Shown here: positions 1 to 24,011 of the stretch, one piece after another
How the letters are laid out: each line of letters starts with the position of its first letter
Numbering within the stretch: position 1 is the stretch's first letter
Source: a virus
Taxonomy: Duplodnaviria; Heunggongvirae; Uroviricota; Caudoviricetes
Virus record (IMG/VR): IMGVR_UViG_2744054854_000003
Coordinates: 1-24,011 of that record
Length of the DNA: 24,011 bases
Direction: 5' to 3' (one strand)
Program-made: the position numbers and the translations under genes
The notes under the pieces: model-generated
Database searches by the model: none
Seen by the model: the letters and a program-made list of their open reading frames with translations, nothing else
What the model was told of the DNA's origin: nothing

Positions 1-97
1 TGCTGCTCAGCTAAACAACAGACCGAGAAAGACACTGAAGTTCAAAACACCGAAAGAGATAATTGAAAGGGGTGTTGCATTGACAGATTGAATCTAC

Positions 98-433
98 AGT
101 AGCCTTTTTTAATATTTCATTTTCCATTTCAATACGTTGTAGCTTTTTCCTGAGCTCACGGATTTCAATTTGTTCCGGGGTAATGGGGGAGGCTTTTGGT
201 GTTTTTCCCTGCCGCTCATCACGTAATTGTTTCACCCATCGCGTCATTGTGGAAAGGCCGACATCCATAGCGCTGGCTGCATCTGCCACGGTGTAATTCT
301 GGTCAACGACCAGTTGAGCGGATTCGCGTTTAAACTCTGCGCTGAAATTTCTTTTTTTCATTATGGCACCTGTGTTGTTCTGAGGTGAGCATATCACCTC
401 TGTTCAGGTGGCCAAATTCAGTAAACCACTTCA
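98..433 (-). mobile_element. IS3-family (IS911-like) left-end fragment with the 5' part of orfA
   Basis: Minus-strand ORF reads [29 protein letters not shown]...EILKKAT, which I recognise as an IS911/IS3-group OrfA N-terminus. A terminal TGAAGTGG (reverse complement of 426-433) resembles an IS3-family inverted-repeat end. Protein similarity stops abruptly after KKAT near position 98, so the element is truncated. Confidence 0.6.
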
Positions 434-747
434 GAGGGAAACGTTCAAAAGCAACCGCCGGGAAAATGAAGGCTGAAGGGCAGAAAAAAGGTTATCCGGA
501 CATGAGTCTCGATAAAGCATGCGGTATTTATCACGGCATGCGAATTGAGCTTAAAGAACCAAATGGTAAAGCCCCGACGAAAGAGCAGATCGCCTGGATG
601 CGCAGGCTTAGAGAGGAAGGTTACTACGTCGTTCTTGCGTATGGTGCAGAACAAGCGATAACCGCCATCCTGGAATACATAAGCCTTAAAAAGGGTGAGG
701 CTATTGAGCATGTATTGAACGGCGACAAGTGGTTGTATGCTGCTTAA
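434..747 (+). pseudogene. VRR-NUC-like nuclease domain protein, 5' end replaced by the IS terminus
   Basis: ORF 385-747 contains a GYPD...IELKEPNGK...Q..W segment resembling the VRR-NUC (PD-(D/E)xK) core. The first 16 codons of the ORF lie inside the IS terminal repeat, so the native N-terminus is missing. Confidence 0.4.
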
Positions 748-752
748 AATAA

Positions 753-769
753 TAAATTAATTAGTGCAT
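753..769 (-). promoter_or_regulatory. C1 operator-like site (weaker match, TTAGTGCAT variant)
   Basis: Reverse complement ATGCACTAATTAATTTA, about 13 of 17 positions matching the P1 C1 operator consensus ATTGCTCTAATAAATTT (consensus from memory). Confidence 0.3.
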
Positions 770-813
770 ATGTGCTCTTTGATATAGCGCACATTAACAT
801 CGGGAGAATAATT

Positions 814-969
814 GTGTCATCCAAGGCTAATTATGAATCGCTGGCATCGATCATGCCGCGTAATGAACAGGAAGCAGATGCTGTAGTGGACCCGGTAATC
901 GCTGAAATGAATGCTCGCCTGGAGGCTGAATTTGCAGCTGAGAATGAACATACCACCCAGGGCGACTAG
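814..969 (+). CDS. Small hypothetical protein (about 51 aa)
   Basis: GTG at 814 preceded by GGGAG with about 8 nt spacing, in frame with track ORF 772-969. No recognisable domain. Confidence 0.3.
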   Translation: MSSKANYESLASIMPRNEQEADAVVDPVIAEMNARLEAEFAAENEHTTQGD

Positions 970-1573
970 GACTGTTTTTTGTGTCGGTAGCGGTCCGTCA
1001 CTCACTCGTGAGGACTGTGCTGCTATAGAAAAAACTGGCTGTTCAATCATCGCGGTTAACAATTCCTGGCAGATGTTCGATGACATTTATGCCTTATACG
1101 CCGGTGATTTGTCATGGTGGAAGCAATACGGATCCACCATACCGGGAGGGAGATTCCGCAAAGTGACAGCCAACCTGGCGGCGGCGAAATCATTTTCGTT
1201 GGAGTACAGGCGATATTGTGGACCGGCTGAAGGGGTTAATAGCGGCGCGCAGACTATCAGTCTGGCGGCTGAATCAGGGGCTGAAGTAGTTGTATTAGTC
1301 GGCTATGACTGTTCTCTGCAAAACGGCCTTCATTGGCATGGAGCACACCCTCAAGCCCTACGGAATCCTACGCAGGTGTCTATTTCAAAATGGCAACAGC
1401 AGTTCCTGGATACCCGCAAAAAACACGCAGATTTACATATTTTGAATGCAAGTAGGAGCAGTGCAATTCAATGTTTCCCAAGAATAAATTTAGAGGCAGT
1501 GATCGCGTTATTATCGTCGGCAGTGGCCCAAGCGCCGCAAACTTTGTTGCGCCGCGCGGAGTGCCGATTATAG
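944..1573 (+). CDS. Hypothetical protein, paralogue A of a tandem pair (GSGPS...IAVN...LVGxD motifs)
   Basis: Track ORF 911-1573 with a likely start at ATG 944 (MNIPPRATRTVFCVGSGPS). Shares an ordered motif set with the next gene. A Rossmann-like or DUF115/MptE-like fold is a tentative guess only. Confidence 0.5.
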   Translation: MNIPPRATRTVFCVGSGPSLTREDCAAIEKTGCSIIAVNNSWQMFDDIYALYAGDLSWWKQYGSTIPGGRFRKVTANLAAAKSFSLEYRRYCGPAEGVNSGAQTISLAAESGAEVVVLVGYDCSLQNGLHWHGAHPQALRNPTQVSISKWQQQFLDTRKKHADLHILNASRSSAIQCFPRINLEAVIALLSSAVAQAPQTLLRRAECRL

Positions 1574-2097
1574 CGGTCAATGGGGCCATCGACTGGCTGA
1601 ACCGCGCTTCTTATTTTTTCACACTTGATCCATCGCCAGACAATATGCGGCGCGTTGGTCGTGGCCGCCGTCGCCGTGGTGTTTGTTATTGCATGGCACT
1701 ACCCGATGTTAAAGAACGTGAAGTCAGAGATGGCGTTCTGTGCTTCCGTCGTGTGGCTGAACGCGGCACAGAGCCAAAAAATACGAATTCTCCCGAGTGG
1801 TGGGCGTGGCGCTGGTCCGCACATTTCGGCCTTTGCGAAGATGAGAATGAAATTTCCAGCGGCAATAGTGCATATGGTGCTCTGAACCTGGCTTTCCATA
1901 TCGGATTCAAACATGTAGCCCTTGTGGGCGTTGACGCTACGCAAGAACTACGCGTTCACTCCGGCGGCACGCCAAAAAATCTAAGTCACCTGCCTTTGTT
2001 ATTCCAGTCTGCGCGTGAACAGATTGACGTTGTTTCATGCGGGAAAATGGGAGGTATTCCGCAGATGACTCTTAAAGAATGGCTGAAGAATACATGA
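1471..2097 (+). CDS. Hypothetical protein, paralogue B of the tandem pair, with an Arg/Gly-rich insert
   Basis: ATG 1471 preceded by AGGAG with about 11 nt spacing. Motifs [18 protein letters not shown] are present, with an extra 34-residue stretch ([12 protein letters not shown]...) relative to paralogue A. Overlaps the end of paralogue A by 103 nt in a different frame. Confidence 0.5.
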
Positions 2098-2771
2098 TGG
2101 CACCCACAATTTATCACCGTATCGACGGTACCAAATACAGGAATGTCTGGGTTGTTGGTGATCTGCATGGTTGCTACACCAGACTGATGTCCGAACTCCA
2201 TCGTGTGGATTTTGACCCGGCGCAGGATTTACTGATATCGGTCGGCGACCTTATCGATCGCGGTACTGAAAATGTCGAATGTCTGGAACTATTGCAGATG
2301 CCCTGGTTCAGGGCAGTGATGGGGAACCATGAGCGGCTGATGATTGATGCGTTAAGTCCAGATGGCAACGTGAATAACTGGCTAATGAATGGCGGACAAT
2401 GGTTCTTCATGCTGGACACTGATCAGGAAATATTAGCCTGGGCGCTGGTGGAGCTGGTAAAGCGTCTGCCCTATATCATTGAGTTGAACACCGGGCAAGA
2501 AACTATCGTTATAGCCCATGCCGACTATCCGGATAATGAATACCAATTCGGTAAGGAGGTGCCGCTTTTCAACGTTGTCTGGGCGCGCGAGCGTATCAGT
2601 GATTCGATGGATGATATTGGTGGCGAAATTTCGGGCGCAGATCGTTTTATCTTTGGTCACACTCCGGTGAAAAGCCCGAAGACATTCTGGAATCAGCAGT
2701 ATATCGACACTGGTGCCGTATTTTGCGGAAACCTGACATTGATGAAAGTGAAAGGTGATGGTGCAGCATGA
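2094..2771 (+). CDS. ppp: Ser/Thr protein phosphatase, lambda-PPase-like metallophosphoesterase
   Basis: GDLHGC, GDLIDRG, GNHE and GHTP motifs, and strong resemblance to lambda phosphatase as I remember it ([15 protein letters not shown]...). Start 2094 taken as an ATGA overlap with the upstream stop; the track start is 2079. The symbol is by analogy to P1 ppp. Confidence 0.85.
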
Positions 2772-3469
2772 AGATTGCTTTAGTTTTTCGCTCTGGTGGT
2801 GACTATAACGCTTCCGATGTGCAGTGGCTGGTTAATCAACTGCCAAAAGGCTATGAAATTATTTGCCTGACAGACCTGAAGCGTTTACATGTACCTGGCG
2901 TCAAAGTTGTCCCATTGATCAACCAGTGGCAAAAGTGCCGTGGCTGGTGGGCGAAAATCGAGTTGTTCCGACCGGATATAACAGATGATCTGTTCTATCT
3001 GGATTTGGACACAGTTATTGCCGGTGATATACGCCCAATCCTTGAGAATCCACCAACCAGCTTCACCATGCTTAGGGATTTTTACCATCCACAATATCGT
3101 GGTAGCGGTGCCCTGTGGATACCAAATAGTGTAAAAGCGCATATCTGGAGTTCATTCTGGCAAGATCCGGAAGGTTGGATTTCTCGTTGTGTCACTACTG
3201 AGTGCTGGGGTGATCAGGGGTTCTTACGGAAGGTTATGGGCGATGATACACCAGCATTTCAGGATCTGTATCCAGGATGGTTTGTAAGTTACAAGGCCGA
3301 TGTTGTGGAACCTGGTTCAAAATATGCGAGCGCGCGTTACTCCAGGGGGAATGGGGCATTACCAAAGGACTGCCGAATAATCTTTTTCCACGGCAAACCG
3401 CGACCTCGCGAAGTGTCAGAGGATTGGCTTCCCCTTATTAGCTCGTTTTTTGAGCGAGAATCAGAATAA
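2768..3469 (+). CDS. Hypothetical protein (pmgQ position), possible glycosyltransferase-like DxD motif
   Basis: 233-aa ORF whose ATG overlaps the ppp stop (ATGA). Contains YLDLDTVI, reminiscent of a nucleotide-sugar transferase DxD motif; this is weak evidence. Confidence 0.55.
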
Positions 3470-3470
3470 T

Positions 3471-3536
3471 ATTGCTCTAATAATTCCATATTTTTAAAAC
3501 GTGATGTACACTCATCACGTTTTTTATTAGAGCAAT
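3471..3536. promoter_or_regulatory. Two inverted C1 operator matches flanking a hairpin
   Basis: ATTGCTCTAATAATTCC at 3471-3487 on the plus strand, and ATTGCTCTAATAAAAAA on the minus strand at 3520-3536. Between them sits a hairpin (AAAACGTGATG / CATCACGTTTT, 3496-3523) followed by a T-run. Confidence 0.6.
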
Positions 3537-3550
3537 CCAAAAGGTGCACT

Positions 3551-3769
3551 ATGTGGCCATTCCGACGGAAATATCACTACTGGCTGATCGCCTTTGTTAC
3601 GCCGACCGGCGGTATCAGGCATGTCATCACCAGGTATCGCAACAAGAGACTCACCTTAGCCAGAATTTTACAGGCTGCCATAGGTGAGGGACTGGATACA
3701 AATTGCGTAGTCCTTCCTCCTTCATACTTAGGAAAAATGACCGAAGCACAAGCTAATACGGAACTTTGA
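3551..3769 (+). CDS. Small hypothetical protein (72 aa)
   Basis: ATG preceded by AAGGTG; ends 1 nt before the next start. No domain recognised. Confidence 0.35.
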   Translation: MWPFRRKYHYWLIAFVTPTGGIRHVITRYRNKRLTLARILQAAIGEGLDTNCVVLPPSYLGKMTEAQANTEL

Positions 3770-3770
3770 A

Positions 3771-5033
3771 ATGAGCACTTCAGCACAAAACCAATCAATC
3801 GAAAATGTATCTATCCCTGATGTCCTGAATGCCGGTATCCCGGCCATTATCCAGAACATCCGGGCCGCGCAACGCCGCGTTAGTTGTGATGACCTCACAG
3901 CACGTTTTTTTGATAATGCGGTTCAGTCAGCGGAGATGCTTCACGCACAGCTTATTGATGTTTATAACGCAGAAGCTGATAGCCATAACTCCCTGGTAGA
4001 TGCAGCTGAAAATATGCAGTTGGATCTCGGTCTGAAGGGTAAAGAAATTGAAGAGCTTCAGCTGGAAATTGAACATTTGAAACGCCAGCAACAGGACGCG
4101 ATCGACGATGCGACGCATGACGCCAACCAGCGTGCTGATAATGCCGAACGTATAAGCATTGAGCTGGAAACAAAACTCAATGAAATGACCGCGATGGTTG
4201 AACTGCGGAACTCACAGATTTCAACGCTAAAATCTCAATATAAAGAGATCATGAAACTTGATCCTTTTAACCTTGAGAAACGCTATAACAAAGCTAAAAG
4301 CGAGCGACAGGAACTGCGTAAGCAGGTCGCTGACCTTAACCAACAGCTCAAAAAAACTATTAAAGATGCAAGCGAAGCGCGCGTGGCATTTGCTAATAAA
4401 AAAGCAGAGGTTACTGCGCTGGTTAATGAGAATGCCAAATTTGCGACGCTCAAGAAGGAAATGTATGGCATTACTGAGCGCCGTTTCCCTGCAAGCAAAC
4501 TTCATCCGACGTTAGGGCAAATCTCCTTCTTCCCGCGCCTCCTGGCTTATGGGATCTCATCGCCTAAAGAGTTCAATAACGAGCGTCCTTATATCGTTTC
4601 TAAGCTGGACTTTGCTTATCAGTTCTGCTGCGACATGGGCTATGCCATTGATATCCGGATCAACGAATGGCTGATGCCAAACTTCCAGCCGTTGGCCATT
4701 TTCCGCGAGTTCCAGCCGGAAGGTTGGGTAGAGTTCTTCCATGAATTGATCTGTAAAGAGATGGAAAGCCGCCGCCCGGAACTGGTCCGTCGAGTTGAGT
4801 GGGCGCAAGAGGTTATGTTGGCAGAGGCAGAGCTGCCGTTCGAACCGGAATTTATTGATAATCTGGCAGCTAAAGGGCTGCATACCCTGTTTGATGTGGT
4901 TACCCGCCGTCATGAGCAGTTGGTTGTCGAATTGGGTTTAGAGGAAACAGCGGCAAGAAGACTTCTCGATGTTTGCTATGCACGTAGCGATGCATGGGAA
5001 AAAGAGAACGGCGGCACTATTTACGTTCGCTGA
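3771..5033 (+). CDS. Hypothetical protein with a coiled-coil-rich N-terminal half (420 aa)
   Basis: Long ORF with heptad-like charged composition in residues about 60-230 (LQLEIEHLKRQQQ..., QELRKQVADLNQQLKK). The C-terminal half is unrecognised. Confidence 0.6.
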   Translation: MSTSAQNQSIENVSIPDVLNAGIPAIIQNIRAAQRRVSCDDLTARFFDNAVQSAEMLHAQLIDVYNAEADSHNSLVDAAENMQLDLGLKGKEIEELQLEIEHLKRQQQDAIDDATHDANQRADNAERISIELETKLNEMTAMVELRNSQISTLKSQYKEIMKLDPFNLEKRYNKAKSERQELRKQVADLNQQLKKTIKDASEARVAFANKKAEVTALVNENAKFATLKKEMYGITERRFPASKLHPTLGQISFFPRLLAYGISSPKEFNNERPYIVSKLDFAYQFCCDMGYAIDIRINEWLMPNFQPLAIFREFQPEGWVEFFHELICKEMESRRPELVRRVEWAQEVMLAEAELPFEPEFIDNLAAKGLHTLFDVVTRRHEQLVVELGLEETAARRLLDVCYARSDAWEKENGGTIYVR

Positions 5034-5105
5034 TAGTTACAGTGTCACTTTTAATGCTGGTGGAGTGCTCCCACCAGCATTTTTTTCGTCCAATGAGGAG
5101 GGCAT

Positions 5106-5612
5106 TTGAGTATTTTCAATAAACACGCACACCAGGAACGTCCGTACATCGTCATAGTAGATATTGATGGGACGATATCAGAGGCAACGGAAGACAGGCT
5201 GCATTTACTTCCACCACCTGGCAAAGGTGCATTAACAGAGCACTGGAACGAGTTTAACCTTGCCTGTGACACTGATGCTCCCATCACTCCAGTTATTGAT
5301 ATGGTGCGCCAGTTATTTAACGTTTACACGGTCTGGTTTGTAACCGGGCGCTGTGAGATCGCAAGGGATAAAACACGAGCCTGGCTGCGGAAGTACGTAA
5401 CAAACGGGGCTGAGCCTTTGCTATCTATGCGTCCTGCCACCGATGACAGAAATGACGGTCCAGCAAAGATTGATCTCCTGAAGAAAATTGGTCTAAGTAA
5501 AATTGCGTTCGCGCTGGAAGATAAGATTGAAGTGGCGCGTGTGTTCAGGAGTCATGGCGTACTTACATTAATGGTCAGGGAGTATGAAAATGCGCTTCTT
5601 CATCAACAATAA
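5106..5612 (+). CDS. HAD-superfamily phosphatase-like protein
   Basis: TTG start preceded by GAGGAG with 6 nt spacing. N-terminal VIVDIDGTIS matches the HAD DxDG(T) motif I; motif II-like VWFVTGR follows. Possibly equivalent to P1 pap, by position. Confidence 0.6.
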   Translation: MSIFNKHAHQERPYIVIVDIDGTISEATEDRLHLLPPPGKGALTEHWNEFNLACDTDAPITPVIDMVRQLFNVYTVWFVTGRCEIARDKTRAWLRKYVTNGAEPLLSMRPATDDRNDGPAKIDLLKKIGLSKIAFALEDKIEVARVFRSHGVLTLMVREYENALLHQQ

Positions 5613-5628
5613 TTGTTCTAATAAATCT
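5612..5628 (+). promoter_or_regulatory. C1 operator-like site
   Basis: ATTGTTCTAATAAATCT, 15 of 17 matches to the consensus. It overlaps a possible -35 TTGATT (5627-5632) with a -10-like TAAAAA 17 bp downstream. Confidence 0.5.
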
Positions 5629-5650
5629 TGATTTTTAAAACAGAGAAAGT

Positions 5651-5683
5651 AAAAATAAAAACATGCCGCAAGGCGCGGCATGT
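5651..5683 (-). terminator. Rho-independent terminator, effective on the minus strand (hsdR operon end)
   Basis: 8-bp GC-rich stem CATGCCGC / GCGGCATG with a 5-nt loop. On the minus strand it is followed by a long U-run (plus-strand AAAAATAAAAA at 5651-5661); the plus-strand side has only TTT. Confidence 0.6.
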
Positions 5684-5710
5684 TTCCAATCAATCACAGG
5701 AGCTGAAAAT

Positions 5711-5797
5711 ATGAACACGGCATTCAAAATCATTATGGCCGCGATCTATTTCTGGCTGTTCTCTATCACTTTTGACGGCATCGTCGCGCATGGGTAA
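5711..5797 (+). CDS. Candidate small hydrophobic peptide (28 aa, MNTAFKIIMAAIYFWLFSITFDGIVAHG)
   Basis: ATG at 5711 with AGGAG at 5698-5702 (8 nt spacing). A single predicted transmembrane-length hydrophobic stretch. Below the ORF-track size cutoff; unproven. Confidence 0.3.
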   Translation: MNTAFKIIMAAIYFWLFSITFDGIVAHG

Positions 5798-5876
5798 GGG
5801 GAGTATATTAGCCATTTGGAACCCCACGAGCTCTTGCGGGTTTAATTAAGAACCCGCAAGAAAAACACGAATTGGG

Positions 5877-8800
5877 CTATATTTTTCCGCCTACGCCTTT
5901 AAACTTCTCAATAAACGAGACGATTTTCTGGAAAACTGCCTGTTTTTTCGTTTTATATTGCGGATTCAACGGACTAAGTTTTGGTAATGTTTCGTTTAAT
6001 TCTGTGCCATTTTCGGTGGCGTATTCGCGTTTTAAAGACGTGCGAATATAGCGTTTTGCTGCATCTTCATTGAGATTTTCTTCTTTTATCAATGCTTCTG
6101 CTTCACGTTGCTGTTCGCGTTGAGCAAACGTAAAGAATGCCTCAATGATACTGGCTTTGTCTGGTAAATCATCCAGGTTCGTTTGCTGAATAAAATCGAC
6201 CACCAGGCCCTCTTTCGCCCGGTTCCCCAGGCTTGAACGAATTAAGCGTTTGACCTCTTCGATCATTTCGCCCTTGCCTTTATTTTGTCTGTTGTGTTCG
6301 AAAATCAGTCCAAGGATATAATCCAGGTTTATTTCCTGAGACTTCAGCAAATCGACCTCAAAAACCACGTCATCCCAGTCAGTGGTTGATTTTTCTTTTT
6401 TATCAGCTTCTTTCTCGCGGCGCTGCCAGTCGCGAATATCGTTATAGGCAGAACGATAATCCTGAATCTTGCGATCAGCAGGGAGACGAATTGTTTGCAA
6501 TTCAGCGAACTTTTCATCATCCACATAATGTTCTGCTTTGAATTTTTCTACCGCAACAGGATCGCTAAGATCGATTTGTTGCAGGGCTTTTAGCGTGGCA
6601 AATTCATCATAGTTTTGCAGGATGTTCTCGGCACGCAGGTATTCGCCAAACAGTTTAACGAAGTCTTTCTTCTCTTTTTCACTTTCAATACTGGTAGGGT
6701 CAGGGAACCGTTGTTCCAGTTCTGAAACTACTGTCATGAAGCCGCGTTTAGCTTCACCAGTAGCAGCATCAGTAAAGCCTTCCATATACTCTGTATAACT
6801 CTTTTCTAACACCACATTTTTGGTGTTTTTGTCACCAAACAGCGTTATGGCATCAATAGTTGAGCGTTCCAGATCCCGGAAAGTGACGATATTACCGAAG
6901 GTTTTAGTTGCATCATAAATACGGTTGGTGCGGGAAAATGCCTGCATCAGGCCGTGAAAACGCAAGTTTTTATCGACGAATAGCGTGTTCAATGTTGGAG
7001 CATCGAAGCCGGTTAAAAACATCCCCACGACAATTAGCAGATCGATATCCTGATTTTTAACCCGCTGGGCTAAATCACGATAGTAGTTCTGAAAACCGTT
7101 ACTGTCGGTGCTGAAGTTAGTTTTAAAATGGCTGTTATATTCACGAATTGCAGCGTCCAGAAACTCTTTAGCACTGCTGTCCATTGCGCTGGTATCAAAA
7201 GTTTCATCGGAAATTTCACCAATGGCATTTTGTTCTTCATTAGCGGCAAAGGAGAAGATTGTCGCAACACGCAGCGGTTTATAGGTAGCCGATTTATTAG
7301 CGGCTTCCTCTTGTAACCGTTTAAACGTCGCATAATAGGCTTTTGCAGCATCCACGCTGCTTACTGCCAACATAGCATTAAAACCTTTTGAGCCAGGGAA
7401 GGTACGGTGGGTTTTCTGGCGGAAATTATTCAGAATATATTGCGTGATTTCCTGAATACGCATGGGATGAAGAAACGCCTGCTGATTTTCAGCCGCACTT
7501 AGTTTTTTCTCGTCAGTTTCTGTCTCTAAAGACTTAAACTGTGGCCGCACATCGTTGTAGTCCACCTTGAATTTGAGCACTTTTTCGTCACGAATCGCAT
7601 CGGTAATTACATACGAATGCAATTCACGACCAAATACGCTGGCGGTTGTTTCTGAGCCTAAGGCGTTTTCCGGGAAAATAGGGGTGCCGGTAAAACCAAA
7701 CTGATAATAGCGTTTGAATTTCTTCTTCAGGTTTTTCTGCGCTTCTCCAAACTGGCTGCGGTGGCATTCATCAAATATAAACACCACTTGCTGATTATAT
7801 ACAGGCAGGTCGCTTTCTGCTTTCATCAGGTTATTGAGTTTCTGAATAGTAGTGACGATAATTTTGTTATCGTCCTTATCCAGATTTCGTTTAAGGCCTG
7901 CGGTATTTTCCGAGCCGTTGACGCTGTCTGGCGAAAAACGCTGATATTCCTTCATGGTCTGGTAATCGAGGTCTTTCCTGTCGACCACAAAGAAGACTTT
8001 ATCAATAAAGTCCAGCTCTGTTGCCAGACGCGCGGCTTTAAAGCTGGTGAGGGTTTTACCAGAACCGGTAGTGTGCCAGATATACCCACCGCTTTCCGGT
8101 TTTGACCAGTTCTTCGCTGTAAAGGAACTCTTAATTTTCCACAGAATGCGCTCGGTGGCAGCAATCTGGTACGGTCGCATCACCAGTAGTGTCTGACTAC
8201 TGTCAAACACGCTGTAGTTCACCAGAACATTCAGCAGAGTATGTTTCTGGAAAAAGGTGGCGGTAAAGTCTTTGAGGTCTTTAATCAGCGTGTTGTCTGA
8301 TTTCGCCCAGTTCATGGTGAAGTCAAAACTGTTTTTATCGCGCTTTGTCGTGTTGGCAAAATAACGGGTATCGGTGCCGTTGGAAATGACGAACAGCTGC
8401 AGATACTTAAACAGGGAATTTTCGCTGTTAAAACTCTCTTTACTGTAACGATGTATCTGGTTGAAAGCCTCACGAATCGCCACCCCGCGTTTTTTTAGTT
8501 CGATTTGCACCAGCGGTAAACCATTAACCAGGATCGTGACGTCATAACGGTTAGCATGAGAACCCGTCTGTTCAAACTGCTGGATAATCTGCACCTTATT
8601 GCGCATGAGATTCTTTTTATCTATCAAATAGATGTTCTCAAGTCGCCCGTCGTCAAAAATAAAGTCGCAGATATAGTCGATATGGATTTTACGGGTTTTA
8701 TCCAGAATACCATCGCTGGGGTTGTCCAGATACTGCTCCGTGAAGCGCCGCCACTCGCTGTCATTAAACATCACACCATTGAGGCTCTGAAGCTGTTCCC

Positions 8801-8993
8801 GAACATTGGACAGCATTGCCGACTGTGATTTTACGGAAATAAATTCATAACCCTGATTCCGCAGGTCCTGAATCAGTTCACGTTCCAGGTCCGATTCGCT
8901 CTGGTAGCTGTCGCTTGTTTGCTCAGCTTTGATGTACTTATCAAGGACGATAAAGTTATTGGATTCAGCAATGGTGTGTGTTTGATGAGTCAT
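5877..8993 (-). CDS. hsdR: Type I restriction enzyme R subunit (1038 aa)
   Basis: Walker A ([12 protein letters not shown]) and DEAD-type box ([12 protein letters not shown]) helicase motifs. The length matches EcoR124I HsdR as I recall it. Has its own upstream intergenic region of 121 bp. Confidence 0.9.
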
Positions 8994-9114
8994 AGCGCAT
9001 CCTTTGTGCCGCCTGGCAAGAGCCGGAAGGGCGTTAAGAGTGACTTCCGGCGCGTAAAAAATAGTCTATATACTGACCGGGTGTTAAGGTGGCCCGATCG
9101 GTAGCAATGGTCAA

Positions 9115-10317
9115 TTAATTACTGACAGTTTCAGGTTTCGGGAAACTGAAAAGTAAATCACGGTAGTATTCGTATTGTTTCTGGCGCAACTCGATTTCAC
9201 GCGGAAGGCCTTCGGTGATGGAGTTTGTCAGGTTGTAAAATTTATCCATCGTGGCGACGATATAAAGTTGTTCATCGTATGATGGGATAGGTATTTCAAA
9301 TGCTCTCAACGATTTTAAACCTAAGTTTTTAATAGTTGAACCTGTTTTTTGATTTTCAAAATACTGTTTTGCGTAATTGGTTTGCAGGAAATAGAAAAGA
9401 TATCTAGTGTGGAGTTCAGGTGATTTAATTTTAAAATAGGCCACAGACTTACCGAGTACGATCTTCTCATTATTGTAAAAGGAAACATTTCCAATTGTGC
9501 CATTAATTGACAGGAAAACAGTATTTATTGGGTCAAAATGAATTCCGTGTTTTTTAAACATAGAATCATTAACCTTTTTTGTGTTATCGTTAAATGATAT
9601 TTTTTGATAGCCTAAATTGTTTCCATTGATAAAGAAATAATCACCGTTGGCGTCATATTCTGGAGTACCATGCAAACCGTCTCCAATTACACATAGCTCT
9701 CCTAATTTCAGACGTTTAACATCGTGGGCACCAAAACTAAATAACCGGTCGCGATAGTAGTTGTACTGTTTTTTACGCATGTTAAGCTCAGCGGTAAGCT
9801 CAGCGGTAAGTGCAGTAAATTTGTCCAGAATCCGAACGATTTCAGACTGGATGGCAAGGGATTTTTCCGGATTATCCGGGCAGGGGATTGGTACAGGTAT
9901 CTCAATTAATTGTCCTTTAGTTAATTTTGCCCTTCCTCCCCCGGTAAGGAAGGGAAGGAAATTAACGATGCATAAATAATGATATAGAAATCTAGAATGA
10001 ACTCTTTCTTTTCCTCGTACGACATGAACATGGTTGTTTGCCCAGAATTTACCAGTTGCATATTGAATTGAATAATTTTCTAAACTAGCCGAGCCATCTT
10101 CTGCAATTAAGACATATTCACCATCGTGGGTATATCCATCCACATAGTCTTGAATGTTGTTAGCACCATAATAGGGCGTCTCGCCTGCAATGCGCAAAGA
10201 GGCTTTTACTGGCTTTCTTCCATTATTCGCTATTTCGAAGAGTGAAGTATCACCAAGATTTCTCCACTCAACTTCAACCCCATCCAGCAATTTTTCCAGA
10301 TAACTTAACTCGCTCAT
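9115..10317 (-). CDS. hsdS: Type I R-M specificity subunit (400 aa), type IC-like
   Basis: Central conserved region with a TAELTAEL repeat, and the duplicated YYRD(R/L)LFSF motif at mid-protein and C-terminus, as in EcoR124-family HsdS. Its start overlaps the hsdM stop. Confidence 0.9.
9784..9816 (-). repeat. 12-bp tandem repeat (2 copies plus a degenerate third) encoding TAEL-TAEL in hsdS
   Basis: AAGCTCAGCGGT occurs twice (9784-9795 and 9796-9807), followed by AAGTGCAGT. The minus-strand translation is [11 protein letters not shown]. Confidence 0.85.
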
Positions 10318-11876
10318 TTCTGCACCTCGCAGCCTTCAATTTCAGCCACAATCGCATCAATATCTTTACGCAACAGGTCGATTTTGCTGACCGTGGTTTT
10401 CAGCTCTGCGTTCAACTCAGCAATATCGATAATTTCGCGGTTATCTTTCGCTTCCACATAGCTGCTCACCGACAGGTTATAGTCATTAGCGACAACGGTC
10501 TCAAACGCGACAGATTTCGCCAGATGAGCAACATCTTCCTTGCTGGCAAATACCTGCATAATCTGTTCGATATGGGCATCGGTCAGGGTATTGTTGTTAG
10601 TTTCTTTTTTAAACAGCTCGCTGGCATCAATAAACTGAACTTTGGTATCCGTTTTATGTTTAGACAGCACCAGAATGTTTACGGCAATAGTGGTGCCAAA
10701 GAACAGATTCGGTGCCAGTGAAATCACGGTTTCGACATAGTTATTGTCGACCAGATACTGACGGATTTTCTGCTCTGCGCCGCCACGGTAAAAAATACCC
10801 GGGAAGCAGACAATCGCAGCACGACCTTTGGCAGAAAGATAGTTCAGCGCATGTAGTACAAAGGCGAAGTCAGCTTTTGATTTGGGGGCCAGAACGCCAG
10901 CAGGGGCAAAACGTTCATCGTTAATCAGCGTCGGGTCATCACTGCCAATCCATTTCACCGAATATGGCGGGTTAGAAACGATGGCATCAAACGGTTTTTC
11001 ATCTCTGAAGTGCGGCTCAGTCAGCGTATTGCCCAGCTTGATATCAAACTTGTCGTAGTTGATGTTGTGCAAAAACATGTTCATACGCGCCAGGTTATAG
11101 GTCGTATGGTTGATCTCCTGACCAAAAAAGCCTTCTTCGATGATATGGTCATCAAACTGCTTTTTCGCCTGTAACAACAGCGAACCGGAACCTGCGGCTG
11201 GGTCGTAGATTTTGTTAACGTGGGTCTGCCCGTGCATAGCCAGTTGTGCAATCAGCTTAGAGACATGCTGCGGTGTAAAAAACTCGCCGCCTGACTTACC
11301 AGCATTCGCCGCATAGTTAGAAATCAGGAACTCATAGGCATCGCCGAACAGGTCAATCTGATGTTCGTTGAAGTCACCAAGTTTTAACCCTTCAACCCCT
11401 TTCAGAACCGCAGCCAGGCGGGCATTTTTATCCTTAACGGTGTTACCCAGGCGGTTACTGGTGGTATCGAAATCAGCAAACAAACCTTTGATGTCAGCTT
11501 CTGAAGGGTAACCGTAAGCAGAACTTTCGATAGCAACGAAGATACTGTTTAAATCTGCATTCAGTCTGTCATTGGTATTTGCTTTCGCAGCTACGTTGCA
11601 GAAAAGCTGACTTGGGTAGATGAAGTAGCCTTTAGTTTTGATGGCATCGTCTTTAATGTCATCAGTAATTACGCTGTCATCCAGTTTCGCATAACAGATA
11701 CTGTCATCACCGGCTTCAATATAGCTGGAAAAATTTTCGCTGATAAAACGGTAGAAAAGTGCGCCCAGAACGTATTGCTTAAAATCCCATCCATCGACCG
11801 AACCCCTGACATCGTTAGCAATTTGCCAGATTTGACGATGAAGCTCTGCACGTTGTTGAATACTTGTCATTTTCAT
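10314..11876 (-). CDS. hsdM: Type I R-M N6-adenine DNA methyltransferase subunit (520 aa)
   Basis: NPPY motif (SNPPYSVKW), AdoMet-binding glycine-rich motif ([10 protein letters not shown]), and a typical HsdM N-terminus. The length matches EcoR124I HsdM as recalled. Confidence 0.9.
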
Positions 11877-12015
11877 CCACTTATTTCAGGCTTATGTAAT
11901 TGGATGTGATTCTACAGCAACTTGGATGCTTTAGCAGTTCGGACATTAGGCTACGAATGACCTGCCTAGAGGTTTGTTAAGCCGCAAAGTGCTGGTGCTT
12001 TATGCCTGTGAAGTT

Positions 12016-12050
12016 TATAATTGTGTACACATAACGAGTACACGAGGTGT
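12016..12050 (+). promoter_or_regulatory. phd-doc promoter and operator region
   Basis: Perfect TATAAT at 12016-12021, immediately followed by the palindrome TGTGTACACA (12022-12031) and a second GTACAC-containing half-site. SD GAGGTG precedes the phd ATG. Confidence 0.6.
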
Positions 12051-12052
12051 TT

Positions 12053-12274
12053 ATGCAATCCATTAACTTCCGTACCGCGCGCGGCAACCTTTCTGAAGTG
12101 CTCAACAATGTTGAAGCCGGGGAAGAGGTTGAAATCACCCGCAGAGGCCGTGAGCCAGCAGTAATTGTCAGCAAGGCTACTTTCGAAGCCTACAAAAAAG
12201 CGGCGCTGGATGCTGAATTTGCATCCCTGTTTGACACCCTGGACTCCACCAACAAGGAACTGGTTAACCGATAA
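12053..12274 (+). CDS. phd: Antitoxin Phd (73 aa)
   Basis: [56 protein letters not shown]... recognised as P1 Phd. Its stop overlaps the doc start (TAATGA). Confidence 0.9.
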
Positions 12275-12654
12275 TGAGGCATATATCACCGGAAGAACTT
12301 ATTGCGCTTCATGATGCGAATATAAGCCGCTACGGCGGCCTGCCGGGAATGTCAGATCCGGGCAGGGCAGAGGCCATTATCGGGAGAGTCCAGGCCAGAG
12401 TTGTGTACGAAGAGATCACCGACCTTTTCGAAGTCTCCGCCACCTACCTGGTGGCTACTGCGAGAGGGCATATATTCAATGATGCCAATAAGCGTACCGC
12501 GCTAAACAGTGCGCTGTTATTTCTACGCCGTAACGGGGTGCAGGTATTTGATTCACCTGAACTGGCAGACCTTACTGTAGGCGCTGCGACTGGCGAGATA
12601 TCTGTATCTTCTGTCGCCGACACGTTACGTAGATTGTATGGTTCTGCGGAGTAG
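12274..12654 (+). CDS. doc: Toxin Doc (126 aa), Fic-fold kinase
   Basis: Fic motif HIFNDANKR is present. Length and position immediately after phd match P1 doc. Confidence 0.9.
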
Positions 12655-12658
12655 ATTA

Positions 12659-12838
12659 ATGGCACGCAAATACAACAAATTGTCCCGTGAAGCGTTAAAG
12701 ATGCTTCTTGATGGCGTGAGTCGCCGCAAGGTAAAGCAATACCTGGTTGGTAAGCAAATTGGAGTCAGGACCGCTATTGCTGTGTTATGCCGTCAGGAAA
12801 TGGTTGCGCTTAAACAGAGAATGCCGGGCAGCAGATAA
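12659..12838 (+). CDS. Small hypothetical protein following doc (about 59 aa, basic)
   Basis: ATG 12659 is in frame within track ORF 12638-12838 (MARKYNKLSREALKMLLDG...). Possibly pdcA, by position only. Confidence 0.4.
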   Translation: MARKYNKLSREALKMLLDGVSRRKVKQYLVGKQIGVRTAIAVLCRQEMVALKQRMPGSR

Positions 12839-12865
12839 AGCCCAATCAGTGATGAAAGGTGTGAT

Positions 12866-13909
12866 GTGAAAGCCGTAATTACTCCCTTTGTACAGAAAGA
12901 GCTTGGCCTCGCCACGTTCAAAGTGGATCAGGAGGTCAGAAAGCTGGTGGAGGCTGGCCGTAAATTTATTATGGAGCCGGTGCCGCGTGAGTTAATCGAG
13001 CACATGGAAGACGGCCTCGTTGTTACCGAGCAAACCATGGCAACAAATGAGGCGTTGCAGCCGTTTTTTAACAGCGATGAACTGTTTCGCCGTATTGGTG
13101 GAATTGACGCGCTGGTGGCGTGGTTGCGTAGGAAAGAGGGTCAATGCCAGGCCGCAGATCGTAGTTGGTGTGACAACCATATTGTCCACGCTGAACGAGA
13201 CAATAGCGCGGTGTTGTTGTGCTGGCATCACGATAACCATTATCGGATGCGTGGTTTTAATGAGCTGAAAGAAACGCTGCACAATAATCGCGTTAACTGG
13301 ATACTGGATGTCGCCCGTCAGGAAATGGGCCTTTCAAATAGCCATGATTTAAGTATTCAGGAGCTGTGCTGGTGGGCTTTCATGCGCAACATGATGCACC
13401 TGATGCCGGAAGAAGTCTGCCGCATATCAATAAATAAGATGAAGGCTACTCCGCAGGATAGCGGACCTCTGAAAGAGGCGGATATTCGCCCGTATGACGA
13501 TCGCGCTACAGCATATGTTCAGATGATGGAAGAACGCGCCGCGCCGATGCGTGCAAAAGTATGCCCTGTGGATGTTGACTCCGACCCTGGCATGGCGCAT
13601 TTCAAAATACCAAAACTGCAATCGCTAAAATTACCTGAGTACATGGACTTTGTTGCTTCCCGTCCATGCTGTGGGTGTGGAGCTGCGGGAGCTGGCGCTC
13701 ACATTACGCCTTATATCGTTCGTCATAGTCGATTATGCGCGCATGACATTTACGCAATTCCTCTGTGCCAGTCATGCCAGCGTGATATTGAGCGTGACCG
13801 CGATAATTGGGAGAAGACGCACGGTAGGTTGGCGATGCATCAACGATTGTTCTTTGATTACGCGCTTGGAGTGGGCGTTATCACAAGTCATTCGTCGAGT
13901 GTTAGATAA
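12866..13909 (+). CDS. pdcB: Hypothetical Cys/His-rich protein (347 aa), pdcB position
   Basis: GTG start preceded by AAAGGTG. Contains CDNHIVHAE...CWHHDNH and a C-terminal PCCGCG...CAHD...CQSCQ cluster suggesting a zinc-binding or HNH-like module. The symbol is by position in the P1 order (phd-doc-pdcA-pdcB-lpa) as recalled. Confidence 0.55.
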
Positions 13910-13910
13910 A

Positions 13911-13927
13911 ATTGCTCTAATGTATTG
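13911..13927 (+). promoter_or_regulatory. C1 operator upstream of lpa
   Basis: ATTGCTCTAATGTATTG; the first 11 positions match the consensus exactly. Located 70 bp upstream of the lpa ORF. Confidence 0.6.
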
Positions 13928-13997
13928 CTATTTCTTTAATCGAGGGTATTATATTCCACGTTGATTAGTTGACATGGGCTAATCAGTAGGTGACAGG

Positions 13998-14450
13998 ATG
14001 TTACTTAACTGGCAGGGACGCCACTTCATGGAAATAAATCACTCACGAATAACATCGTACGAGATTGCGGATTACATGATCCGCACTAAATCTCTTCTAT
14101 CAGCGAAAGAACTCGCAGCAATTCTTGAAAAGGAATACCCGCATCTGGATGTCGATAAGCGCGATGTTTATCTGCGCTTAAAGGCTATCGCTGTGTCTAA
14201 GTATTCGTCTGTTTTGATTGATGACAGTACACGCCCACGTAGATTTCAGATCCACTCTCTGAATCCTGAATTCTTTCGCCGTAGCCGCGCTCCGCGCCGG
14301 TTTGATGAAAAACTCCAGAATGAACTCTATATGACGCAGGACGAAAAGGAACGCCGGGAGCACCAGCCTTGGGTGATGGCGCGTCAACTTTTCAATAAGG
14401 TGGTCCGTCAGCACCGTCATTACGGTAATGCCACATCCGCACGTATCTGA
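13998..14450 (+). CDS. lpa: Late promoter activator Lpa (150 aa)
   Basis: Position immediately upstream of pacA, a C1 operator upstream, and size consistent with P1 Lpa. The start may instead be the internal ATG at 14028. Confidence 0.65.
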   Translation: MLLNWQGRHFMEINHSRITSYEIADYMIRTKSLLSAKELAAILEKEYPHLDVDKRDVYLRLKAIAVSKYSSVLIDDSTRPRRFQIHSLNPEFFRRSRAPRRFDEKLQNELYMTQDEKERREHQPWVMARQLFNKVVRQHRHYGNATSARI

Positions 14451-14535
14451 TTGATTGCTTGCCCGTTCCGGGCCTTTTGACATGTGACTTTCGTTACCCT
14501 CGCGTCAAAAAGAGTTTTTACGAAAGGAAGCATAA

Positions 14536-15729
14536 GTGACCTGGGACGATCACAAGAAGAATTTTGCTCGCCTGGCGCGAGATGGTGGTTACACCATCGC
14601 ACAGTATGCCGCCGAGTTTAATCTTAACCCTAATACCGCACGTCGTTATCTCCGTGCCTTCAAAGAAGACACCAGGACTGCGGACAGCCGCAAGCCAAAT
14701 AAGCCAGTCAGGAAGCCACTAAAAAGCATGATCATTGATCACTCTAATGATCAACATGCAGGTGATCATATTGCGGCTGAAATAGCGGAAAAACAGAGAG
14801 TTAATGCCGTTGTCAGTGCCGCAGTCGAGAATGCGAAGCGCCAAAATAAGCGCATAAATGATCGTTCGGATGATCATGACGTGATCAACCGCGCCCACCG
14901 GACCTTACGTGATCGCCTGGAACGCGACACCCTGGATGATGATGGTGAACGCTTTGAATTCGAAGCTGGCGATTACCTGATAGATAACGTTGAAGCGCGG
15001 AAGGCCGCGCGCGCTATGTTGCGTCGGTCCGGGGCCGATGTTCTGGAAACCACTCTTCTTGAAAAGTCTCTTTCTCATCTCCTTATGCTGGAGAACGCCA
15101 TGGATACGTGTATTCGCCTGGTGCAGGAAATGCGCGATCAGCAAAAAGACGATGATGAAGGTACTCCGCCTGAATACCGTATCGCGAGCATGCTAAACAG
15201 CTGTTCCGCGCAGATAAGCAGTCTGATCAACACCATTTACAGCATCCGGAATAACTATCGAAAAGAAAGCCGGGAGGCGGAAAAGCACGCTTTGTCTATG
15301 GGGCAAGCTGGCATTGTTAAGCTGGCATACGAACGAAAGCGTGAAAATAACTGGTCAGTGCTGGAAGCAGCTGAATTCATCGAGGCGCATGGCGGGAAAG
15401 TGCCGCCCCTGATGCTGGAGCAAATCAAAGCAGATCTGCGTGCTCCTAAGACAAATACCGATGATGAGGAAAGGCAAACTGCCGTCGGTGGCCCTTCTCT
15501 TGAAGATCTGGACAAAGTTGCGCGAGAACGGGCCGCCAACCGCCGCGCCGATGCTGCATTGTGGATTGAGCAACGTAGGGAAGAAATCGCCGATATCGTT
15601 GATACAGGCGGTTATGGAGATGTTGATACTGAAGGTGTATCAAACGAACCATGGCTGGAACAAGACCTGGACGAAGACGAGGAGGAAGACGAAGAAGTTA
15701 CCCGCAAGCTATACGGGGATGATGATTAA
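14536..15729 (+). CDS. pacA: Terminase small subunit PacA (397 aa), contains the pac site
   Basis: GTG start with AAAGGAAG upstream. 397 aa as in P1 PacA. The GATC-hexamer pac site lies inside it, and the acidic C-terminal tail overlaps the pacB start. Confidence 0.85.
14729..14887 (+). other. pac packaging site: two clusters of GATC hexamers (4 plus 3)
   Basis: GATC at 14730, 14737, 14749 and 14764 (left cluster) and at 14860, 14872 and 14883 (right cluster), each mostly within a TGATCA/G hexamer. This matches the known 4+3 architecture of the P1 pac site. Confidence 0.85.
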
Positions 15730-17213
15730 TGGCCAGAAGTTGCGTAACGGATCCACGTTGGCGCGAGCTGGTGGCGCTATATCGTTATGACTGGATTGCG
15801 GCCGCTGATGTTTTGTTCGGCAAAACACCTACCTGGCAGCAGGATCTGATTATTGAGTCTGTGCAGGAACAGGGTAGCAAGACATCTGTTTCGTCTGGCC
15901 ACGGTACCGGGAAATCAGACATGACTTCTATCATGATCATGTTGTTCATAATCATGTATCCCGGTGCCCGAGCCATTATCGTTGCGAACAAAATTCAGCA
16001 GGTAATGACCGGTATATTCAAGTACATCAAGATAAACTGGGCTACTGCCACCAGCCGTTTTCCATGGCTTGCTGATTATTTTGTTCTGACAGAAACCGCT
16101 TTCTATGAGGTTACTGGTAAAGGTGTATGGACTGTAGTACCGAAGGGCTTTCGTCTGGGAAGTGAAGAAGCTCTCGCCGGTGAACACGCAGATCATCTTC
16201 TGTATATTATCGATGAAGCCTCCGGTGTCAGTGATAGAGCTTTCGGTATCATCACCGGTGCTCTTACCGGACAGGATAACCGCATCTTATTGCTGTCACA
16301 GCCTACACGCCCAAGCGGCTATTTCTACGATACACACCATAAACTGGCCAAGCGTCCTGGTAACCCTGATGGCGTTTATACGGCGATCACGCTTAACAGT
16401 GAGGAATCACCGTTGGTAACGCCAGCATTTATCAAAATGAAGCTGGCGGAGTACGGCGGGCGTGATAACCCTATGTACATGATTAAGGTACGCGGCCTAT
16501 TCCCTAAATCACAGGATGGCTTCCTTCTTGGACGTGATGAGGTTGAACGTGCAACGCGGCGGAAAGTCAAGATTGCAAAAGGATGGGGCTGGCTTGCATG
16601 TGTGGACGTTGCTGGTGGTACGGGACGGGATAAGTCCGTTATCAATATCATGATGGTGTCCGGCCAGCGAAATAAACGCCGTGTAATCAACTATCGAATG
16701 CTGGAATACACAGACGTTACAGAAACGCAGCTTGCCGCCAAAATTTTCGCAGAATGTAATCCTGAGCGATTCCCAAATATCACCATAGCGATAGACGGCG
16801 ATGGCCTGGGTAAAGCAACGGCGGATCTGATGTACGAGTATTATGGTATTACCGTACAGCGCATACGCTGGGGTAAAAAGATGCATAGCCGTGAAGATAA
16901 GAGCCTGTACTTTGATAAACGTGCTTATGCCAACGTTCAAGCCGCAGAGGCCGTAAAATCTGGTCGTATGAGACTGGATAAGGGTAATGAAACTATTGAG
17001 GAAGCGTCGAAAATCCCTGTAGGGATTAACTCCGCAGGTCAATGGAAGGTGATGAGTAAGGAGGATATGAAGAAAAAACTCAACCTGCACTCACCAGACC
17101 ATTGGGATACATATTGTTTCGCTATGCTGGCGGATTATGTTCCCCAGGATGAAGTGCTTAGCGTCGAAGACGAAGCGCAGGTTGATGAAGCTCTGGCATG
17201 GCTTAATGAGTAA
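15729..17213 (+). CDS. pacB: Terminase large subunit PacB (494 aa)
   Basis: 494 aa, with its start overlapping the pacA stop (TAATG). Size and position match P1 PacB. Confidence 0.85.
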
Positions 17214-17219
17214 AAAAAA

Positions 17220-17236
17220 CTTGCTCTAATAAATTG
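17220..17236 (+). promoter_or_regulatory. C1 operator at the start of the antirepressor module
   Basis: CTTGCTCTAATAAATTG, 15 of 17 matches. It is followed by TTGACT at 17244-17249. Confidence 0.6.
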
Positions 17237-17366
17237 CGTTTTTTGACTGCCGATGTTACATTGAACCTGACCTCTTGCGCCTTGAGGCATTTTCGGTTTA
17301 TGCTTATCAGGCACCTCATTAAAACGGGTGCCGGGATTGGCCTCCCGCTTAAGTCTAAGGCGATAC

Positions 17367-17389
17367 AGACGCCGCTCGCGTCTTTTTTT
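17367..17389 (+). terminator. Intrinsic terminator or attenuator hairpin with a 7-T run
   Basis: Stem AGACGC / GCGTCT with a 5-nt loop, followed by TTTTTTT (17383-17389). Lies in the leader between the operator and the 74-aa gene. Confidence 0.5.
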
Positions 17390-17554
17390 GTATCGGCGTA
17401 CACGCACACCTCTACAATGGTGGGCTGTATGGGGCTACCTTCGGGTAGGCTGGTTACCTTGGACGCCAGTAAGGCCAACTCCGTACAGTCCACCGCCAGC
17501 AAGATTGGTCTCTTCTGCGGTGGTTACATACCAACGTCTAAGGAGGCTGCCATT

Positions 17555-17776
17555 ATGGCTACTATCCCTACCCCAACTCATCCTGAATTTATCTGGCGCT
17601 TTTACTCCTGCCAGAAACGTCACTATCACTTCGTTATCGCAACAACAGAAGATGAGGCACGTTCTCAGCTTCCGGATGCTCCCTGCATTTTCTCCGCACG
17701 CTTTTCTACTGACTCGCGCAATTCTCTCAGTTACTGGTGCCTCCCTGTTAACGCTTCTGTTCAGGAGGGGCTATGA
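17555..17776 (+). CDS. Small protein (74 aa) translationally coupled to the antirepressor gene (icd-like position)
   Basis: Strong SD AAGGAGG 8 nt upstream of ATG 17555. Its stop overlaps the ATG at 17773 (ATGA). An in-frame upstream ATG at 17418 is possible. Confidence 0.5.
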   Translation: MATIPTPTHPEFIWRFYSCQKRHYHFVIATTEDEARSQLPDAPCIFSARFSTDSRNSLSYWCLPVNASVQEGL

Positions 17777-18885
17777 GAACGTCATTAGTCACCCGTGAAG
17801 AGATGATCGAGGCAATTGAACCGCACACAATCTGTATCAGCACCAGGGATATTCCCGGTGTTATAGCCAATTACTTCATGATCACCAAACAACTCTACAG
17901 GAGAAAGGACAAGAACGCGGTTCACCGTATCCTGCTGTCTGATATCCGCGAATACCTGCTCGAACAGGGGCATCTGAATTACGCAACCGTCGCAGCCGAA
18001 ACACGCAAGGAGGCACACAGAATGAAAGCTACTAACGTTAAATCAGAAAAAGTTCATGCACCTTCAGTTCAGGAATCAGAGCTGGTGGTTGTTCAAAATC
18101 AGCCTGATGAAATTCCCGTTCTGGAATGGCAGGGAGTACGCGTCGTAACGACCGAAACTCTTGCTAAGGGGTATGGAACCGAAACTAATAACATCAAAGT
18201 TAACTATACGCGTAATGCTGATCGCTTTGAGGAAGGTAAACATTACTTTCTACTAACTGGTTCAAAATTAAGAGAATTGAAGGACAAGGTTACTCAAAGT
18301 AACTTAGTCGCACCGCGAGCAAAGCACCTCACTCTCTGGACGGAGCGTGGCGCAGCCCGCCACGCTAAAATGCTCGAAACCGATCAGGCATGGGCATTCT
18401 TTGAAAAACTGGAAGACAGCTACTTCCGGCAAAAAGAACAGCAACCGGTTGCAATCCCCCAGACGCTTCCAGAAGCTCTGCGCCTGGCTGCCGAGTTGGC
18501 TGAACAAAAGCAGCTACTGGAACAGAAGGCCCACCAGCTAAATCAACAACTGGTGGCCGCAGCCCCCAAGGTCGATTTTGCCGACCGGGTATCAGTAGCT
18601 AAAGGGATCCTGATTGGGAATTTTGCAAAGGTTGTTGGACTTAAGCAAAACGCGCTGTTTGCCTGGTTACGGGAGAACGGCATCCTGATTGCGTCCGGCG
18701 GACGTAAAAATGTGCCGTTCCAGCAGTACATCACCGCGGGGTATTTCACGGTGAAAGAAGTGGTGCTGGATGATGAAGATGGCTACCAGATACGGTTGAC
18801 GCCTCAATTAACGGGTAAAGGCCAGCAGTGGTTAACTCGCAAGCTACTTGATGCTGGCTTGTTAAAACCGGTGGCGGCTGAATAA
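17773..18885 (+). CDS. ant: Antirepressor-like protein (ORF6N-like and ANT/KilAC-like domains), nested in-frame starts giving 370 aa and 287 aa
   Basis: Middle region RNADRFEEGKHYFLL resembles ORF6N. C-terminal LFAWLRENGILIASGG...YITAGYFTVKE resembles the phage antirepressor ANT domain. A second in-frame ATG at 18022 has a strong SD (AAGGAGG). The symbol is tentative. Confidence 0.65.
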   Translation: MRTSLVTREEMIEAIEPHTICISTRDIPGVIANYFMITKQLYRRKDKNAVHRILLSDIREYLLEQGHLNYATVAAETRKEAHRMKATNVKSEKVHAPSVQESELVVVQNQPDEIPVLEWQGVRVVTTETLAKGYGTETNNIKVNYTRNADRFEEGKHYFLLTGSKLRELKDKVTQSNLVAPRAKHLTLWTERGAARHAKMLETDQAWAFFEKLEDSYFRQKEQQPVAIPQTLPEALRLAAELAEQKQLLEQKAHQLNQQLVAAAPKVDFADRVSVAKGILIGNFAKVVGLKQNALFAWLRENGILIASGGRKNVPFQQYITAGYFTVKEVVLDDEDGYQIRLTPQLTGKGQQWLTRKLLDAGLLKPVAAE

Positions 18886-18917
18886 TGGAAGAATGCCCGG
18901 TTGATGCCGGGCATAAT

Positions 18918-19769
18918 TTATTGCGCGCTTTCGGGGTTGTCGTTTACTGGCTGCCCCTTCTTGGTTTTACGGCTGCGCGTAACTGATGCGGCTGACTTAA
19001 CCTTTTTCTCTTCGCGAGTGATGGCAATTTGTTTTTTTACATTTTCAATATCTGCCAGGCGATATATTTTTGCTTGCGGCCAGCGGTCGCAGATGATCGG
19101 TTCTATGGAGTCATAAAGGCTAAATTTTGCTTTTTCGAATTCACCGTTGATGATAATTCCATCACGGAGAGTTTCATCGCAGATAAACACGCCACACAGT
19201 GGCACATGGTAACTAACTGATTTACCATCATTGTAGTTAGGGCTACTGGAAATGTAGTGGACGCGCAGCATTGTTTCGCTAAAGCCGTGTACGCGCATAC
19301 GGAATTTTTCATCCTCCGGGTACTGCTTCATTAGCTCTTTTGTTGCTTCCAGGTTCTCTATGTATTTCGCACTGTGCTCATTGATCCCCGCGCTTTTTTG
19401 GATGCGAATGTCCTTATCAATCAGATGAATAATGCGGCCAGCGGTCATGTTGACGCTGTTCACAGCTTCTGTCTGATAAGTTGTAACCTTGCGAACACCG
19501 CGAAGGATGTTAGGCACTGGATATAAAATAGTCTTTGGGATATTGAGGTCTGGGTACTGTTCCAGTTCCCGCGCCATTAAAGTCCATTTATCAATTTCAG
19601 CCTGAATGCTGTCAGTTTCTTTGAACGGTAGAACGACAACCGGGCGTACAGGACGACCGTCGCTGGCTGTATCAACGTGTTGGGCGCGTGCAACAGCTTT
19701 TTTTAGAAAGAGATCCCTGAAGCTGACGAACTCCTGGTACAGTTGTTCGCCGTAGACATAATTTATCAT
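18918..19769 (-). CDS. c1: C1 repressor of lysogeny (283 aa)
   Basis: MINYVYGEQLYQEFVSFRDLFLKKAVARAQHV... recognised as P1 C1; 283 aa. Convergent with pacB and the antirepressor gene. Confidence 0.9.
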   Translation of the reverse strand: MINYVYGEQLYQEFVSFRDLFLKKAVARAQHVDTASDGRPVRPVVVLPFKETDSIQAEIDKWTLMARELEQYPDLNIPKTILYPVPNILRGVRKVTTYQTEAVNSVNMTAGRIIHLIDKDIRIQKSAGINEHSAKYIENLEATKELMKQYPEDEKFRMRVHGFSETMLRVHYISSSPNYNDGKSVSYHVPLCGVFICDETLRDGIIINGEFEKAKFSLYDSIEPIICDRWPQAKIYRLADIENVKKQIAITREEKKVKSAASVTRSRKTKKGQPVNDNPESAQ

Positions 19770-19863
19770 TGATCCTCCTCCAGAATTGACATGGTCAATA
19801 ACGCCCGGCTGAGAAAACCGGTCATTACTGACCTATATTATAGAGGGATCAAACAAAAATAAT

Positions 19864-19880
19864 AGATTTATTAGTGCATT
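19864..19880 (-). promoter_or_regulatory. C1 operator-like site between coi and c1 (Op99-type autoregulatory region)
   Basis: Minus-strand reading AATGCACTAATAAATCT, about 14 of 17 matches, with the same TTAGTGCAT variant as the site at 753-769. Confidence 0.45.
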
Positions 19881-20089
19881 TATTGTGAGTCTAACTGGTT
19901 AGTTGCCATGAGATATTCGATTGTGTCAGTGAGGTCATCCAGGTCGTCTTGGGTGATGCGGTACTCCTGATTGGATATCTTTGAGTAGTGTTCAGCAATG
20001 GCGCGGGCAGCGTCGGTTTCGGCAGGGTCTACAGATAAAGCGTTAGAGCAATGTCTAACGTCGTCGATGGTTGGTTGAATGAAAGCCAT
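19880..20089 (-). CDS. coi: C1 inactivator Coi (69 aa)
   Basis: 69-aa ORF immediately upstream of c1 on the same strand. Size and position match P1 coi. Confidence 0.8.
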   Translation of the reverse strand: MAFIQPTIDDVRHCSNALSVDPAETDAARAIAEHYSKISNQEYRITQDDLDDLTDTIEYLMATNQLDSQ

Positions 20090-20327
20090 AATTATGCCTC
20101 ACTGTATTGACAACACAGAGCCTGAAGCTCTGACCTACTGTTTCACCCATGATCCATGCTGGGGTAATCTAACAACATTGCGCTGTGTGTAAGATGAGCA
20201 ATGCATAGCTGTAATGCCGTTGTATAAGGTTTCCCTGTTTGCTCATTTCCTTCTGAGCCGCTCTACAACGCTGAAGACACATTAAATAGTGAATCCAAAG
20301 TCGTATTACGTAACGGCGGCAAAACTA

Positions 20328-20344
20328 TAATTTATTAGAGCAAT
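20328..20344 (-). promoter_or_regulatory. C1 operator (minus orientation) in the region upstream of coi
   Basis: Plus strand TAATTTATTAGAGCAAT, 16 of 17 matches to the reverse complement of the consensus. Confidence 0.6.
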
Positions 20345-20410
20345 TGTCAAACAACTATGAAAAACAATCCAGTTTTTAGCTGGTGGAGTGGGATTTTTCT
20401 CTCAAAATTT

Positions 20411-20427
20411 ATTGCTCTAATAATTCT
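20411..20427 (+). promoter_or_regulatory. C1 operator adjacent to loxP
   Basis: ATTGCTCTAATAATTCT, 15 of 17 matches. Confidence 0.6.
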
Positions 20428-20470
20428 TGATTTTTGTGCGCAGCTGGACGTAAACTCCTCTTCGGACCTG

Positions 20471-20504
20471 ATAACTTCGTATAGCATACATTATACGAAG
20501 TTAT
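20471..20504 (-). other. loxP recombination site (34 bp)
   Basis: ATAACTTCGTATA-GCATACAT-TATACGAAGTTAT: perfect 13-bp inverted repeats around an 8-bp spacer that is the reverse complement of the usual ATGTATGC, so the canonical orientation is on the minus strand. Confidence 0.97.
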
Positions 20505-20523
20505 CTTAAGGGTTATTGAACAT

Positions 20524-20596
20524 GATCAATTTACCTGTAAATCCATACAGCTTAATACCTTATCAGGTCAAATAGTGATCACTTGATCATTTGATC
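20524..20596 (+). promoter_or_regulatory. GATC (Dam site) cluster in the cre upstream region
   Basis: GATC at 20524, 20577, 20585 and 20593; three of them lie within 20 bp (GTGATCACTTGATCATTTGATCAAGG). Confidence 0.5.
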
Positions 20597-20922
20597 AAGG
20601 TTGCGCTACGTAAAATCTGCGAAATGTTGGCAGTGTTAGTGCTCCAGATTTCGCGTAGCGCACTTAGCACCACCAATCAATCAGAGGTGAAAAATGGGAT
20701 ATTCAGCTGCTAAAGTGTCCACTCATCTTGAGCTTGAGAAAAATCGTGGTTACTGGCGGGCGAAAGGGTTTGATCGTGATAGTTGTCAACTGTCATTATC
20801 GCGCGGTGAAGAAAAGATAGAACGCAGTCGCGGTCGTTGGCGTTTCTATGACGAGAACCATAAACAGGTAAAGGCAGAGCCGATCCTGTACACTTTACTT
20901 AAAACCATTATCTGAGTGTCAA

Positions 20923-21954
20923 ATGTCCAATTTACTGACCGTACACCAAAATTTGCCTGCATTGCCGGTCGATGCAACGAGTGATGAGGTTCGCAAGAAC
21001 CTGATGGATATGTTCAGGGATCGCCAGGCGTTTTCTGAGCATACCTGGAAAATGCTTCTGTCCGTTTGCCGGTCATGGGCGGCATGGTGCAAGTTGAATA
21101 ACCGGAAATGGTTTCCCGCAGAACCTGAAGATGTTCGCGATTATCTTCTATATCTTCAGGCGCGCGGTCTGGCAGTGAAAACTATCCAGCAACATTTGGG
21201 CCAGCTAAATATGCTTCATCGTCGGTCCGGGCTGCCACGACCAAGTGACAGCAATGCTGTTTCACTGGTCATCCGACGGATCCGAAAAGAAAACGTTGAT
21301 GCCGGTGAGCGTGCAAAACAGGCGCTGGCGTTCGAACGCACTGATTTCGACCAGGTTCGTTCACTCATGGAAAATAGCGATCGCTGCCAGGATATACGTA
21401 ATCTGGCATTTCTGGGGATTGCTTATAACACCCTGTTACGTATAGCCGAAATTTCTAGGATCAGAGTTAAAGATATCTCACGTACTGACGGTGGGAGAAT
21501 GTTAATCCATATTGGCAGAACGAAAACGCTGGTTAGCACCGCTGGTGTAGAGAAGGCACTTAGTCTGGGGGTAACTAAACTGGTTGAGCGATGGATTTCT
21601 GTCTCTGGTGTGGCTGATGATCCGAATAACTACTTGTTTTGCCGTGTCAGAAAAAATGGTGTTGCCGCGCCATCTGCCACCAGCCAGCTATCAACTCGCG
21701 CCCTGGAAGGGATTTTTGAAGCAACTCACCGATTGATTTACGGGGCTAAGGATGACTCTGGCCAGAGGTACCTGGCCTGGTCTGGACACAGTGCCCGTGT
21801 CGGAGCCGCACGAGATATGGCCCGCGCCGGAGTTTCACTACCGGAGATCATGCAAGCTGGTGGCTGGACCAACGTAAATATTGTCATGAACTATATCCGT
21901 AACCTGGATAGTGAAACAGGGGCAATGGTGCGCCTGCTGGAAGATGGCGATTAG
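20923..21954 (+). CDS. cre: Cre site-specific tyrosine recombinase (343 aa)
   Basis: MSNLLTVHQNLPALPVDATSDEVRKNLMDMFRDRQAFSEHTWK... is essentially the canonical Cre sequence, 343 aa, about 420 bp downstream of loxP. Confidence 0.97.
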   Translation: MSNLLTVHQNLPALPVDATSDEVRKNLMDMFRDRQAFSEHTWKMLLSVCRSWAAWCKLNNRKWFPAEPEDVRDYLLYLQARGLAVKTIQQHLGQLNMLHRRSGLPRPSDSNAVSLVIRRIRKENVDAGERAKQALAFERTDFDQVRSLMENSDRCQDIRNLAFLGIAYNTLLRIAEISRIRVKDISRTDGGRMLIHIGRTKTLVSTAGVEKALSLGVTKLVERWISVSGVADDPNNYLFCRVRKNGVAAPSATSQLSTRALEGIFEATHRLIYGAKDDSGQRYLAWSGHSARVGAARDMARAGVSLPEIMQAGGWTNVNIVMNYIRNLDSETGAMVRLLEDGD

Positions 21955-21971
21955 CCATTAACGCGTAAATG

Positions 21972-21988
21972 ATTGCTCTAATTCTTTG
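21972..21988 (+). promoter_or_regulatory. C1 operator-like site downstream of cre
   Basis: ATTGCTCTAATTCTTTG; the first 11 positions match the consensus exactly and the 3' half is divergent. Confidence 0.45.
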
Positions 21989-22004
21989 ATATTTATGGTG
22001 ACAT

Positions 22005-22316
22005 GTGAGAAAGGATTTCAACATCGACGGAAAATATGTAGTGCTGTCTGTAAGCACTAATATTCAGTCGCCAGCCGTCATTGTCACTGTAAAGCTGAGC
22101 GATAGAATGCCTGATATTGACTCAATATCCGTTGCGTTCCCTGTCAAAAGTATGCGTAGTGCTGAACATTTCGTGATGAATGCCACCGAGAAAGAAGCAC
22201 GGCGCGGTTTTGCCAAAGTGATGGCCGAGTTTGGCGAATTTTTGGGGCACGTTGACAAAGCCCTTTCAATCAGTTCAGCAAGGTCCAAAGCGTTAACAGC
22301 TTCCATGCTGAAATAA
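22005..22316 (+). CDS. Hypothetical protein (103 aa) in the cra position after cre
   Basis: GTG start at 22005, with an alternative ATG at 22107. Followed by a stem AGCCTGGC / GCCAGGCT at 22320-22340. No domain recognised. Confidence 0.4.
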   Translation: MRKDFNIDGKYVVLSVSTNIQSPAVIVTVKLSDRMPDIDSISVAFPVKSMRSAEHFVMNATEKEARRGFAKVMAEFGEFLGHVDKALSISSARSKALTASMLK

Positions 22317-22442
22317 AAAAAGCCTGGCAAGGAGCCAGGCTGCACAAAAGAGCGGGTTTGTATTCCGCATCCAATCAATCAAGAAGGAGTATAGCACACA
22401 GGTACTGAAATGAAAAAATGTGATTCGCGATAAATAACTTTA

Positions 22443-22472
22443 ATTGCTCTAATTGATTGCTATAATTGAGCC
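22443..22472 (+). promoter_or_regulatory. Two overlapping C1 operator matches with an embedded TATAAT (Op2a/b-like, upstream of ref)
   Basis: ATTGCTCTAATTGATTG (22443-22459) and ATTGCTATAATTGAGCC (22456-22472); TATAAT at 22461-22466. Confidence 0.6.
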
Positions 22473-22526
22473 GCAGTTTTTGTCAACTACGAAGACGTTG
22501 CCATTACTTCACTCCTTGACATCATT

Positions 22527-22552
22527 GGCGGCCATTAGGCCGCCTTTTTTTT
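22527..22552 (+). terminator. Strong intrinsic terminator 5 nt upstream of the ref ATG
   Basis: 7-bp GC stem GGCGGCC / GGCCGCC with loop ATTA, followed by 8 T residues (22545-22552). Confidence 0.7.
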
Positions 22553-22557
22553 GCCAT

Positions 22558-23114
22558 ATGAAAACAATCGAACAAAAACTTGAACAGCGCCGCGAGTGGC
22601 AGAAGGCAGCCAGAGAACGAGCGATCGGCAACGGGAAAAGTTGGCTGACCCCGCCTGGCGAGAATCGCAATATCAGAAAATGCGGGATTCTATCGACCGC
22701 CGTATCGCTAAACAGAAAGAGCGCCCACCAGCCAGCAAAACGCGGAAAAGTGCGGTAAAAATAAAATCTCGTGGCTTGAAGGGGCGAACACCGACGGCGG
22801 AGGAACGGACCATCGCCAATGCTCTTGGCACTCTCCCCTGCATTGCCTGCTACATGCATGGAGTAATATCTGAAGAGGTGTCTCTGCACCATATCTCCGG
22901 TCGTACCGCGCCGGGTTGTCACAAAAAGCAATTGCCCCTTTGTAGATGGCACCACTAGCATGCAGCACCGGCTGAAGTAAGAGAAAAATACCCCTGGCTG
23001 GTCCCCGTTCATGCCGATGGTGTGGTTGGAGGCAAGAAAGAATTCACCTTGCTGAACAAGTCAGAGATGGAATTGCTGGCTGACGCCTATGAGATGGCAA
23101 ACATCATGCACTAA
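22558..23114 (+). pseudogene. ref: ref-like HNH endonuclease gene, apparently disrupted (frame change plus in-frame TAG)
   Basis: N-terminus MKTIEQKLEQRREWQKAARERA... (frame of 22558) ends at 22758. The HNH-like segment CIACYMHGV...SLHHISGRTAPGCHKKQLPLCRWHH is in another frame (22596-22958). Its TAG at 22956-22958 is followed in frame by 51 protein-like codons (HAAPAEVREKYPWLVPVHADG...ANIMH) to a TAA at 23112-23114. Confidence 0.5.
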
Positions 23115-23303
23115 TAAATATATTATTTTTAATCTGAAATAATTGACAACTGACAAGTGACTTCAGTCAGAATCATCACATGCCCGGTACGGATGGATCC
23201 CTTTTCAAATATTCCATGGACGGCACAGTCTGAGTACCGGGCGCTACCTTCAGTTGTATTGCTAAGCCGCCGCTGGTGGCTTTTCTTTTTTATAGGGGGC
23301 GCT

Positions 23304-23933
23304 ATGGATAAGAAAATATGCGTTGTTTCGATGAGCGTCGGTAAACCGGCGTCAATGACTGCTGCATGGATCAACAACGAGCTGATAATGGCTGAGCGGA
23401 CCAGCTACCCTGAACGCCGCCGCGATATGGAACTCCAGCTGCTGCGCGAATTGCGAGAAAAAGAGGAAAAGGGTTTTATCGTGCTGGTGGAAGAGGAAAA
23501 CAGCTTTATTACCGGTCGAGTTGGCCAGCGTGTAAGGTTGCGCGATCCCTTCATGAACGGCAGGCCGGTACTAATTGAAGCAATGCAGATTTACAAGGAG
23601 TTGGAACGCCAGAAAGCGATCAAGTTACCGCGCAAGGAATCCGGCAAATACATCCTCCACCAAAGCATCTTCGATTCCGAACACGATAAAAAAGGCGATG
23701 AGTTTTTCAACATCAACTGGATCGAAATAACGACAGAGCATGTTCTGACGTTGTTATGCTGCTTCGCAACAGAATACAACAACGTGGTAAGCGCAGACTA
23801 CATCAGGACAATGACAGACACCGTTACTAAACAAGACAACGAATATTCACCATATGAGCCATTTGTAAATATGATAAAAGCATTTTATCGGATGGAGCTC
23901 ACTAAAGTTCCTCTGACCTGCCCCCACGATTAG
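23304..23933 (+). CDS. Hypothetical protein (210 aa) in the mat position after ref
   Basis: ATG 23304 with AGGGGG about 5 nt upstream, inside track ORF 23157-23933. No domain recognised; calling it mat rests on P1 gene order only. Confidence 0.45.
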   Translation: MDKKICVVSMSVGKPASMTAAWINNELIMAERTSYPERRRDMELQLLRELREKEEKGFIVLVEEENSFITGRVGQRVRLRDPFMNGRPVLIEAMQIYKELERQKAIKLPRKESGKYILHQSIFDSEHDKKGDEFFNINWIEITTEHVLTLLCCFATEYNNVVSADYIRTMTDTVTKQDNEYSPYEPFVNMIKAFYRMELTKVPLTCPHD

Positions 23934-24011
23934 ATACAACACTCAGTTAGTAACGTCGGAATCTTCATTCTCAGAATGACCCTTTCTCCAGCCCGCTGCA
24001 AATTCAGACGG

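What the first reader, a model, noticed from the sequence alone, without database searches (positions are those of the whole stretch)
98..747. IS3-family fragment abutting a VRR-NUC nuclease gene; the IS itself is truncated at 98
The IS911-like terminal repeat ends at 433 and its orfA reads leftwards. OrfA similarity stops abruptly after about 100 codons at position 98, so only about 336 bp of the element remain. On the other side, the VRR-NUC-like ORF has lost its native N-terminus and now starts inside the IS end. This marks a past insertion and deletion at the edge of the accessory region, and the fusion ORF could still be expressed from IS-derived signals.
Basis: partly seen in the sequence, partly recalled or inferred. 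Interest (0 to 1): 0.4.

Follow-up and report, generated by a model that had tools for sequence, protein, structure and literature searches.

The report
Nested IS scar truncating P1 pmgM
This is an ordinary scar in a phage-P1-derived E. coli plasmid: an ISEc52 (IS911-like) element cut off the front of the P1 nuclease gene pmgM and was then itself split by an IS30 insertion. The same junction occurs in dozens of sequenced plasmids and is already annotated there as pseudogenes.

Summary
The coordinates hold, with corrections. Window 99-433 is the left-end 335 bp of ISEc52, an IS3-family relative of IS911. It carries the terminal repeat ending at 433 and orfA reading leftwards, with 87 of 100 codons.

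P1 homology starts exactly at 434. Positions 434-747 are the last 104 codons of P1 pmgM (192 aa, VRR-NUC), so 88 codons are missing. ORF 385-747 is an in-frame read-in from the IS end.

The IS is not truncated at 98. Positions 1-98 are the right end of IS30, including its 26-bp terminal repeat. In a plasmid 99.99% identical over window 1-13784, ISEc52 resumes beyond IS30 with a 2-bp duplication. It runs another 429 bp until a group II intron interrupts it.

The same IS911-type::IS30 split site is annotated in E. coli K-12 (IS911A::IS30A) and occurs in over 1000 complete E. coli genomes in each IS30 orientation.

The P1 genes left of the breakpoint are absent from the sister plasmid, so loss of P1 DNA is supported.

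The pmgM remnant lacks helix α1 and strand β1 of the nuclease fold, and I found no IS-derived outward promoter. It is most likely a pseudogene.

Low interest; already known.

The parts
1..98 (+). 3' end of IS30. The transposase C-terminal 29 codons plus stop occupy nt 2-91, and the 26-bp right terminal inverted repeat occupies 73-98, ending ...GAATCTACA.
   Evidence: 100% identical to K-12 IS30A positions 1124-1221. Translation gives [29 protein letters not shown]. IRR sequence compared. PGAP annotates 'IS30-like element IS30 family transposase' at this place in sister plasmids.
99..100 (.). The GT dinucleotide (AC on the ISEc52 strand) that IS30 duplicated on insertion. This is the right-hand copy.
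   Evidence: In NZ_CP081699.1 the two ISEc52 pieces flanking IS30 overlap by exactly these 2 bp. K-12 IS911A::IS30A shows the same AC duplication. A 2-bp duplication is characteristic of IS30 (PMC9333248).
99..433 (-). Left-end (IRL-proximal) 335 bp of ISEc52, an IS3-family relative of IS911. IRL is about 398-433, the 5' leader is 362-397, and orfA' is 361-99 (87 codons plus 2 nt).
   Evidence: 99.7% identical to full-length ISEc52 in phage SEN22. PGAP name. Pfam HTH_Tnp_1 E 2.6e-14. OrfA' is identical to ISEc52 OrfA residues 1-87 of 100.
11..361 (-). Chimeric open frame: OrfA residues 1-87, then 29 codons read across the junction from the antisense strand of the IS30 end, then a stop.
   Evidence: PGAP annotates the equivalent as 'transposase, incomplete, missing C-terminus'. 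It is the counterpart of K-12 pseudogene insN fragment 1.
434..747 (+). 3' remnant of P1 pmgM (VRR-NUC): second base of codon 89 through the stop codon at 745-747. It retains the PD...ExK part of the nuclease motif.
   Evidence: P1 homology starts at 434. P1 annotation. 310/314 nt and residues 90-192 identical. Pfam VRR_NUC matches profile positions 55-115 only, 22.9 bits against a cut-off of 23.8. PGAP: 'VRR-NUC domain-containing protein, incomplete, missing N-terminus'.
385..747 (+). Mechanical fusion ORF of 120 aa: 16 codons from the antisense ISEc52 leader/IRL, one junction codon (R instead of G89), then PmgM 90-192.
   Evidence: No promoter-like site upstream on this strand.
715..770 (+). 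Retained P1 control region for the downstream pmgN-ppp-pmgQ genes: predicted promoter PpmgN (715-741 by coordinate transfer) and C1 operator Oppp (754-770).
   Evidence: Transferred from the P1 annotation through the alignment. The operator is 16/17 identical to P1. The only promoter-like hit in window 1-1000 lies here, at 722-750.

Best explanation
This is a nested insertion-sequence scar at the boundary between the P1-derived backbone and accessory DNA of a defective P1-like (IncY) plasmid.

Proposed order of events:
1. An ISEc52 element (IS3 family, IS911-like) became joined by its left end to the GAG at P1 79115-79117, inside codon 89-90 of pmgM.
2. The P1 DNA on the other side was lost or replaced by accessory DNA. 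This includes the pmgM 5' end with its promoters and the C1 operator, pmgL, and the baseplate and tail genes.
3. IS30 inserted into ISEc52 orfA after codon 87 and duplicated 2 bp. This killed the IS and produced the apparent 'truncation at 98'.
4. Outside the window, the same ISEc52 copy also carries a group II intron in orfB.

The order of steps 2-4 is inferred, not shown.

Consequences:
- pmgM' has lost its promoters, its start codon, helix α1 (which carries the first Glu of the E-PD-ExK site) and strand β1. It is a pseudogene.
- The downstream pmgN-ppp-pmgQ genes keep their own predicted promoter and C1 operator.
- ORF 385-747 is an accidental read-in.
For: Shown:
- Identity and exact ends of the three pieces.
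- In NZ_CP081699.1, which is 99.99% identical over window 1-13784, ISEc52 resumes beyond a complete 1221-bp IS30 with a 2-bp overlap, continues 429 bp, and then meets a group II intron with ltrA.
- K-12 annotates the same 335 bp / IS30 / 429 bp split as IS911A::IS30A, followed by the reverse-transcriptase remnant ykfC.
- The IS30/ISEc52 junction is present in 1217 of 5426 complete E. coli genomes in the window's orientation. It is present in 1028 of 5426 in the opposite orientation. Both forms occur in one plasmid.
- IS30 prefers hot-spot targets and makes 2-bp duplications (PMC9333248).
- Intron E.c.I4 homes into IS3-like transposase genes, including that of IS911 (PMC3522654).
- The P1 segment left of 79115 is absent from the sister plasmid.
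- The ISEc52|pmgM junction is 100% identical in 52 PLSDB plasmids and occurs in phage phi456.
- PmgM 77-180 aligns to the solved VRR-Nuc protein 4qbl residues 26-139 (E 3.5e-17). The fold is αβββαβα with an E-PD-ExK site (PMC4103454). The break falls just after β1.
- PHROG 824 conservation starts at PmgM residue 54.
- PGAP calls both remnants pseudogenes.
Against: - The window holds only 98 bp of IS30. The continuation of ISEc52 beyond it is inferred from sister plasmids, not seen in this molecule.
- No plasmid in PLSDB keeps the pmgM 5' part joined to the other ISEc52 end at this site. The original simple insertion and its 3-bp duplication are therefore not demonstrated. The junction could instead have arisen directly from an IS-mediated deletion or cointegrate event.
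- At least 6 other IncY plasmids have the same pmgM nucleotide joined to the opposite (IRR) end of the same mosaic. A single simple history does not explain this.
- Loss of PmgM function is inferred from sequence and fold, not tested.
Confidence: 0.9

Rival explanations
1. One reading: the IS3-family element was cut back to about 336 bp by a deletion ending at 98, and nothing of it lies beyond.
For: Within the window, OrfA similarity does stop at 98/99. The window cannot show what lies beyond its first base.
Against: Positions 73-98 are a perfect IS30 right terminal repeat and 1-98 is 100% IS30. In all 25 listed plasmids that cover window 1-1500 the same IS30 end is present. In the closest one, the rest of ISEc52 follows IS30 with a 2-bp duplication. 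The same split site is annotated in K-12.
Confidence: 0.04
2. The fusion ORF 385-747 is a functional, expressed, shortened VRR-NUC protein. It would be driven by IS-derived signals or by read-through from the IS30 transposase gene on the same strand.
For: The frame is open for 120 codons, and the pmgM-derived residues are identical to P1 PmgM. The PD and ExK motif residues are kept. No terminator-like site was found on the + strand between IS30 and the ORF, so read-through is not excluded.
Against: No promoter-like site was found on the + strand upstream, and there is no Shine-Dalgarno sequence before GTG 385 or ATG 466. The ORF lacks α1, with the first catalytic Glu, and β1 of a four-stranded sheet that forms the dimer interface. 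The perfect amino-acid identity rests on only 4 nucleotide differences, so it says nothing about selection. In phi456 the remnant is further split by IS1. PGAP calls it a pseudogene.
Confidence: 0.05
3. The junctions are assembly artefacts, that is, contigs mis-joined across repeated IS copies.
For: IS30 and ISEc52/IS911 are multi-copy repeats and commonly cause mis-assemblies.
Against: The ISEc52|pmgM junction is identical in 52 independently sequenced complete plasmids from five species. The IS30|ISEc52 junction occurs in more than 1200 complete genomes. Both junctions fall exactly at IS termini and IS30 has the expected 2-bp duplication.
Confidence: 0.01

Closest known systems
IS911A::IS30A in the CP4-6 cryptic prophage of E. 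coli K-12 MG1655 (insN fragments, insI1, then eyeA and ykfC)
   Same: The IS911-type element is split at the same dinucleotide into a 335-bp left piece and a 429-bp piece by a 1221-bp IS30 with a 2-bp AC duplication. A group II intron reverse-transcriptase remnant follows. The IS pieces are 98% identical to the window.
   Different: IS30 lies in the opposite orientation relative to the IS911-type pieces. The outer flank of IRL is perR in K-12 and pmgM codon 89 here.
ISEc52 (IS3 family), full-length 1250-bp copy in Salmonella phage SEN22 with a 3-bp ATT duplication
   Same: 99.7% identity over 335 bp, the same terminal repeat, and OrfA residues 1-87 identical.
   Different: Here only the first 335 bp are contiguous. 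orfA is interrupted, and no orfB, no right end and no target duplication lie within the window.
Phage P1 pmgM (NC_005856 78850-79428; VRR-NUC domain protein of unknown role, listed as 'putative morphogenetic function')
   Same: Window 434-747 equals pmgM codons 89-192 (310/314 nt), followed by pmgN, pmgO, pmgP, ppp and pmgQ in P1 order.
   Different: Codons 1-88, pmgL, the late and sigma-70 promoters and operator O26 upstream are missing. A 16-codon IS-derived leader is fused in frame.
Group II intron E.c.I4, which homes into IS3-like transposase genes (IS629, IS911, ISEc16, ISEc31)
   Same: In sister plasmids an intron with ltrA sits in orfB of the same ISEc52 copy, as described for E.c.I4 (PMC3522654).
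   Different: It lies outside the window. I did not test whether the intron is E.c.I4 itself. In NZ_CP081699.1 its far exon belongs to a different IS3-family transposase.

Membership tests
IS3 family / ISEc52 (IS911-like) | Terminal inverted repeat beginning 5'-TG...; the end sequence matches the reference element | tested here: met
   The minus strand from 433 reads TGAAGTGGTTTACTGAATTTGGCCACC. This is identical to IRL of the full-length SEN22 copy, and 25/36 positions pair with its IRR.
IS3 family / ISEc52 (IS911-like) | orfA encoding an HTH protein, followed by a frameshifted orfB with a DDE transposase | tested here: not met
   orfA' matches HTH_Tnp_1 (E 2.6e-14) but stops at codon 87 of 100. 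No orfB is in the window. This is a fragment of a member, not a complete element.
IS3 family / ISEc52 (IS911-like) | 3-bp (or 3-4 bp) direct target duplication at both ends | tested here: inconclusive
   Only one end is present. No plasmid with the complementary pmgM 5' junction was found. In the E. marmotae plasmid, where both ends exist, the flanks differ (TAC versus GAG).
IS3 family / ISEc52 (IS911-like) | Assignment by ISfinder (95% or more nucleotide identity to the ISEc52 reference) | not testable with these tools
   ISfinder is not available. Proxy evidence: 99.7% identity to copies that PGAP labels 'IS3-like element ISEc52 family transposase', against 93% to IS911 of Sf6.
IS30 | 26-bp terminal inverted repeat, transposase C-terminus, and 2-bp target duplication | tested here: met
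   Window 1-98 is 100% identical to K-12 IS30A. The IRR is at 73-98. The 2-bp duplication is seen in the sister plasmid and in K-12. The rest of the element lies outside the window.
VRR-NUC (PF08774) nucleases | Complete αβββαβα fold with the E-PD-ExK active site | tested here: not met
   PD (GYPD) and ExK (IELK) are retained. The break falls after β1 (HATPNG|G), so α1 with the first Glu and β1 are lost. Pfam score is 22.9 bits against a cut-off of 23.8, covering profile positions 55-115 only. Full-length P1 PmgM matches the solved VRR-Nuc 4qbl at E 3.5e-17.
P1 pmgM orthologue | Sequence identity and conserved position upstream of pmgN-pmgO-pmgP-ppp-pmgQ | tested here: met
   310/314 nt identical. 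phrog_2363 positions 89-192 match at E 1.4e-66. The window is colinear with P1-like plasmids from 434 to 23813.

The most novel reading that the evidence does not exclude
The same pmgM nucleotide (window 434) is joined to the left end of the nested ISEc52::IS30::intron mosaic in 52 plasmids. It is joined to the right end of the same mosaic in at least 6 other IncY plasmids. This could mean either of two things. The dead mosaic of about 4.8 kb may still be moved in trans. Alternatively, ISEc52-type elements may target this spot repeatedly, or flip in place, through a pseudo-terminal-repeat 3 bp from the joint (14/26 matches to IRR). The pseudo-repeat would resemble the end-targeted insertion described for IS911.
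Probability: 0.15. Interest if true: 0.3.

Novelty: already known. Interest (0 to 1): 0.08.

Why it matters
It matters mainly for annotation:
- The 'truncated IS' is really an IS30-interrupted ISEc52.
- The 120-codon ORF should be labelled a pmgM pseudogene, not a nuclease gene.
- The junction is a convenient lineage marker for a widespread group of defective P1-derived plasmids carrying large accessory regions.

The nested insertions at fixed sites also illustrate how site-specific mobile elements build the same mosaic repeatedly. IS30 sits at one dinucleotide of IS911-type orfA in both orientations, and a group II intron sits in orfB. This can mislead attempts to infer common descent. None of this opens a new question.

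Tried and rejected
- **Ancestral simple insertion.** I built synthetic junction queries of the pmgM 5' part plus GAG joined to the ISEc52 IRR end and to the IRL end. Neither junction exists in PLSDB. The only full-coverage hits were independent insertions at other pmgM positions: TUM9975 near the 3' end, and pTB91P2 43 bp downstream with a 4-bp overlap.
- **In-place flipping of the mosaic.** I queried the E. marmotae left flank joined to the IRR end. No record matched.
- **Pseudo-terminal-repeat in pmgM as a targeting signal.** There are 14/26 matches to IRR starting 3 bp from the joint. Matches this good occur at 0.2% of positions in the window, and I tried many offsets, so I treat it as weak.
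- **Palindromy of the IS30 target in ISEc52.** Only 12 of 30 symmetric positions match. I could not retrieve the published IS30 hot-spot consensus, so the fit to it is untested.
- **Outward promoter in the IS end.** None was found.
- **Remaining 488 bp of ISEc52 in NZ_CP081699.1.** It is absent. The far side of the intron is the C-terminus of a different IS3-family transposase, about 40% amino-acid identity at the equivalent position.

Full report
**What is in the sequence**

The window is a P1-like (Punavirus, IncY) plasmid segment. Positions 434-23813 are colinear with intact P1-type phage-plasmids of 94-99 kb. Positions 434-1500 match phage P1 itself at 97.6%, beginning exactly at P1 79115. 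The first 433 bases are not P1.

Positions 99-433 match a full-length 1250-bp IS in Salmonella phage SEN22 at 99.7% over 335 bp. That copy has perfect IS3-type ends (TGAAGTGG...) and a 3-bp ATT duplication. NCBI's PGAP names identical copies 'IS3-like element ISEc52'. Identity to IS911 of Shigella phage Sf6 is 93%.

The terminal repeat ends at 433. orfA starts at ATG 361 on the minus strand and runs to 99. It matches Pfam HTH_Tnp_1 (E 2.6e-14). Its 87 codons are identical to the first 87 of the 100-codon ISEc52 OrfA. 'About 100 codons' should read 87 codons.

**What stops the IS at 98**

Positions 1-98 are 100% identical to the last 98 bp of K-12 IS30A. They encode the transposase C-terminus (...[15 protein letters not shown], stop at 89-91) and end with the 26-bp right terminal repeat at 73-98. 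The break is therefore an IS30 insertion, not a deletion end-point.

Plasmid NZ_CP081699.1 (E. coli CT02) is 99.99% identical to window 1-13784. In it a complete 1221-bp IS30 is followed by ISEc52 positions 334-762 (429 bp). That piece overlaps the 335-bp piece by exactly 2 bp. This is the duplication IS30 makes (PMC9333248). The 429-bp piece ends at a group II intron carrying ltrA.

The K-12 reference genome annotates the same architecture in prophage CP4-6. IS911A (335 bp), IS30A (1221 bp) and IS911A-1 (429 bp) are followed by the reverse-transcriptase remnant ykfC. Those pieces are 98% identical to the plasmid copy, but IS30 lies in the opposite orientation.

I searched 120-bp junction queries against 5426 complete E. 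coli genomes. The window-type junction occurs in 1217 genomes and the K-12-type in 1028. Plasmid CT02 carries both forms, the second in a 90%-identical IS911 copy.

IS30 is known to prefer hot-spot sequences. Intron E.c.I4 is known to home into specific positions of IS3-like transposase genes, including that of IS911 (PMC3522654). The same mosaic can therefore form repeatedly. I infer, but did not test, that this dinucleotide is an IS30 hot spot.

**The pmgM side**

P1 pmgM is 579 bp (192 aa) at 78850-79428. Window 434 corresponds to the second base of codon 89. Eighty-eight codons are missing, and residues 90-192 are identical to P1 PmgM (310/314 nt). The alignment shows the window and P1 diverging immediately left of GAGGGAAACG.

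Relatives do not start at this point. The PHROG family of PmgM is 192 positions long, and a broader family (phrog_824) is conserved from PmgM residue 54.

Full-length PmgM aligns to the solved Psychrobacter VRR-Nuc protein (4qbl) from PmgM residue 77 to 180 (E 3.5e-17). That family has an αβββαβα fold, an E-PD-ExK metal site and a β-sheet dimer interface, and it cleaves four-way junctions (PMC4103454). The break falls right after the β1 motif (HATPNG|G). The remnant keeps PD and ExK but lacks α1, which carries the first Glu, and β1.

Also lost are the native promoters (LPpmgL, P1pmgL, P2pmgL) and operator O26.

ORF 385-747 begins at a GTG in the antisense ISEc52 leader. It has no Shine-Dalgarno sequence and no promoter-like site upstream. 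The end present is IRL. From my own knowledge of IS911, not tested here, IRL's promoter elements face inward.

PGAP annotates the equivalent stretch as an incomplete VRR-NUC pseudogene, and orfA' as an incomplete transposase. I conclude that pmgM' is a pseudogene and the fusion ORF is accidental. This is an inference from sequence and fold.

The predicted PpmgN promoter and C1 operator Oppp for the downstream genes are retained at 715-770.

**Insertion and deletion**

In CT02 the 4 kb of P1 left of the breakpoint is absent from the entire 145-kb record. That stretch comprises the pmgM 5' end, pmgL and genes 26, 25, 7, 24 and 6. In its place, beyond the IS mosaic, lie tens of kilobases of accessory metabolic, arsenic-resistance and IS DNA.

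It also implies a defective prophage. For the window's own replicon this rests on similarity to the sister plasmid.

I could not reconstruct a clean pre-deletion state. No PLSDB plasmid has the pmgM 5' part joined to either ISEc52 end at this site. In CT02 the far side of the intron is not ISEc52 but the C-terminus of another IS3-family transposase, followed by a truncated helicase gene. Whether the junction arose by simple insertion followed by deletion, or directly by an IS-mediated rearrangement, remains open.

**Distribution**

The 120-bp ISEc52|pmgM junction is 100% identical in 52 PLSDB plasmids. These come from E. coli, E. fergusonii, E. albertii, Shigella flexneri and Salmonella enterica. 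It is also present in phage phi456. There a deletion fuses IS30 interior to ISEc52 position 242, and IS1 further splits the pmgM remnant. The junction is thus a lineage marker, not a local novelty.

pmgM has been hit independently elsewhere. An IS911-like element lies 43 bp downstream in pTB91P2 and an ISEc52-like element lies near the 3' end in TUM9975. This is consistent with pmgM being dispensable for plasmid maintenance, which is an inference.

**One loose end**

At least six other IncY plasmids, for example E. marmotae NZ_CP099352.1, join the same pmgM nucleotide to the opposite (IRR) end of a complete mosaic: IRL-335 / IS30 / 429 / intron / 488-IRR. The left flank there is a mobI(A/C) region, and there is no target duplication.

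Homologous recombination between IS copies cannot swap which IS end is attached to a given flank. The likely causes are therefore two transposase-mediated events at the same 3-bp target, or an in-place flip.

A pseudo-terminal-repeat 3 bp from the joint (14/26 matches to IRR) is only weakly above background. A search for the flipped counterpart found nothing. I leave this unexplained.

**Verdict**

The IS3-type fragment, the lost pmgM N-terminus and the loss of P1 DNA all hold. The 'truncation at 98' is really an IS30 insertion at a site used in over a thousand E. coli genomes, including K-12. The suggested expression of the fusion ORF has no support. This is known biology that is already annotated in public records, so interest is low.

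Noticed in passing
window 434; L013 3617-4027 and L014 7209-8801 (NZ_CP099352.1): At least 6 other IncY plasmids join the same pmgM nucleotide to the opposite (IRR) end of a complete ISEc52::IS30::group II intron mosaic. The left flank is a mobI(A/C) region and there is no target duplication (TAC versus GAG). Both IS ends therefore occur flush against the same base in different lineages.
   Followed up: partly
window 98/99; L010 2041/2042 (K-12); NZ_CP081699.1 69695/69696: IS30 sits at the same AC dinucleotide of IS911-type orfA in both orientations. The window-type orientation occurs in 1217 of 5426 complete E. coli genomes and the K-12-type in 1028 of 5426. Both forms occur within one plasmid. 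This suggests a natural IS30 hot spot.
   Followed up: partly
L011 6381-6857 (NZ_CP081699.1 104380-104856), outside the window: Beyond the group II intron, the downstream exon is the C-terminus of a different IS3-family transposase. It has about 40% amino-acid identity to ISEc52 OrfB at the equivalent position. This looks like recombination between two intron copies sitting in different IS hosts.
   Followed up: partly
L012 (E. coli 720632 chromosome 239116-248235): The same 429 / IS30 / 335 mosaic, with the intron further split by IS421, lies in a chromosome. Its IRL end is next to TIR-domain protein genes. This is a third kind of flank besides perR (K-12) and pmgM.
   Followed up: no
window 471-480 equivalent; L008 6240-7006 (phage phi456): In phi456 the pmgM remnant is additionally interrupted by IS1. 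IS30 interior is fused to ISEc52 position 242, which is a later deletion in the same lineage.
   Followed up: yes
L015 3664-4909 (pTB91P2) and L009 (TUM9975): Independent IS911/ISEc52-type insertions at two other positions in pmgM of otherwise intact P1-like plasmids. pmgM appears to tolerate disruption.
   Followed up: partly
window 23813-24011: Colinearity with intact P1-like plasmids ends at 23813, and identity with NZ_CP081699.1 ends at 23913. This is a second backbone/accessory junction at the right edge of the window. I did not identify it.
   Followed up: no
window 13784-20208: The window departs from its closest relative NZ_CP081699.1 at 13784, where that plasmid carries IS1X2. It matches that plasmid at only 89% over 13989-17213 (lpa/pacA/pacB region). 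This suggests a recombinant backbone.
   Followed up: no

Follow-up and report, generated by a model that had tools for sequence, protein, structure and literature searches.

The closest described counterpart of the locus considered here is the Op88/OpmgT unit of phage P1 (pmgT-pmgU-pmgV; AF234172 / NC_005856), which is headed by an operator for the C1 repressor at the pap stop codon and by two predicted promoters (PpmgT) that its GenBank record places at the Op88 site. Neither pap nor pmgT/U/V is needed for P1 plaque formation (PMC10695390), and pmgT-humD is a variable region in surveys of P1-like elements (PMC9603915, PMC6906374). The window, by which we mean the whole 24,011-nt stretch of DNA that was analyzed, is a P1-type phage-plasmid and has the same operator sequence at the same position, together with the predicted promoters, a hairpin, and a 28-codon ORF identical to that of P1 bar one residue, G22D here. 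It differs from P1 in what follows, since an hsd cassette stands in for pmgT-humD and the ORF is the only cistron behind the promoter. The P1 reference carries no annotation of this ORF, and in the literature on Op88 and pmgT we found nothing concerning it.

The cassette resembles the type IC systems EcoR124I and EcoDXXI in that its HsdR is essentially identical to the crystallized EcoR124I HsdR, its genes come in the same order, and a promoter-like site lies in the hsdS-hsdR gap, but here its host is a P1-type phage-plasmid, in which it is flanked by the small ORF and phd-doc. According to the P1 record itself, the P1 stretch in question follows hsdR in both R124/3 and the EcoDXXI locus. The ORF product can be compared with KdpF, AcrZ, MgrB, and MgtS, small single-pass membrane proteins of enterobacteria, which it resembles in size, in its one hydrophobic helix, in a short polar N-terminus with one lysine, and in being encoded by the first or accessory cistron of an operon, although it is homologous to none of them. 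With the type I toxin-antitoxin systems (hok/sok, ldr/rdl, ibs/sib, tisB/istR, shoB/ohsC), the locus shares a transmembrane-length peptide of fewer than 60 aa behind a strong Shine-Dalgarno sequence and a predicted antisense transcript over the translation initiation region. The features on which these comparisons rest are the following, in window coordinates.

3771-5033: pmgS, upstream of pap.
5106-5612, + strand: pap (3'-phosphatase/5'-polynucleotide kinase-like by P1 annotation), its product 97.6% identical to P1 Pap (tblastn); the last conserved backbone gene upstream.
5612-5628, + strand: C1 repressor operator Op88/OpmgT (ATTGTTCTAATAAATCT) at the pap stop codon; annotated operator 84293-84309 of P1.
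5628-5656, + strand: predicted sigma-70 promoter P1pmgT, with -35 TTGATT at 5628-5633, a 17-bp spacer, and -10 AAAAAT at 5651-5656; a prediction of the P1 GenBank record.
5659-5669 and 5675-5685: arms of a hairpin with an 11-bp perfect stem and a 5-nt loop, with a minus-strand T-run at 5648-5658; intrinsic-terminator-like for hsdR.
5698-5702, + strand: Shine-Dalgarno sequence AGGAG, 8 nt 5' of ATG 5711, within the motif AATCA(C/T)(A/C)GGAGC that is kept across lineages.
5711-5797, + strand: small ORF, ATG 5711-5713 to TAA 5795-5797, product MNTAFKIIMAAIYFWLFSITFDGIVAHG, a predicted single-pass membrane peptide and a rare G22D variant.
5801-5802: left junction between P1 backbone and hsd cassette; P1 homology ends at 5801, and after GGGTAAGGGG either pmgT-type or hsd-type sequence follows.
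5832-5842 and 5851-5861: perfect 11-bp inverted repeat TCTTGCGGGTT / AACCCGCAAGA in the cassette, 16 nt past the hsdR stop; neither strand has a T-run.
5877-8993, - strand: hsdR, EcoR124I-type (type IC), 1038 aa; TIGR00348 at 770 bits and a full-length match to PDB 2W00 at 2287 bits.
9115-10317, - strand: hsdS, with weak S-subunit matches.
10314-11876, - strand: hsdM, TIGR00497.
11970-11980: right junction; from about 11977 the sequence is again homologous to P1, immediately before Pphd / phd-doc.

Coding status of the 28-codon ORF

A sequence-only reading of the window had described an unannotated ORF running from ATG 5711 to TAA 5797 with AGGAG 8 nt upstream and a hydrophobic, transmembrane-length product, and the sequence bears out the 28 codons, the peptide, and the spacing of exactly 8 nt. 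The best 19-residue Kyte-Doolittle mean of the 28-aa product is 1.94, against 2.10 for the consensus G22 form, a comparison of sequence properties only. That reading had also conceded that an ORF of this length may arise by chance, which is correct for length alone, given that, when the 264-nt intergenic region is shuffled with dinucleotides preserved, 69% of the shuffles contain an ATG ORF of at least 28 codons, but fails once more is required: the share falls to 5% with a Shine-Dalgarno sequence and to 0.02% with a transmembrane-like 19-residue hydrophobic stretch as well. The word "unannotated" fits the P1 reference, in which there is no CDS at this place, but not SJ46 (a 44-aa "membrane protein"), phi456 (Orf75), or a 28-aa NCBI protein. 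We rejected the 44-aa form annotated in SJ46 and phi456, because its ATG (5663) falls within the hairpin, where transcription is predicted to begin, and no Shine-Dalgarno sequence precedes it. In the record of the Cronobacter phage JK004 the homolog is started too late, as a 38-aa product from an internal Met. Searches of Pfam, PHROGs, and NCBIfam with the 28-aa and 44-aa forms returned noise only, with no match better than E = 0.1.

The evidence we consider decisive for coding status is the persistence of both frame and layout in divergent relatives. JK004, with a Pap 72% identical, and the metagenomic contigs L124-L127 all have the succession of operator, promoter, hairpin, GGAG motif, ATG, and small ORF, with a predicted promoter whose -35 is TTGATT or TTGTTT and whose -10, after 17 bp of spacer, follows the pattern NANAAT (AATAAT in JK004, CAGAAT in L124-L126, and AAGAAT in L127). 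The ORFs of these relatives encode 48-53 aa, and the first ~24 residues align without gaps to the P1 peptide, which lacks the 25-30-aa hydrophilic tail of the JK004, L124, and L127 homologs. In the alignment of P1-type and 53-aa sequences, M1, K6, A11, and W15 never vary, WLFS is common to the P1 peptide and L124, and BLASTP gives 3e-4. The two types are bridged by P0026 (MNTAFKLAMAAFYFWIFCIAFNGLV...), and the 48-aa bridging form starts MNTAFKLAMAAFYFWIF. Between P1 and the relatives the DNA has diverged to saturation (dS > 1), while among the three 53-aa ORFs compared (JK004, L124, and L125) dN/dS is 0.22-0.39. The stop codon of the 48-53-aa ORFs overlaps the ATG of the next gene. A profile search of 1.84 billion representative proteins gave 9 representatives at E <= 0.001, with no functional annotation among them.

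Among the P1-type elements we collected 103 loci from IMG/VR, anchored on pap so as to leave the ORF region unbiased. The ORF is intact, with no frameshift or premature stop, in 101 of them, and in the remaining 2 it is truncated, a different sequence being joined at about 5768. Pooled over these loci there are 9 synonymous and 11 nonsynonymous variants where 26% synonymous would be expected, a marginal excess (p = 0.05). The sequence-only reading had proposed looking for a conserved frame and a synonymous bias in relatives, and both are there, in the dN/dS of the divergent ORFs and in the codon-position contrast described below, with the pooled excess the marginal part of the answer. Taken together, the comparisons make it very likely that the ORF is a genuine gene for a small membrane peptide.

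The cargo boundary and the constraint on the peptide

P1, P7, SJ46, and related phages match the window over 5562-5801 at 95-98% identity, and the match ends 4 nt past the ORF stop, which places the ORF at the junction of phage backbone and restriction-modification cassette just as the sequence-only reading had located it. What takes the place of pmgT-humD is a reverse-oriented EcoR124-type hsdMSR cassette at about 5802-11976, a member of the type IC systems by its TIGR00348 and TIGR00497 matches above cut-off and by its gene order hsdM-hsdS-hsdR. The inverted repeat inside this cassette had likewise been noticed earlier as perfect and free of a U-run, and so it is, but it lies at 5832-5861 and not at 5838-5865, a displacement of about 5 nt.

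The pairing of ORF and hsdR is one of several arrangements at this boundary. In 81 IMG/VR loci, the sequence 3' of the ORF is a P1-type pmgT in 23, an SJ46/P7-type gene with the same N-terminus in 35, the hsdR cassette in 20, and something odd in 3, and all downstream types diverge 4-5 nt past the TAA. Breakpoints at the left boundary range from codon 18 to 4 nt past the ORF stop. The ORF is present without hsdR in 58/81 of these loci. In PLSDB, where 870 plasmids match the query, 257 have the pap-ORF-hsdR arrangement, and in another class, of conjugative plasmids, the match begins only at window position 5718. In the one IncF plasmid of that class examined, IS1 abuts the 5718 point and the same hsdR lies beside an ORF stump that has neither Shine-Dalgarno sequence nor ATG. 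The IncF copies of the cassette differ from that of the window in retaining only an 84-bp stump of P1 sequence next to IS1.

The peptide itself varies with its neighbor. Next to pmgT-like genes it has the consensus sequence in 73 of 76 loci, with nucleotide diversity (pi) of 0.0015 at codon positions 1+2 and 0.023 at position 3, a 16-fold difference, against 0.049 in pap. Next to hsdR the consensus is found in 10 of 28 loci, and pi is 0.028 at positions 1+2, 0.037 at position 3, and 0.050 in pap. Replacements thus occur in 18/28 hsdR-side loci versus 3/76 on the pmgT side (2e-10 by a Fisher's test that ignores kinship among loci), while counts of distinct variants give a nonsynonymous:synonymous ratio that is similar in both contexts (8:8 beside hsdR and 3:4 beside pmgT-like genes). 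G22D, the state of the window, is one of the hsd-context replacements and puts a charge within the hydrophobic segment. The peptide appears to be less constrained beside hsdR, and its constraint appears, from these comparisons, to be linked to whether pmgT-like genes follow it.

Superimposed on this contrast is an island of low diversity at 5657-5767, comprising the hairpin, the Shine-Dalgarno sequence, and codons 1-19, in which pi among P1-type loci is 0.005-0.02 versus 0.05-0.06 in the flanks, the last nine codons of the ORF included. Synonymous sites within the island are nearly invariant, and protein coding alone does not account for its low diversity. It could reflect RNA-level constraint, or it could be a homogenized recombination arm, an explanation suggested by the low diversity of the phd-doc flank as well. 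We had at first read the island as evidence of an RNA-level function, and we gave up that reading since the phd-doc flank is also low and the ORFs of the JK004 group show no consistent synonymous constraint.

If the island were the whole story, the region might be nothing but a noncoding leader, be it the early operon's structured 5' UTR or a recombination arm, in which the ORF is incidental and has no functional product. Conservation that reaches synonymous sites in P1-type elements, a phd-doc flank across the variable region that is also low in diversity, as homogenized recombination arms would be, the marginal pooled synonymous excess, and the fact that the annotators of the P1 reference did not call the ORF would all agree with this. 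We nevertheless think it unlikely, because the frame, the start, the GGAG, and the hydrophobic N-terminus with its four invariant residues have persisted where synonymous sites are saturated, because dN/dS is low over 53 codons in the relatives, because third positions in pmgT-type contexts are so much more diverse than first and second positions, and because the overlap of the relatives' stop with the next start is what translationally coupled operons show.

The hairpin and the antisense geometry

The hairpin between promoter and ORF can be read on either strand. Its minus-strand reading continues into TTTTTATTTTTAC and has the stem-loop and U-tract of a predicted rho-independent terminator: a terminator scan returns a stem-loop-stem at 5688-5656 with 15 pairs (G-T allowed) and the tail TTTTTACTTT, and the minus-strand RNA of 5645-5695 folds at -20.7 kcal/mol (z = -6.05). 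Nothing else between the hsdR stop (5877) and pap looks like a terminator, and we found no + strand terminator between the ORF and hsdR. The sequence-only reading had assigned the end of the hsdR transcript to a minus-strand terminator here and the hsdR 3' region to the antisense strand of the ORF, and both assignments agree with the predicted geometry, in which a transcript ending at the hairpin would cover the whole ORF.

On the + strand, the same hairpin coincides with or closely adjoins the predicted +1 of the early mRNA. In P1-type loci most changes are in the loop and the stem persists. Four unrelated stem sequences (CATGCCGC, GGCCGC, TGGCAGTCAC, and AAGGCCAC) occupy the same site across lineages, and in all five lineages the distance from the -10 hexamer to the start of the stem is 0-7 nt. 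Between the stems of L124 and L125 there is one A-U to G-C double change, and single stem changes that keep G-U pairing favor the + strand RNA by 5 to 1, a count that is suggestive only. The minus-strand T-run after the stem is confined to the P1 group and is absent in JK004, L124-L126, and L127, which retain ORF and hairpin. Apart from the hairpin, the + strand leader does not fold unusually (z about -0.8). For the island by itself z is -2.1 (minus strand) and -1.0 (plus strand); the two hairpins drive the minus-strand z-scores, and the energies assign no strand. We infer from the lineage comparison that the conserved role of the hairpin is that of a 5'-proximal stem-loop of the early mRNA, and that reverse termination of hsdR would be a by-product in the P1 group, where the A-rich -10 region provides a U-tract on the other strand. 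Stem-loops of the ompA type at the 5' terminus stabilize mRNA, RNase E and RppH being 5'-end dependent. The hairpin is like them in its stability, in its position after the -10, and in the turnover of its stem sequence with the structure kept; it differs in that the P1-group DNA has a second reading, as an intrinsic terminator, on the opposite strand and in that the start site here is a predicted one.

The small membrane peptide and its antisense overlap invite the interpretation put forward in the sequence-only reading, that the locus resembles a type I toxin-antitoxin module. In such a module the peptide would be a membrane toxin and its mRNA would be neutralized by the hsdR 3' UTR or by a dedicated short antisense RNA ending at 5659-5685. 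The small, hydrophobic, transmembrane-length peptide and its strong Shine-Dalgarno sequence suit this interpretation, and with a strong predicted terminator 10 nt upstream of the Shine-Dalgarno sequence any minus-strand transcript would cover the translation initiation region. It also gains from the nucleotide-level conservation of 5657-5767, synonymous sites included, which extends from the terminator to ~30 nt upstream of a minus-strand CATAAT (5737-5732), and from the minus-strand RNA of 5648-5770, which folds better than shuffles (z = -4.4), largely owing to the terminator. The resemblance does not hold beyond this point. If the two were partners they should be inherited together, but about 70% of P1-type loci have the ORF without hsdR, and on the IncF plasmid hsdR stands beside an IS1-truncated ORF. 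The ORF is also older than its link to hsdR: it occupies the corresponding position in P1, P7, and SJ46, as well as in divergent P1-like phages where no minus-strand gene follows, and the minus-strand U-tract is missing from the lineages named above despite ORF and hairpin. The sole predicted antisense transcript is the hsdR 3' UTR, which exists in hsd-type elements only.

A dedicated antisense RNA fares no better. A generic scan of 5000-6500 in the window and in P1 returned no minus-strand sigma-70 promoter, although a weak, non-consensus one might escape such a scan; the CATAAT at 5737-5732, inspected by eye, has no usable -35 and no TG extension; and a search for the -22 box of P1 late promoters yielded no candidate that had a usable -10. 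Comparison of 5300-6200 with Rfam (E <= 10) gave noise only, with no antitoxin RNA or other family at gathering score, and the peptide matches none of the described toxin families (Hok/Gef, Ldr, Ibs, ShoB, TisB, DinQ, Zor, and Fst among them) in Pfam, NCBIfam, or PHROG. The C1 operator overlapping the promoter predicts silence in the lysogen, the opposite of a post-segregational toxin, and this predicted repressor control contrasts with the constitutive toxin transcription of type I systems. A functional toxin paired with hsdR should, moreover, be conserved beside hsdR, and it is there that the peptide appears less constrained and replacements have accumulated, the charged G22D among them, which argues against a toxin-antitoxin function. 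The locus thus differs from the known systems in its partners, which are not co-inherited, in having no antisense RNA gene or promoter that we could find, in matching no sequence or RNA family, and in the relaxed constraint seen in the supposed toxin-antitoxin context. We hold this interpretation to be highly improbable.

The same geometry could serve regulation. Transcription from the induced early promoter would run head-on into hsdR and might lower the restriction subunit, or read-through from hsdR might dampen the early promoter. The two units converge with an overlap of at least about 230 nt, no + strand terminator separates them, and promoter, operator, and Shine-Dalgarno sequence are retained in hsd-type elements. 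The basis of such an antisense switch is purely geometric, however, any reverse-oriented cassette in this hot spot would yield the arrangement automatically, and the IncF copies of the cassette function without it. Newly replicated hemimethylated DNA is not known to be a target of type I restriction, and there is thus no evident need for the switch, which we consider very unlikely. A related thought, that the orphan peptide gene and hsdR have by accident become a functional reciprocal antisense pair, would have hsdR read-through to the hairpin, in the lysogen, occlude the early promoter and mask any leaky peptide mRNA and would have induction couple the lysis-lysogeny switch to the restriction subunits; we regard it as a very long shot. 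If it were true and the peptide were toxic to membranes, the outcome would be a chimeric, type I toxin-antitoxin-like link between a restriction-modification cassette and a prophage.

A probable peptide gene in the C1-controlled early operon

The control region upstream of the ORF belongs to the P1 backbone. The Op88 site has 2 mismatches relative to the 17-bp C1 consensus ATTGCTCTAATAAATTT and a position identical to that annotated in P1, it is one of 9 C1-operator-like sites in the window where 0.11 would be expected, and an operator is conserved at this position in all five lineages. The predicted TTGATT-17-AAAAAT promoter, the -35 of which overlaps the operator, falls below the threshold of a generic promoter scan; equivalent hexamers at the same spacing recur in the four other lineages. 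By synteny the ORF comes directly after pmgS-pap, and it is followed by pmgT-like genes in 58/81 related loci and by the hsd cassette here. A Pap search of genome contigs returned at least 2 matches, which are near-identical E. coli loci.

On balance, the ORF is probably a real P1-family backbone gene for a single-pass membrane peptide, the first cistron of the C1/Op88-controlled early ("pmgT") operon, that has been orphaned by the cassette, with the overlap incidental. In a lysogen, C1 bound at Op88 would cover the overlapping -35 and keep the operon, and with it the peptide, off. Upon induction or infection, transcription would start at about 5660-5664, giving an early mRNA with a stable stem-loop at or very near its 5' end, probably a 5' stabilizer or leader element, and the AGGAG would direct translation of the peptide, with its predicted insertion in the membrane. 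In P1 proper, where the ORF stop overlaps the pmgT Shine-Dalgarno sequence and pmgT starts 10 nt after that stop, ribosomes would terminate 10 nt before the pmgT ATG, and in the relatives with 48-53-aa products they would do so where the ORF stop overlaps the ATG of the next gene. In the window, the exchange of pmgT-humD for an opposite-strand EcoR124-type hsdMSR cassette leaves the peptide gene an orphan, and hsdR transcription would run antisense across it, most likely to end at the same hairpin. The most plausible account of the overlap with antisense hsdR transcription is that it came about as a by-product of insertion into a known hot spot.

The immediate gain is one of annotation, since a conserved gene for a small membrane peptide heads the early operon of P1 and its relatives and is missing from the P1 reference. 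The current understanding of toxin-antitoxin or restriction biology is unchanged by it, but the locus illustrates that the geometry of a small hydrophobic ORF with an antisense transcript can arise simply through cassette insertion. Further, a major hot spot of cargo exchange in P1-type phage-plasmids has its exact left boundary at the ORF. As to what the peptide does, PmgT, the SJ46-type gene, and the downstream genes of JK004 contain no Pfam domain and so give no clue to the function of the operon, but the contrast in constraint with and without pmgT-like neighbors hints that the peptide works with those genes or that their expression needs it.

The operator-promoter-hairpin-ORF unit in P1-type loci and divergent relatives

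Across 103 P1-type loci, window positions 5657-5767 have a very low nucleotide diversity (pi 0.005-0.02), whereas pi is about 0.05 in pap, in the promoter and in the last nine codons of the small ORF, the 28-codon predicted membrane-peptide gene. The low diversity extends to synonymous sites, and either an RNA-level constraint or homogenisation of a recombination arm could be its cause.

In the divergent metagenomic contig L127, pap is wholly absent, and the operator, promoter, hairpin and ORF (2834-3000) directly follow pmgS; the unit is therefore independent of pap. The annotated start of JK004_94 in Cronobacter phage JK004 is an internal Met giving 38 aa, while the conserved ORF, with a GGAG site, starts 45 nt further upstream and encodes 53 aa (L123 3087-3248). 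The hairpins compared outside the P1 type were as follows.

L123 (Cronobacter phage JK004), 3025-3075
L124 (divergent P1-like contig)
L125/L126 (divergent P1-like contigs)
L127 (divergent P1-like contig), 2940-2975

The three non-P1 hairpins that these loci carry have similar 9-nt loops (ACGCUAUCA, GCACUACCA and GCGCUUCCA) on unrelated stems, a resemblance that hints at a loop-specific contact.

Minus-strand features and the hsdR flank

Three further features lie on the hsdR strand or beside the hsdR gene.

5635-5733, minus strand, 32-codon hydrophobic ORF (MILNAVFIFSAPVIDWKHAAPCGMFLFLLSLF), running antisense across both the hairpin and the SD
5832-5861, 11-bp inverted repeat without mismatches, loop of 8 nt, located downstream of the hsdR stop at a distance of 16 nt
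9058-9087, minus strand, promoter-like site (TTAACA-18-TATTTT) in the hsdS-hsdR gap

The 32-codon ORF lacks an SD and probably arises as an artefact, a mirror image of the sense ORF's own hydrophobic sequence. Since a U-run on the hsdR strand precedes rather than follows the inverted repeat, the repeat forms a canonical terminator in neither orientation; it accompanies the hsd cassette onto conjugative plasmids. The promoter-like site would fit with separate transcription of hsdR from a promoter of its own.

Breakpoints and the hsd cassette on conjugative plasmids

The 3' end of the small ORF (window 5768-5801) is itself a breakpoint zone. Depending on the element, unrelated tails are joined to it after codon 18 or 19, or after codon 25, and in some elements the stop codon is replaced by an unrelated tail that directly follows codon 28. 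Sequences of the hsd and pmgT-type contexts part from each other 4-5 nt past the stop.

P0007, P0009, P0014, P0019 and P0027: proteins in which this breakpoint zone was seen

In many conjugative plasmids the match to the window begins only at 5718, such that the P1 backbone beside their EcoR124-type hsdR is just an 84-bp stump (window 5718-5801). In the one plasmid examined for this, the IncF plasmid L005 (NZ_CP029580.1, 5249-6183), IS1 adjoins the stump. Homologies to R124/3 and EcoDXXI are already recorded in the P1 GenBank entry. The P1 stump beside hsdR and the IS1 abutting it imply that this classical plasmid R-M locus, of the EcoR124 type, came from a P1-type phage-plasmid by mobilisation.

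Follow-up and report, generated by a model that had tools for sequence, protein, structure and literature searches.

The hsd segment and its P1-like flanks

We asked what lies between the acid phosphatase gene and the phd-doc addiction module in the present P1-like element, and how it came to be there, using the window, i.e., the whole stretch of 24,011 nucleotides analysed here. As judged from sequence, the interval very probably holds a complete, apparently functional type IC restriction-modification (R-M) cassette, which is one of several alleles that occupy a locus already recognised as variable among P1-like elements.

Alignment to the P1 reference matched window positions 434-5801 to P1 79115-84482 and positions 11977-17213 to P1 87970-93206, with a DNA identity of 93-98% across these two stretches and across 18919-20487. 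Gene content is collinear with the late, packaging and immunity genes of P1 on both sides, as in a P1-like (Punavirus) genome, from pmgN to pap on the left and through phd-doc, pdcB, lpa, pacAB, c1 and cre on the right. Between these flanks, window 5802-11976 stands in place of P1 84483-87969 (pmgT-humD). The boundary features are as follows.

5106-5612, plus strand: pap, the P1 acid phosphatase gene (HAD/PNKP-type; Pfam HAD_PNKP), in the conserved left flank
5802-5876, minus strand: hsd-specific DNA 3' of hsdR, ending at the left breakpoint (5801/5802)
11877-11976, minus strand: hsd-specific DNA 5' of hsdM, where Pmod would be expected
12053-12274 and 12274-12654, plus strand: phd and doc, the addiction module, in the conserved right flank

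The initial annotation had listed nine P1 genes for this interval (pmgT-pmgV, upfM-upfO, hot, lxr and humD) and proposed that an hsd cassette had replaced them. The P1 annotation bears out this gene list, and a search of the window found no protein-level remnant of the nine genes. P1 has no hsd genes at the locus, and the alignment shows hsd between pap and phd where P1 has pmgT-humD. The neighbouring HAD phosphatase corresponds to P1 Pap (98.2% identity over 168 aa), and phd-doc adjoins the cassette as had been described, transcribed divergently from hsdM and with a Phd 100% identical to that of P1. One part of the proposal requires amendment: hsd does occupy the place of pmgT-humD, but the replaced genes are not truly backbone, as they make up what has been published as “variable region 8” in P1-like phage-plasmids (PMC9603915). 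The exchange may have run in either direction, and hsd is the commonest of the three alleles tested.

The arrangement has been known since 1997, when a P1-associated type IC hsd arrangement was reportedly first described by Tyndall et al., and it is written into the P1 GenBank record. Miscellaneous features in that record (NC_005856) show homology to the flanks of the EcoDXXI and R124/3 hsd genes stopping at the very breakpoints seen here. The breakpoints of the window map to P1 84482/84483 and 87969/87970, the right one (window 11976/11977) falling where humD has its stop codon in P1.

An intact EcoR124-like cassette

The cassette lies on the minus strand and, according to the open reading frame (ORF) list, comprises three genes and one intergenic region.

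5877-8993, minus strand: hsdR, 1038 aa, with nuclease, SF2 motor and EcoR124-type C-terminal domain
8994-9114, minus strand: hsdS-hsdR intergenic region, 121 bp, the expected position of a putative hsdR promoter (Pres)
9115-10317, minus strand: hsdS, 400 aa, with two Methylase_S domains
10314-11876, minus strand: hsdM, 520 aa, with methyltransferase motifs and a match to the EcoR124 M subunit

The subunit sizes, the overlap of hsdM with hsdS (ATGA, 4 bases) and the 121 bp that separate hsdS from hsdR all agree with the initial annotation, and the gene order and spacing are those to be expected of a type IC operon. No internal stop was present in any of the three ORFs, and PADLOC called the proteins REase_I, Specificity_I and MTase_I. 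The earlier assignment to type IC (EcoR124-like) is upheld by full-length alignments, in which HsdR (2w00) and HsdM (7bst_D) are both ~99% identical to their EcoR124 counterparts. The classical marks of such a family are subunit complementation and antibody cross-reaction among its members, along with restriction and modification of a bipartite target (PMC3874165). HsdM matches the M subunit 7bst_D at 516 of 520 residues over its entire length, scores 649 bits against TIGR00497, and carries the AdoMet motif DPAAGSG at 225 and the catalytic NPPY at 302. HsdR aligns with EcoR124I HsdR (2w00_A) over residues 1-1038 at 2287 bits, its ~99% identity being read from the ~960 residues displayed, with ~12 substitutions among them. 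Substitutions relative to EcoR124I might in principle alter hsd function.

Profile matches for HsdR include TIGR00348 (770 bits) and Pfam HSDR_N, SWI2_SNF2, T1R_D3 and EcoR124_C (E = 2e-71). Its catalytic motifs (RYDVT/IELK, GSGKT, DECH, TGTP and QAFSRTNR) were all found, with the PD-(D/E)xK nuclease residues at D151, E165 and K167 and the SF2 motor represented by GSGKT at 310 and DECH at 408. The family assignments of HsdR, HsdM and HsdS are far beyond chance. Inactivating changes, which the initial annotation had considered, were not visible in the full-length ORFs or their catalytic motifs. From the ~99% identity of HsdR and HsdM to their EcoR124I/II counterparts, we infer that the hsd genes are expressed and active.

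The window's closest known counterparts are EcoR124I and EcoR124II (plasmids R124 and R124/3), which have the same hsdM-hsdS-hsdR order with hsdR as a putatively separate unit, HsdR and HsdM ~99% identical to those of the window, and the conserved HsdS regions in common. They also resemble the window in having P1-derived DNA downstream of hsdR; however, R124/3 retains just an 84-bp P1-like stub 3' of hsdR (P1 84399-84482, according to the P1 record), whereas the window belongs to a full P1-like genome. EcoDXXI shares both breakpoints with the window: per the P1 record, P1 84263-84482 is 96% identical to DNA downstream of the EcoDXXI hsd genes, and P1 87969-88647 (phd-doc) is 98% identical to DNA upstream of them. 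EcoprrI is likewise a type IC family member, but it embeds prrC, while in the window the hsdS-hsdR gap is 121 bp of non-coding DNA and hsdM overlaps hsdS; there is no prrC, and no ORF of any kind lies between hsdS and hsdR. PrrC-type I systems have been reported from P1-like phage-plasmids (bioRxiv 10.1101/2025.09.12.675607).

A distinct pair of target-recognition domains

HsdS fits the type IC layout, in which conserved regions, including the TAEL repeat, surround two variable target-recognition domains (TRDs).

9892-10263, minus strand: TRD1, aa 19-142 of HsdS
9784-9807, minus strand: TAEL-TAEL, two tandem 12-bp repeats (ACCGCTGAGCTT), aa 171-178
9244-9729, minus strand: TRD2, aa 197-358 of HsdS

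Compared with HsdS of EcoR124 (7bst_A), which is the one type IC HsdS with a solved structure, the N-terminal, central and C-terminal blocks are identical or nearly so and the two TRDs are divergent. TAEL copy number is known to set the spacer, and TRDs reassort (PMC3874165). Two TAEL copies are the EcoR124I state and therefore predict an N6 spacer; since neither TRD is related to its EcoR124I counterpart, the target is not expected to be the GAA(N6)RTCG of that enzyme. EcoDXXI differs in having three TAEL repeats and recognizes TCA(N7)RTTC (PMC3874165). The nearest non-identical TRDs, on Acinetobacter and lactic-acid-bacteria plasmids, show ~40-58% identity and are too distant for their half-sites to be transferred to TRD1 or TRD2. 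Combined with an N6 spacer, TRD1 and TRD2 may specify a recognition sequence not yet characterised.

The two TRDs differ in distribution. TRD1 was found at ≥99% identity in 33 plasmid records, most of them from Klebsiella plasmids of ~111 kb with the same hsdM-hsdS-hsdR layout, versus just five plasmid records for TRD2 at the same threshold. Intact copies of the complete HsdS allele, 97.8-100% identical at the DNA level, are carried by at least four other plasmids, namely pE189-1, a pE148-type plasmid (AP024520) and CP103610 (97.8%), and CP081699.1 (100%).

Prevalence and probable origin of the hsd allele

At least three alternative alleles are known at the locus, including the P1 and SJ46 types. 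Junction probes recovered the pap-hsdR type from 256 PLSDB records, the P1 type from 173 and the SJ46 type from 149; the P1 reference genome thus represents a minority allele at pmgT-humD. The cassette was present at ≥80% coverage in 1127 of 5426 complete E. coli genomes (about a fifth), and 146 plasmid records covered at least 80% of the window. For the window as a whole, the closest match in the collections searched was 96.5% identical.

The same locus, breakpoints and flanks occur in phages vB_EcoM-673R5 and phi456, in pE189-1 and in the CP081699.1 plasmid. CP081699.1 shares both the cassette and the IS junction at the left end with the window at 100%, but has its own IS1 insertions right of doc that are absent here. 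Phages 673R5 and phi456 have other TRDs and three TAEL repeats rather than two; in phi456 a 1.3-kb insertion with two ORFs separates hsdM from a 5'-truncated hsdS, and the 673R5 record has hsdR and hsdM annotated in pieces. Elsewhere in its genome P1 carries the type III EcoP1I res-mod genes, as the initial annotation had noted, which are not to be assumed for the present element. The closest complete relative sharing this HsdS is pE189-1, in which what we take to be the P1 res-mod site is occupied by an IS5 and a RelA/SpoT-like gene.

The hsd allele could have been a mobile unit that entered the P1 backbone through transposition or site-specific recombination, with loss of pmgT-humD. The hsd segment does have a G+C content (0.39-0.45) below that of the flanks (0.47-0.51), and the same block of hsd ORFs is also found in unrelated settings, namely in a chromosomal leuX island, in a P4-like satellite and in conjugative plasmids, the latter matching the junction probe in PLSDB from the 84-bp P1-like stub onward only. 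On the other hand, the cassette carries neither a transposase nor an integrase, and neither direct nor inverted repeats were found at its junctions. All five hsd alleles examined (the window, 673R5, phi456, pE189-1 and CP081699) furthermore have the same breakpoints to the nucleotide, each falling exactly on a gene boundary. Base-exact sharing of this kind agrees with a single old event and later exchange through the flanks, and together with the missing transposon ends it is consistent with allele exchange by homologous recombination. We therefore consider insertion as a mobile unit unlikely; transposon insertion as the probable mechanism was dropped, as no repeats exist at the junctions.

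Most likely, then, the cassette would have a single origin and now move among P1-like elements as an allele, through homologous recombination in the flanks, with specificity diversifying as TRDs are swapped and the number of TAEL copies changes; this scenario is drawn from five hsd-bearing sequences and database counts.

Proposed function

With hsd subunits near-identical to those of EcoR124I, the cassette can be expected to follow the steps of that system. The hsdM and hsdS genes would be co-transcribed, with translation coupled through the ATGA overlap, and their products would assemble into an M2S methyltransferase acting on adenines in both strands of a bipartite target, with the two TRDs specifying the half-sites and the two TAEL repeats the gap (predicted N6). 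HsdR, made from a putative promoter of its own, would then join to give R2M2S, which would translocate DNA with ATP from unmodified sites and cut at a distance. Type IC restriction is controlled through assembly (PMC12707154). Weak binding of the second HsdR, typical of type IC, would allow safe entry into a naive host and would suit an element that spreads via infection and lysogenisation.

The position beside phd-doc invites another reading, in which the main role of hsd is to stabilise the plasmid by post-segregational killing together with the addiction module, rather than defence. The two units do adjoin and are divergently transcribed, and R-M systems have been discussed as poison-antidote elements in phage-plasmids (PMC10879196). 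Type I systems are poor killers after plasmid loss, however, because restriction alleviation and assembly-level control in type IC systems guard the host chromosome when modification lapses (PMC12707154, PMC3874165), and adjacency to phd-doc comes with the locus itself, humD being the neighbour in P1. A primarily stabilising role is accordingly unlikely. Even less probable is that the cassette no longer restricts, being either a methyltransferase-only remnant or silent: decay does happen in this hsd family, as seen in chromosomal leuX type IC copies annotated with an internal stop in hsdM and in the phi456 and 673R5 defects, and the promoter scan gave no strong consensus, but the window has three full-length ORFs with all catalytic motifs, its HsdR and HsdM are ~99% identical to active solved enzymes, and its HsdS allele has been kept intact in other plasmids.

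As a defence system, the cassette is a real but ordinary member of a textbook family, and it sits where exchange among P1-like phage-plasmids has already been documented. It illustrates how type IC systems travel on phage-plasmids beside phd-doc, and how their specificity diversifies through TAEL number and TRD reassortment, even between E. coli P1-like elements and Klebsiella plasmids. For strain engineering and phage therapy, a strain carrying the element is predicted to methylate and restrict at a bipartite site.

Predicted transcription signals and the hsdR 3' end

Promoters within the cassette were not conspicuous. A consensus promoter scan gave 8 sites versus 12.2 expected from shuffled sequence, i.e., no enrichment, with one weak sigma-70-like match in the hsdS-hsdR intergenic region (9087-9058). 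Searches for known RNA families and tRNAs returned nothing within 5600-12100, the sole matches being C4 and isrK at 17.3-17.5 kb. The DNA from the end of pap to hsdR holds the following features.

5612-5628, plus strand: equivalent of the C1 operator Op88/OpmgT, ATTGTTCTAATAAATCT, differing from P1 by a single C>T change; position transferred from the P1 annotation by base-level alignment
5612-5656, plus strand: Op88 and PpmgT promoters, from the P1 annotation, pointing to the hsdR 3' end
5656-5688, minus strand: intrinsic-terminator-like hairpin from the terminator scan, a 14-15 bp stem followed by a U-run
5712-5797, plus strand: 28-codon hydrophobic ORF (MNTAFKIIMAAIYFWLFSITFDGIVAHG) with a Shine-Dalgarno sequence, the last shared element of the left flank

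The hairpin at 5656-5688 lies within the P1-homologous flank and folds at -22.4 kcal/mol (z = -5.5); it is likely to mark the end of hsdR transcripts. A second stable hairpin, with an 11-bp stem but no U-run, lies in the hsd-specific 5802-5876 segment (~5835-5862; -26.4 kcal/mol, z = -5.0). The 28-codon ORF is conserved in an alignment of seven elements with three different alleles, SJ46 has a “membrane protein” annotated at its site, and homology to P1 stops 4 nt past its stop codon.

Elements of the P1 type that bear hsd keep PpmgT and the 28-codon ORF, both facing the 3' end of hsdR, and the likely hsdR terminator lies beyond the ORF, so that coupling by convergent transcription is possible. 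We assign a low probability to the two-part proposal that such transcription, of the C1-repressed PpmgT/Op88 unit and its 28-codon ORF against hsdR, could couple the units, and that the TRD pair with N6 may give an uncharacterised target. If the coupling were real, antisense RNA would run into hsdR once the prophage is induced, lowering restriction during phage replication; in lysogeny, read-through from hsdR would be antisense to the mRNA of the small peptide.

Organization and identity of the hsd cassette

Features of the hsd locus and its neighbours (hsd coordinates and sizes from the six-frame ORF list)
5106-5612, HAD/PNKP-type phosphatase (pap), left neighbour; 98% identical to P1 Pap
5712-5797, hydrophobic ORF of 28 codons, MNTAFKIIMAAIYFWLFSITFDGIVAHG, with a Shine-Dalgarno sequence, downstream of the C1-controlled PpmgT
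5877-8993, minus strand, hsdR, 1038 aa
8994-9114, hsdS-hsdR gap, 121 bases, non-coding
9115-10317, minus strand, hsdS, 400 aa
10314-11876, minus strand, hsdM, 520 aa
12053-12274, phd, then doc, right neighbours; Phd 100% identical to P1 Phd

As judged from its sequence, the cassette is an intact type IC system with a predicted N6 spacing. The three subunit reading frames described as intact in the initial annotation all appear in the six-frame list at the sizes stated there, with 0 internal stops; the reported hsdM/hsdS overlap amounts to 4 bases (ATGA), and the 121-bp intergenic region ahead of hsdR was recovered at 8994-9114. The 1038-aa protein scores 770 bits against the HsdR subfamily model and contains HSDR_N, SWI2/SNF2, T1R_D3 and EcoR124_C domains, the 520-aa protein scores 649 bits against the HsdM equivalog model, and the 400-aa HsdS has two Methylase_S specificity domains; PADLOC called the three REase_I, MTase_I and Specificity_I, respectively. 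HsdR has a RecB-type nuclease core (RYDVT...IELK, residues D151, E165 and K167) and the motor motifs Walker A GSGKT, DECH, TGTP and QAFSRTNR, and HsdM has DPAAGSG and NPPY.

In a search of all PDB sequences, HsdR aligned over residues 1-1038 with EcoR124I HsdR (2w00 and others; 2287 bits), with about a dozen substitutions within ~960 displayed residues, and residues 1-520 of HsdM aligned to the M subunit of EcoR124 (7bst_D), four of them being substituted. The N-terminal, central and C-terminal conserved blocks of HsdS are near-identical to those of EcoR124 HsdS, whereas neither EcoR124 target-recognition domain (TRD) is related to the two in the window (TRD1, aa 19-142; TRD2, aa 197-358). These end-to-end matches, the conserved HsdS blocks and the presence of all functional motifs uphold the earlier type IC assignment. 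No prrC gene was found in the locus, which is therefore not of the EcoprrI type.

The central block of HsdS contains TAEL twice, from two tandem copies of a 12-bp repeat. Within the family, two TAEL copies give a 6-bp spacer, as in EcoR124I (GAA N6 RTCG), and three give a 7 bp spacer, as in EcoR124II, EcoDXXI and EcoPrrI (PMC3874165; PMC12707154); the N6 prediction follows from this rule. Because the subunits are near-identical to those of EcoR124I, the mechanism whose steps are established for that family would be expected here: M2S would methylate a bipartite site on both strands, and R2M2S would translocate DNA from unmodified sites, driven by ATP, and then cleave at a distance. Complex assembly would be the point at which restriction is controlled, a cleavage-incompetent R1M2S intermediate allowing the system to establish in a naive host (PMC12707154; PMC3874165).

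The hsd cassette in place of the P1 pmgT-humD interval

The cassette lies, as first noted, between a HAD phosphatase and phd, its neighbours being a P1 Pap-like protein and phd with doc. BLAST against the P1 reference (NC_005856) aligned window 434-5801 with P1 79115-84482 (98.4%) and window 11977-17213 with P1 87970-93206, and between these flanks 3487 bp of P1 are replaced by 6175 bp (5802-11976), a segment lower in G+C than the flanks. The gene order that the initial annotation gave for this interval, pmgT-humD (pmgT-pmgV, upfM-upfO, hot, lxr and humD), is correct according to the P1 record, and tblastn detected 0 of the encoded proteins in the window, in line with their reported absence. 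With both flanks collinear and pmgT-humD swapped for hsd, the alignment supports a cassette replacement as read relative to P1. At base level both breakpoints coincide with gene boundaries, the left four bases past the stop codon of the conserved 28-codon ORF and the right at the humD stop codon; a search for direct or inverted repeats around 5802-11976 found none.

Misc_features in the P1 RefSeq/GenBank record describe P1 84263-84482 as 96% identical to DNA downstream of the EcoDXXI hsd locus, P1 84399-84482 as 98% identical to R124/3 DNA downstream of hsdR, and P1 87969-88647 as 98% identical to DNA upstream of the EcoDXXI hsd locus. The inner ends of these homologies are the window's breakpoints, and they reportedly correspond, going by its title, to a 1997 paper by Tyndall et al., which is ref. 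364 of PMC12707154. In a survey of 54 P1-like phage-plasmids, pmgT-humD is among eight regions described as highly variable (PMC9603915), and type I (PrrC-associated) and type III restriction-modification systems have been catalogued in such elements (bioRxiv 10.1101/2025.09.12.675607). The initial observation is confirmed and its interpretation supported. The variable locus is documented, and the feature is one of its alleles, very common and already known.

Prevalence

The cassette with its flanks matched 1585 PLSDB plasmid records, with the match spanning 80% or more of its length in 543, and the cassette was found at coverage of at least 80% in 1127 of 5426 complete E. coli genomes, on both chromosomes and plasmids. 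Left-junction probes of 800 bp each, searched against plasmid records, matched 256 records for pap/hsdR versus 173 for the P1-type pap/pmgT and 149 for the SJ46-type junction, and just four plasmid records contained 80% or more of the P1 pmgT-humD block; hsd is therefore the commonest of the tested alleles and the P1 reference arrangement a minority. Conjugative plasmids matched the hsd probe only from position 317 onward, which is the 84-bp stub recorded for R124/3 in the P1 record.

Chromosomal copies have the ORF block alone in common with the cassette and sit in the leuX defence island beside McrBC or in a P4-like satellite, in agreement with a review that assigns type IC systems to hotspot 37 (PMC12707154). 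Two fetched E. coli chromosomal copies (L006 4991-10974 and L007 5000-10972) match the cassette at ~95% identity, confined to the ORF block. They adjoin tRNA-Leu (leuX island) or a P4-like satellite and have DUF4942 and McrBC next to them, and in their annotation hsdM is a pseudogene containing an internal stop.

Movement and diversification of specificity

Left and right breakpoints are base-identical in the phages 673R5 and phi456, the plasmids pE189-1 and CP081699.1, and the window, that is, in all hsd-bearing elements fetched, and the flanks are kept across the hsd, P1-type and SJ46-type alleles. This uniformity and the lack of transposon features make a single ancestral event the likely origin, with later exchange of alleles by homologous recombination within the flanks.

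Variation inside the cassette falls mostly in hsdS: the majority of plasmid matches consist of three pieces that together span ~87% of the query and skip the TRD regions, and 673R5 and phi456 have different TRDs and three TAEL repeats. TRD1 occurs at 99% identity or more in 33 plasmid records, mostly Klebsiella IncFIB plasmids of ~111 kb that share the hsdM-hsdS-hsdR layout, and TRD2 in only 5. The pair is found at 100% DNA identity in CP081699.1 and at 97.8% in AP024520, AP024522 and CP103610, so this specificity allele is uncommon, not unique.

One such plasmid, Klebsiella pneumoniae p1605752FIB_2 (~111-kb IncFIB; L010 4460-10469), has hsdM-hsdS-hsdR in sizes as in the window, a TRD1 100% identical to the window's and an adjoining DUF262 gene, and the Klebsiella phage record vB_KpnS_p4727 gives an 83% match to the cassette. 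These matches suggest that separate lineages of phage-plasmids have exchanged TRDs between their type IC systems. In phi456 (L005 9651-13647), hsdM is separated from a 5'-truncated hsdS by two ORFs, one mis-annotated as a "baseplate hub protein", which suggests an insertion disrupting the specificity gene.

Transcription around hsdR

A promoter consensus scan gave no enrichment, and its single match within the hsdS-hsdR gap was weak. The likely hsdR terminator is a strong minus-strand hairpin with a U-run (5688-5656), in the P1-derived flank past the 28-codon ORF. The C1 operator and PpmgT are kept in the hsd allele and aimed into the 3' end of hsdR, and a terminator scan detected no plus-strand terminator-like site between them. 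Convergent transcription might conceivably couple HsdR expression to prophage induction, although we consider this improbable.

The 28-codon ORF is common to P1, SJ46 and all hsd alleles, lacks annotation in the P1 record, and carries G22D in the window and CP081699.1. Read-through from hsdR to the 5688-5656 terminator would be antisense to it, and there is a slight chance that such transcripts are antisense to the mRNA of a small membrane peptide encoded there. The equivalent of the C1 operator Op88 (5612-5628) shows C>T at position 5 (ATTGTTCT... in the window versus ATTGCTCT... in P1 and four other relatives), a substitution otherwise found only in CP081699.1.

Relatives and the remainder of the element

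Among the collections searched, from which the window's replicon is absent, the best whole-window match had 96.5% identity over 97% of the length, and 146 plasmid records are collinear with the window over at least 80%. The closest complete relative with the window's HsdS is pE189-1. Its mat-darB interval (L009 21515-24261), which we take to be the place of P1's type III res-mod, holds ISKpn26 (IS5-like) and a GTP pyrophosphokinase gene (RelA/SpoT, possibly CapRel-like). Since these leave no room for res-mod, the type IC genes form the sole classical restriction-modification system annotated in pE189-1, as read from an incomplete PLSDB gene table. The mat-darB position falls just past the window's right end, and similarity to relatives stops at 23813, within mat (23813-24011 lying beyond).

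The left end (1-433, and 385-747) is IS-derived DNA, with an IS3-family-type transposase OrfA (HTH_Tnp_1; 11-397, minus strand); P1 homology begins at 434 within pmgM, leaving a VRR-NUC remnant. This junction, next to IS30, is 100% identical in CP081699.1 (IncFIB/IncY), CP060750, CP080128 and other 120-145-kb plasmids. Between pacB and c1, a 1.7-kb segment (17214-18918) not in P1 looks like an extra immI-like c4-icd-ant module beside c1; 673R5 and pE189-1 carry it too, the latter with a second icd-ant set elsewhere.

Features inside the 17214-18918 segment
17234-17776, Ash/Icd-like ORF
17311-17388, isrK-like RNA
17413-17500, C4 antisense RNA
17773-18885, ORF6N+KilAC antirepressor

The RecA-dependent nuclease gene ref (22558-23111) is seemingly frameshifted, residues 1-14 and 30-186 of pE189-1 Ref matching separate reading frames in the window; this could reflect a pseudogene or a sequencing error.

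Follow-up and report, generated by a model that had tools for sequence, protein, structure and literature searches.

The 12-bp tandem repeat in the hsdS gene of the window, the whole stretch of 24,011 nucleotides of viral DNA analysed here, is very probably the length-setting D1 segment of a type IC HsdS, which belongs to an intact hsd operon of a P1-like phage-plasmid and stands in the two-unit state of a slow specificity switch. In the mechanism that we propose, the gain or loss of one 12-bp unit, whether through slippage during replication of a 28-nt periodic stretch or through an unequal crossover of sister copies, would change the spacing of the recognition site by 1 bp and give rise to a new specificity of both restriction and modification. 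Such switching would take place on an evolutionary time scale, at a pace exceeding that of point substitution in hsdS. Textbooks have covered the TAEL mechanism since the late 1980s; the window allele is an uncharacterised member of this group, and the understanding of type I enzymes is unchanged.

The hsd operon and the repeat within hsdS

The hsdS gene (9115..10317, minus strand) encodes a type IC specificity subunit of 400 aa, recognised as an open reading frame with two Pfam Methylase_S domains, a PADLOC match to Specificity_I (1.1e-119) and a match to the PDB chain 7bst_A (2.2e-71). Upstream lies hsdM (10314..11876, minus strand; 520 aa), which ends in an ATGA that also holds the first codon of hsdS and whose product matches EcoR124 HsdM over its full length (7bst_D, 1156.7 bits), and downstream, 121 nt from hsdS, lies hsdR (5877..8993, minus strand; 1038 aa), the product of which likewise matches EcoR124 HsdR over its full length (2w00_A, 2287.2 bits). 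The resulting order, hsdM-hsdS-hsdR, is that of type IC operons, as in EcoR124. Compared with the solved EcoR124 proteins, none of the three genes is truncated or interrupted. Shuffled sequence has promoter-like sites at least as often as the region around the operon; a single weak sigma-70-like site lies in the hsdS-hsdR gap (9087-9058, minus strand).

Alignment to 7bst_A, the HsdS of EcoR124I (404 aa, two TAEL copies), together with a structural model, divides the protein into a conserved N-terminus, a first target recognition domain (TRD1), a central conserved helix, TRD2 and a conserved C-terminal helix. Residues 1-18, ~139-195 and ~355-400 are identical or nearly so to those of 7bst_A, and in the central conserved region, the TAEL repeats included, the identity is complete. 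TRD1, the N-terminal recognition domain (approximately residues 19-138; 9904..10263, minus strand), recurs at more than 85% identity beside a different TRD2 in 66 of the 120 best homologues, and TRD2, the C-terminal one (approximately residues 197-352; 9262..9729, minus strand), occurs with other TRD1s in 42 of the same 120 and is common to E. coli chromosomal type IC alleles with 1, 2, 3 or 4 TAEL units. Both domains are common modules. The comparison with EcoR124I that had been advised in an earlier reading of this DNA, made from its sequence only, revealed that both window TRDs are unrelated in sequence to those of EcoR124I, and consequently the window half-sites cannot be GAA and RTCG. Nor was a match to the window TRDs found in the three-unit HsdS of plasmid pIP1206, whose motif, like that of EcoR124I, is known. 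The type I systems of ST131 were considered as a guide to the half-sites and rejected, as they are not type IC.

Taken at the level that can be tested computationally, the locus has every feature of a type IC system and appears to be a member of the EcoR124 family with a different TRD pair, in agreement with the assignment of the gene to type IC hsdS in the sequence-only reading. A type I family is formally defined by subunits that complement each other in vivo (PMC12707154), and the near-identity of HsdM and HsdR makes complementation with EcoR124 subunits likely.

The best-scoring tandem array of the window, as detected by Tandem Repeats Finder, spans 9783-9810 with a period of 12, 2.3 copies, 100% matches, no indels and a score of 56, its repeat unit being TAAGCTCAGCGG on the plus strand; no other tandem array was returned by the program in hsdS, hsdM or hsdR. 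In the reading frame of hsdS, on the minus strand, the 33 nt from 9816 to 9784 form 11 codons: ACT GCA CTT, which encodes T168 A169 L170 (9808..9816), and two copies of ACC GCT GAG CTT, encoding T171 A172 E173 L174 (unit 1, 9796..9807) and T175 A176 E177 L178 (unit 2, 9784..9795). The position of the repeat and its TAEL-TAEL translation had been given exactly by the sequence-only reading, to which we add the strand. That reading had also taken the TAL codons for a degenerate third copy. However, EcoR124I has TAL ahead of its units, as has every allele examined with 1 to 5 copies; it is a conserved 9-bp flank and not a decayed unit, and by the convention of the family the count here is two. The unit DNA is identical to the EcoR124 repeat, and repeat and flank together correspond to the published mutagenesis primers for deleting one unit from EcoR124II, accgctgagcttaacatgcg and ctgcacttaccgctgagctt.

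Perfect periodicity extends over 28 nt (9783-9810), lengthened by the last 3 nt of the TAL flank (CTT) and by the A at 9783. A shift of this stretch by 12 positions leaves 16 nt in perfect match, for which the chance expectation in 24 kb is about 24,000 x 4^-16, or ~6e-6 per period tested, so that the repeat is not due to chance. Two uninterrupted TAEL copies are present in 103 of the 120 best database homologues of HsdS, and the TAEL-TAEL segment also occurs in the solved EcoR124I chain 7bst_A. A chance repeat or an assembly artefact was ruled out, the same sequence being kept in hundreds of genomes and in the solved EcoR124I protein.

In the AlphaFold2 model of HsdS (mean pLDDT 85.4) one continuous helix, residues 150-192 (9742..9870, minus strand), holds the TAEL residues 171-178; this is the D1 helix, the putative spacer ruler, and its sequence is identical to that of 7bst_A. 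The same chain is the best structural match of the model, with a TM score of 0.77-0.80 and 33% identity overall. According to the secondary structure of the model, the C-terminal counterpart D2 consists of two helices, residues 347-365 and 371-389 (9151..9279, minus strand), with a kink at EGLP. D1 would pair with D2 in antiparallel orientation, keeping the two TRDs at a fixed distance, and each TAEL unit would add about one helical turn and move the TRDs by roughly one base-pair step. Between DKF and RKKQY the two-unit D1 counts 13 residues, and D2 counts 17 between DKF and RQKQY; a D1 of three units would therefore match D2 in length, which fits the remark in the review literature that three units look like an 'optimum'. 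D2 itself may carry the TAEL-like four-residue rhythm in a degenerate form.

Adenine separation and the predicted target

[quoted passage not shown] EcoDXXI and EcoprrI have three units each, and that copy number alters the spacing by 1 bp has been demonstrated in EcoR124I/II as well as in hybrids of EcoR124 and EcoDXXI (PMC3874165). A 2025 review states the rule with more precision, placing the two target adenines 7 bp apart in the two-unit enzyme and 8 bp apart in three-unit enzymes (PMC12707154, Table 1). Likewise, in the type IC system NgoAV of gonococci the number of LEAT repeats tracks N6 versus N7 motifs among isolates (PMC6789123).

An independent check of the adenine-separation rule is offered by the hsd system of pIP1206, for which the motif CCAG N6 RTTG has been described in work on E. 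coli ST101 (preprint 10.1101/2020.06.07.138552). The pIP1206 HsdS contains three TAEL copies, and the A of CCAG is 8 bp away from the second position of RTTG, a T, as three units predict; that the methylated base of the bottom strand lies at this T is assumed from the half-sites RTCG, RTTC and RTGC of other type IC sites. On that assumption pIP1206 is consistent with the rule. It has three units and yet an N6 motif, which indicates that the TAEL count sets the adenine separation and not the number of N. Accordingly, the proposal of the sequence-only reading that two and three copies give N6 and N7 agrees with the literature on EcoR124I/II, but its measure is the wrong one, and the spacer test that it put forward, expressed as a count of N, is mis-specified; adenine separation is the right measure.

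With two units, the window allele would be in the EcoR124I state, and we predict a bipartite m6A site whose adenines are 7 bp apart. This separation would correspond to N6 only if the half-sites have 3 and 4 bases and the adenines are placed as in EcoR124I. For the window allele both the spacing rule and the crossing-over mechanism are what we infer from the literature. The use of the result lies mainly in annotation: from a two-unit operon of the EcoR124 family an m6A motif with a 7-bp separation may be predicted before any methylome is at hand, and a common shortcut is corrected, the TAEL count giving the adenine separation and not the number of N.

Copy number among E. coli alleles and the pace of switching

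A type IC hsdS is detectable with the window query in 1302 of 5426 complete E. coli genomes, about a quarter. Copy number was read as the length offset from the query in 60 E. coli matches to the hsdS central region, chosen as a spread sample: 37 have no offset (2 units), 18 are longer by 12 nt (3 units), one is shorter by 12 nt (1 unit) and one, from E. coli NT1W22, is longer by 36 nt (5 units). The most informative alleles are those that share TRD2 with the window. Combined with one other TRD1, this domain is found in 15 E. coli genomes, with three units in 12, four in 2 and two in a single genome, the lone two-unit allele having an N-terminal frameshift as well; combined with a second other TRD1, it is found in 6 genomes, with two units in 4 and one in 2. 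Two pairs of sister alleles carrying the window TRD2 differ by the repeat alone. L002 (3 copies) and L003 (4 copies) have 0 mismatches over 1206 nt and one 12-nt indel at the repeat, and L004 (1 copy) and L005 (2 copies) have 0 mismatches over 1182 nt and, again, one 12-nt indel at the repeat. A 12-nt indel accompanied by no substitution implies that gain and loss of units outpace point substitution in hsdS. The spacer ruler is hence an active axis of specificity evolution in E. coli, beside TRD shuffling.

Alleles with one, four and five units lie outside the two- and three-unit states covered by the reviews (PMC3874165; PMC12707154). They are represented by the one-unit allele of strain HKUOPY1 (L004, 278-1459), the four-unit allele of Z1322HEC0001 (L003, 281-1498), next to an hsdM annotated as frameshifted, and the five-unit allele on the NT1W22 chromosome (L010, 418-1653), the first unit of which has a synonymous GAA codon. 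Another unusual hsdS is that of the E. coli W150 chromosome (L011, 430-1665), in whose product a 26-residue stretch appears twice, before D1 and before D2, and a 13-residue N-terminal motif recurs in the middle of the protein; the resemblance of the two halves is unusual, as though recombination between them had homogenised the protein.

The exact TRD1 and TRD2 pair of the window, also that of the protein record WP_047651693.1, behaves differently from the alleles that share TRD2 alone. In a search of 5.8 billion proteins no length variant of this pair (396 or 404 aa) was present among the best matches. The pair was represented by 400-aa proteins on 65, 43, 1, 1 and 1 contigs and by a partial protein on 2 contigs, that is 113 contigs, all of two-unit length; the protein clusters were checked and have no hidden members, and the assemblies are consensus sequences, in which minority length variants are invisible. 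Complete E. coli plasmids contain 4 full-length matches, all of 1203 bp, and the plasmid alleles of the pair are 98.5-100% identical. Strains with this allele on a plasmid include E. coli CT02, E189, E148 and 4314. The description of the locus as poised for copy-number change, made in the sequence-only reading, is thus borne out by sister alleles with the window TRD2 that differ by 12 bp alone, but not by the exact pair, with no variant among 113 contigs.

How fast the repeat may switch is where the possible explanations part. One of them is a fast, reversible phase variation, in which a measurable fraction of the cells in a lysogen culture would have one or three units and the system would serve as a bet-hedging defence or as an epigenetic switch. 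Such a role could draw on the sister alleles that differ by a 12-bp unit alone, with an indel rate above the substitution rate, on the range of 1 to 5 copies that occurs in E. coli, and on the physiology of type IC systems, whose establishment in cells that lack the modification leaves those cells alive (PMC12707154), so that a switch need not be lethal and specificity switches can survive. The repeat itself speaks against it: hsdS genes that act as simple-sequence contingency loci have a long tract of short units with a high rate of shifting, and known repeat-driven phase-variable genes in general have longer tracts, whereas the window has only two units of 12 bp; with so few units in so short a tract the switching rate per generation is probably very low. 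In a survey of repeat-bearing type I systems TAEL is treated as a coiled-coil feature and is not among the phase-variable tracts (PMC7383803), and a length variant is seen in 0 of the 113 contigs with the window TRD pair, a count of consensus assemblies that leaves minority variants invisible. We consider fast phase variation of the window repeat unsupported and very improbable. An extension of the same idea, that cultures of P1-like lysogens are standing mixtures with adenines 6, 7 or 8 bp apart and, more broadly, that the natural one-, four- and five-unit E. coli alleles are active with spacings beyond 7-8 bp, strikes us as a long shot; were frequent switching in lysogens true, a mobile prophage would carry a self-diversifying restriction barrier.

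At the opposite end, the repeat might be a static inherited segment, held at two units by selection or by recent clonal origin, with no role in switching and in a system that is possibly silent. The invariant two-unit length in the 113 contigs and the 4 complete plasmids would be expected of such a segment, as would promoter-like sites that are no more abundant near the operon than in shuffled sequence; in addition, P0005, a copy of the window's allele in the protein database, varies by a point change in its first unit (TAEL to TALL) and not in copy number, its length being unchanged. However, among 21 chromosomal alleles with the same DNA unit beside the same TRD2, copy number has changed on at least 3 occasions, the three hsd genes are intact when set against the solved EcoR124 proteins, and the near-identical plasmid alleles may be a sample too young and too clonal to have recorded a rare event. 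A static segment is accordingly, in our judgement, highly unlikely, and we favor a slow switch that is at present in its two-unit state.

Related systems and the phage-plasmid neighbourhood

The closest known system is EcoR124I of plasmid R124 (PDB 7BST/2W00), with which the window shares near-identical HsdM and HsdR, the order hsdM-hsdS-hsdR, the repeat DNA, the fold and identical HsdS conserved regions, FTAL and the two TAEL units included. In contrast, neither of its TRDs is related in sequence to those of the window, the two HsdS proteins share only 33% overall identity when aligned structurally, and the carrier of EcoR124I is a plasmid (PMC3874165), the window operon lying beside phd-doc in a P1-like phage-plasmid. 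EcoR124II, EcoDXXI and EcoprrI belong to the same family, have the same ruler segment and model the gain of one unit, with adenines 8 bp and not 7 bp apart (PMC3874165; PMC12707154); they differ from the window in having three units and other TRDs. EcoprrI furthermore has prrC embedded in its operon (PMC3874165), a gene absent in the window, where the hsdS-hsdR gap measures 121 nt. A more distant parallel is NgoAV of Neisseria gonorrhoeae, also type IC, in which a four-residue repeat (LEAT/EATL) in the central helix of HsdS varies in copy number by isolate (PMC6789123); the repeat sequence and the organism are different, and the specificity of NgoAV is determined in part by a frameshift truncating HsdS.

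In gene layout the nearest relative is RM.EcoST101IX of pIP1206 (compared as NC_010558), which has the same phd-doc / hsdM-hsdS-hsdR arrangement and the same TAEL unit DNA. Window positions 5718-13143, comprising hsdR-hsdS-hsdM, phd-doc and ~500 bp past doc, are ~96% identical in nucleotide sequence to pIP1206 (L009, 27834-35340) except in the hsdS TRDs. Unlike the window, pIP1206 encodes a 427-aa HsdS with three units and different TRDs, and its operon lies in an IS1-flanked transposon, described as Tn6602 (preprint 10.1101/2020.06.07.138552), on an IncF conjugative plasmid. The ~96% identity points to an addiction-plus-restriction module common to P1-like phage-plasmids and conjugative F plasmids, a phd-doc/hsd block that moves between P1-like phage-plasmids and IncF plasmids.

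To judge from its sequence, the window is a P1-like (Punavirus) phage-plasmid whose hsd block adjoins phd-doc. An E. coli CT02 plasmid (NZ_CP081699.1) coding for C1, terminase, Lpa and Phd/Doc matches positions 1-13784 with 99.99% identity; among phage records vB_EcoM-673R5 comes closest, covering 93% of the window and carrying its own hsd genes, and P1 and P7 cover about half of it. When the phage collection was queried with hsdS no match was obtained in P1 or P7, and a literature search on P1-like phage-plasmids with type I systems returned no relevant report. Beyond the hsd block the window encodes a DUF968 ORF (12866-13909), lpa (13998-14450), pacB (15729-17213) and c1 (18918-19769, minus strand), and between pacB and c1 Pfam identifies an Ash-family ORF (17234-17776) and a putative antirepressor with ORF6N and ANT/KilAC domains (17773-18885). 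The segment with these last two ORFs (17214-18918) is absent from the CT02 plasmid, in which, with respect to window positions 13785-13988, the DUF968 ORF and lpa are separated by inserted IS1 copies and additional genes (L001, 4936-8534). From lpa through pacB the window and the CT02 plasmid are only 89% identical.

Just beyond the end of hsdR, a 168-aa ORF (5106-5612, plus strand) matches the phosphatase domain of polynucleotide kinase-phosphatase (Pfam HAD_PNKP, 1.2e-11), and its neighbour, a 420-aa ORF (3771-5033), has no Pfam match. In phage T4, PNKP repairs tRNA cut by PrrC. The anticodon nuclease PrrC is encoded within the operon of EcoprrI, a type IC system (PMC3874165). Given this repair link between PNKP and PrrC, the position of a HAD_PNKP ORF beside a type IC operon is curious. 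Finally, type IC hsdS genes that contain the window TRD1 and, as deduced from length offsets, two or three TAEL units lie on non-mobilizable IncFIB plasmids of ~110 kb from Klebsiella, the carriers being the K. pneumoniae plasmids pPMK1-B and pRHBSTW-00832_3 (L013 and L014).

Follow-up and report, generated by a model that had tools for sequence, protein, structure and literature searches.

A probable second immI-type antirepressor operon, with its own C4 antisense RNA, between pacB and c1 of P1-like phage-plasmids

Between pacB and the convergent c1 gene, the window (the whole 24,011-nt stretch of viral DNA analyzed here) carries a segment that is missing from P1. In P1, where the two genes follow each other directly as the preliminary description stated, the spacer is 24 bp long, holds none of the genes described below and reads CTCATTAACCATGCCGGATGGAAA at the insertion position. 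Here, this spacer is exactly swapped for a 1704-bp insertion, the flanks of which align to P1 both in pacB (102 of 107 nt) and at the 3' end of c1. Since the P1 gap is just 24 bp long, the module is truly additional relative to P1. Its parts (Table 1) are arranged in the order candidate C1 operator and two candidate promoters, isrK-type leader with a1 and b1 sites and a terminator, C4 RNA, a2 and b2 sites, icd, and the nested ant1 and ant2 genes. The module occupies the pacB-c1 interval and not the canonical immI position, which extends from the sim genes to kilA-repL. All the elements listed in the preliminary description were found where it had placed them, the only slip being the length of the small open reading frame. 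The product of the adjoining c1 gene, identified by its match to an equivalog family, is presumed to regulate at the operator and to be, in turn, the protein on which Ant acts.

Table 1. Coordinates of the module between pacB and c1 and of the flanking repressor gene (positions in the window)
Feature	Coordinates	Strand	Basis or remark
Inserted segment	17214..18917	+	flank alignment to P1
C1 operator-like site CTTGCTCTAATAAATTG	17220..17236	+	2 mismatches to 17-bp C1 consensus
Upstream promoter candidate	17234..17262	+	-35 TTGCGT 17234-17239, 17-nt spacer, -10 TACATT 17257-17262
Downstream promoter candidate	17275..17304	+	-35 TTGCGC 17275-17280, 18-nt spacer, -10 TATGCT 17299-17304
isrK-type leader RNA	17311..17388	+	Rfam RF01394; carries decoy sites a1/b1
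Decoy site a1 ATTGGCC	17336-17342	+	complementary to C4 loop, co-varies
Decoy site b1 GTCTAAGG	17353-17360	+	complementary to C4 loop, co-varies
Intrinsic terminator, hairpin AGACGCCGCTCGCGTCT then T7	17367..17389	+	terminator scan; between a1/b1 and C4
C4 antisense RNA	17413..17500	+	Rfam RF01695
C4 loop b' CCTTGGAC	17457-17464	+	complementary to b1/b2
C4 loop a' GGCCAAC	17473-17479	+	complementary to a1/a2
C4 target sites in icd leader	17504..17546	+	complementary to a'/b'
Target site a2 ATTGGTC	17504-17510	+	complementary to a'
Target site b2 GTCTAAGG	17536-17543	+	overlaps icd Shine-Dalgarno AAGGAGG 17540-17546
icd-like gene, 73 aa	17555..17776	+	P1 Icd homology, NCBIfam NF033153
ant1-like gene, 370 aa, 42.0 kDa	17773..18885	+	start overlaps icd stop; Pfam ORF6N, ANT/KilAC
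ant2-like nested in-frame product, 287 aa, 32.2 kDa	18022..18885	+	own Shine-Dalgarno AAGGAGG 18007-18013
Hairpin ATGCCCGG-TTGATG-CCGGGCAT	18893..18914		9 pairs, 6 G-C (terminator scan); inside insertion
c1 repressor gene (context)	18918..19769	-	NCBIfam phage_rep_C1 equivalog, 611.6 bits

The C1 operator proposed at the upstream end of the module is consistent with four lines of evidence. The site CTTGCTCTAATAAATTG differs from the consensus ATTGCTCTAATAAATTT at two positions, each of them at an end; the window contains nine C1-type sites with three mismatches or fewer, against 0.11 expected; the candidate is kept in nearly all of 40 unique copies of the module; and its counterpart in alignments with P1 and P7 is Oc4/Op51. 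The -35 hexamer of the upstream promoter candidate overlaps this site, as the -35 hexamer of the annotated P1 promoter P2c4 (formerly P51a) overlaps Oc4, and the two promoters align column for column. The second candidate, 41 nt downstream of the first, corresponds in the alignment to the annotated promoter P1c4 of P1 (formerly P51b), has both of its hexamers invariant in the 40 unique copies, and has a predicted transcript start (~17311) that coincides with the first position of the isrK model. A consensus promoter scan of the window called neither candidate, and both assignments thus rest on homology to the annotated promoters of P1.

The structured leader of roughly 300 nt announced in the preliminary description measures 318 nt (17237-17554), matches two Rfam families, and has a predicted fold, over 17311-17560, with a z-score of -4.19. 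The first match, to isrK (60.8 bits against a gathering score of 50, E 5.6e-11), covers the full model, positions 1-77, and the hairpin of the intrinsic terminator is the 3' hairpin of that model. The T run that follows it ranges from 6 to 9 among copies, and the canonical leaders of P1 and P7 lack this terminator. Because it stands upstream of C4, the supply of C4 would depend on read-through. While the Rfam c4-a1b1 model (RF03163), which matches the canonical leaders of P1 and pE189-1 at 51 and 55.5 bits, gave no match in the window at its gathering score, the isrK-type element does contain a1 and b1 sites.

The second Rfam match is to C4 (75.9 bits against a gathering score of 45, E 1.8e-13). 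Compensatory changes are seen at 12 of the 24 consensus pairs of this RNA, and no pair of the long stem is broken. The spacing of a2 and b2 to C4 and to the icd start is that of their P1 counterparts, and the duplex between a'/b' and a2/b2 of the window allele has a predicted energy of -25.6 kcal/mol. The pairing of a2 in the window allele includes a G-U wobble (ATTGGTC with GGCCAA), which makes this site a little weaker than the decoy a1. Across 56-58 copies of the locus, a1/a'/a2 and b1/b'/b2 each exist as three alleles, which combine into six haplotypes. In all but one of these the three sites change together, the exception being L036, a single copy in which a1 is mismatched. Such three-way compensatory changes require selection on pairing, and the Stx phage GER2 adds a further matched code. 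Cognate duplexes range from -23 to -29 kcal/mol, whereas pairing of the module RNAs with P1 or P7 targets is predicted at -7.6 to -11.7 kcal/mol. The latter is weaker than the cross pairs between P1 and P7 (-17 to -19 kcal/mol), two phages that are heteroimmune.

As for the protein-coding part, the small open reading frame has the strong Shine-Dalgarno sequence attributed to it, 8 nt before the ATG, and encodes 73 aa, not 74, since the earlier figure had counted the stop codon. Its product is 82% identical to P1 Icd, matches NCBIfam phage_ICD_like (E 2.3e-13), keeps the length of 73 aa in essentially all full copies, and shows a dN/dS of 0.05-0.11 against the RCS47 and JL22 copies. The translational coupling to the next gene, through an ATGA overlap (17773-17776), was confirmed and is conserved in nearly all copies that contain this part of the module. 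So were the two in-frame starts of that gene: they lie 249 nt apart, as in P1, P7, and RCS47, and the second has a context, AAGGAGG-N8-ATG, that is conserved in nearly all copies. The profile search bears out the antirepressor assignment, with matches of Ant to Pfam ORF6N (residues 116-200, E 1.3e-20), Pfam ANT/KilAC (residues 258-359, E 1.7e-31), and PHROG 63, "anti-repressor Ant" (E 3.7e-134). No NCBIfam family matched Ant and no solved relative was found in the PDB. Ant is a homologue of P1 Ant1, with 55% identity overall (E 5e-126), the two proteins being similar up to about residue 85 and near-identical from about residue 226, across the final ~145 residues. Between these parts, the middle third of Ant (ORF6N) is not recognizably similar to the middle of P1 Ant1, in which no ORF6N match was found. 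The dN/dS of ant is 0.16 against JL22. The masses of about 42 and 32 kDa, which the preliminary description gave for P1 Ant1 and Ant2, suit the two products encoded in the window better than those of P1 itself, for which 38.7 and 29.0 kDa were calculated. Downstream, the GC-rich hairpin between the convergent ant and c1 genes is likely a terminator.

Every part tested fits the label of immI-like module given to the segment in the preliminary description: operator, promoters, a1/b1, C4, a2/b2, icd, and nested ant genes. The 1.7-kb segment is therefore, with high probability on the strength of these comparisons, a second operon of the immI type, complete in itself, which is paralogous to P1 c4-icd-ant1/ant2 and adjoins immC (c1-coi). 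It shares with the immI regions of P1 and P7 the order of all parts, the operator lying over the upstream -35 hexamer, the second promoter, the C4 fold, the position of b2 over the icd Shine-Dalgarno sequence, the ATGA coupling, the 73-aa Icd, and the 249-nt offset of ant2, and it shares with P1 Ant a near-identical KilAC C terminus. It departs from them in its site, pacB to c1 instead of sim genes to kilA; in its isrK-type leader, whose intrinsic terminator separates a1/b1 from C4; in its Ant, 23 aa longer and with ORF6N in the middle; and in its a'/b' code, which is GGCCAAC/CCTTGGAC in the module, CTGTCAAC/CACTAAC in P1, and CTGCTAAC/CACAATC in P7.

How such an operon would work can be proposed from the immI mechanism of P1 and P7 (Citron & Schuster 1990, 1992; Heinrich et al. 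1994, 1995; summarized in PMC8198154 and PMC8546580). C1 would keep the upstream promoter closed in a lysogen, and C4 RNA, processed from leader transcripts, would pair with a2 and b2 and stop translation of icd, so that expression of ant would be blocked in turn. Were C4 absent, non-cognate, or titrated, Icd and Ant1/Ant2 would be made, and Ant would inactivate C1; the conserved N- and C-terminal parts suggest that Ant1/Ant2 bind the repressor. In the module, the transcript would start with the isrK-type decoy element and C4 would be made by read-through of the terminator, which, placed after a1/b1, would yield a short decoy RNA in excess over C4, as for the IsrK RNA of the Salmonella prophage Gifsy-1. 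The latter is a short RNA that in trans lifts antirepressor translation >100-fold (PMC4825925). Since the upstream promoter would be under C1 control, a drop in C1 would raise the level of decoy RNA. Positive feedback might follow, with less C1 giving more decoy, the decoy freeing ant from C4, and further C1 being inactivated. Because its a'/b' code is unlike those of P1 and P7, the module would be regulated independently of canonical immI, and it would contribute a second immunity specificity.

The chief competitor of this reading is that the segment is a C4-controlled antirepressor operon whose Ant acts on another repressor or pathway than C1, possibly the repressor of a resident lambdoid prophage or, like Gifsy-1 AnrP, a route through an antiterminator of the AntQ type. 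We consider it unlikely, although it deserves more weight than the alternatives that follow. The target of Ant could differ because its middle domain is unlike that of P1 Ant1, which lacks ORF6N, and the leader is of the isrK type known from lambdoid and Stx prophages, to which it is ~81% identical over 17312-17587. Among Stx phages, GER2 has such a leader, with a matched a/b code of its own. The homologous Gifsy-1 locus, isrK-orf45-anrP, resembles the module in its isrK RNA with a leaky terminator, in the complementary processed RNA downstream, and in the small upstream open reading frame coupled by AUGA to the antirepressor, and its output is the induction of antQ (PMC4825925). In the Gifsy-1 and Stx loci, however, the small open reading frame is not icd, and what lies downstream is a 216-aa "regulatory protein" or AnrP, with no nested Ant1/Ant2. 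The module, by contrast, shares with P1 the Ant1-specific N terminus, the nested ant2 start, and the near-identical C terminus of Ant. Moreover, no C1 operator precedes the Gifsy-1 and Stx loci, the Stx version having a plain sigma-70 promoter (TTGACT-17-TATATT in GER2), while a candidate C1 operator lies over the operon in nearly all copies of the module. This argues that the P1-like version is wired specifically into the C1 regulon.

The pacB-c1 insertion is common, and the arrangement is widespread rather than unusual. It is carried by ~267 of about 569 pacB-bearing plasmids in PLSDB (roughly half), in which the best matches to the whole window are 96-97% identical, and by 249 of 5426 complete E. 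coli genomes, among which the best match to the module reaches 94%. In IMG/VR, all 54 contigs with the leader core have the module adjoining pacB. The exact Ant protein occurs in 98 blocks of the collection, and each of the six places listed sits between pacB and c1. RCS47 (NC_042128), JL22, vB_EcoM-673R5, and pTZ20_1P share this insertion and its site, with 88-94% identity, and the genes there are annotated as ant, Roi, or Icd ("ant" in RCS47). Their antisense alleles can differ from that of the window: RCS47 has an a site of the GAGA type and a b site of the GTCA type, and JL22 combines the GAGA type with a b site of the GCAA type. The insertion has already been noted in the literature, the arrangement being mentioned in PMC6906374 and the module by Venturini et al. 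2019. The published descriptions found treat it as gene content and are silent on operator, RNAs, and pairing code, and our literature searches returned no analysis of it as a regulatory circuit.

Two possibilities had been left side by side in the preliminary description, fused immunity regions or a second antirepressor circuit, and complete relatives favor the latter. RCS47, JL22, vB_EcoM-673R5, and pE189-1 all carry both the pacB-c1 module and a canonical c4-icd-ant1/2 adjoining kilA-repL. Since the four complete relatives examined retain canonical immI, the module is a second circuit, and a fusion of immI with immC is rejected for such elements. From these relatives we infer that the window's own replicon has a canonical immI as well. 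The narrower idea that the replicon of the window has this module as its sole immI, its immunity regions having fused or moved and the canonical c4-icd-ant near kilA-repL having been lost, strikes us as improbable. What lends it some substance is that the window is 24 kb long and that all the contigs found with the exact module are fragments of 57 kb or less; that canonical immI is lost or disrupted in some P1-like elements, such as pJIE250-3 (PMC6906374) and one with mcr-1 inside ant1 (PMC5786510); and that L036 is a recombinant in which the leader of the second module is joined to a P1-type ant, then to kilA. Against it, besides the relatives with both modules, nearly every plasmid among the matches listed shows at least two matching places, and the module in the window precedes c1, not kilA.

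That the second operon is instead a decaying, non-functional duplicate is very improbable. A minority of copies are truncated (with an Ant of 80, 254, 257, 340, or 344 aa) or interrupted by insertion sequences, but the open reading frames are intact in most copies, dN/dS is 0.05-0.16, the compensatory changes at the RNA sites need selection on pairing, and the identical 1704-bp allele is found in six unrelated draft assemblies. That the leader encodes an "Ash family" protein instead of regulatory RNAs, as gene callers including PGAP annotate it and as the match of an open reading frame in frame with icd (17234-17776) to Pfam Phage_ASH (PF10554, 44.8 bits against a cutoff of 26) suggests, is most unlikely, because the T run of 6 to 9 and further single-nucleotide indels shift the frame among otherwise near-identical copies, the leader variation obeys RNA pairing rules, and two Rfam covariance models exceed their gathering scores. 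The annotation "ash family protein" is thus probably a translation of RNA genes.

In E. coli and Salmonella, P1-like phage-plasmids are common, and SHV-2, CTX-M, and mcr-1 are among the resistance genes that they carry. C1/Ant/C4 immunity governs entry, coexistence, and induction in a cell that already holds a P1-like element. Descriptions of this immunity system have so far come from P1 and P7, both of which have a single immI. A second, independently regulated operon in about half of the pacB-bearing plasmids of PLSDB, with several pairing alleles, makes it likely that there are more immunity types than those of P1 and P7. The type could be read from sequence as the a'/b' loops, and the finding connects IsrK, an sRNA family of Salmonella, with the part of C4-type switches that serves as the a1/b1 decoy. 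We suggest tentatively, as a possibility with somewhat less than even chances, that P1-like phage-plasmids carry a multi-locus, combinatorial antisense-RNA immunity code in which the module acts as a C1-controlled positive-feedback amplifier. The pacB-c1 locus alone may segregate at least five orthogonal C4 specificities, built from three a-alleles and three b-alleles that may be freely shuffled by recombination, both among themselves and with ant. It would work together with canonical immI and, in some elements, with a third C4-icd-ant module beside cre. If so, the terminated isrK-type decoy under C1 control would amplify C1 inactivation by positive feedback, and in natural E. coli populations the outcome of an encounter between P1-like elements (superinfection, coexistence, or induction) would be set by the loci in combination.

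The window is part of a P1-like phage-plasmid. While only 24 bp separate the end of pacB from the end of the convergent c1 in the P1 reference, in line with the premise of the preliminary description, direct comparison reveals that 1704 bp of the window (17214-18917) stand exactly in place of this spacer, giving the gene order pacA, pacB, module, c1, coi, loxP, cra and cre. This immI-type module, composed of an operator, leader RNAs, icd and nested ant1/ant2, is found between pacB and c1 also in the reference phages RCS47, JL22 and vB_EcoM-673R5, which additionally hold a canonical c4-icd-ant1/2 operon at the P1 position. Among complete relatives, plasmid pE189-1 is the closest to the whole window; it likewise has two sets, c4-a1b1, C4, icd and ant adjoining kilA-repL, and isrK, C4, icd and ant between pacB and c1. 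Since both sets coexist in these four relatives, the class of element, as judged from complete relatives rather than from the window's own replicon, is a second circuit, one of the alternatives originally proposed. Genes for a type I restriction-modification system, hsdR (1038 aa), hsdS (400 aa) and hsdM (520 aa), adjoin phd-doc in the window and are absent from P1 at that place; according to the P1 record, the phd-doc region of P1 is itself similar to what lies upstream of the hsd locus of EcoDXXI.

Features of the module, its surroundings and comparison loci (positions in the window unless a locus is named)
Feature	Position	Strand	Remark
hsd genes by phd-doc	5877-11876	minus	
hsd/phd-doc region	about 12053-12654		
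pacA	14536-15729		upstream of pacB
pacB	15729-17213		directly before module
C1 operator-like site	17220-17236		CTTGCTCTAATAAATTG; 2 mismatches to C1 operator consensus
Eight other C1 operator-like sites	3471, 3520, 5612, 13911, 19864, 20328, 20411, 22443		1-3 mismatches
isrK	17311-17388		Rfam, 60.8 bits, above gathering score
C4 RNA	17413-17500		Rfam, 75.9 bits, above gathering score
c1	18918-19769	minus	
coi	19880-20089	minus	
loxP	20471-20504		exact 34-bp match
isrK/C4-type leader of Stx phage GER2	locus L062, 3470-3800		adjoins attR
Third C4-icd-ant module	L008, about 9-1466; L022, about 1954-3411; L041, about 1423-2883		

Parts of the module were assigned by aligning its leader with the immI leaders of P1 and P7. 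The C1 operator noted ahead of the leader is present as a putative site, counterpart of Oc4 (Op51), and is one of nine operator-like sites with at most three mismatches in the window, where 0.11 are expected; the sites ahead of lpa and of c1, like those around lox, lie at the positions of annotated P1 C1 operators. TTGCGT-17-TACATT is the counterpart of the C1-controlled promoter P2c4 (P51a), and TTGCGC-18-TATGCT, whose predicted start falls on base 1 of the isrK model, that of P1c4 (P51b). As for the coding part, the small ORF specifies 73 aa rather than the 74 first counted, but its strong Shine-Dalgarno sequence (AAGGAGG) and the overlap of its stop with the ant start as ATGA hold; its product shares 82% identity with P1 Icd and is recognised by the Icd-like model of NCBIfam. 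The 370-aa protein encoded next does belong to an antirepressor family, with ORF6N and ANT/KilAC domains and a match to PHROG 63 "anti-repressor Ant" (E 3.7e-134). Both of its in-frame starts exist, the inner ATG at 18022 having its own AAGGAGG 8 nt upstream and lying 249 nt inside the gene, an offset identical to that of ant2 in P1, P7 and RCS47. The calculated masses, 42.0 and 32.2 kDa, agree with the earlier estimate, and do so better than those calculated for P1 Ant1 and Ant2 (38.7 and 29.0 kDa). Compared with P1 Ant1, the module's Ant shows similarity up to about residue 85 and near-identity in its last ~145 residues, while the middle, which holds ORF6N here and no Pfam domain in P1, shows no recognisable similarity.

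The leader is structured, as described, with a fold z of -4.19 and Rfam matches to isrK and C4 RNA. The isrK-type element contains the decoy sites a1 (ATTGGCC, in a hairpin loop) and b1 (GTCTAAGG), the C4 loops present b' (CCTTGGAC) and a' (GGCCAAC), and the C4 targets a2 (ATTGGTC) and b2 (GTCTAAGG) follow downstream, b2 overlapping the icd Shine-Dalgarno sequence. The Rfam c4-a1b1 family, which matches the canonical leaders of P1 and pE189-1, has no match at its gathering score in the module leader, and the isrK model scores only 35 bits on P1; by these matches, the module leader is the isrK-type version of what is functionally the canonical a1/b1 element. Unlike in P1, an intrinsic terminator (17367-17389) separates a1/b1 from C4 here. 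When the unprocessed leader (17311-17560) is folded to minimum free energy, a1 pairs with a' and b1 with b' in cis, which resembles the inactive "structure A" of Gifsy-1 isrK-orf45.

Used as a query against IMG/VR, an exact 23-nt leader core retrieved 54 contigs, and it lies just downstream of pacB in all of them. Across 56 scored copies (the window, the three reference phages and IMG/VR loci of sufficient length), the three a sites change together, as do the three b sites. The a alleles (GGCC, GAGA and GGAA) and b alleles (GTCT, GTCA and GCAA) occur in six combinations, or haplotypes; a1 is mismatched in just one of these, known from a single copy. Of the 24 pairs in the C4 stem, 12 have undergone compensatory changes, and no pair of the long stem is broken. 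With RNAduplex, cognate C4-target pairs reach -23 to -29 kcal/mol, and module C4 against P1 or P7 targets only -7.6 to -11.7 kcal/mol; even cross pairs between P1 and P7, which are heteroimmune, are stronger (-17 to -19 kcal/mol). The 73-aa icd, the ATGA overlap and the ant2 start context are kept in nearly all copies having that part, and dN/dS is 0.05-0.16. Covariation, compensatory changes, duplex energies, conservation and dN/dS are together evidence for a functional circuit, in which the parts, their complementarity and selection on them are shown at the level of sequence analysis.

The module also appears mosaic. Locus L025 encodes an Ant that shares 99.7% identity with the one in the window, but the leader codes differ (GGCC + GTCT in the window, GAGA + GTCA in L025), so leader and ant recombine, which implies a breakpoint between them. 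The leader shares ~81% identity with its counterparts in Stx prophages, which, unlike the module, have a plain sigma-70 promoter without a C1 operator and precede a 216-aa regulator and an antiterminator, the Gifsy-1 isrK-orf45-anrP arrangement (PMC4825925). Stx phage GER2 offers a further fully matched a/b code (a, UUAGGAC; b', CCUUGAUUG; b2, CAAUCAAGG); its promoter is TTGACT-17-TATATT, it lacks a C1 operator, and the 216-aa "regulatory protein" encoded after it starts with MATIP, as Icd does, then diverges. Four loci are rearrangements between paralogous modules: two tandem copies of the module 1566 bp apart (L023), a module leader and truncated icd followed by canonical C4-icd-ant1 (L057), a module leader joined to P1-type ant1 (93% identical) and then kilA in place of c1 (L036), and a hybrid Ant that shares 80% identity with P1 Ant1 (L051). 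A third C4-icd-ant module, absent from the window up to 24011, lies just past cre in opposite orientation in some P1-like contigs. It has a canonical-type C4 with a new b' loop (CATGTAC) and an Ant 90-98% identical to that of the window, and is probably the counterpart of the icd-ant1/2 homologues that PMC6906374 describes for RD-1 of pSvP1.

By homology with P1 immI (PMC8198154, PMC8546580 and primary papers cited there), C1 would repress the upstream promoter, and C4, processed out of leader transcripts, would pair with a2/b2 and block icd translation and ant expression. Where cognate C4 is absent, Icd and Ant1/Ant2 would be made and Ant would inactivate C1. The decoy sites would be carried on a terminated isrK-type RNA; in Gifsy-1, the short RNA acting in trans raises antirepressor translation >100-fold (PMC4825925, Table 1). 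We infer that a drop in C1 yields more decoy, titrates C4 and releases ant, which would close a positive feedback loop; binding by C1, a leaky terminator, processing of C4 and the target of Ant are likewise inferred.

The module is real and was rightly read, and it is widespread, with ~267 carriers against ~569 pacB-bearing PLSDB plasmids (separate searches, not cross-tabulated) and 249 among 5426 complete E. coli genomes. As a variant of a well-understood system, the module is already on record: the RCS47 entry labels the gene ant, Venturini et al. 2019 (PMC6906374) mention it, and PGAP annotates Icd-like and KilAC proteins. The literature searched contained no description of the operator, RNAs, pairing alleles or independence from canonical immI, and the allelic antisense code and multi-locus organisation appear undescribed so far. 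Automatic pipelines, PGAP among them, call an "ash family protein" over the leader, which in the icd frame (17234-17776, plus strand) matches Pfam Phage_ASH with 44.8 bits. Among copies, the length of the T run at 17383-17389 ranges from 6 to 9. This stretch is probably isrK/C4 RNA rather than protein, which puts the Phage_ASH protein family in doubt for loci of this kind.

Follow-up and report, generated by a model that had tools for sequence, protein, structure and literature searches.

The window analyzed here is a 24,011-nt stretch of a Caudoviricetes genome (IMG/VR record IMGVR_UViG_2744054854_000003), in which an extra antirepressor operon is arranged in the order C1-operator-like site, a1b1 leader, c4, a2b2, icd, and ant (Table 1). 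This is the same order as in P1 immI, with the annotated version of which the layout was compared in an element-by-element alignment (Oc4, a1, b1, c4, a2, b2, icd, and ant). The module is located in the pacB–c1 interval, where P1 itself lacks it and has a gap of 25 bp, and it does not occupy the canonical immI map position (sim – c4 icd ant – kilA repL). The closest phage is vB_EcoM-673R5, which also keeps the canonical immI elsewhere in its genome. Of 5,426 complete E. coli genomes, 131 contain a copy of the module that is at least 95% identical, as do approximately 100 plasmids, and phage records name the module only as Icd, Roi, or Ant.

Table 1. Features of the antirepressor module and their positions in the window.
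Feature	Position	Strand	Description
C1-operator-like site CTTGCTCTAATAAATTG	17220..17236	+	Position of P1 Oc4/Op51; aligns with annotated P1 operator Oc4
Putative operator-overlapping promoter (TTGCGT, 17 nt, TACATT)	17234..17262	+	By-eye alignment with annotated P1 promoter; position of P2c4/P51a
Putative isrK-type promoter (TTGCGC, 18 nt, TATGCT)	17275..17304	+	Predicted start near G17311
isrK-type leader, a1-b1 target mimic	17311..17389	+	Hairpin 1, a1 hairpin, b1, intrinsic terminator; Rfam RF01394
Leader hairpin 1, GCACC/GGUGC	17311..17315 / 17327..17331	+	Extendable to GGCACC/GGTGCC
a1 UUGGCCU	17337..17343	+	Loop of hairpin CGGGA/UCCCG (17332-17347); complementary to a'
b1 GUCUAAGG	17353..17360	+	Complementary to C4 loop b'
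Intrinsic terminator AGACGC-CGCUC-GCGUCU + U7	17367..17389	+	Terminator scan; stem 17367-17383, T-run to 17389
C4 antisense RNA	17413..17500 (Rfam span)	+	RF01695
b' CCUUGGACG	17457..17465	+	Loop of C4 hairpin 2; unpaired in MFE fold
a' AGGCCAA	17472..17478	+	Single-stranded C4 junction; unpaired in MFE fold
a2 UUGGUCU	17505..17511	+	Loop of hairpin formed by C4 3' arm CCACCGC (17490-17496) with GCGGUGG (17517-17523)
b2 CGUCUAAGG	17535..17543	+	Overlaps icd Shine-Dalgarno GGAGG (17542-17546); same arrangement as annotated P1 b2
icd homologue, 73 aa	17555..17776	+	Stop overlaps ant start, ATGA 17773-17776
Antirepressor (ant), 370 aa	17773..18885	+	ORF6N + ANT/KilAC domains

Both protein-coding genes follow the P1 type, with an icd homologue overlapping an Ant1/Ant2-type antirepressor at ATGA. 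The icd gene, initially given as 74 aa, has 73 codons plus a stop, and its product is 82% identical to P1 Icd. The antirepressor (Pfam ANT, 109 bits; ORF6N, 74 bits) is 55% identical to P1 Ant1 overall and much more similar in its C-terminal third; its central domain is ORF6N, unlike that of P1 Ant. Similar to P1 ant2, an internal Shine-Dalgarno sequence AAGGAGG (18007–18013) and an in-frame ATG at 18022 have been identified within ant.

Of the 17 positions of the operator-like site CTTGCTCTAATAAATTG, 15 agree with the P1 operator ATTGCTCTAATAAATTT, and nine such sites are present in the window versus 0.11 expected (approximately 80-fold enriched). Judged from sequence alignment, two stretches may serve as promoters, one overlapping the operator and one of isrK type. 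The latter aligns with TTGACT-N18-TATATT of Stx2 phage F039 and with TTGACA...TATATT upstream of Gifsy-1 isrK, and is weaker than both counterparts. A consensus promoter scan of positions 17000–18000 returned no promoter at its threshold, and the hexamers chosen by eye are weak. A candidate at TACAAT (17413–17418) was rejected, as its transcript would begin inside C4 and no usable -35 element precedes it.

The first structured element downstream matches the Rfam covariance model of isrK (RF01394) at 17311–17388 with 60.8 bits (cut-off, 50; E = 5.6e-11). The c4-a1b1 model (RF03163), which reaches 55–56 bits in the canonical immI of P7 and 673R5 and 48.1 bits in Gifsy-1, scored 20.5 bits at 17298–17351, below its cut-off of 46.7. 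The c4-a1b1 architecture itself is present: the second of two hairpins carries a1 in its loop, and b1 follows immediately 3', about 60 nt upstream of C4. The MFE fold of the leader agrees with the conserved hairpins, and across 31 homologues the leader helices are 94% paired with compensatory changes. The terminator helix is 100% paired (compensatory changes in two of four pairs) and the a2 hairpin 94.5% paired (three of seven); taken together, leader, terminator, and a2 hairpin reach 94% pairing, and compensatory changes are seen in 7 of their 22 pairs. The whole region, the folding of which had been suggested as a check, is more stable than its shuffles (z = -3.36; 0 of 100 as stable). Taken by itself, the isrK-like part has no unusual stability (z = -0.97); its support comes from the covariance model and covariation. 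Existence as a short sRNA, Hfq binding, and activation of the antirepressor in trans, established for Gifsy-1 only, may extend to this leader by analogy.

The initial annotation had placed a c4 antisense RNA in the leader of the antirepressor operon, behind a C1-operator-like site, which is borne out by the alignment with P1 and by the Rfam C4 model. This model (RF01695) matches over its full length (positions 1–87) with 75.9 bits (cut-off, 45; E = 1.8e-13), at a place other than the one first assigned: the stretch ending near 17389, originally taken for the regulatory RNA, is the isrK/a1-b1 leader. The C4 span takes in the UUCG hairpin CTACC-TTCG-GGTAG and the CCACCGC arm. Its MFE fold is the three-helix form (z = -3.72), in which a long closing stem surrounds two hairpins, one with a stable tetraloop and one with a large loop. 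Across 29 homologues, 100% of the cells are paired and 10 of 20 pairs are compensatory, versus 31–43% paired when the partners were slid by one to three columns; these counts omit the outer 7 bp of the closing stem, and 78-nt types carry a 3-nt bulge. Mature C4 is predicted at about 17419–17494 (76 nt; 77 nt in P1). A conserved GGU stands at the predicted 5' end (17419), and this, together with the equal length, argues by analogy for processing to about 77 nt by RNase P and for an immunity action in trans. Because the intrinsic terminator lies between the promoters and c4, C4 output would depend on read-through.

All motifs listed in the initial annotation are present, with coordinates displaced by 0–8 nt. 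The hairpin GGCACC/GGTGCC with its 11-nt loop is at 17310–17315/17327–17332 and not 17302–17326, GCCTCC at 17340–17345 (not 17337–17342), GGAGGC at 17542–17547 (not 17543–17548), CTACC-TTCG-GGTAG at 17435–17448 (given as about 17436–17449), and CCACCGC/GCGGTGG at 17490–17496/17517–17523 (given as about 17489–17522), while the terminator (17367–17389) had been located exactly. GCCTCC is not single-stranded as described, since half of it lies in the 3' arm of the a1 hairpin in the conserved fold.

C4 carries two recognition sequences, each of which is complementary to one site in the leader and one site upstream of icd. Loop b' forms 8 bp with b1 and 9 bp with b2, each duplex containing one G·U. 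Junction a' forms 7 Watson–Crick bp with a1 and 7 bp, one of them G·U, with a2, and the a1–a' match extends to 17332–17343 against 17472–17483 (83% complementary; 11 of 12 positions counting G·U). The repeated GTCTAAGG, the first copy of which had been placed correctly at 17353–17360 and the second at 17534–17541 instead of 17536–17543, proves meaningful: its copies are b1 and b2, both complementary to b'. Its two occurrences compare with 0.39 expected, and six of 100 shuffles reach two, which is weak alone; GATTGGYCTC occurs twice versus 0.09 expected, and none of 100 shuffles reaches two. The complementarity of b' to b2 over the icd Shine-Dalgarno sequence is consistent with the original proposal that C4 covers the downstream ribosome-binding site as in P1.

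Among 74 distinct loci, we found 19 a alleles and 24 b alleles in 35 combinations. The three copies of each site co-vary (a1/a'/a2 and b1/b'/b2), with cognate runs averaging 7–10 bp versus 5–6 bp for non-cognate ones. The a'/b' alleles are AGGCCAA/CCUUGGAC(G) in the window, CUGUCAA/CACUAAC in P1, and CUGCUAA/CACAAUC in P7, the alleles of P1, P7, and other P1-like phages having been taken by eye from sequence. The recognition sequences are thus unlike those of P1 and P7 c4, as had been considered initially, and they differ from those of the 673R5 immI as well. Cognate C4–target duplexes have energies of -19 to -22 kcal/mol, whereas the window C4 reaches -8 to -10 kcal/mol with the P1, P7, and 673R5-immI targets. 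The gap is at least as large as that of the P1–P7 cross duplexes (-9 to -14), which belong to phages known to be heteroimmune, and the window C4 is predicted from these energies to be orthogonal to all three. The JL22 target column of the duplex matrix is inflated by a GTG start codon and was left out of the conclusions.

The likeness to P1/P7 immI (Citron and Schuster, 1990; RF01695, RF03163) includes the order of parts, a terminator-like hairpin, b2 over the icd ribosome-binding site, and the ATGA coupling, and P1 C4 has the same fold and a similar length. P1 immI adjoins sim and kilA-repL, whereas the window module lies between pacB and c1, and the leader is of isrK type in the window and of c4-a1b1 type in P1/P7 immI. 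In neither mode did blastn detect similarity of the window leader to P1 or P7 immI, so that the relation rests on layout, Rfam models, and proteins.

The Gifsy-1 IsrK – orf45/STnc1160 – anrP locus of Salmonella (sequence from NC_010392) has the same leader, with two hairpins, a1 in the second loop, b1, and a terminator, followed by C4, a2, b2, and an antirepressor gene as in the window; isrK there overlaps the c4-a1b1 match. Both loci also have an ORF that begins with the AUGG found at the 5' end of C4. Gifsy-1 differs in lacking icd, so that b2 is on the anrP ribosome-binding site and orf45 stops at the anrP start, whereas the ORF in the window runs into icd. Its alleles are also different (a, UUGGCGU; b, UCACCG), its promoter is strong (TTGACA...TATATT), and a P1 C1 operator is absent.

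Outside P1-like elements, the module is closest in nucleotide sequence to those of Stx-converting lambdoid phages, e.g., Stx2 phage F039, in which both ncRNAs are annotated. Their isrK-C4 modules are 79–81% identical over leader, C4, and a2b2 and share the backbone and the UUCG loop. They differ in their alleles (UUAGGAC/AAUCAAGG in the F039 type), in their lambdoid prophage setting without a C1 operator, and in standing upstream of Rha/Ant-type regulators, with a 187-aa regulator in place of icd. Among P1-like phages, RCS47 and JL22 have isrK, C4, icd, ant, and the upstream operator/promoter sequence at the same pacB–c1 site as the window, an insertion noted earlier as "two short orfs and ant" (Venturini et al., 2019). 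In SJ46, a module at this site was matched in the whole-window search only. D6 has the same RNA and gene order next to ref-like and pmgF-like genes, not pacB and c1. The C4 backbone of RCS47, JL22, and D6 has a GAAA loop and is 71% identical to that of the window, the spacer between terminator and C4 is longer, and the alleles are a UUGAGAC with b GUCAAAGG in RCS47 and b GCAAAAGG in JL22 and D6.

P4 CI RNA, with seqA and seqC, resembles C4 in that a processed RNA from an untranslated leader pairs with flanking repeats and holds lytic genes off. It causes transcription termination and involves neither occlusion of a ribosome-binding site nor an antirepressor. P22 sar is an antisense RNA controlling ant, and is a true cis-antisense RNA from the opposite strand. 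An Rfam search of the window matched no family of the P4 CI or P22 sar kind. The authors of the Gifsy-1 study cited P4 CI RNA as a structural homologue of IsrK.

Taken as a whole, the leader of this extra antirepressor operon contains a known RNA pair, in which C4 is the antisense repressor and the IsrK-type leader the decoy. The module is an ordinary member of the known C4 system, and what is new is the specificity of its recognition sequences relative to P1 and P7. We consider it likely that a P1-family phage-plasmid carries here, between pacB and c1, a second antisense immunity module resembling immI, in which C4 blocks icd/ant and the leader acts as a decoy.

By analogy with homologues, from which processing, repression, decoy action, and control by C1 may be extrapolated, transcription would begin just downstream of the C1 operator. 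The first approximately 79 nt (17311–17389) would form the IsrK-type leader, in which a hairpin loop presents a1, b1 follows closely on the 3' side, and the intrinsic terminator ends the RNA. Read-through transcripts would carry C4 (about 17419–17494), and RNase P might cleave them at the 5' GGU as in P1, in which, as in P7, the 77-nt C4 processed by RNase P is the trans-acting immunity factor. C4 would then act in trans on its own operon, with b' on b2 over the icd Shine-Dalgarno sequence and a' on a2, blocking translation of icd; the antirepressor would be blocked along with it, since the start of ant and the stop of icd overlap at ATGA. The leader, whether it remains in the long transcript or is released by termination as a small RNA, would offer decoy copies of a1 and b1 that compete for C4 and relieve repression, and the a and b sequences would set immunity specificity.

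In Gifsy-1, antirepressor translation rises more than 100-fold when IsrK is provided in trans, pairs of the homologous a1:a' duplex are supported by compensatory mutation, the terminator is partly read through, and IsrK accumulates as a terminated leader sRNA (Hershko-Shalev et al., 2016). Our own counting of positions places the compensatory pairs G28-C162 and G31-C159 within a1 and a'. Mutations of a1 in cis also raised translation there, which the authors explained by alternative mRNA folds; a pure decoy model does not predict this rise. The G·U wobble in the a2:a' pairing likewise counts against the C4–decoy explanation.

We judge a further reading rather unlikely: the module might be mainly a structural switch of the long mRNA in cis, as modeled for Gifsy-1, in which the leader sRNA activates in trans through a change in mRNA structure and the C4-shaped element works only within that mRNA, not as a processed trans-repressor. 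Such a switch is favored by native-gel, mutational, and 30S-protection experiments on the homologous isrK-orf45-anrP RNA, by the extended a1–a' complementarity, and by the ability of the C4 3' arm to pair downstream instead, giving the a2 hairpin. It does not fit well with the processed C4 acting in trans in P1 and P7, nor with the processed species of about 80 nt (STnc1160) that accumulates in Salmonella too; moreover, a2/b2 covary with a'/b' in every allele, which indicates selection for pairing of C4 with its downstream target. The two models are compatible with each other.

It is improbable that the functional product is a protein and not an RNA, namely the "Ash family" or orf45-like translation of the ORF from ATG 17417, fused to icd (119 aa). 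The initial annotation, which put this start at 17418, had allowed for a coding region, and the ORF is indeed open and in frame with icd in the window. Its first 58 residues match Pfam Phage_ASH (35.3 bits; cut-off, 26), RefSeq labels the C4 RNA gene as an "ash family protein" pseudogene, and SPA-tagged orf45 has been detected in Salmonella (Hershko-Shalev et al., 2016). However, the frame varies among loci: P1-type loci have a stop after 14 codons and others after 16–37, and in several groups the frame is out of register with the downstream gene. ATG 17417 lacks a preceding Shine-Dalgarno sequence, the substitutions are compensatory for RNA helices, and changes in a'/b' have counterparts in the non-coding sites a1, b1, and a2, for which a coding role offers no explanation. 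The Salmonella authors themselves reported that the nucleotide sequence is conserved and the amino-acid sequence is not.

We also regard it as very improbable that recombination with a lambdoid or Stx-type prophage left the module behind as an inert remnant that no longer has any regulatory role. The weak promoters, the absence of the module from P1, and nucleotide similarity to Stx-phage isrK-C4 regions and not to P1 immI would suit a relic, but matching is preserved at all six recognition sites, icd and ant are both intact and remain coupled, high identity is kept across the plasmids and E. coli genomes counted above, and the modules that other P1-like phages have at this site differ in their alleles, which are consistent within each module. 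Hardly credible is the mechanism first proposed, in which a 70–130 nt RNA ending at the terminator (about 17302–17389) represses through GCCUCC on the icd GGAGGC: the two motifs are complementary and a terminated leader sRNA is plausible given the accumulation of Gifsy-1 IsrK as one, but GCCTCC occurs in only one of 31 distinct homologous leaders while nine others have GGAGGC without it, it is a half-paired by-product of the a1 allele and a hairpin arm, the homologous Gifsy-1 sRNA activates and does not repress, and the C4 covariance model matches elsewhere.

With the C4–decoy explanation preferred, a subset of P1-like elements would carry a second antirepressor under an RNA lock predicted to stay closed to P1, P7, and the immI of the same elements, and this second lock predicts heteroimmunity patterns. 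It is possible, if doubtful, that two orthogonal C4 locks on two antirepressors operate under one C1, with freely recombining a/b pairs and a leader sRNA sponging its own C4, such that immunity is set by a combinatorial RNA code and not by the repressor. If so, this code would determine superinfection immunity among P1-like plasmids that circulate together, and it might also govern cross-talk with lambdoid prophages that share the RNA backbone. Knowledge of how C4 systems work is unchanged, and the practical gain is in annotation and typing: the a/b sequences could predict immunity groups of P1-like plasmids, many of which carry resistance genes. A pyrimidine tract 3' of a2, considered as a possible conserved anti-Shine-Dalgarno element, varies in its pairing register between allele groups.

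The window derives from a P1-family phage-plasmid (genus Punavirus). It shares 97% identity with Escherichia phage vB_EcoM-673R5 (673R5) across 93% of its length, and 96% identity with P1 and P7 across about half. In P1, c1 follows pacB after 25 bp and the immunity operon immI lies 45 kb away, whereas here a module consisting of an isrK-type leader, a C4 RNA, the targets a2 and b2, icd and ant lies between the two genes. This module is real and well defined and is of a known kind: its allele is new and it is a second copy, but it brings no new mechanism. In ON470615 (L125), the record of a related phage, hsdR and pacA are each split into two annotated CDSs, corresponding by similarity to about 5500-12000 and 12100-12800 of the window.

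Scanning the whole window returned exactly two Rfam matches above the curated cut-offs, C4 antisense RNA and isrK, and a permissive scan added a sub-threshold c4-a1b1 motif (RF03163; 17298-17351, 20.5 bits against a cut-off of 46.7) that shares sequence with the isrK match. The initial annotation had recognised a c4 system in this leader, and all of the motifs that it listed exist, although several coordinates were 1-8 nt off and the gene that follows is 73 codons long rather than 74. Rfam and the homologues indicate, however, that the repressor role had been given to the wrong RNA through the wrong complementarity. The proposed candidate (hairpin, GCCTCC, GTCTAAGG and terminator) is the isrK-type leader because it coincides with the Rfam isrK match, and the true C4 is formed by what had been described as a downstream UUCG hairpin together with one arm of the 7-bp stem. 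The GCCTCC:GGAGGC pairing is unique to the window among 31 distinct homologous leaders in the matches listed, nine others of which have the identical GGAGGC Shine-Dalgarno without it, and is a side effect of the window's a1 allele and hairpin arm.

Features of the module and its surroundings in the window
Feature	Position	Details
pacB	15729-17213	5′ neighbour of module
C1-operator-like site	17220-36	CTTGCTCTAATAAATTG; 15/17 match to P1 C1 operator; aligns with Oc4
GGCACC / GGTGCC	17310-15 / 17327-32	
isrK (RF01394)	17311-17388	60.8 bits, cut-off 50
a1	17337-43	UUGGCCU, loop of hairpin CGGGA/UCCCG
GCCTCC	17340-45	
b1	17353-60	GUCUAAGG
GTCTAAGG, two copies	17353-60 and 17536-43	
Terminator	17367-89	
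C4 antisense RNA (RF01695)	17413-17500	75.9 bits, cut-off 45, E = 1.8e-13
CTACC-TTCG-GGTAG	17435-48	
b′	17457-65	CCUUGGACG, loop of C4 hairpin 2
a′	17472-78	AGGCCAA, single-stranded C4 junction
CCACCGC / GCGGTGG	17490-96 / 17517-23	
a2	17505-11	UUGGUCU
b2	17535-43	CGUCUAAGG, overlaps icd Shine-Dalgarno GGAGG (17542-46)
GGAGGC	17542-47	
c1	18918-19769	minus strand; 3′ neighbour of module
Nine C1-operator-like sites	3471, 3520(-), 5612, 13911, 17220, 19864(-), 20328(-), 20411, 22443	

Scanning IMG/VR with a C4 core pattern yielded at least 120 loci, which with phage records gave at least 74 distinct loci. The C4 fold is fully supported: among the matches listed, 29 distinct sequences had 100% of cells paired and compensatory changes in 10 of 20 pairs, and sliding the partners by 1-3 columns left only 31-43% paired. 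The leader hairpins, the terminator and the a2 hairpin (C4 3′ arm plus GCGGUGG, with a2 in the loop) were 94% paired in the homologues listed, with compensatory changes in 7 of 22 pairs.

Aligned with P1 immI, annotated as Oc4, P2c4 and P1c4, a1, b1, c4 (77 nt), a2, b2, icd and ant1/ant2, the window has an identical order of parts, and this element-by-element alignment identifies the repeated GTCTAAGG as b1 and b2; blastn found no similarity between the window leader and P1 immI. In the window a′ is complementary to a1 and a2, and b′ to b1 and b2. The recognition sites are hypervariable, with at least 19 a alleles, at least 24 b alleles and at least 35 combinations, and a1/a′/a2 agree mutually, as do b1/b′/b2, in nearly every one of the at least 74 distinct loci. 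Such co-variation is what selection on RNA-RNA recognition would predict, and not what a coding constraint would. Between P1 and P7, a′ and b′ each differ at two bases, which fits the literature figure of four nucleotides sufficing for heteroimmunity. Predicted duplex energies, obtained by adding the best value for the b′ loop to that for the a′ junction, were -19 to -22 kcal/mol for any C4 on its own a2-b2 target, -9 to -14 kcal/mol for P1 or P7 C4 on each other's target, and -8 to -10 kcal/mol for the window C4 on the P1, P7 or 673R5 immI target. Because the window C4 is predicted to be weak on these three, the earlier suggestion that a sequence unlike P1 or P7 would define a new immunity specificity holds at the level of sequence prediction. 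Mismatched decoy sites occur in L105, another sequence compared, where b1 is of one allele (CAAUAUAG) and b′ and b2 of another (UCACCAAAG), and in the canonical immI of 673R5 (L129, 383-435), where b1 has a 2-nt insertion (ACGGGAAUG versus ACGAAUG); from these, b1 seems less constrained than b2.

The predicted proteins fit this comparison with P1. Icd shares 82% identity with its P1 counterpart, and the 370-aa product, with ORF6N and ANT/KilAC domains, is 55% identical to P1 Ant1, its C-terminal third being much closer. The icd and ant genes overlap in ATGA, and an in-frame internal start at 18022 with a strong Shine-Dalgarno mimics P1 ant2. C1-operator-like 17-mers with up to three mismatches number nine in the window against 0.11 expected, and on their sequence would mark a C1 regulon across it; only that at 17220 belongs to the module. 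A direct repeat of 80% identity, CTGCCGATGTTACAT (17247-17261) and CTGCGGTGGTTACAT (17515-17529), may be due to chance; the first copy overlies the operator-linked promoter at its putative -10, and the second lies just past the a2 hairpin.

Gifsy-1, the Salmonella prophage in which IsrK was defined, has Rfam matches to isrK (79.3 bits), an overlapping c4-a1b1 (48.1 bits) and, starting 25 nt downstream, C4 (69 bits), followed by an antirepressor-like gene. If numbering begins at the transcription start that puts the first AUG at A107, as the published table has it, G28A and G31A lie within a1, and the compensating C162U and C159U within a′. On this count the AUGG at the C4 5′ end is also the start of Gifsy-1 'orf45', and C4 is the counterpart of the processed STnc1160 of about 80 nt. 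According to the Gifsy-1 paper, some transcripts end at the terminator to give the sRNA, the mRNA arises by read-through, and antirepressor translation increases more than 100-fold with IsrK in trans; an older proposal for P1 is that a1/b1 compete with a2/b2 for C4. Together, these make a decoy the best-supported reading of the role of 17311-17389. Alternative folds of the long RNA may also contribute, as the published cis effects of Gifsy-1 a1 mutations point to its refolding.

By analogy with P1, P7 and Gifsy-1, transcription would be under C1 control and would terminate partially at 17389, RNase P would cut before G17419, C4 would pair at a2 and b2, blocking icd and, via coupling, ant, and the a1/b1 leader would relieve this repression. 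Biere, Citron and Schuster reportedly described Rho-dependent polarity on P1 ant in 1992. In the full-leader MFE fold, 17353-17367 (b1 and the bases after it) pairs with 17389-17403, past the terminator U-run (15 nt at 80% complementarity), which would leave b1 accessible in the terminated sRNA and mask it in the read-through transcript. Once C4 is taken out, the mRNA that is left is predicted to fold with a pyrimidine tract just 3′ of a2 (GGUCUCUU, 17507-17514) paired with the Shine-Dalgarno region (AAGGAGGCU, 17541-17548). In other allele groups this position reads CCUCC or CCUCUG, and it could be a conserved cis anti-Shine-Dalgarno of variable register.

An unlikely alternative is that the region yields a protein, translated from an ORF at ATG 17417 (initially placed at 17418), rather than an RNA. 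In the window this ORF stays open and joins icd in the same frame, giving 119 aa; its first 58 residues match Phage_ASH (PF10554; 35.3 bits, Pfam), and RefSeq places an 'ash family protein' pseudogene at the C4 position. In P1-type loci, however, a stop ends the frame after 14 codons, and in others after 16-37; several allele groups have it out of phase with the gene that follows; no Shine-Dalgarno lies 5′ of the ATG; and the substitutions preserve the RNA helices. From these comparisons we conclude that conservation acts at the RNA level; the Phage_ASH match is probably the translation of an RNA gene. Low-level translation from this ATG is possible, as reported for orf45. The Phage_ASH match spans C4 and the a2-b2 spacer, and the RefSeq/PGAP ash pseudogene sits exactly over C4 in identical plasmids; the positions concerned are 17417-17590 in the window and 1716-1817 in L131, another sequence compared. 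All of the family, or its C-terminal half at least, may be a translated RNA gene.

The window-type module and a canonical immI (c4-a1b1 56 bits, C4 72 bits) occur 47 kb apart in 673R5. Both loci are also present in RCS47 and JL22, where the C4 at the pacB-c1 site has another backbone and other alleles, and phage D6 carries a related isrK-C4-icd-ant module with other gene neighbours. In the literature, the insertion appears only as 'two short hypothetical orfs and an antirepressor between pacB and c1'. At 95% identity or higher, the window module is carried by about 100 plasmids in PLSDB, and among 5,426 complete E. coli genomes it is present in 131. Its nearest relatives outside P1-like elements are isrK-C4 regions of Stx-converting phages (79-81%), in one of which both ncRNAs are already annotated. 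A 97-kb IMG/VR contig (L061, 1-8930) has two inverted c4-icd-ant modules on either side of a c1-to-cre segment, one with a P7-like a allele on a P1-type backbone and the other identical in type to that of the window. With ant genes about 90% alike, the pair could serve as inverted repeats for rearrangement.

Follow-up and report, generated by a model that had tools for sequence, protein, structure and literature searches.

A ref pseudogene with two lesions on a P1-like phage-plasmid

Positions 22558–23114 (plus strand) of the 24-kb window, that is, the whole 24,011-nt stretch of viral DNA analysed here, are the ref gene of a P1-like phage-plasmid, located between cre/c8 and mat. We are highly confident that this ref was recently inactivated by two independent mutations in an otherwise common intact allele. 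A 4-bp deletion breaks the reading frame at codon 24, and an amber stop stands in place of codon 135. Full-length Ref cannot be made from this gene and, judging from the published work on Ref truncations and on the H153A variant, Ref function would be lost. The double-lesion allele is inherited and real; it is already annotated in RefSeq.

Ref, a RecA-dependent HNH nuclease whose name stands for "recombination enhancement function", consists of a disordered, basic N-terminal DNA-binding region of 76 residues and a 110-residue HNH core with two Zn2+ ions (PMC3973344; PMC4330346). His153 coordinates the active-site Zn2+, and the H153A enzyme neither makes double-strand breaks nor degrades circular single-stranded DNA (PMC3973344; PMC4330346). 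The N-terminally truncated variants dN21 and dN47 are active in vitro (PMC4330346), and ref is dispensable for thermally induced lysis by P1 and for lysogeny (PMC4713147).

Identity of the locus

The genes at the locus are arranged in the order cre (20923–21954), c8 (22005–22316), ref and mat (from 23193), and this order, together with a C1 operator, is that of the family. The window also contains pacA/pacB and the c1 repressor gene. We aligned 22540–23130 with the ref genes of P1 (AF234172; locus L001, 1609–2169) and RCS47 and found the three sequences to be colinear save for the two lesions, with nucleotide identities over the region of 95% to P1 and 98% to RCS47. The former CDS of 186 codons now extends over 557 nt. 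The RecA_dep_nuc profile (PF16786) matched on both sides of the TAG codon, with profile positions 1–55 before it (E 1.4e-25, 89.9 bits) and 57–102 after it (E 2.5e-16, 60.1 bits). Both halves scored above the gathering cut-off of 26.9 bits, and the domain is split by the stop. The translation of the repaired gene matched P1 Ref (PDB 3PLW) over residues 1–186 with an E value of 2e-118.

The two lesions

A preliminary description of this DNA had held that a Ref of about 186 residues is split over two frames that join somewhere within 22580–22758. The split was confirmed, and alignment to P1 and RCS47 ref narrowed the join to 22624–22628. The ATG at 22558–22560 opens a frame that reads MKTIEQKLEQRREWQKAARERAI, which by translation and alignment corresponds to Ref residues 1–23 (22558–22626, plus strand), and then runs out of frame. 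The ORF opened by this ATG (22558–22758, plus strand) encodes 66 residues, 23 of Ref and 43 out of frame, and is closed by TAA at 22756–22758. Its product had no Pfam match and has been called a hypothetical protein on 11–13 public contigs. Ref residues 25–134 are encoded in the -1 frame (22626–22955, plus strand), in register with position 22596, and the same frame carries residues 136–186 after the stop. The segment before the stop contains what is left of the basic N-terminal region and, from the HNH core, the first half with C96, C99, H112, H113, C122, C130, H133, and H134.

The frame is broken by a 4-bp deletion (junction at 22624–22628, plus strand; columns 87–90 of the alignment to P1 and RCS47 ref) within GCGATCGCTCGG, where ATCGCTCGG became ATCGG. 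The position of the junction is ambiguous across this interval because of a TCG direct repeat. The deletion takes out codon 24 and one further base, placing all later codons in the -1 frame, and is the only gap in the alignment. It probably arose by replication slippage between the short TCG direct repeats, a short repeat being the signature of such an event, and ribosomes starting at the ref ATG would from then on enter the shifted frame and terminate after 66 residues.

The second lesion is a premature amber stop at 22956–22958 (plus strand), which the HNH frame meets directly after LPLCRWHH, as had been described. A single C-to-T change of CAG to TAG had been suggested as its source, and this was exactly right: the alignment placed the change at 22956, in the codon for Gln135, and the TAG is the sole nonsense difference from P1 and RCS47 ref. 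By this transition, Gln135 became the amber stop. The protein-like coding sequence that had been noticed beyond the stop, up to 23114, consists of 51 Ref codons (136–186) followed by TAA at 23112–23114 (stranded part, 22959–23114, plus strand), which give the second PF16786 match. It had also been considered that P1 Ref might align colinearly with one frame ending at 22958; the alignment was run, and this is not the case. The amber stop cuts off the C-terminal 52 residues. Among them is the active-site His153, the codon of which (23010–23012) is located downstream of the stop. All remaining differences from P1 and RCS47 ref are ordinary allelic variation. Among the three options originally offered for the inactivated ref homologue, namely pseudogene, sequencing error, and recoding, the first is the one borne out.

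Coding capacity of the disrupted gene

The frameshift alone might be leaky, because dN21 and dN47 are active in vitro (PMC4330346), through restart at GTG 22596, TTG 22641, or ATG 22680. Any product of such a restart would still end at His134 and be 52 residues short at its C-terminus, so that His153 and approximately the latter half of the Pfam domain would be missing; it is this early end that makes the amber stop the decisive lesion. We considered whether the locus might nevertheless be partly alive through residual or altered function of a restart product (approximately Ref 25 or 42 to 134) or of the 66-residue peptide, either of which might bind DNA, induce the SOS response, or interfere with RecA. 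Although DNA binding resides in the basic N-terminal region, and expressing this region adds to SOS induction (PMC4713147), an N-terminal-only Ref construct was largely insoluble (PMC4330346). Likewise, the three in-frame start codons exist and gene callers predict a 92-aa M42–H134 product on 3 contigs, but no recognisable Shine-Dalgarno sequence is present in the 20 nt upstream of any of the three. The in vitro activity of dN21 and dN47 (PMC4330346) would favour such a function, whereas the fragment in question would have no His153 and only about half of the 110-residue globular domain, and its proper folding is doubtful. The 66-residue peptide has no family match, and the 134-aa product expected from the amber mutation alone was absent from a 15-billion-protein collection, which argues for no function. 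Residual function is accordingly very improbable, and complete inactivation by the two lesions remains our preferred explanation.

Recoding, in which a programmed -1 frameshift near 22600–22750 and amber suppression or readthrough at 22956 would together yield full-length Ref, is extremely unlikely. The required shift is indeed -1 and the two frames overlap over 22584–22755, but no X XXY YYZ heptamer occurs in the register of the ref ATG within this overlap, and the sole heptamer, GGGAAAA, stands at 22633 in another register. At codon 135, a glutamine-inserting amber suppressor of the supE type would restore the wild-type residue; however, amber suppressors are rare in natural isolates, a search of the 24-kb window with ARAGORN found no tRNA genes, and two low-efficiency events would be needed in series. 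A 60-mer across the deletion junction was found exactly in 17 of the 554 E. coli records covering the site, whereas the other 537 lack the junction and align with a 4-base gap, with or without further mismatches. The split frame is thus a rare, derived state rather than a conserved recoding arrangement, and repair of the two lesions gives a protein that is common in uninterrupted form. The suppression or recoding offered in the preliminary description was therefore discarded in favour of inactivation. Least credible of all is an artefact, in which the gene would be intact in the real molecule and both lesions would be base-calling or consensus errors: long-read assemblies often contain small erroneous indels, but this deletion is 4 bp long and lies outside a homopolymer, the second lesion is a substitution, and the identical allele recurs in independent assemblies, namely the 17 complete E. 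coli records (including two of AW1.7 and one of NCTC11129), and in short ENA and JGI metagenome contigs and an IMG/VR contig.

Distribution of the double-lesion allele

The 751-bp region 22450–23200 was 100% identical in 14 complete E. coli genome records and 99.9% identical in three more, and the counts in PLSDB were similar. The 17 E. coli records with the junction 60-mer, and no others, gave exact matches to a 60-mer across the amber codon. The megablast search with the amber 60-mer matched 409 records, compared with 554 for the junction query, and this denominator for the amber site is an undercount because P1-type alleles have three mismatches in the 60-mer and leave no 28-nt seed. Both lesions were also present in one IMG/VR contig and in one ENA and one JGI metagenome contig, and the two were found together in every fetched locus covering both sites. 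The carriers come from several countries and hosts, and include a sheep O15:H12 isolate, AW1.7 (two separate records), the CX/CT series, TOK-001, NCTC11129, a Swiss stool isolate, and Czech and other human isolates. Compared as a whole, the 24-kb window was 98.1% identical to its best carrier over 94% of its length, and no complete E. coli record matched it exactly.

In RefSeq, PGAP has labelled the allele "Ref family protein; frameshifted; internal stop" on pAW1.7_1 (J7886_RS25315), in NCTC11129 (EL113_RS23450), on p2-S1-ZIM-01-A, and on the 1332KP plasmid; the labelled pseudogenes include V6S34_RS26440 and ACX19U_RS24980. Our search of the literature for work on ref pseudogenes of P1-like phage-plasmids found no paper. 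We looked for single-lesion intermediates, which would order the two events, among the 60-mers, the protein collection, and the fetched loci and found none. Salmonella phage SJ1 (OQ595196) was examined as a deletion-only case and rejected; its record is made up of concatenated CDS calls with no intergenic DNA, and the amber site is absent from it.

Age and recombination of the allele

The repaired protein of the window was an exact match to an intact Ref of E. coli P1-like plasmids (P0123; UniRef A0A2K4P2D3), the T86, T93 variant, which was found on at least 1000 contigs. At the nucleotide level, the intact ref of NZ_CP040069 (strain A1_181) shows two other differences from the CDS in the window. 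Given this exact match to a widespread intact allele, the inactivation is recent, and no further amino-acid changes have accumulated in ref since then. The youth of the event also explains why the stranded 3' sequence still looks coding.

Several plasmids share the ref and mat pseudogene haplotype at 100% identity over almost 3 kb. In p2-S1-ZIM-01-A (NZ_CP145673), a comparison with window positions 20951–23862 gave 68 mismatches to the left of about 22437 and one to the right, the latter being a SNP at 22854. This distribution of mismatches indicates a recombination breakpoint just upstream of ref in NZ_CP145673, with diverged cre/c8 beside the same ref-mat haplotype. Since the same ref allele stands beside diverged cre/c8, it is old enough to have recombined into another background.

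Loss of ref across P1-like plasmids

From the 662 E. coli records that contain ref-like DNA, we drew 60 by a systematic "spread" scheme, so that the following numbers are an estimate and no census. Less than 80% of the ref CDS was kept in 13 records, seven of which retain only nt 236–561 of ref. One record had the double-lesion allele of the window, and another, the EC11 plasmid, had a different 1-bp frameshift and an annotated pseudogene. By this estimate, ref is visibly disrupted in roughly a quarter of the sampled ref-bearing records (about 15/60). Among individual cases, NC_017653 (L019), one of these seven, has a 5'-truncated ref (nt 236–561), annotated as "missing N-terminus", which adjoins GlxA/MBL-fold cargo genes, and pCRST032_1 has a ref with a C-terminal truncation. 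The protein collection contained several frameshifted or fused Ref forms (among P0005–P0037), including a c8::ref fusion.

One entry of that collection, P0013, is very abundant (929 member sequences, ENA). It is a 197-aa protein in which P1-type Ref, with an upstream-extended start, ends with Trp131 (the W of LPLCRW) and is joined to unrelated sequence. It may be a fragment of a laboratory vector with cre-ref DNA rather than a natural allele.

Deletion of ref removes the ciprofloxacin hypersensitivity of P1 lysogens and raises lysogenisation 40-fold (PMC4713147). Because ref is dispensable and its deletion has these effects, neutral decay and mild positive selection are both plausible. We tentatively raise the possibility, which we regard as rather unlikely, that the loss is selected and not neutral, P1-like elements that live mainly as plasmids in antibiotic-exposed E. 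coli perhaps gaining from it. Selected loss, if true, would explain the occurrence of a double-null allele in at least two recombinant backgrounds and in hosts from several countries, as well as the independent disruption of ref in about a quarter of the sampled records.

Regulatory DNA around ref

The control elements of ref were located by transfer of the AF234172 annotation through alignment. The C1 operator Oref, ATTGCTCTAATTGATTG (22443–22459, plus strand), and the -10 hexamer of P2ref, TATAAT (22461–22466, plus strand), are kept, and the P1ref hexamers TTGCCA (22498–22503) and CATCAT (22520–22525), both on the plus strand, are identical to those of P1. In contrast to the unchanged Oref and -10 hexamer, the P2ref -35 region (22437/22438) has a 5-bp deletion and substitutions relative to P1 and RCS47. 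The H-NS motif CGATAAA, taken from the literature (PMC4713147), was located in the window sequence at 22428–22434. Carriers of the double-lesion allele differ from one another at positions 22430 and 22436.

At the other end of the gene, the C1 operator Omat (23105–23122) is identical to that of P1 and overlaps the ref stop codon. This stretch of the dead ref still serves the regulation of mat.

A terminator-like hairpin, GGCGGCC-ATTA-GGCCGCC followed by eight T (22527–22552), separates the P1ref promoter from the ref start codon. P1 and RCS47 have the identical hairpin, which is absent from the features annotated there in AF234172; no obvious Shine-Dalgarno sequence is found 3' of it.

Other features of the window

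The similarity to P1-like plasmids ends at 23913, and the last 98 bases (23914–24011) match the end of an IS3-like element, ISSen4. Through the IS insertion, the mat gene (23193–23933) has lost roughly a dozen codons from its end and now closes with a short tail of foreign sequence. At the left end, an IS transposase orfA (11–397, minus strand, PF01527) abuts a truncated gene for a VRR-NUC/PDDEXK nuclease (385–747); several E. coli plasmids, among them CT02 with the same ref allele, have this junction at 100% identity. With an IS on the 1–747 side and ISSen4 at 23914–24011, the P1-like segment is thus IS-flanked on both sides.

A complete type I restriction-modification system (5877–11876, minus strand) is encoded beside phd/doc, with HsdR of 1038 aa, HsdS of 400 aa, and HsdM of 520 aa. 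The type III EcoPI res/mod genes, which follow mat in P1, are absent from related plasmids with the ref allele of the window; in these, an EAL-domain gene and IS5 come after mat. An antirepressor gene (ORF6N + KilAC; 17773–18885) is located between pacB and c1 and is intact in the window, while its counterpart in the 1332KP plasmid (L007, 17852–18966), which has the same ref allele, is annotated as 'frameshifted; internal stop'. In related plasmids, the antirepressor gene is preceded by icd.

Expected consequences of the loss

The Ref-dependent effects known for P1, namely enhanced ciprofloxacin killing of lysogens, inhibition of lysogenisation, and stimulation of RecA-dependent recombination, should be absent from the element in the window. 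Gene callers will report spurious "hypothetical proteins" of 66 and 92 aa at the locus. The locus itself is an ordinary pseudogene and matters little; the repeated independent disruption of ref in P1-like phage-plasmids may be worth testing for adaptive gene loss by population genetics.

Comparison with known ref genes

A functional member of the Ref family (PF16786) is encoded by one unbroken ORF of about 186 codons, and the window has no such ORF. Nor is His153 encoded in one polypeptide with the rest of the HNH core. The basic N-terminal DNA-binding region has been described as having to be contiguous with the core (PMC4330346), whereas in the window the frameshift parts residues 1–23 from 25–76, and the N-terminal region (residues 1–76) is not contiguous with the nuclease core. 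The ref of the window is consequently a pseudogene of the family rather than a functional member.

The locus, the promoters, and the C1 operator are the same as those of ref in P1 and RCS47, and the repaired protein matches 3PLW from end to end. In contrast to P1 and RCS47, the frame in the window is broken at codon 24 and interrupted by amber at codon 135, and a product of 186 aa is impossible. The records with P0123 and NZ_CP040069 likewise lack the deletion and the amber stop, both of which the window carries. The ref pseudogenes in RefSeq are 100% identical to window positions 22450–23200 (V6S34, 99.9%) and have the same two lesions; their ref locus equals that of the window, while the plasmid backbones differ. 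In the other ref pseudogenes of P1-like plasmids, the same gene is also non-functional, but the lesions differ, pointing to separate events.
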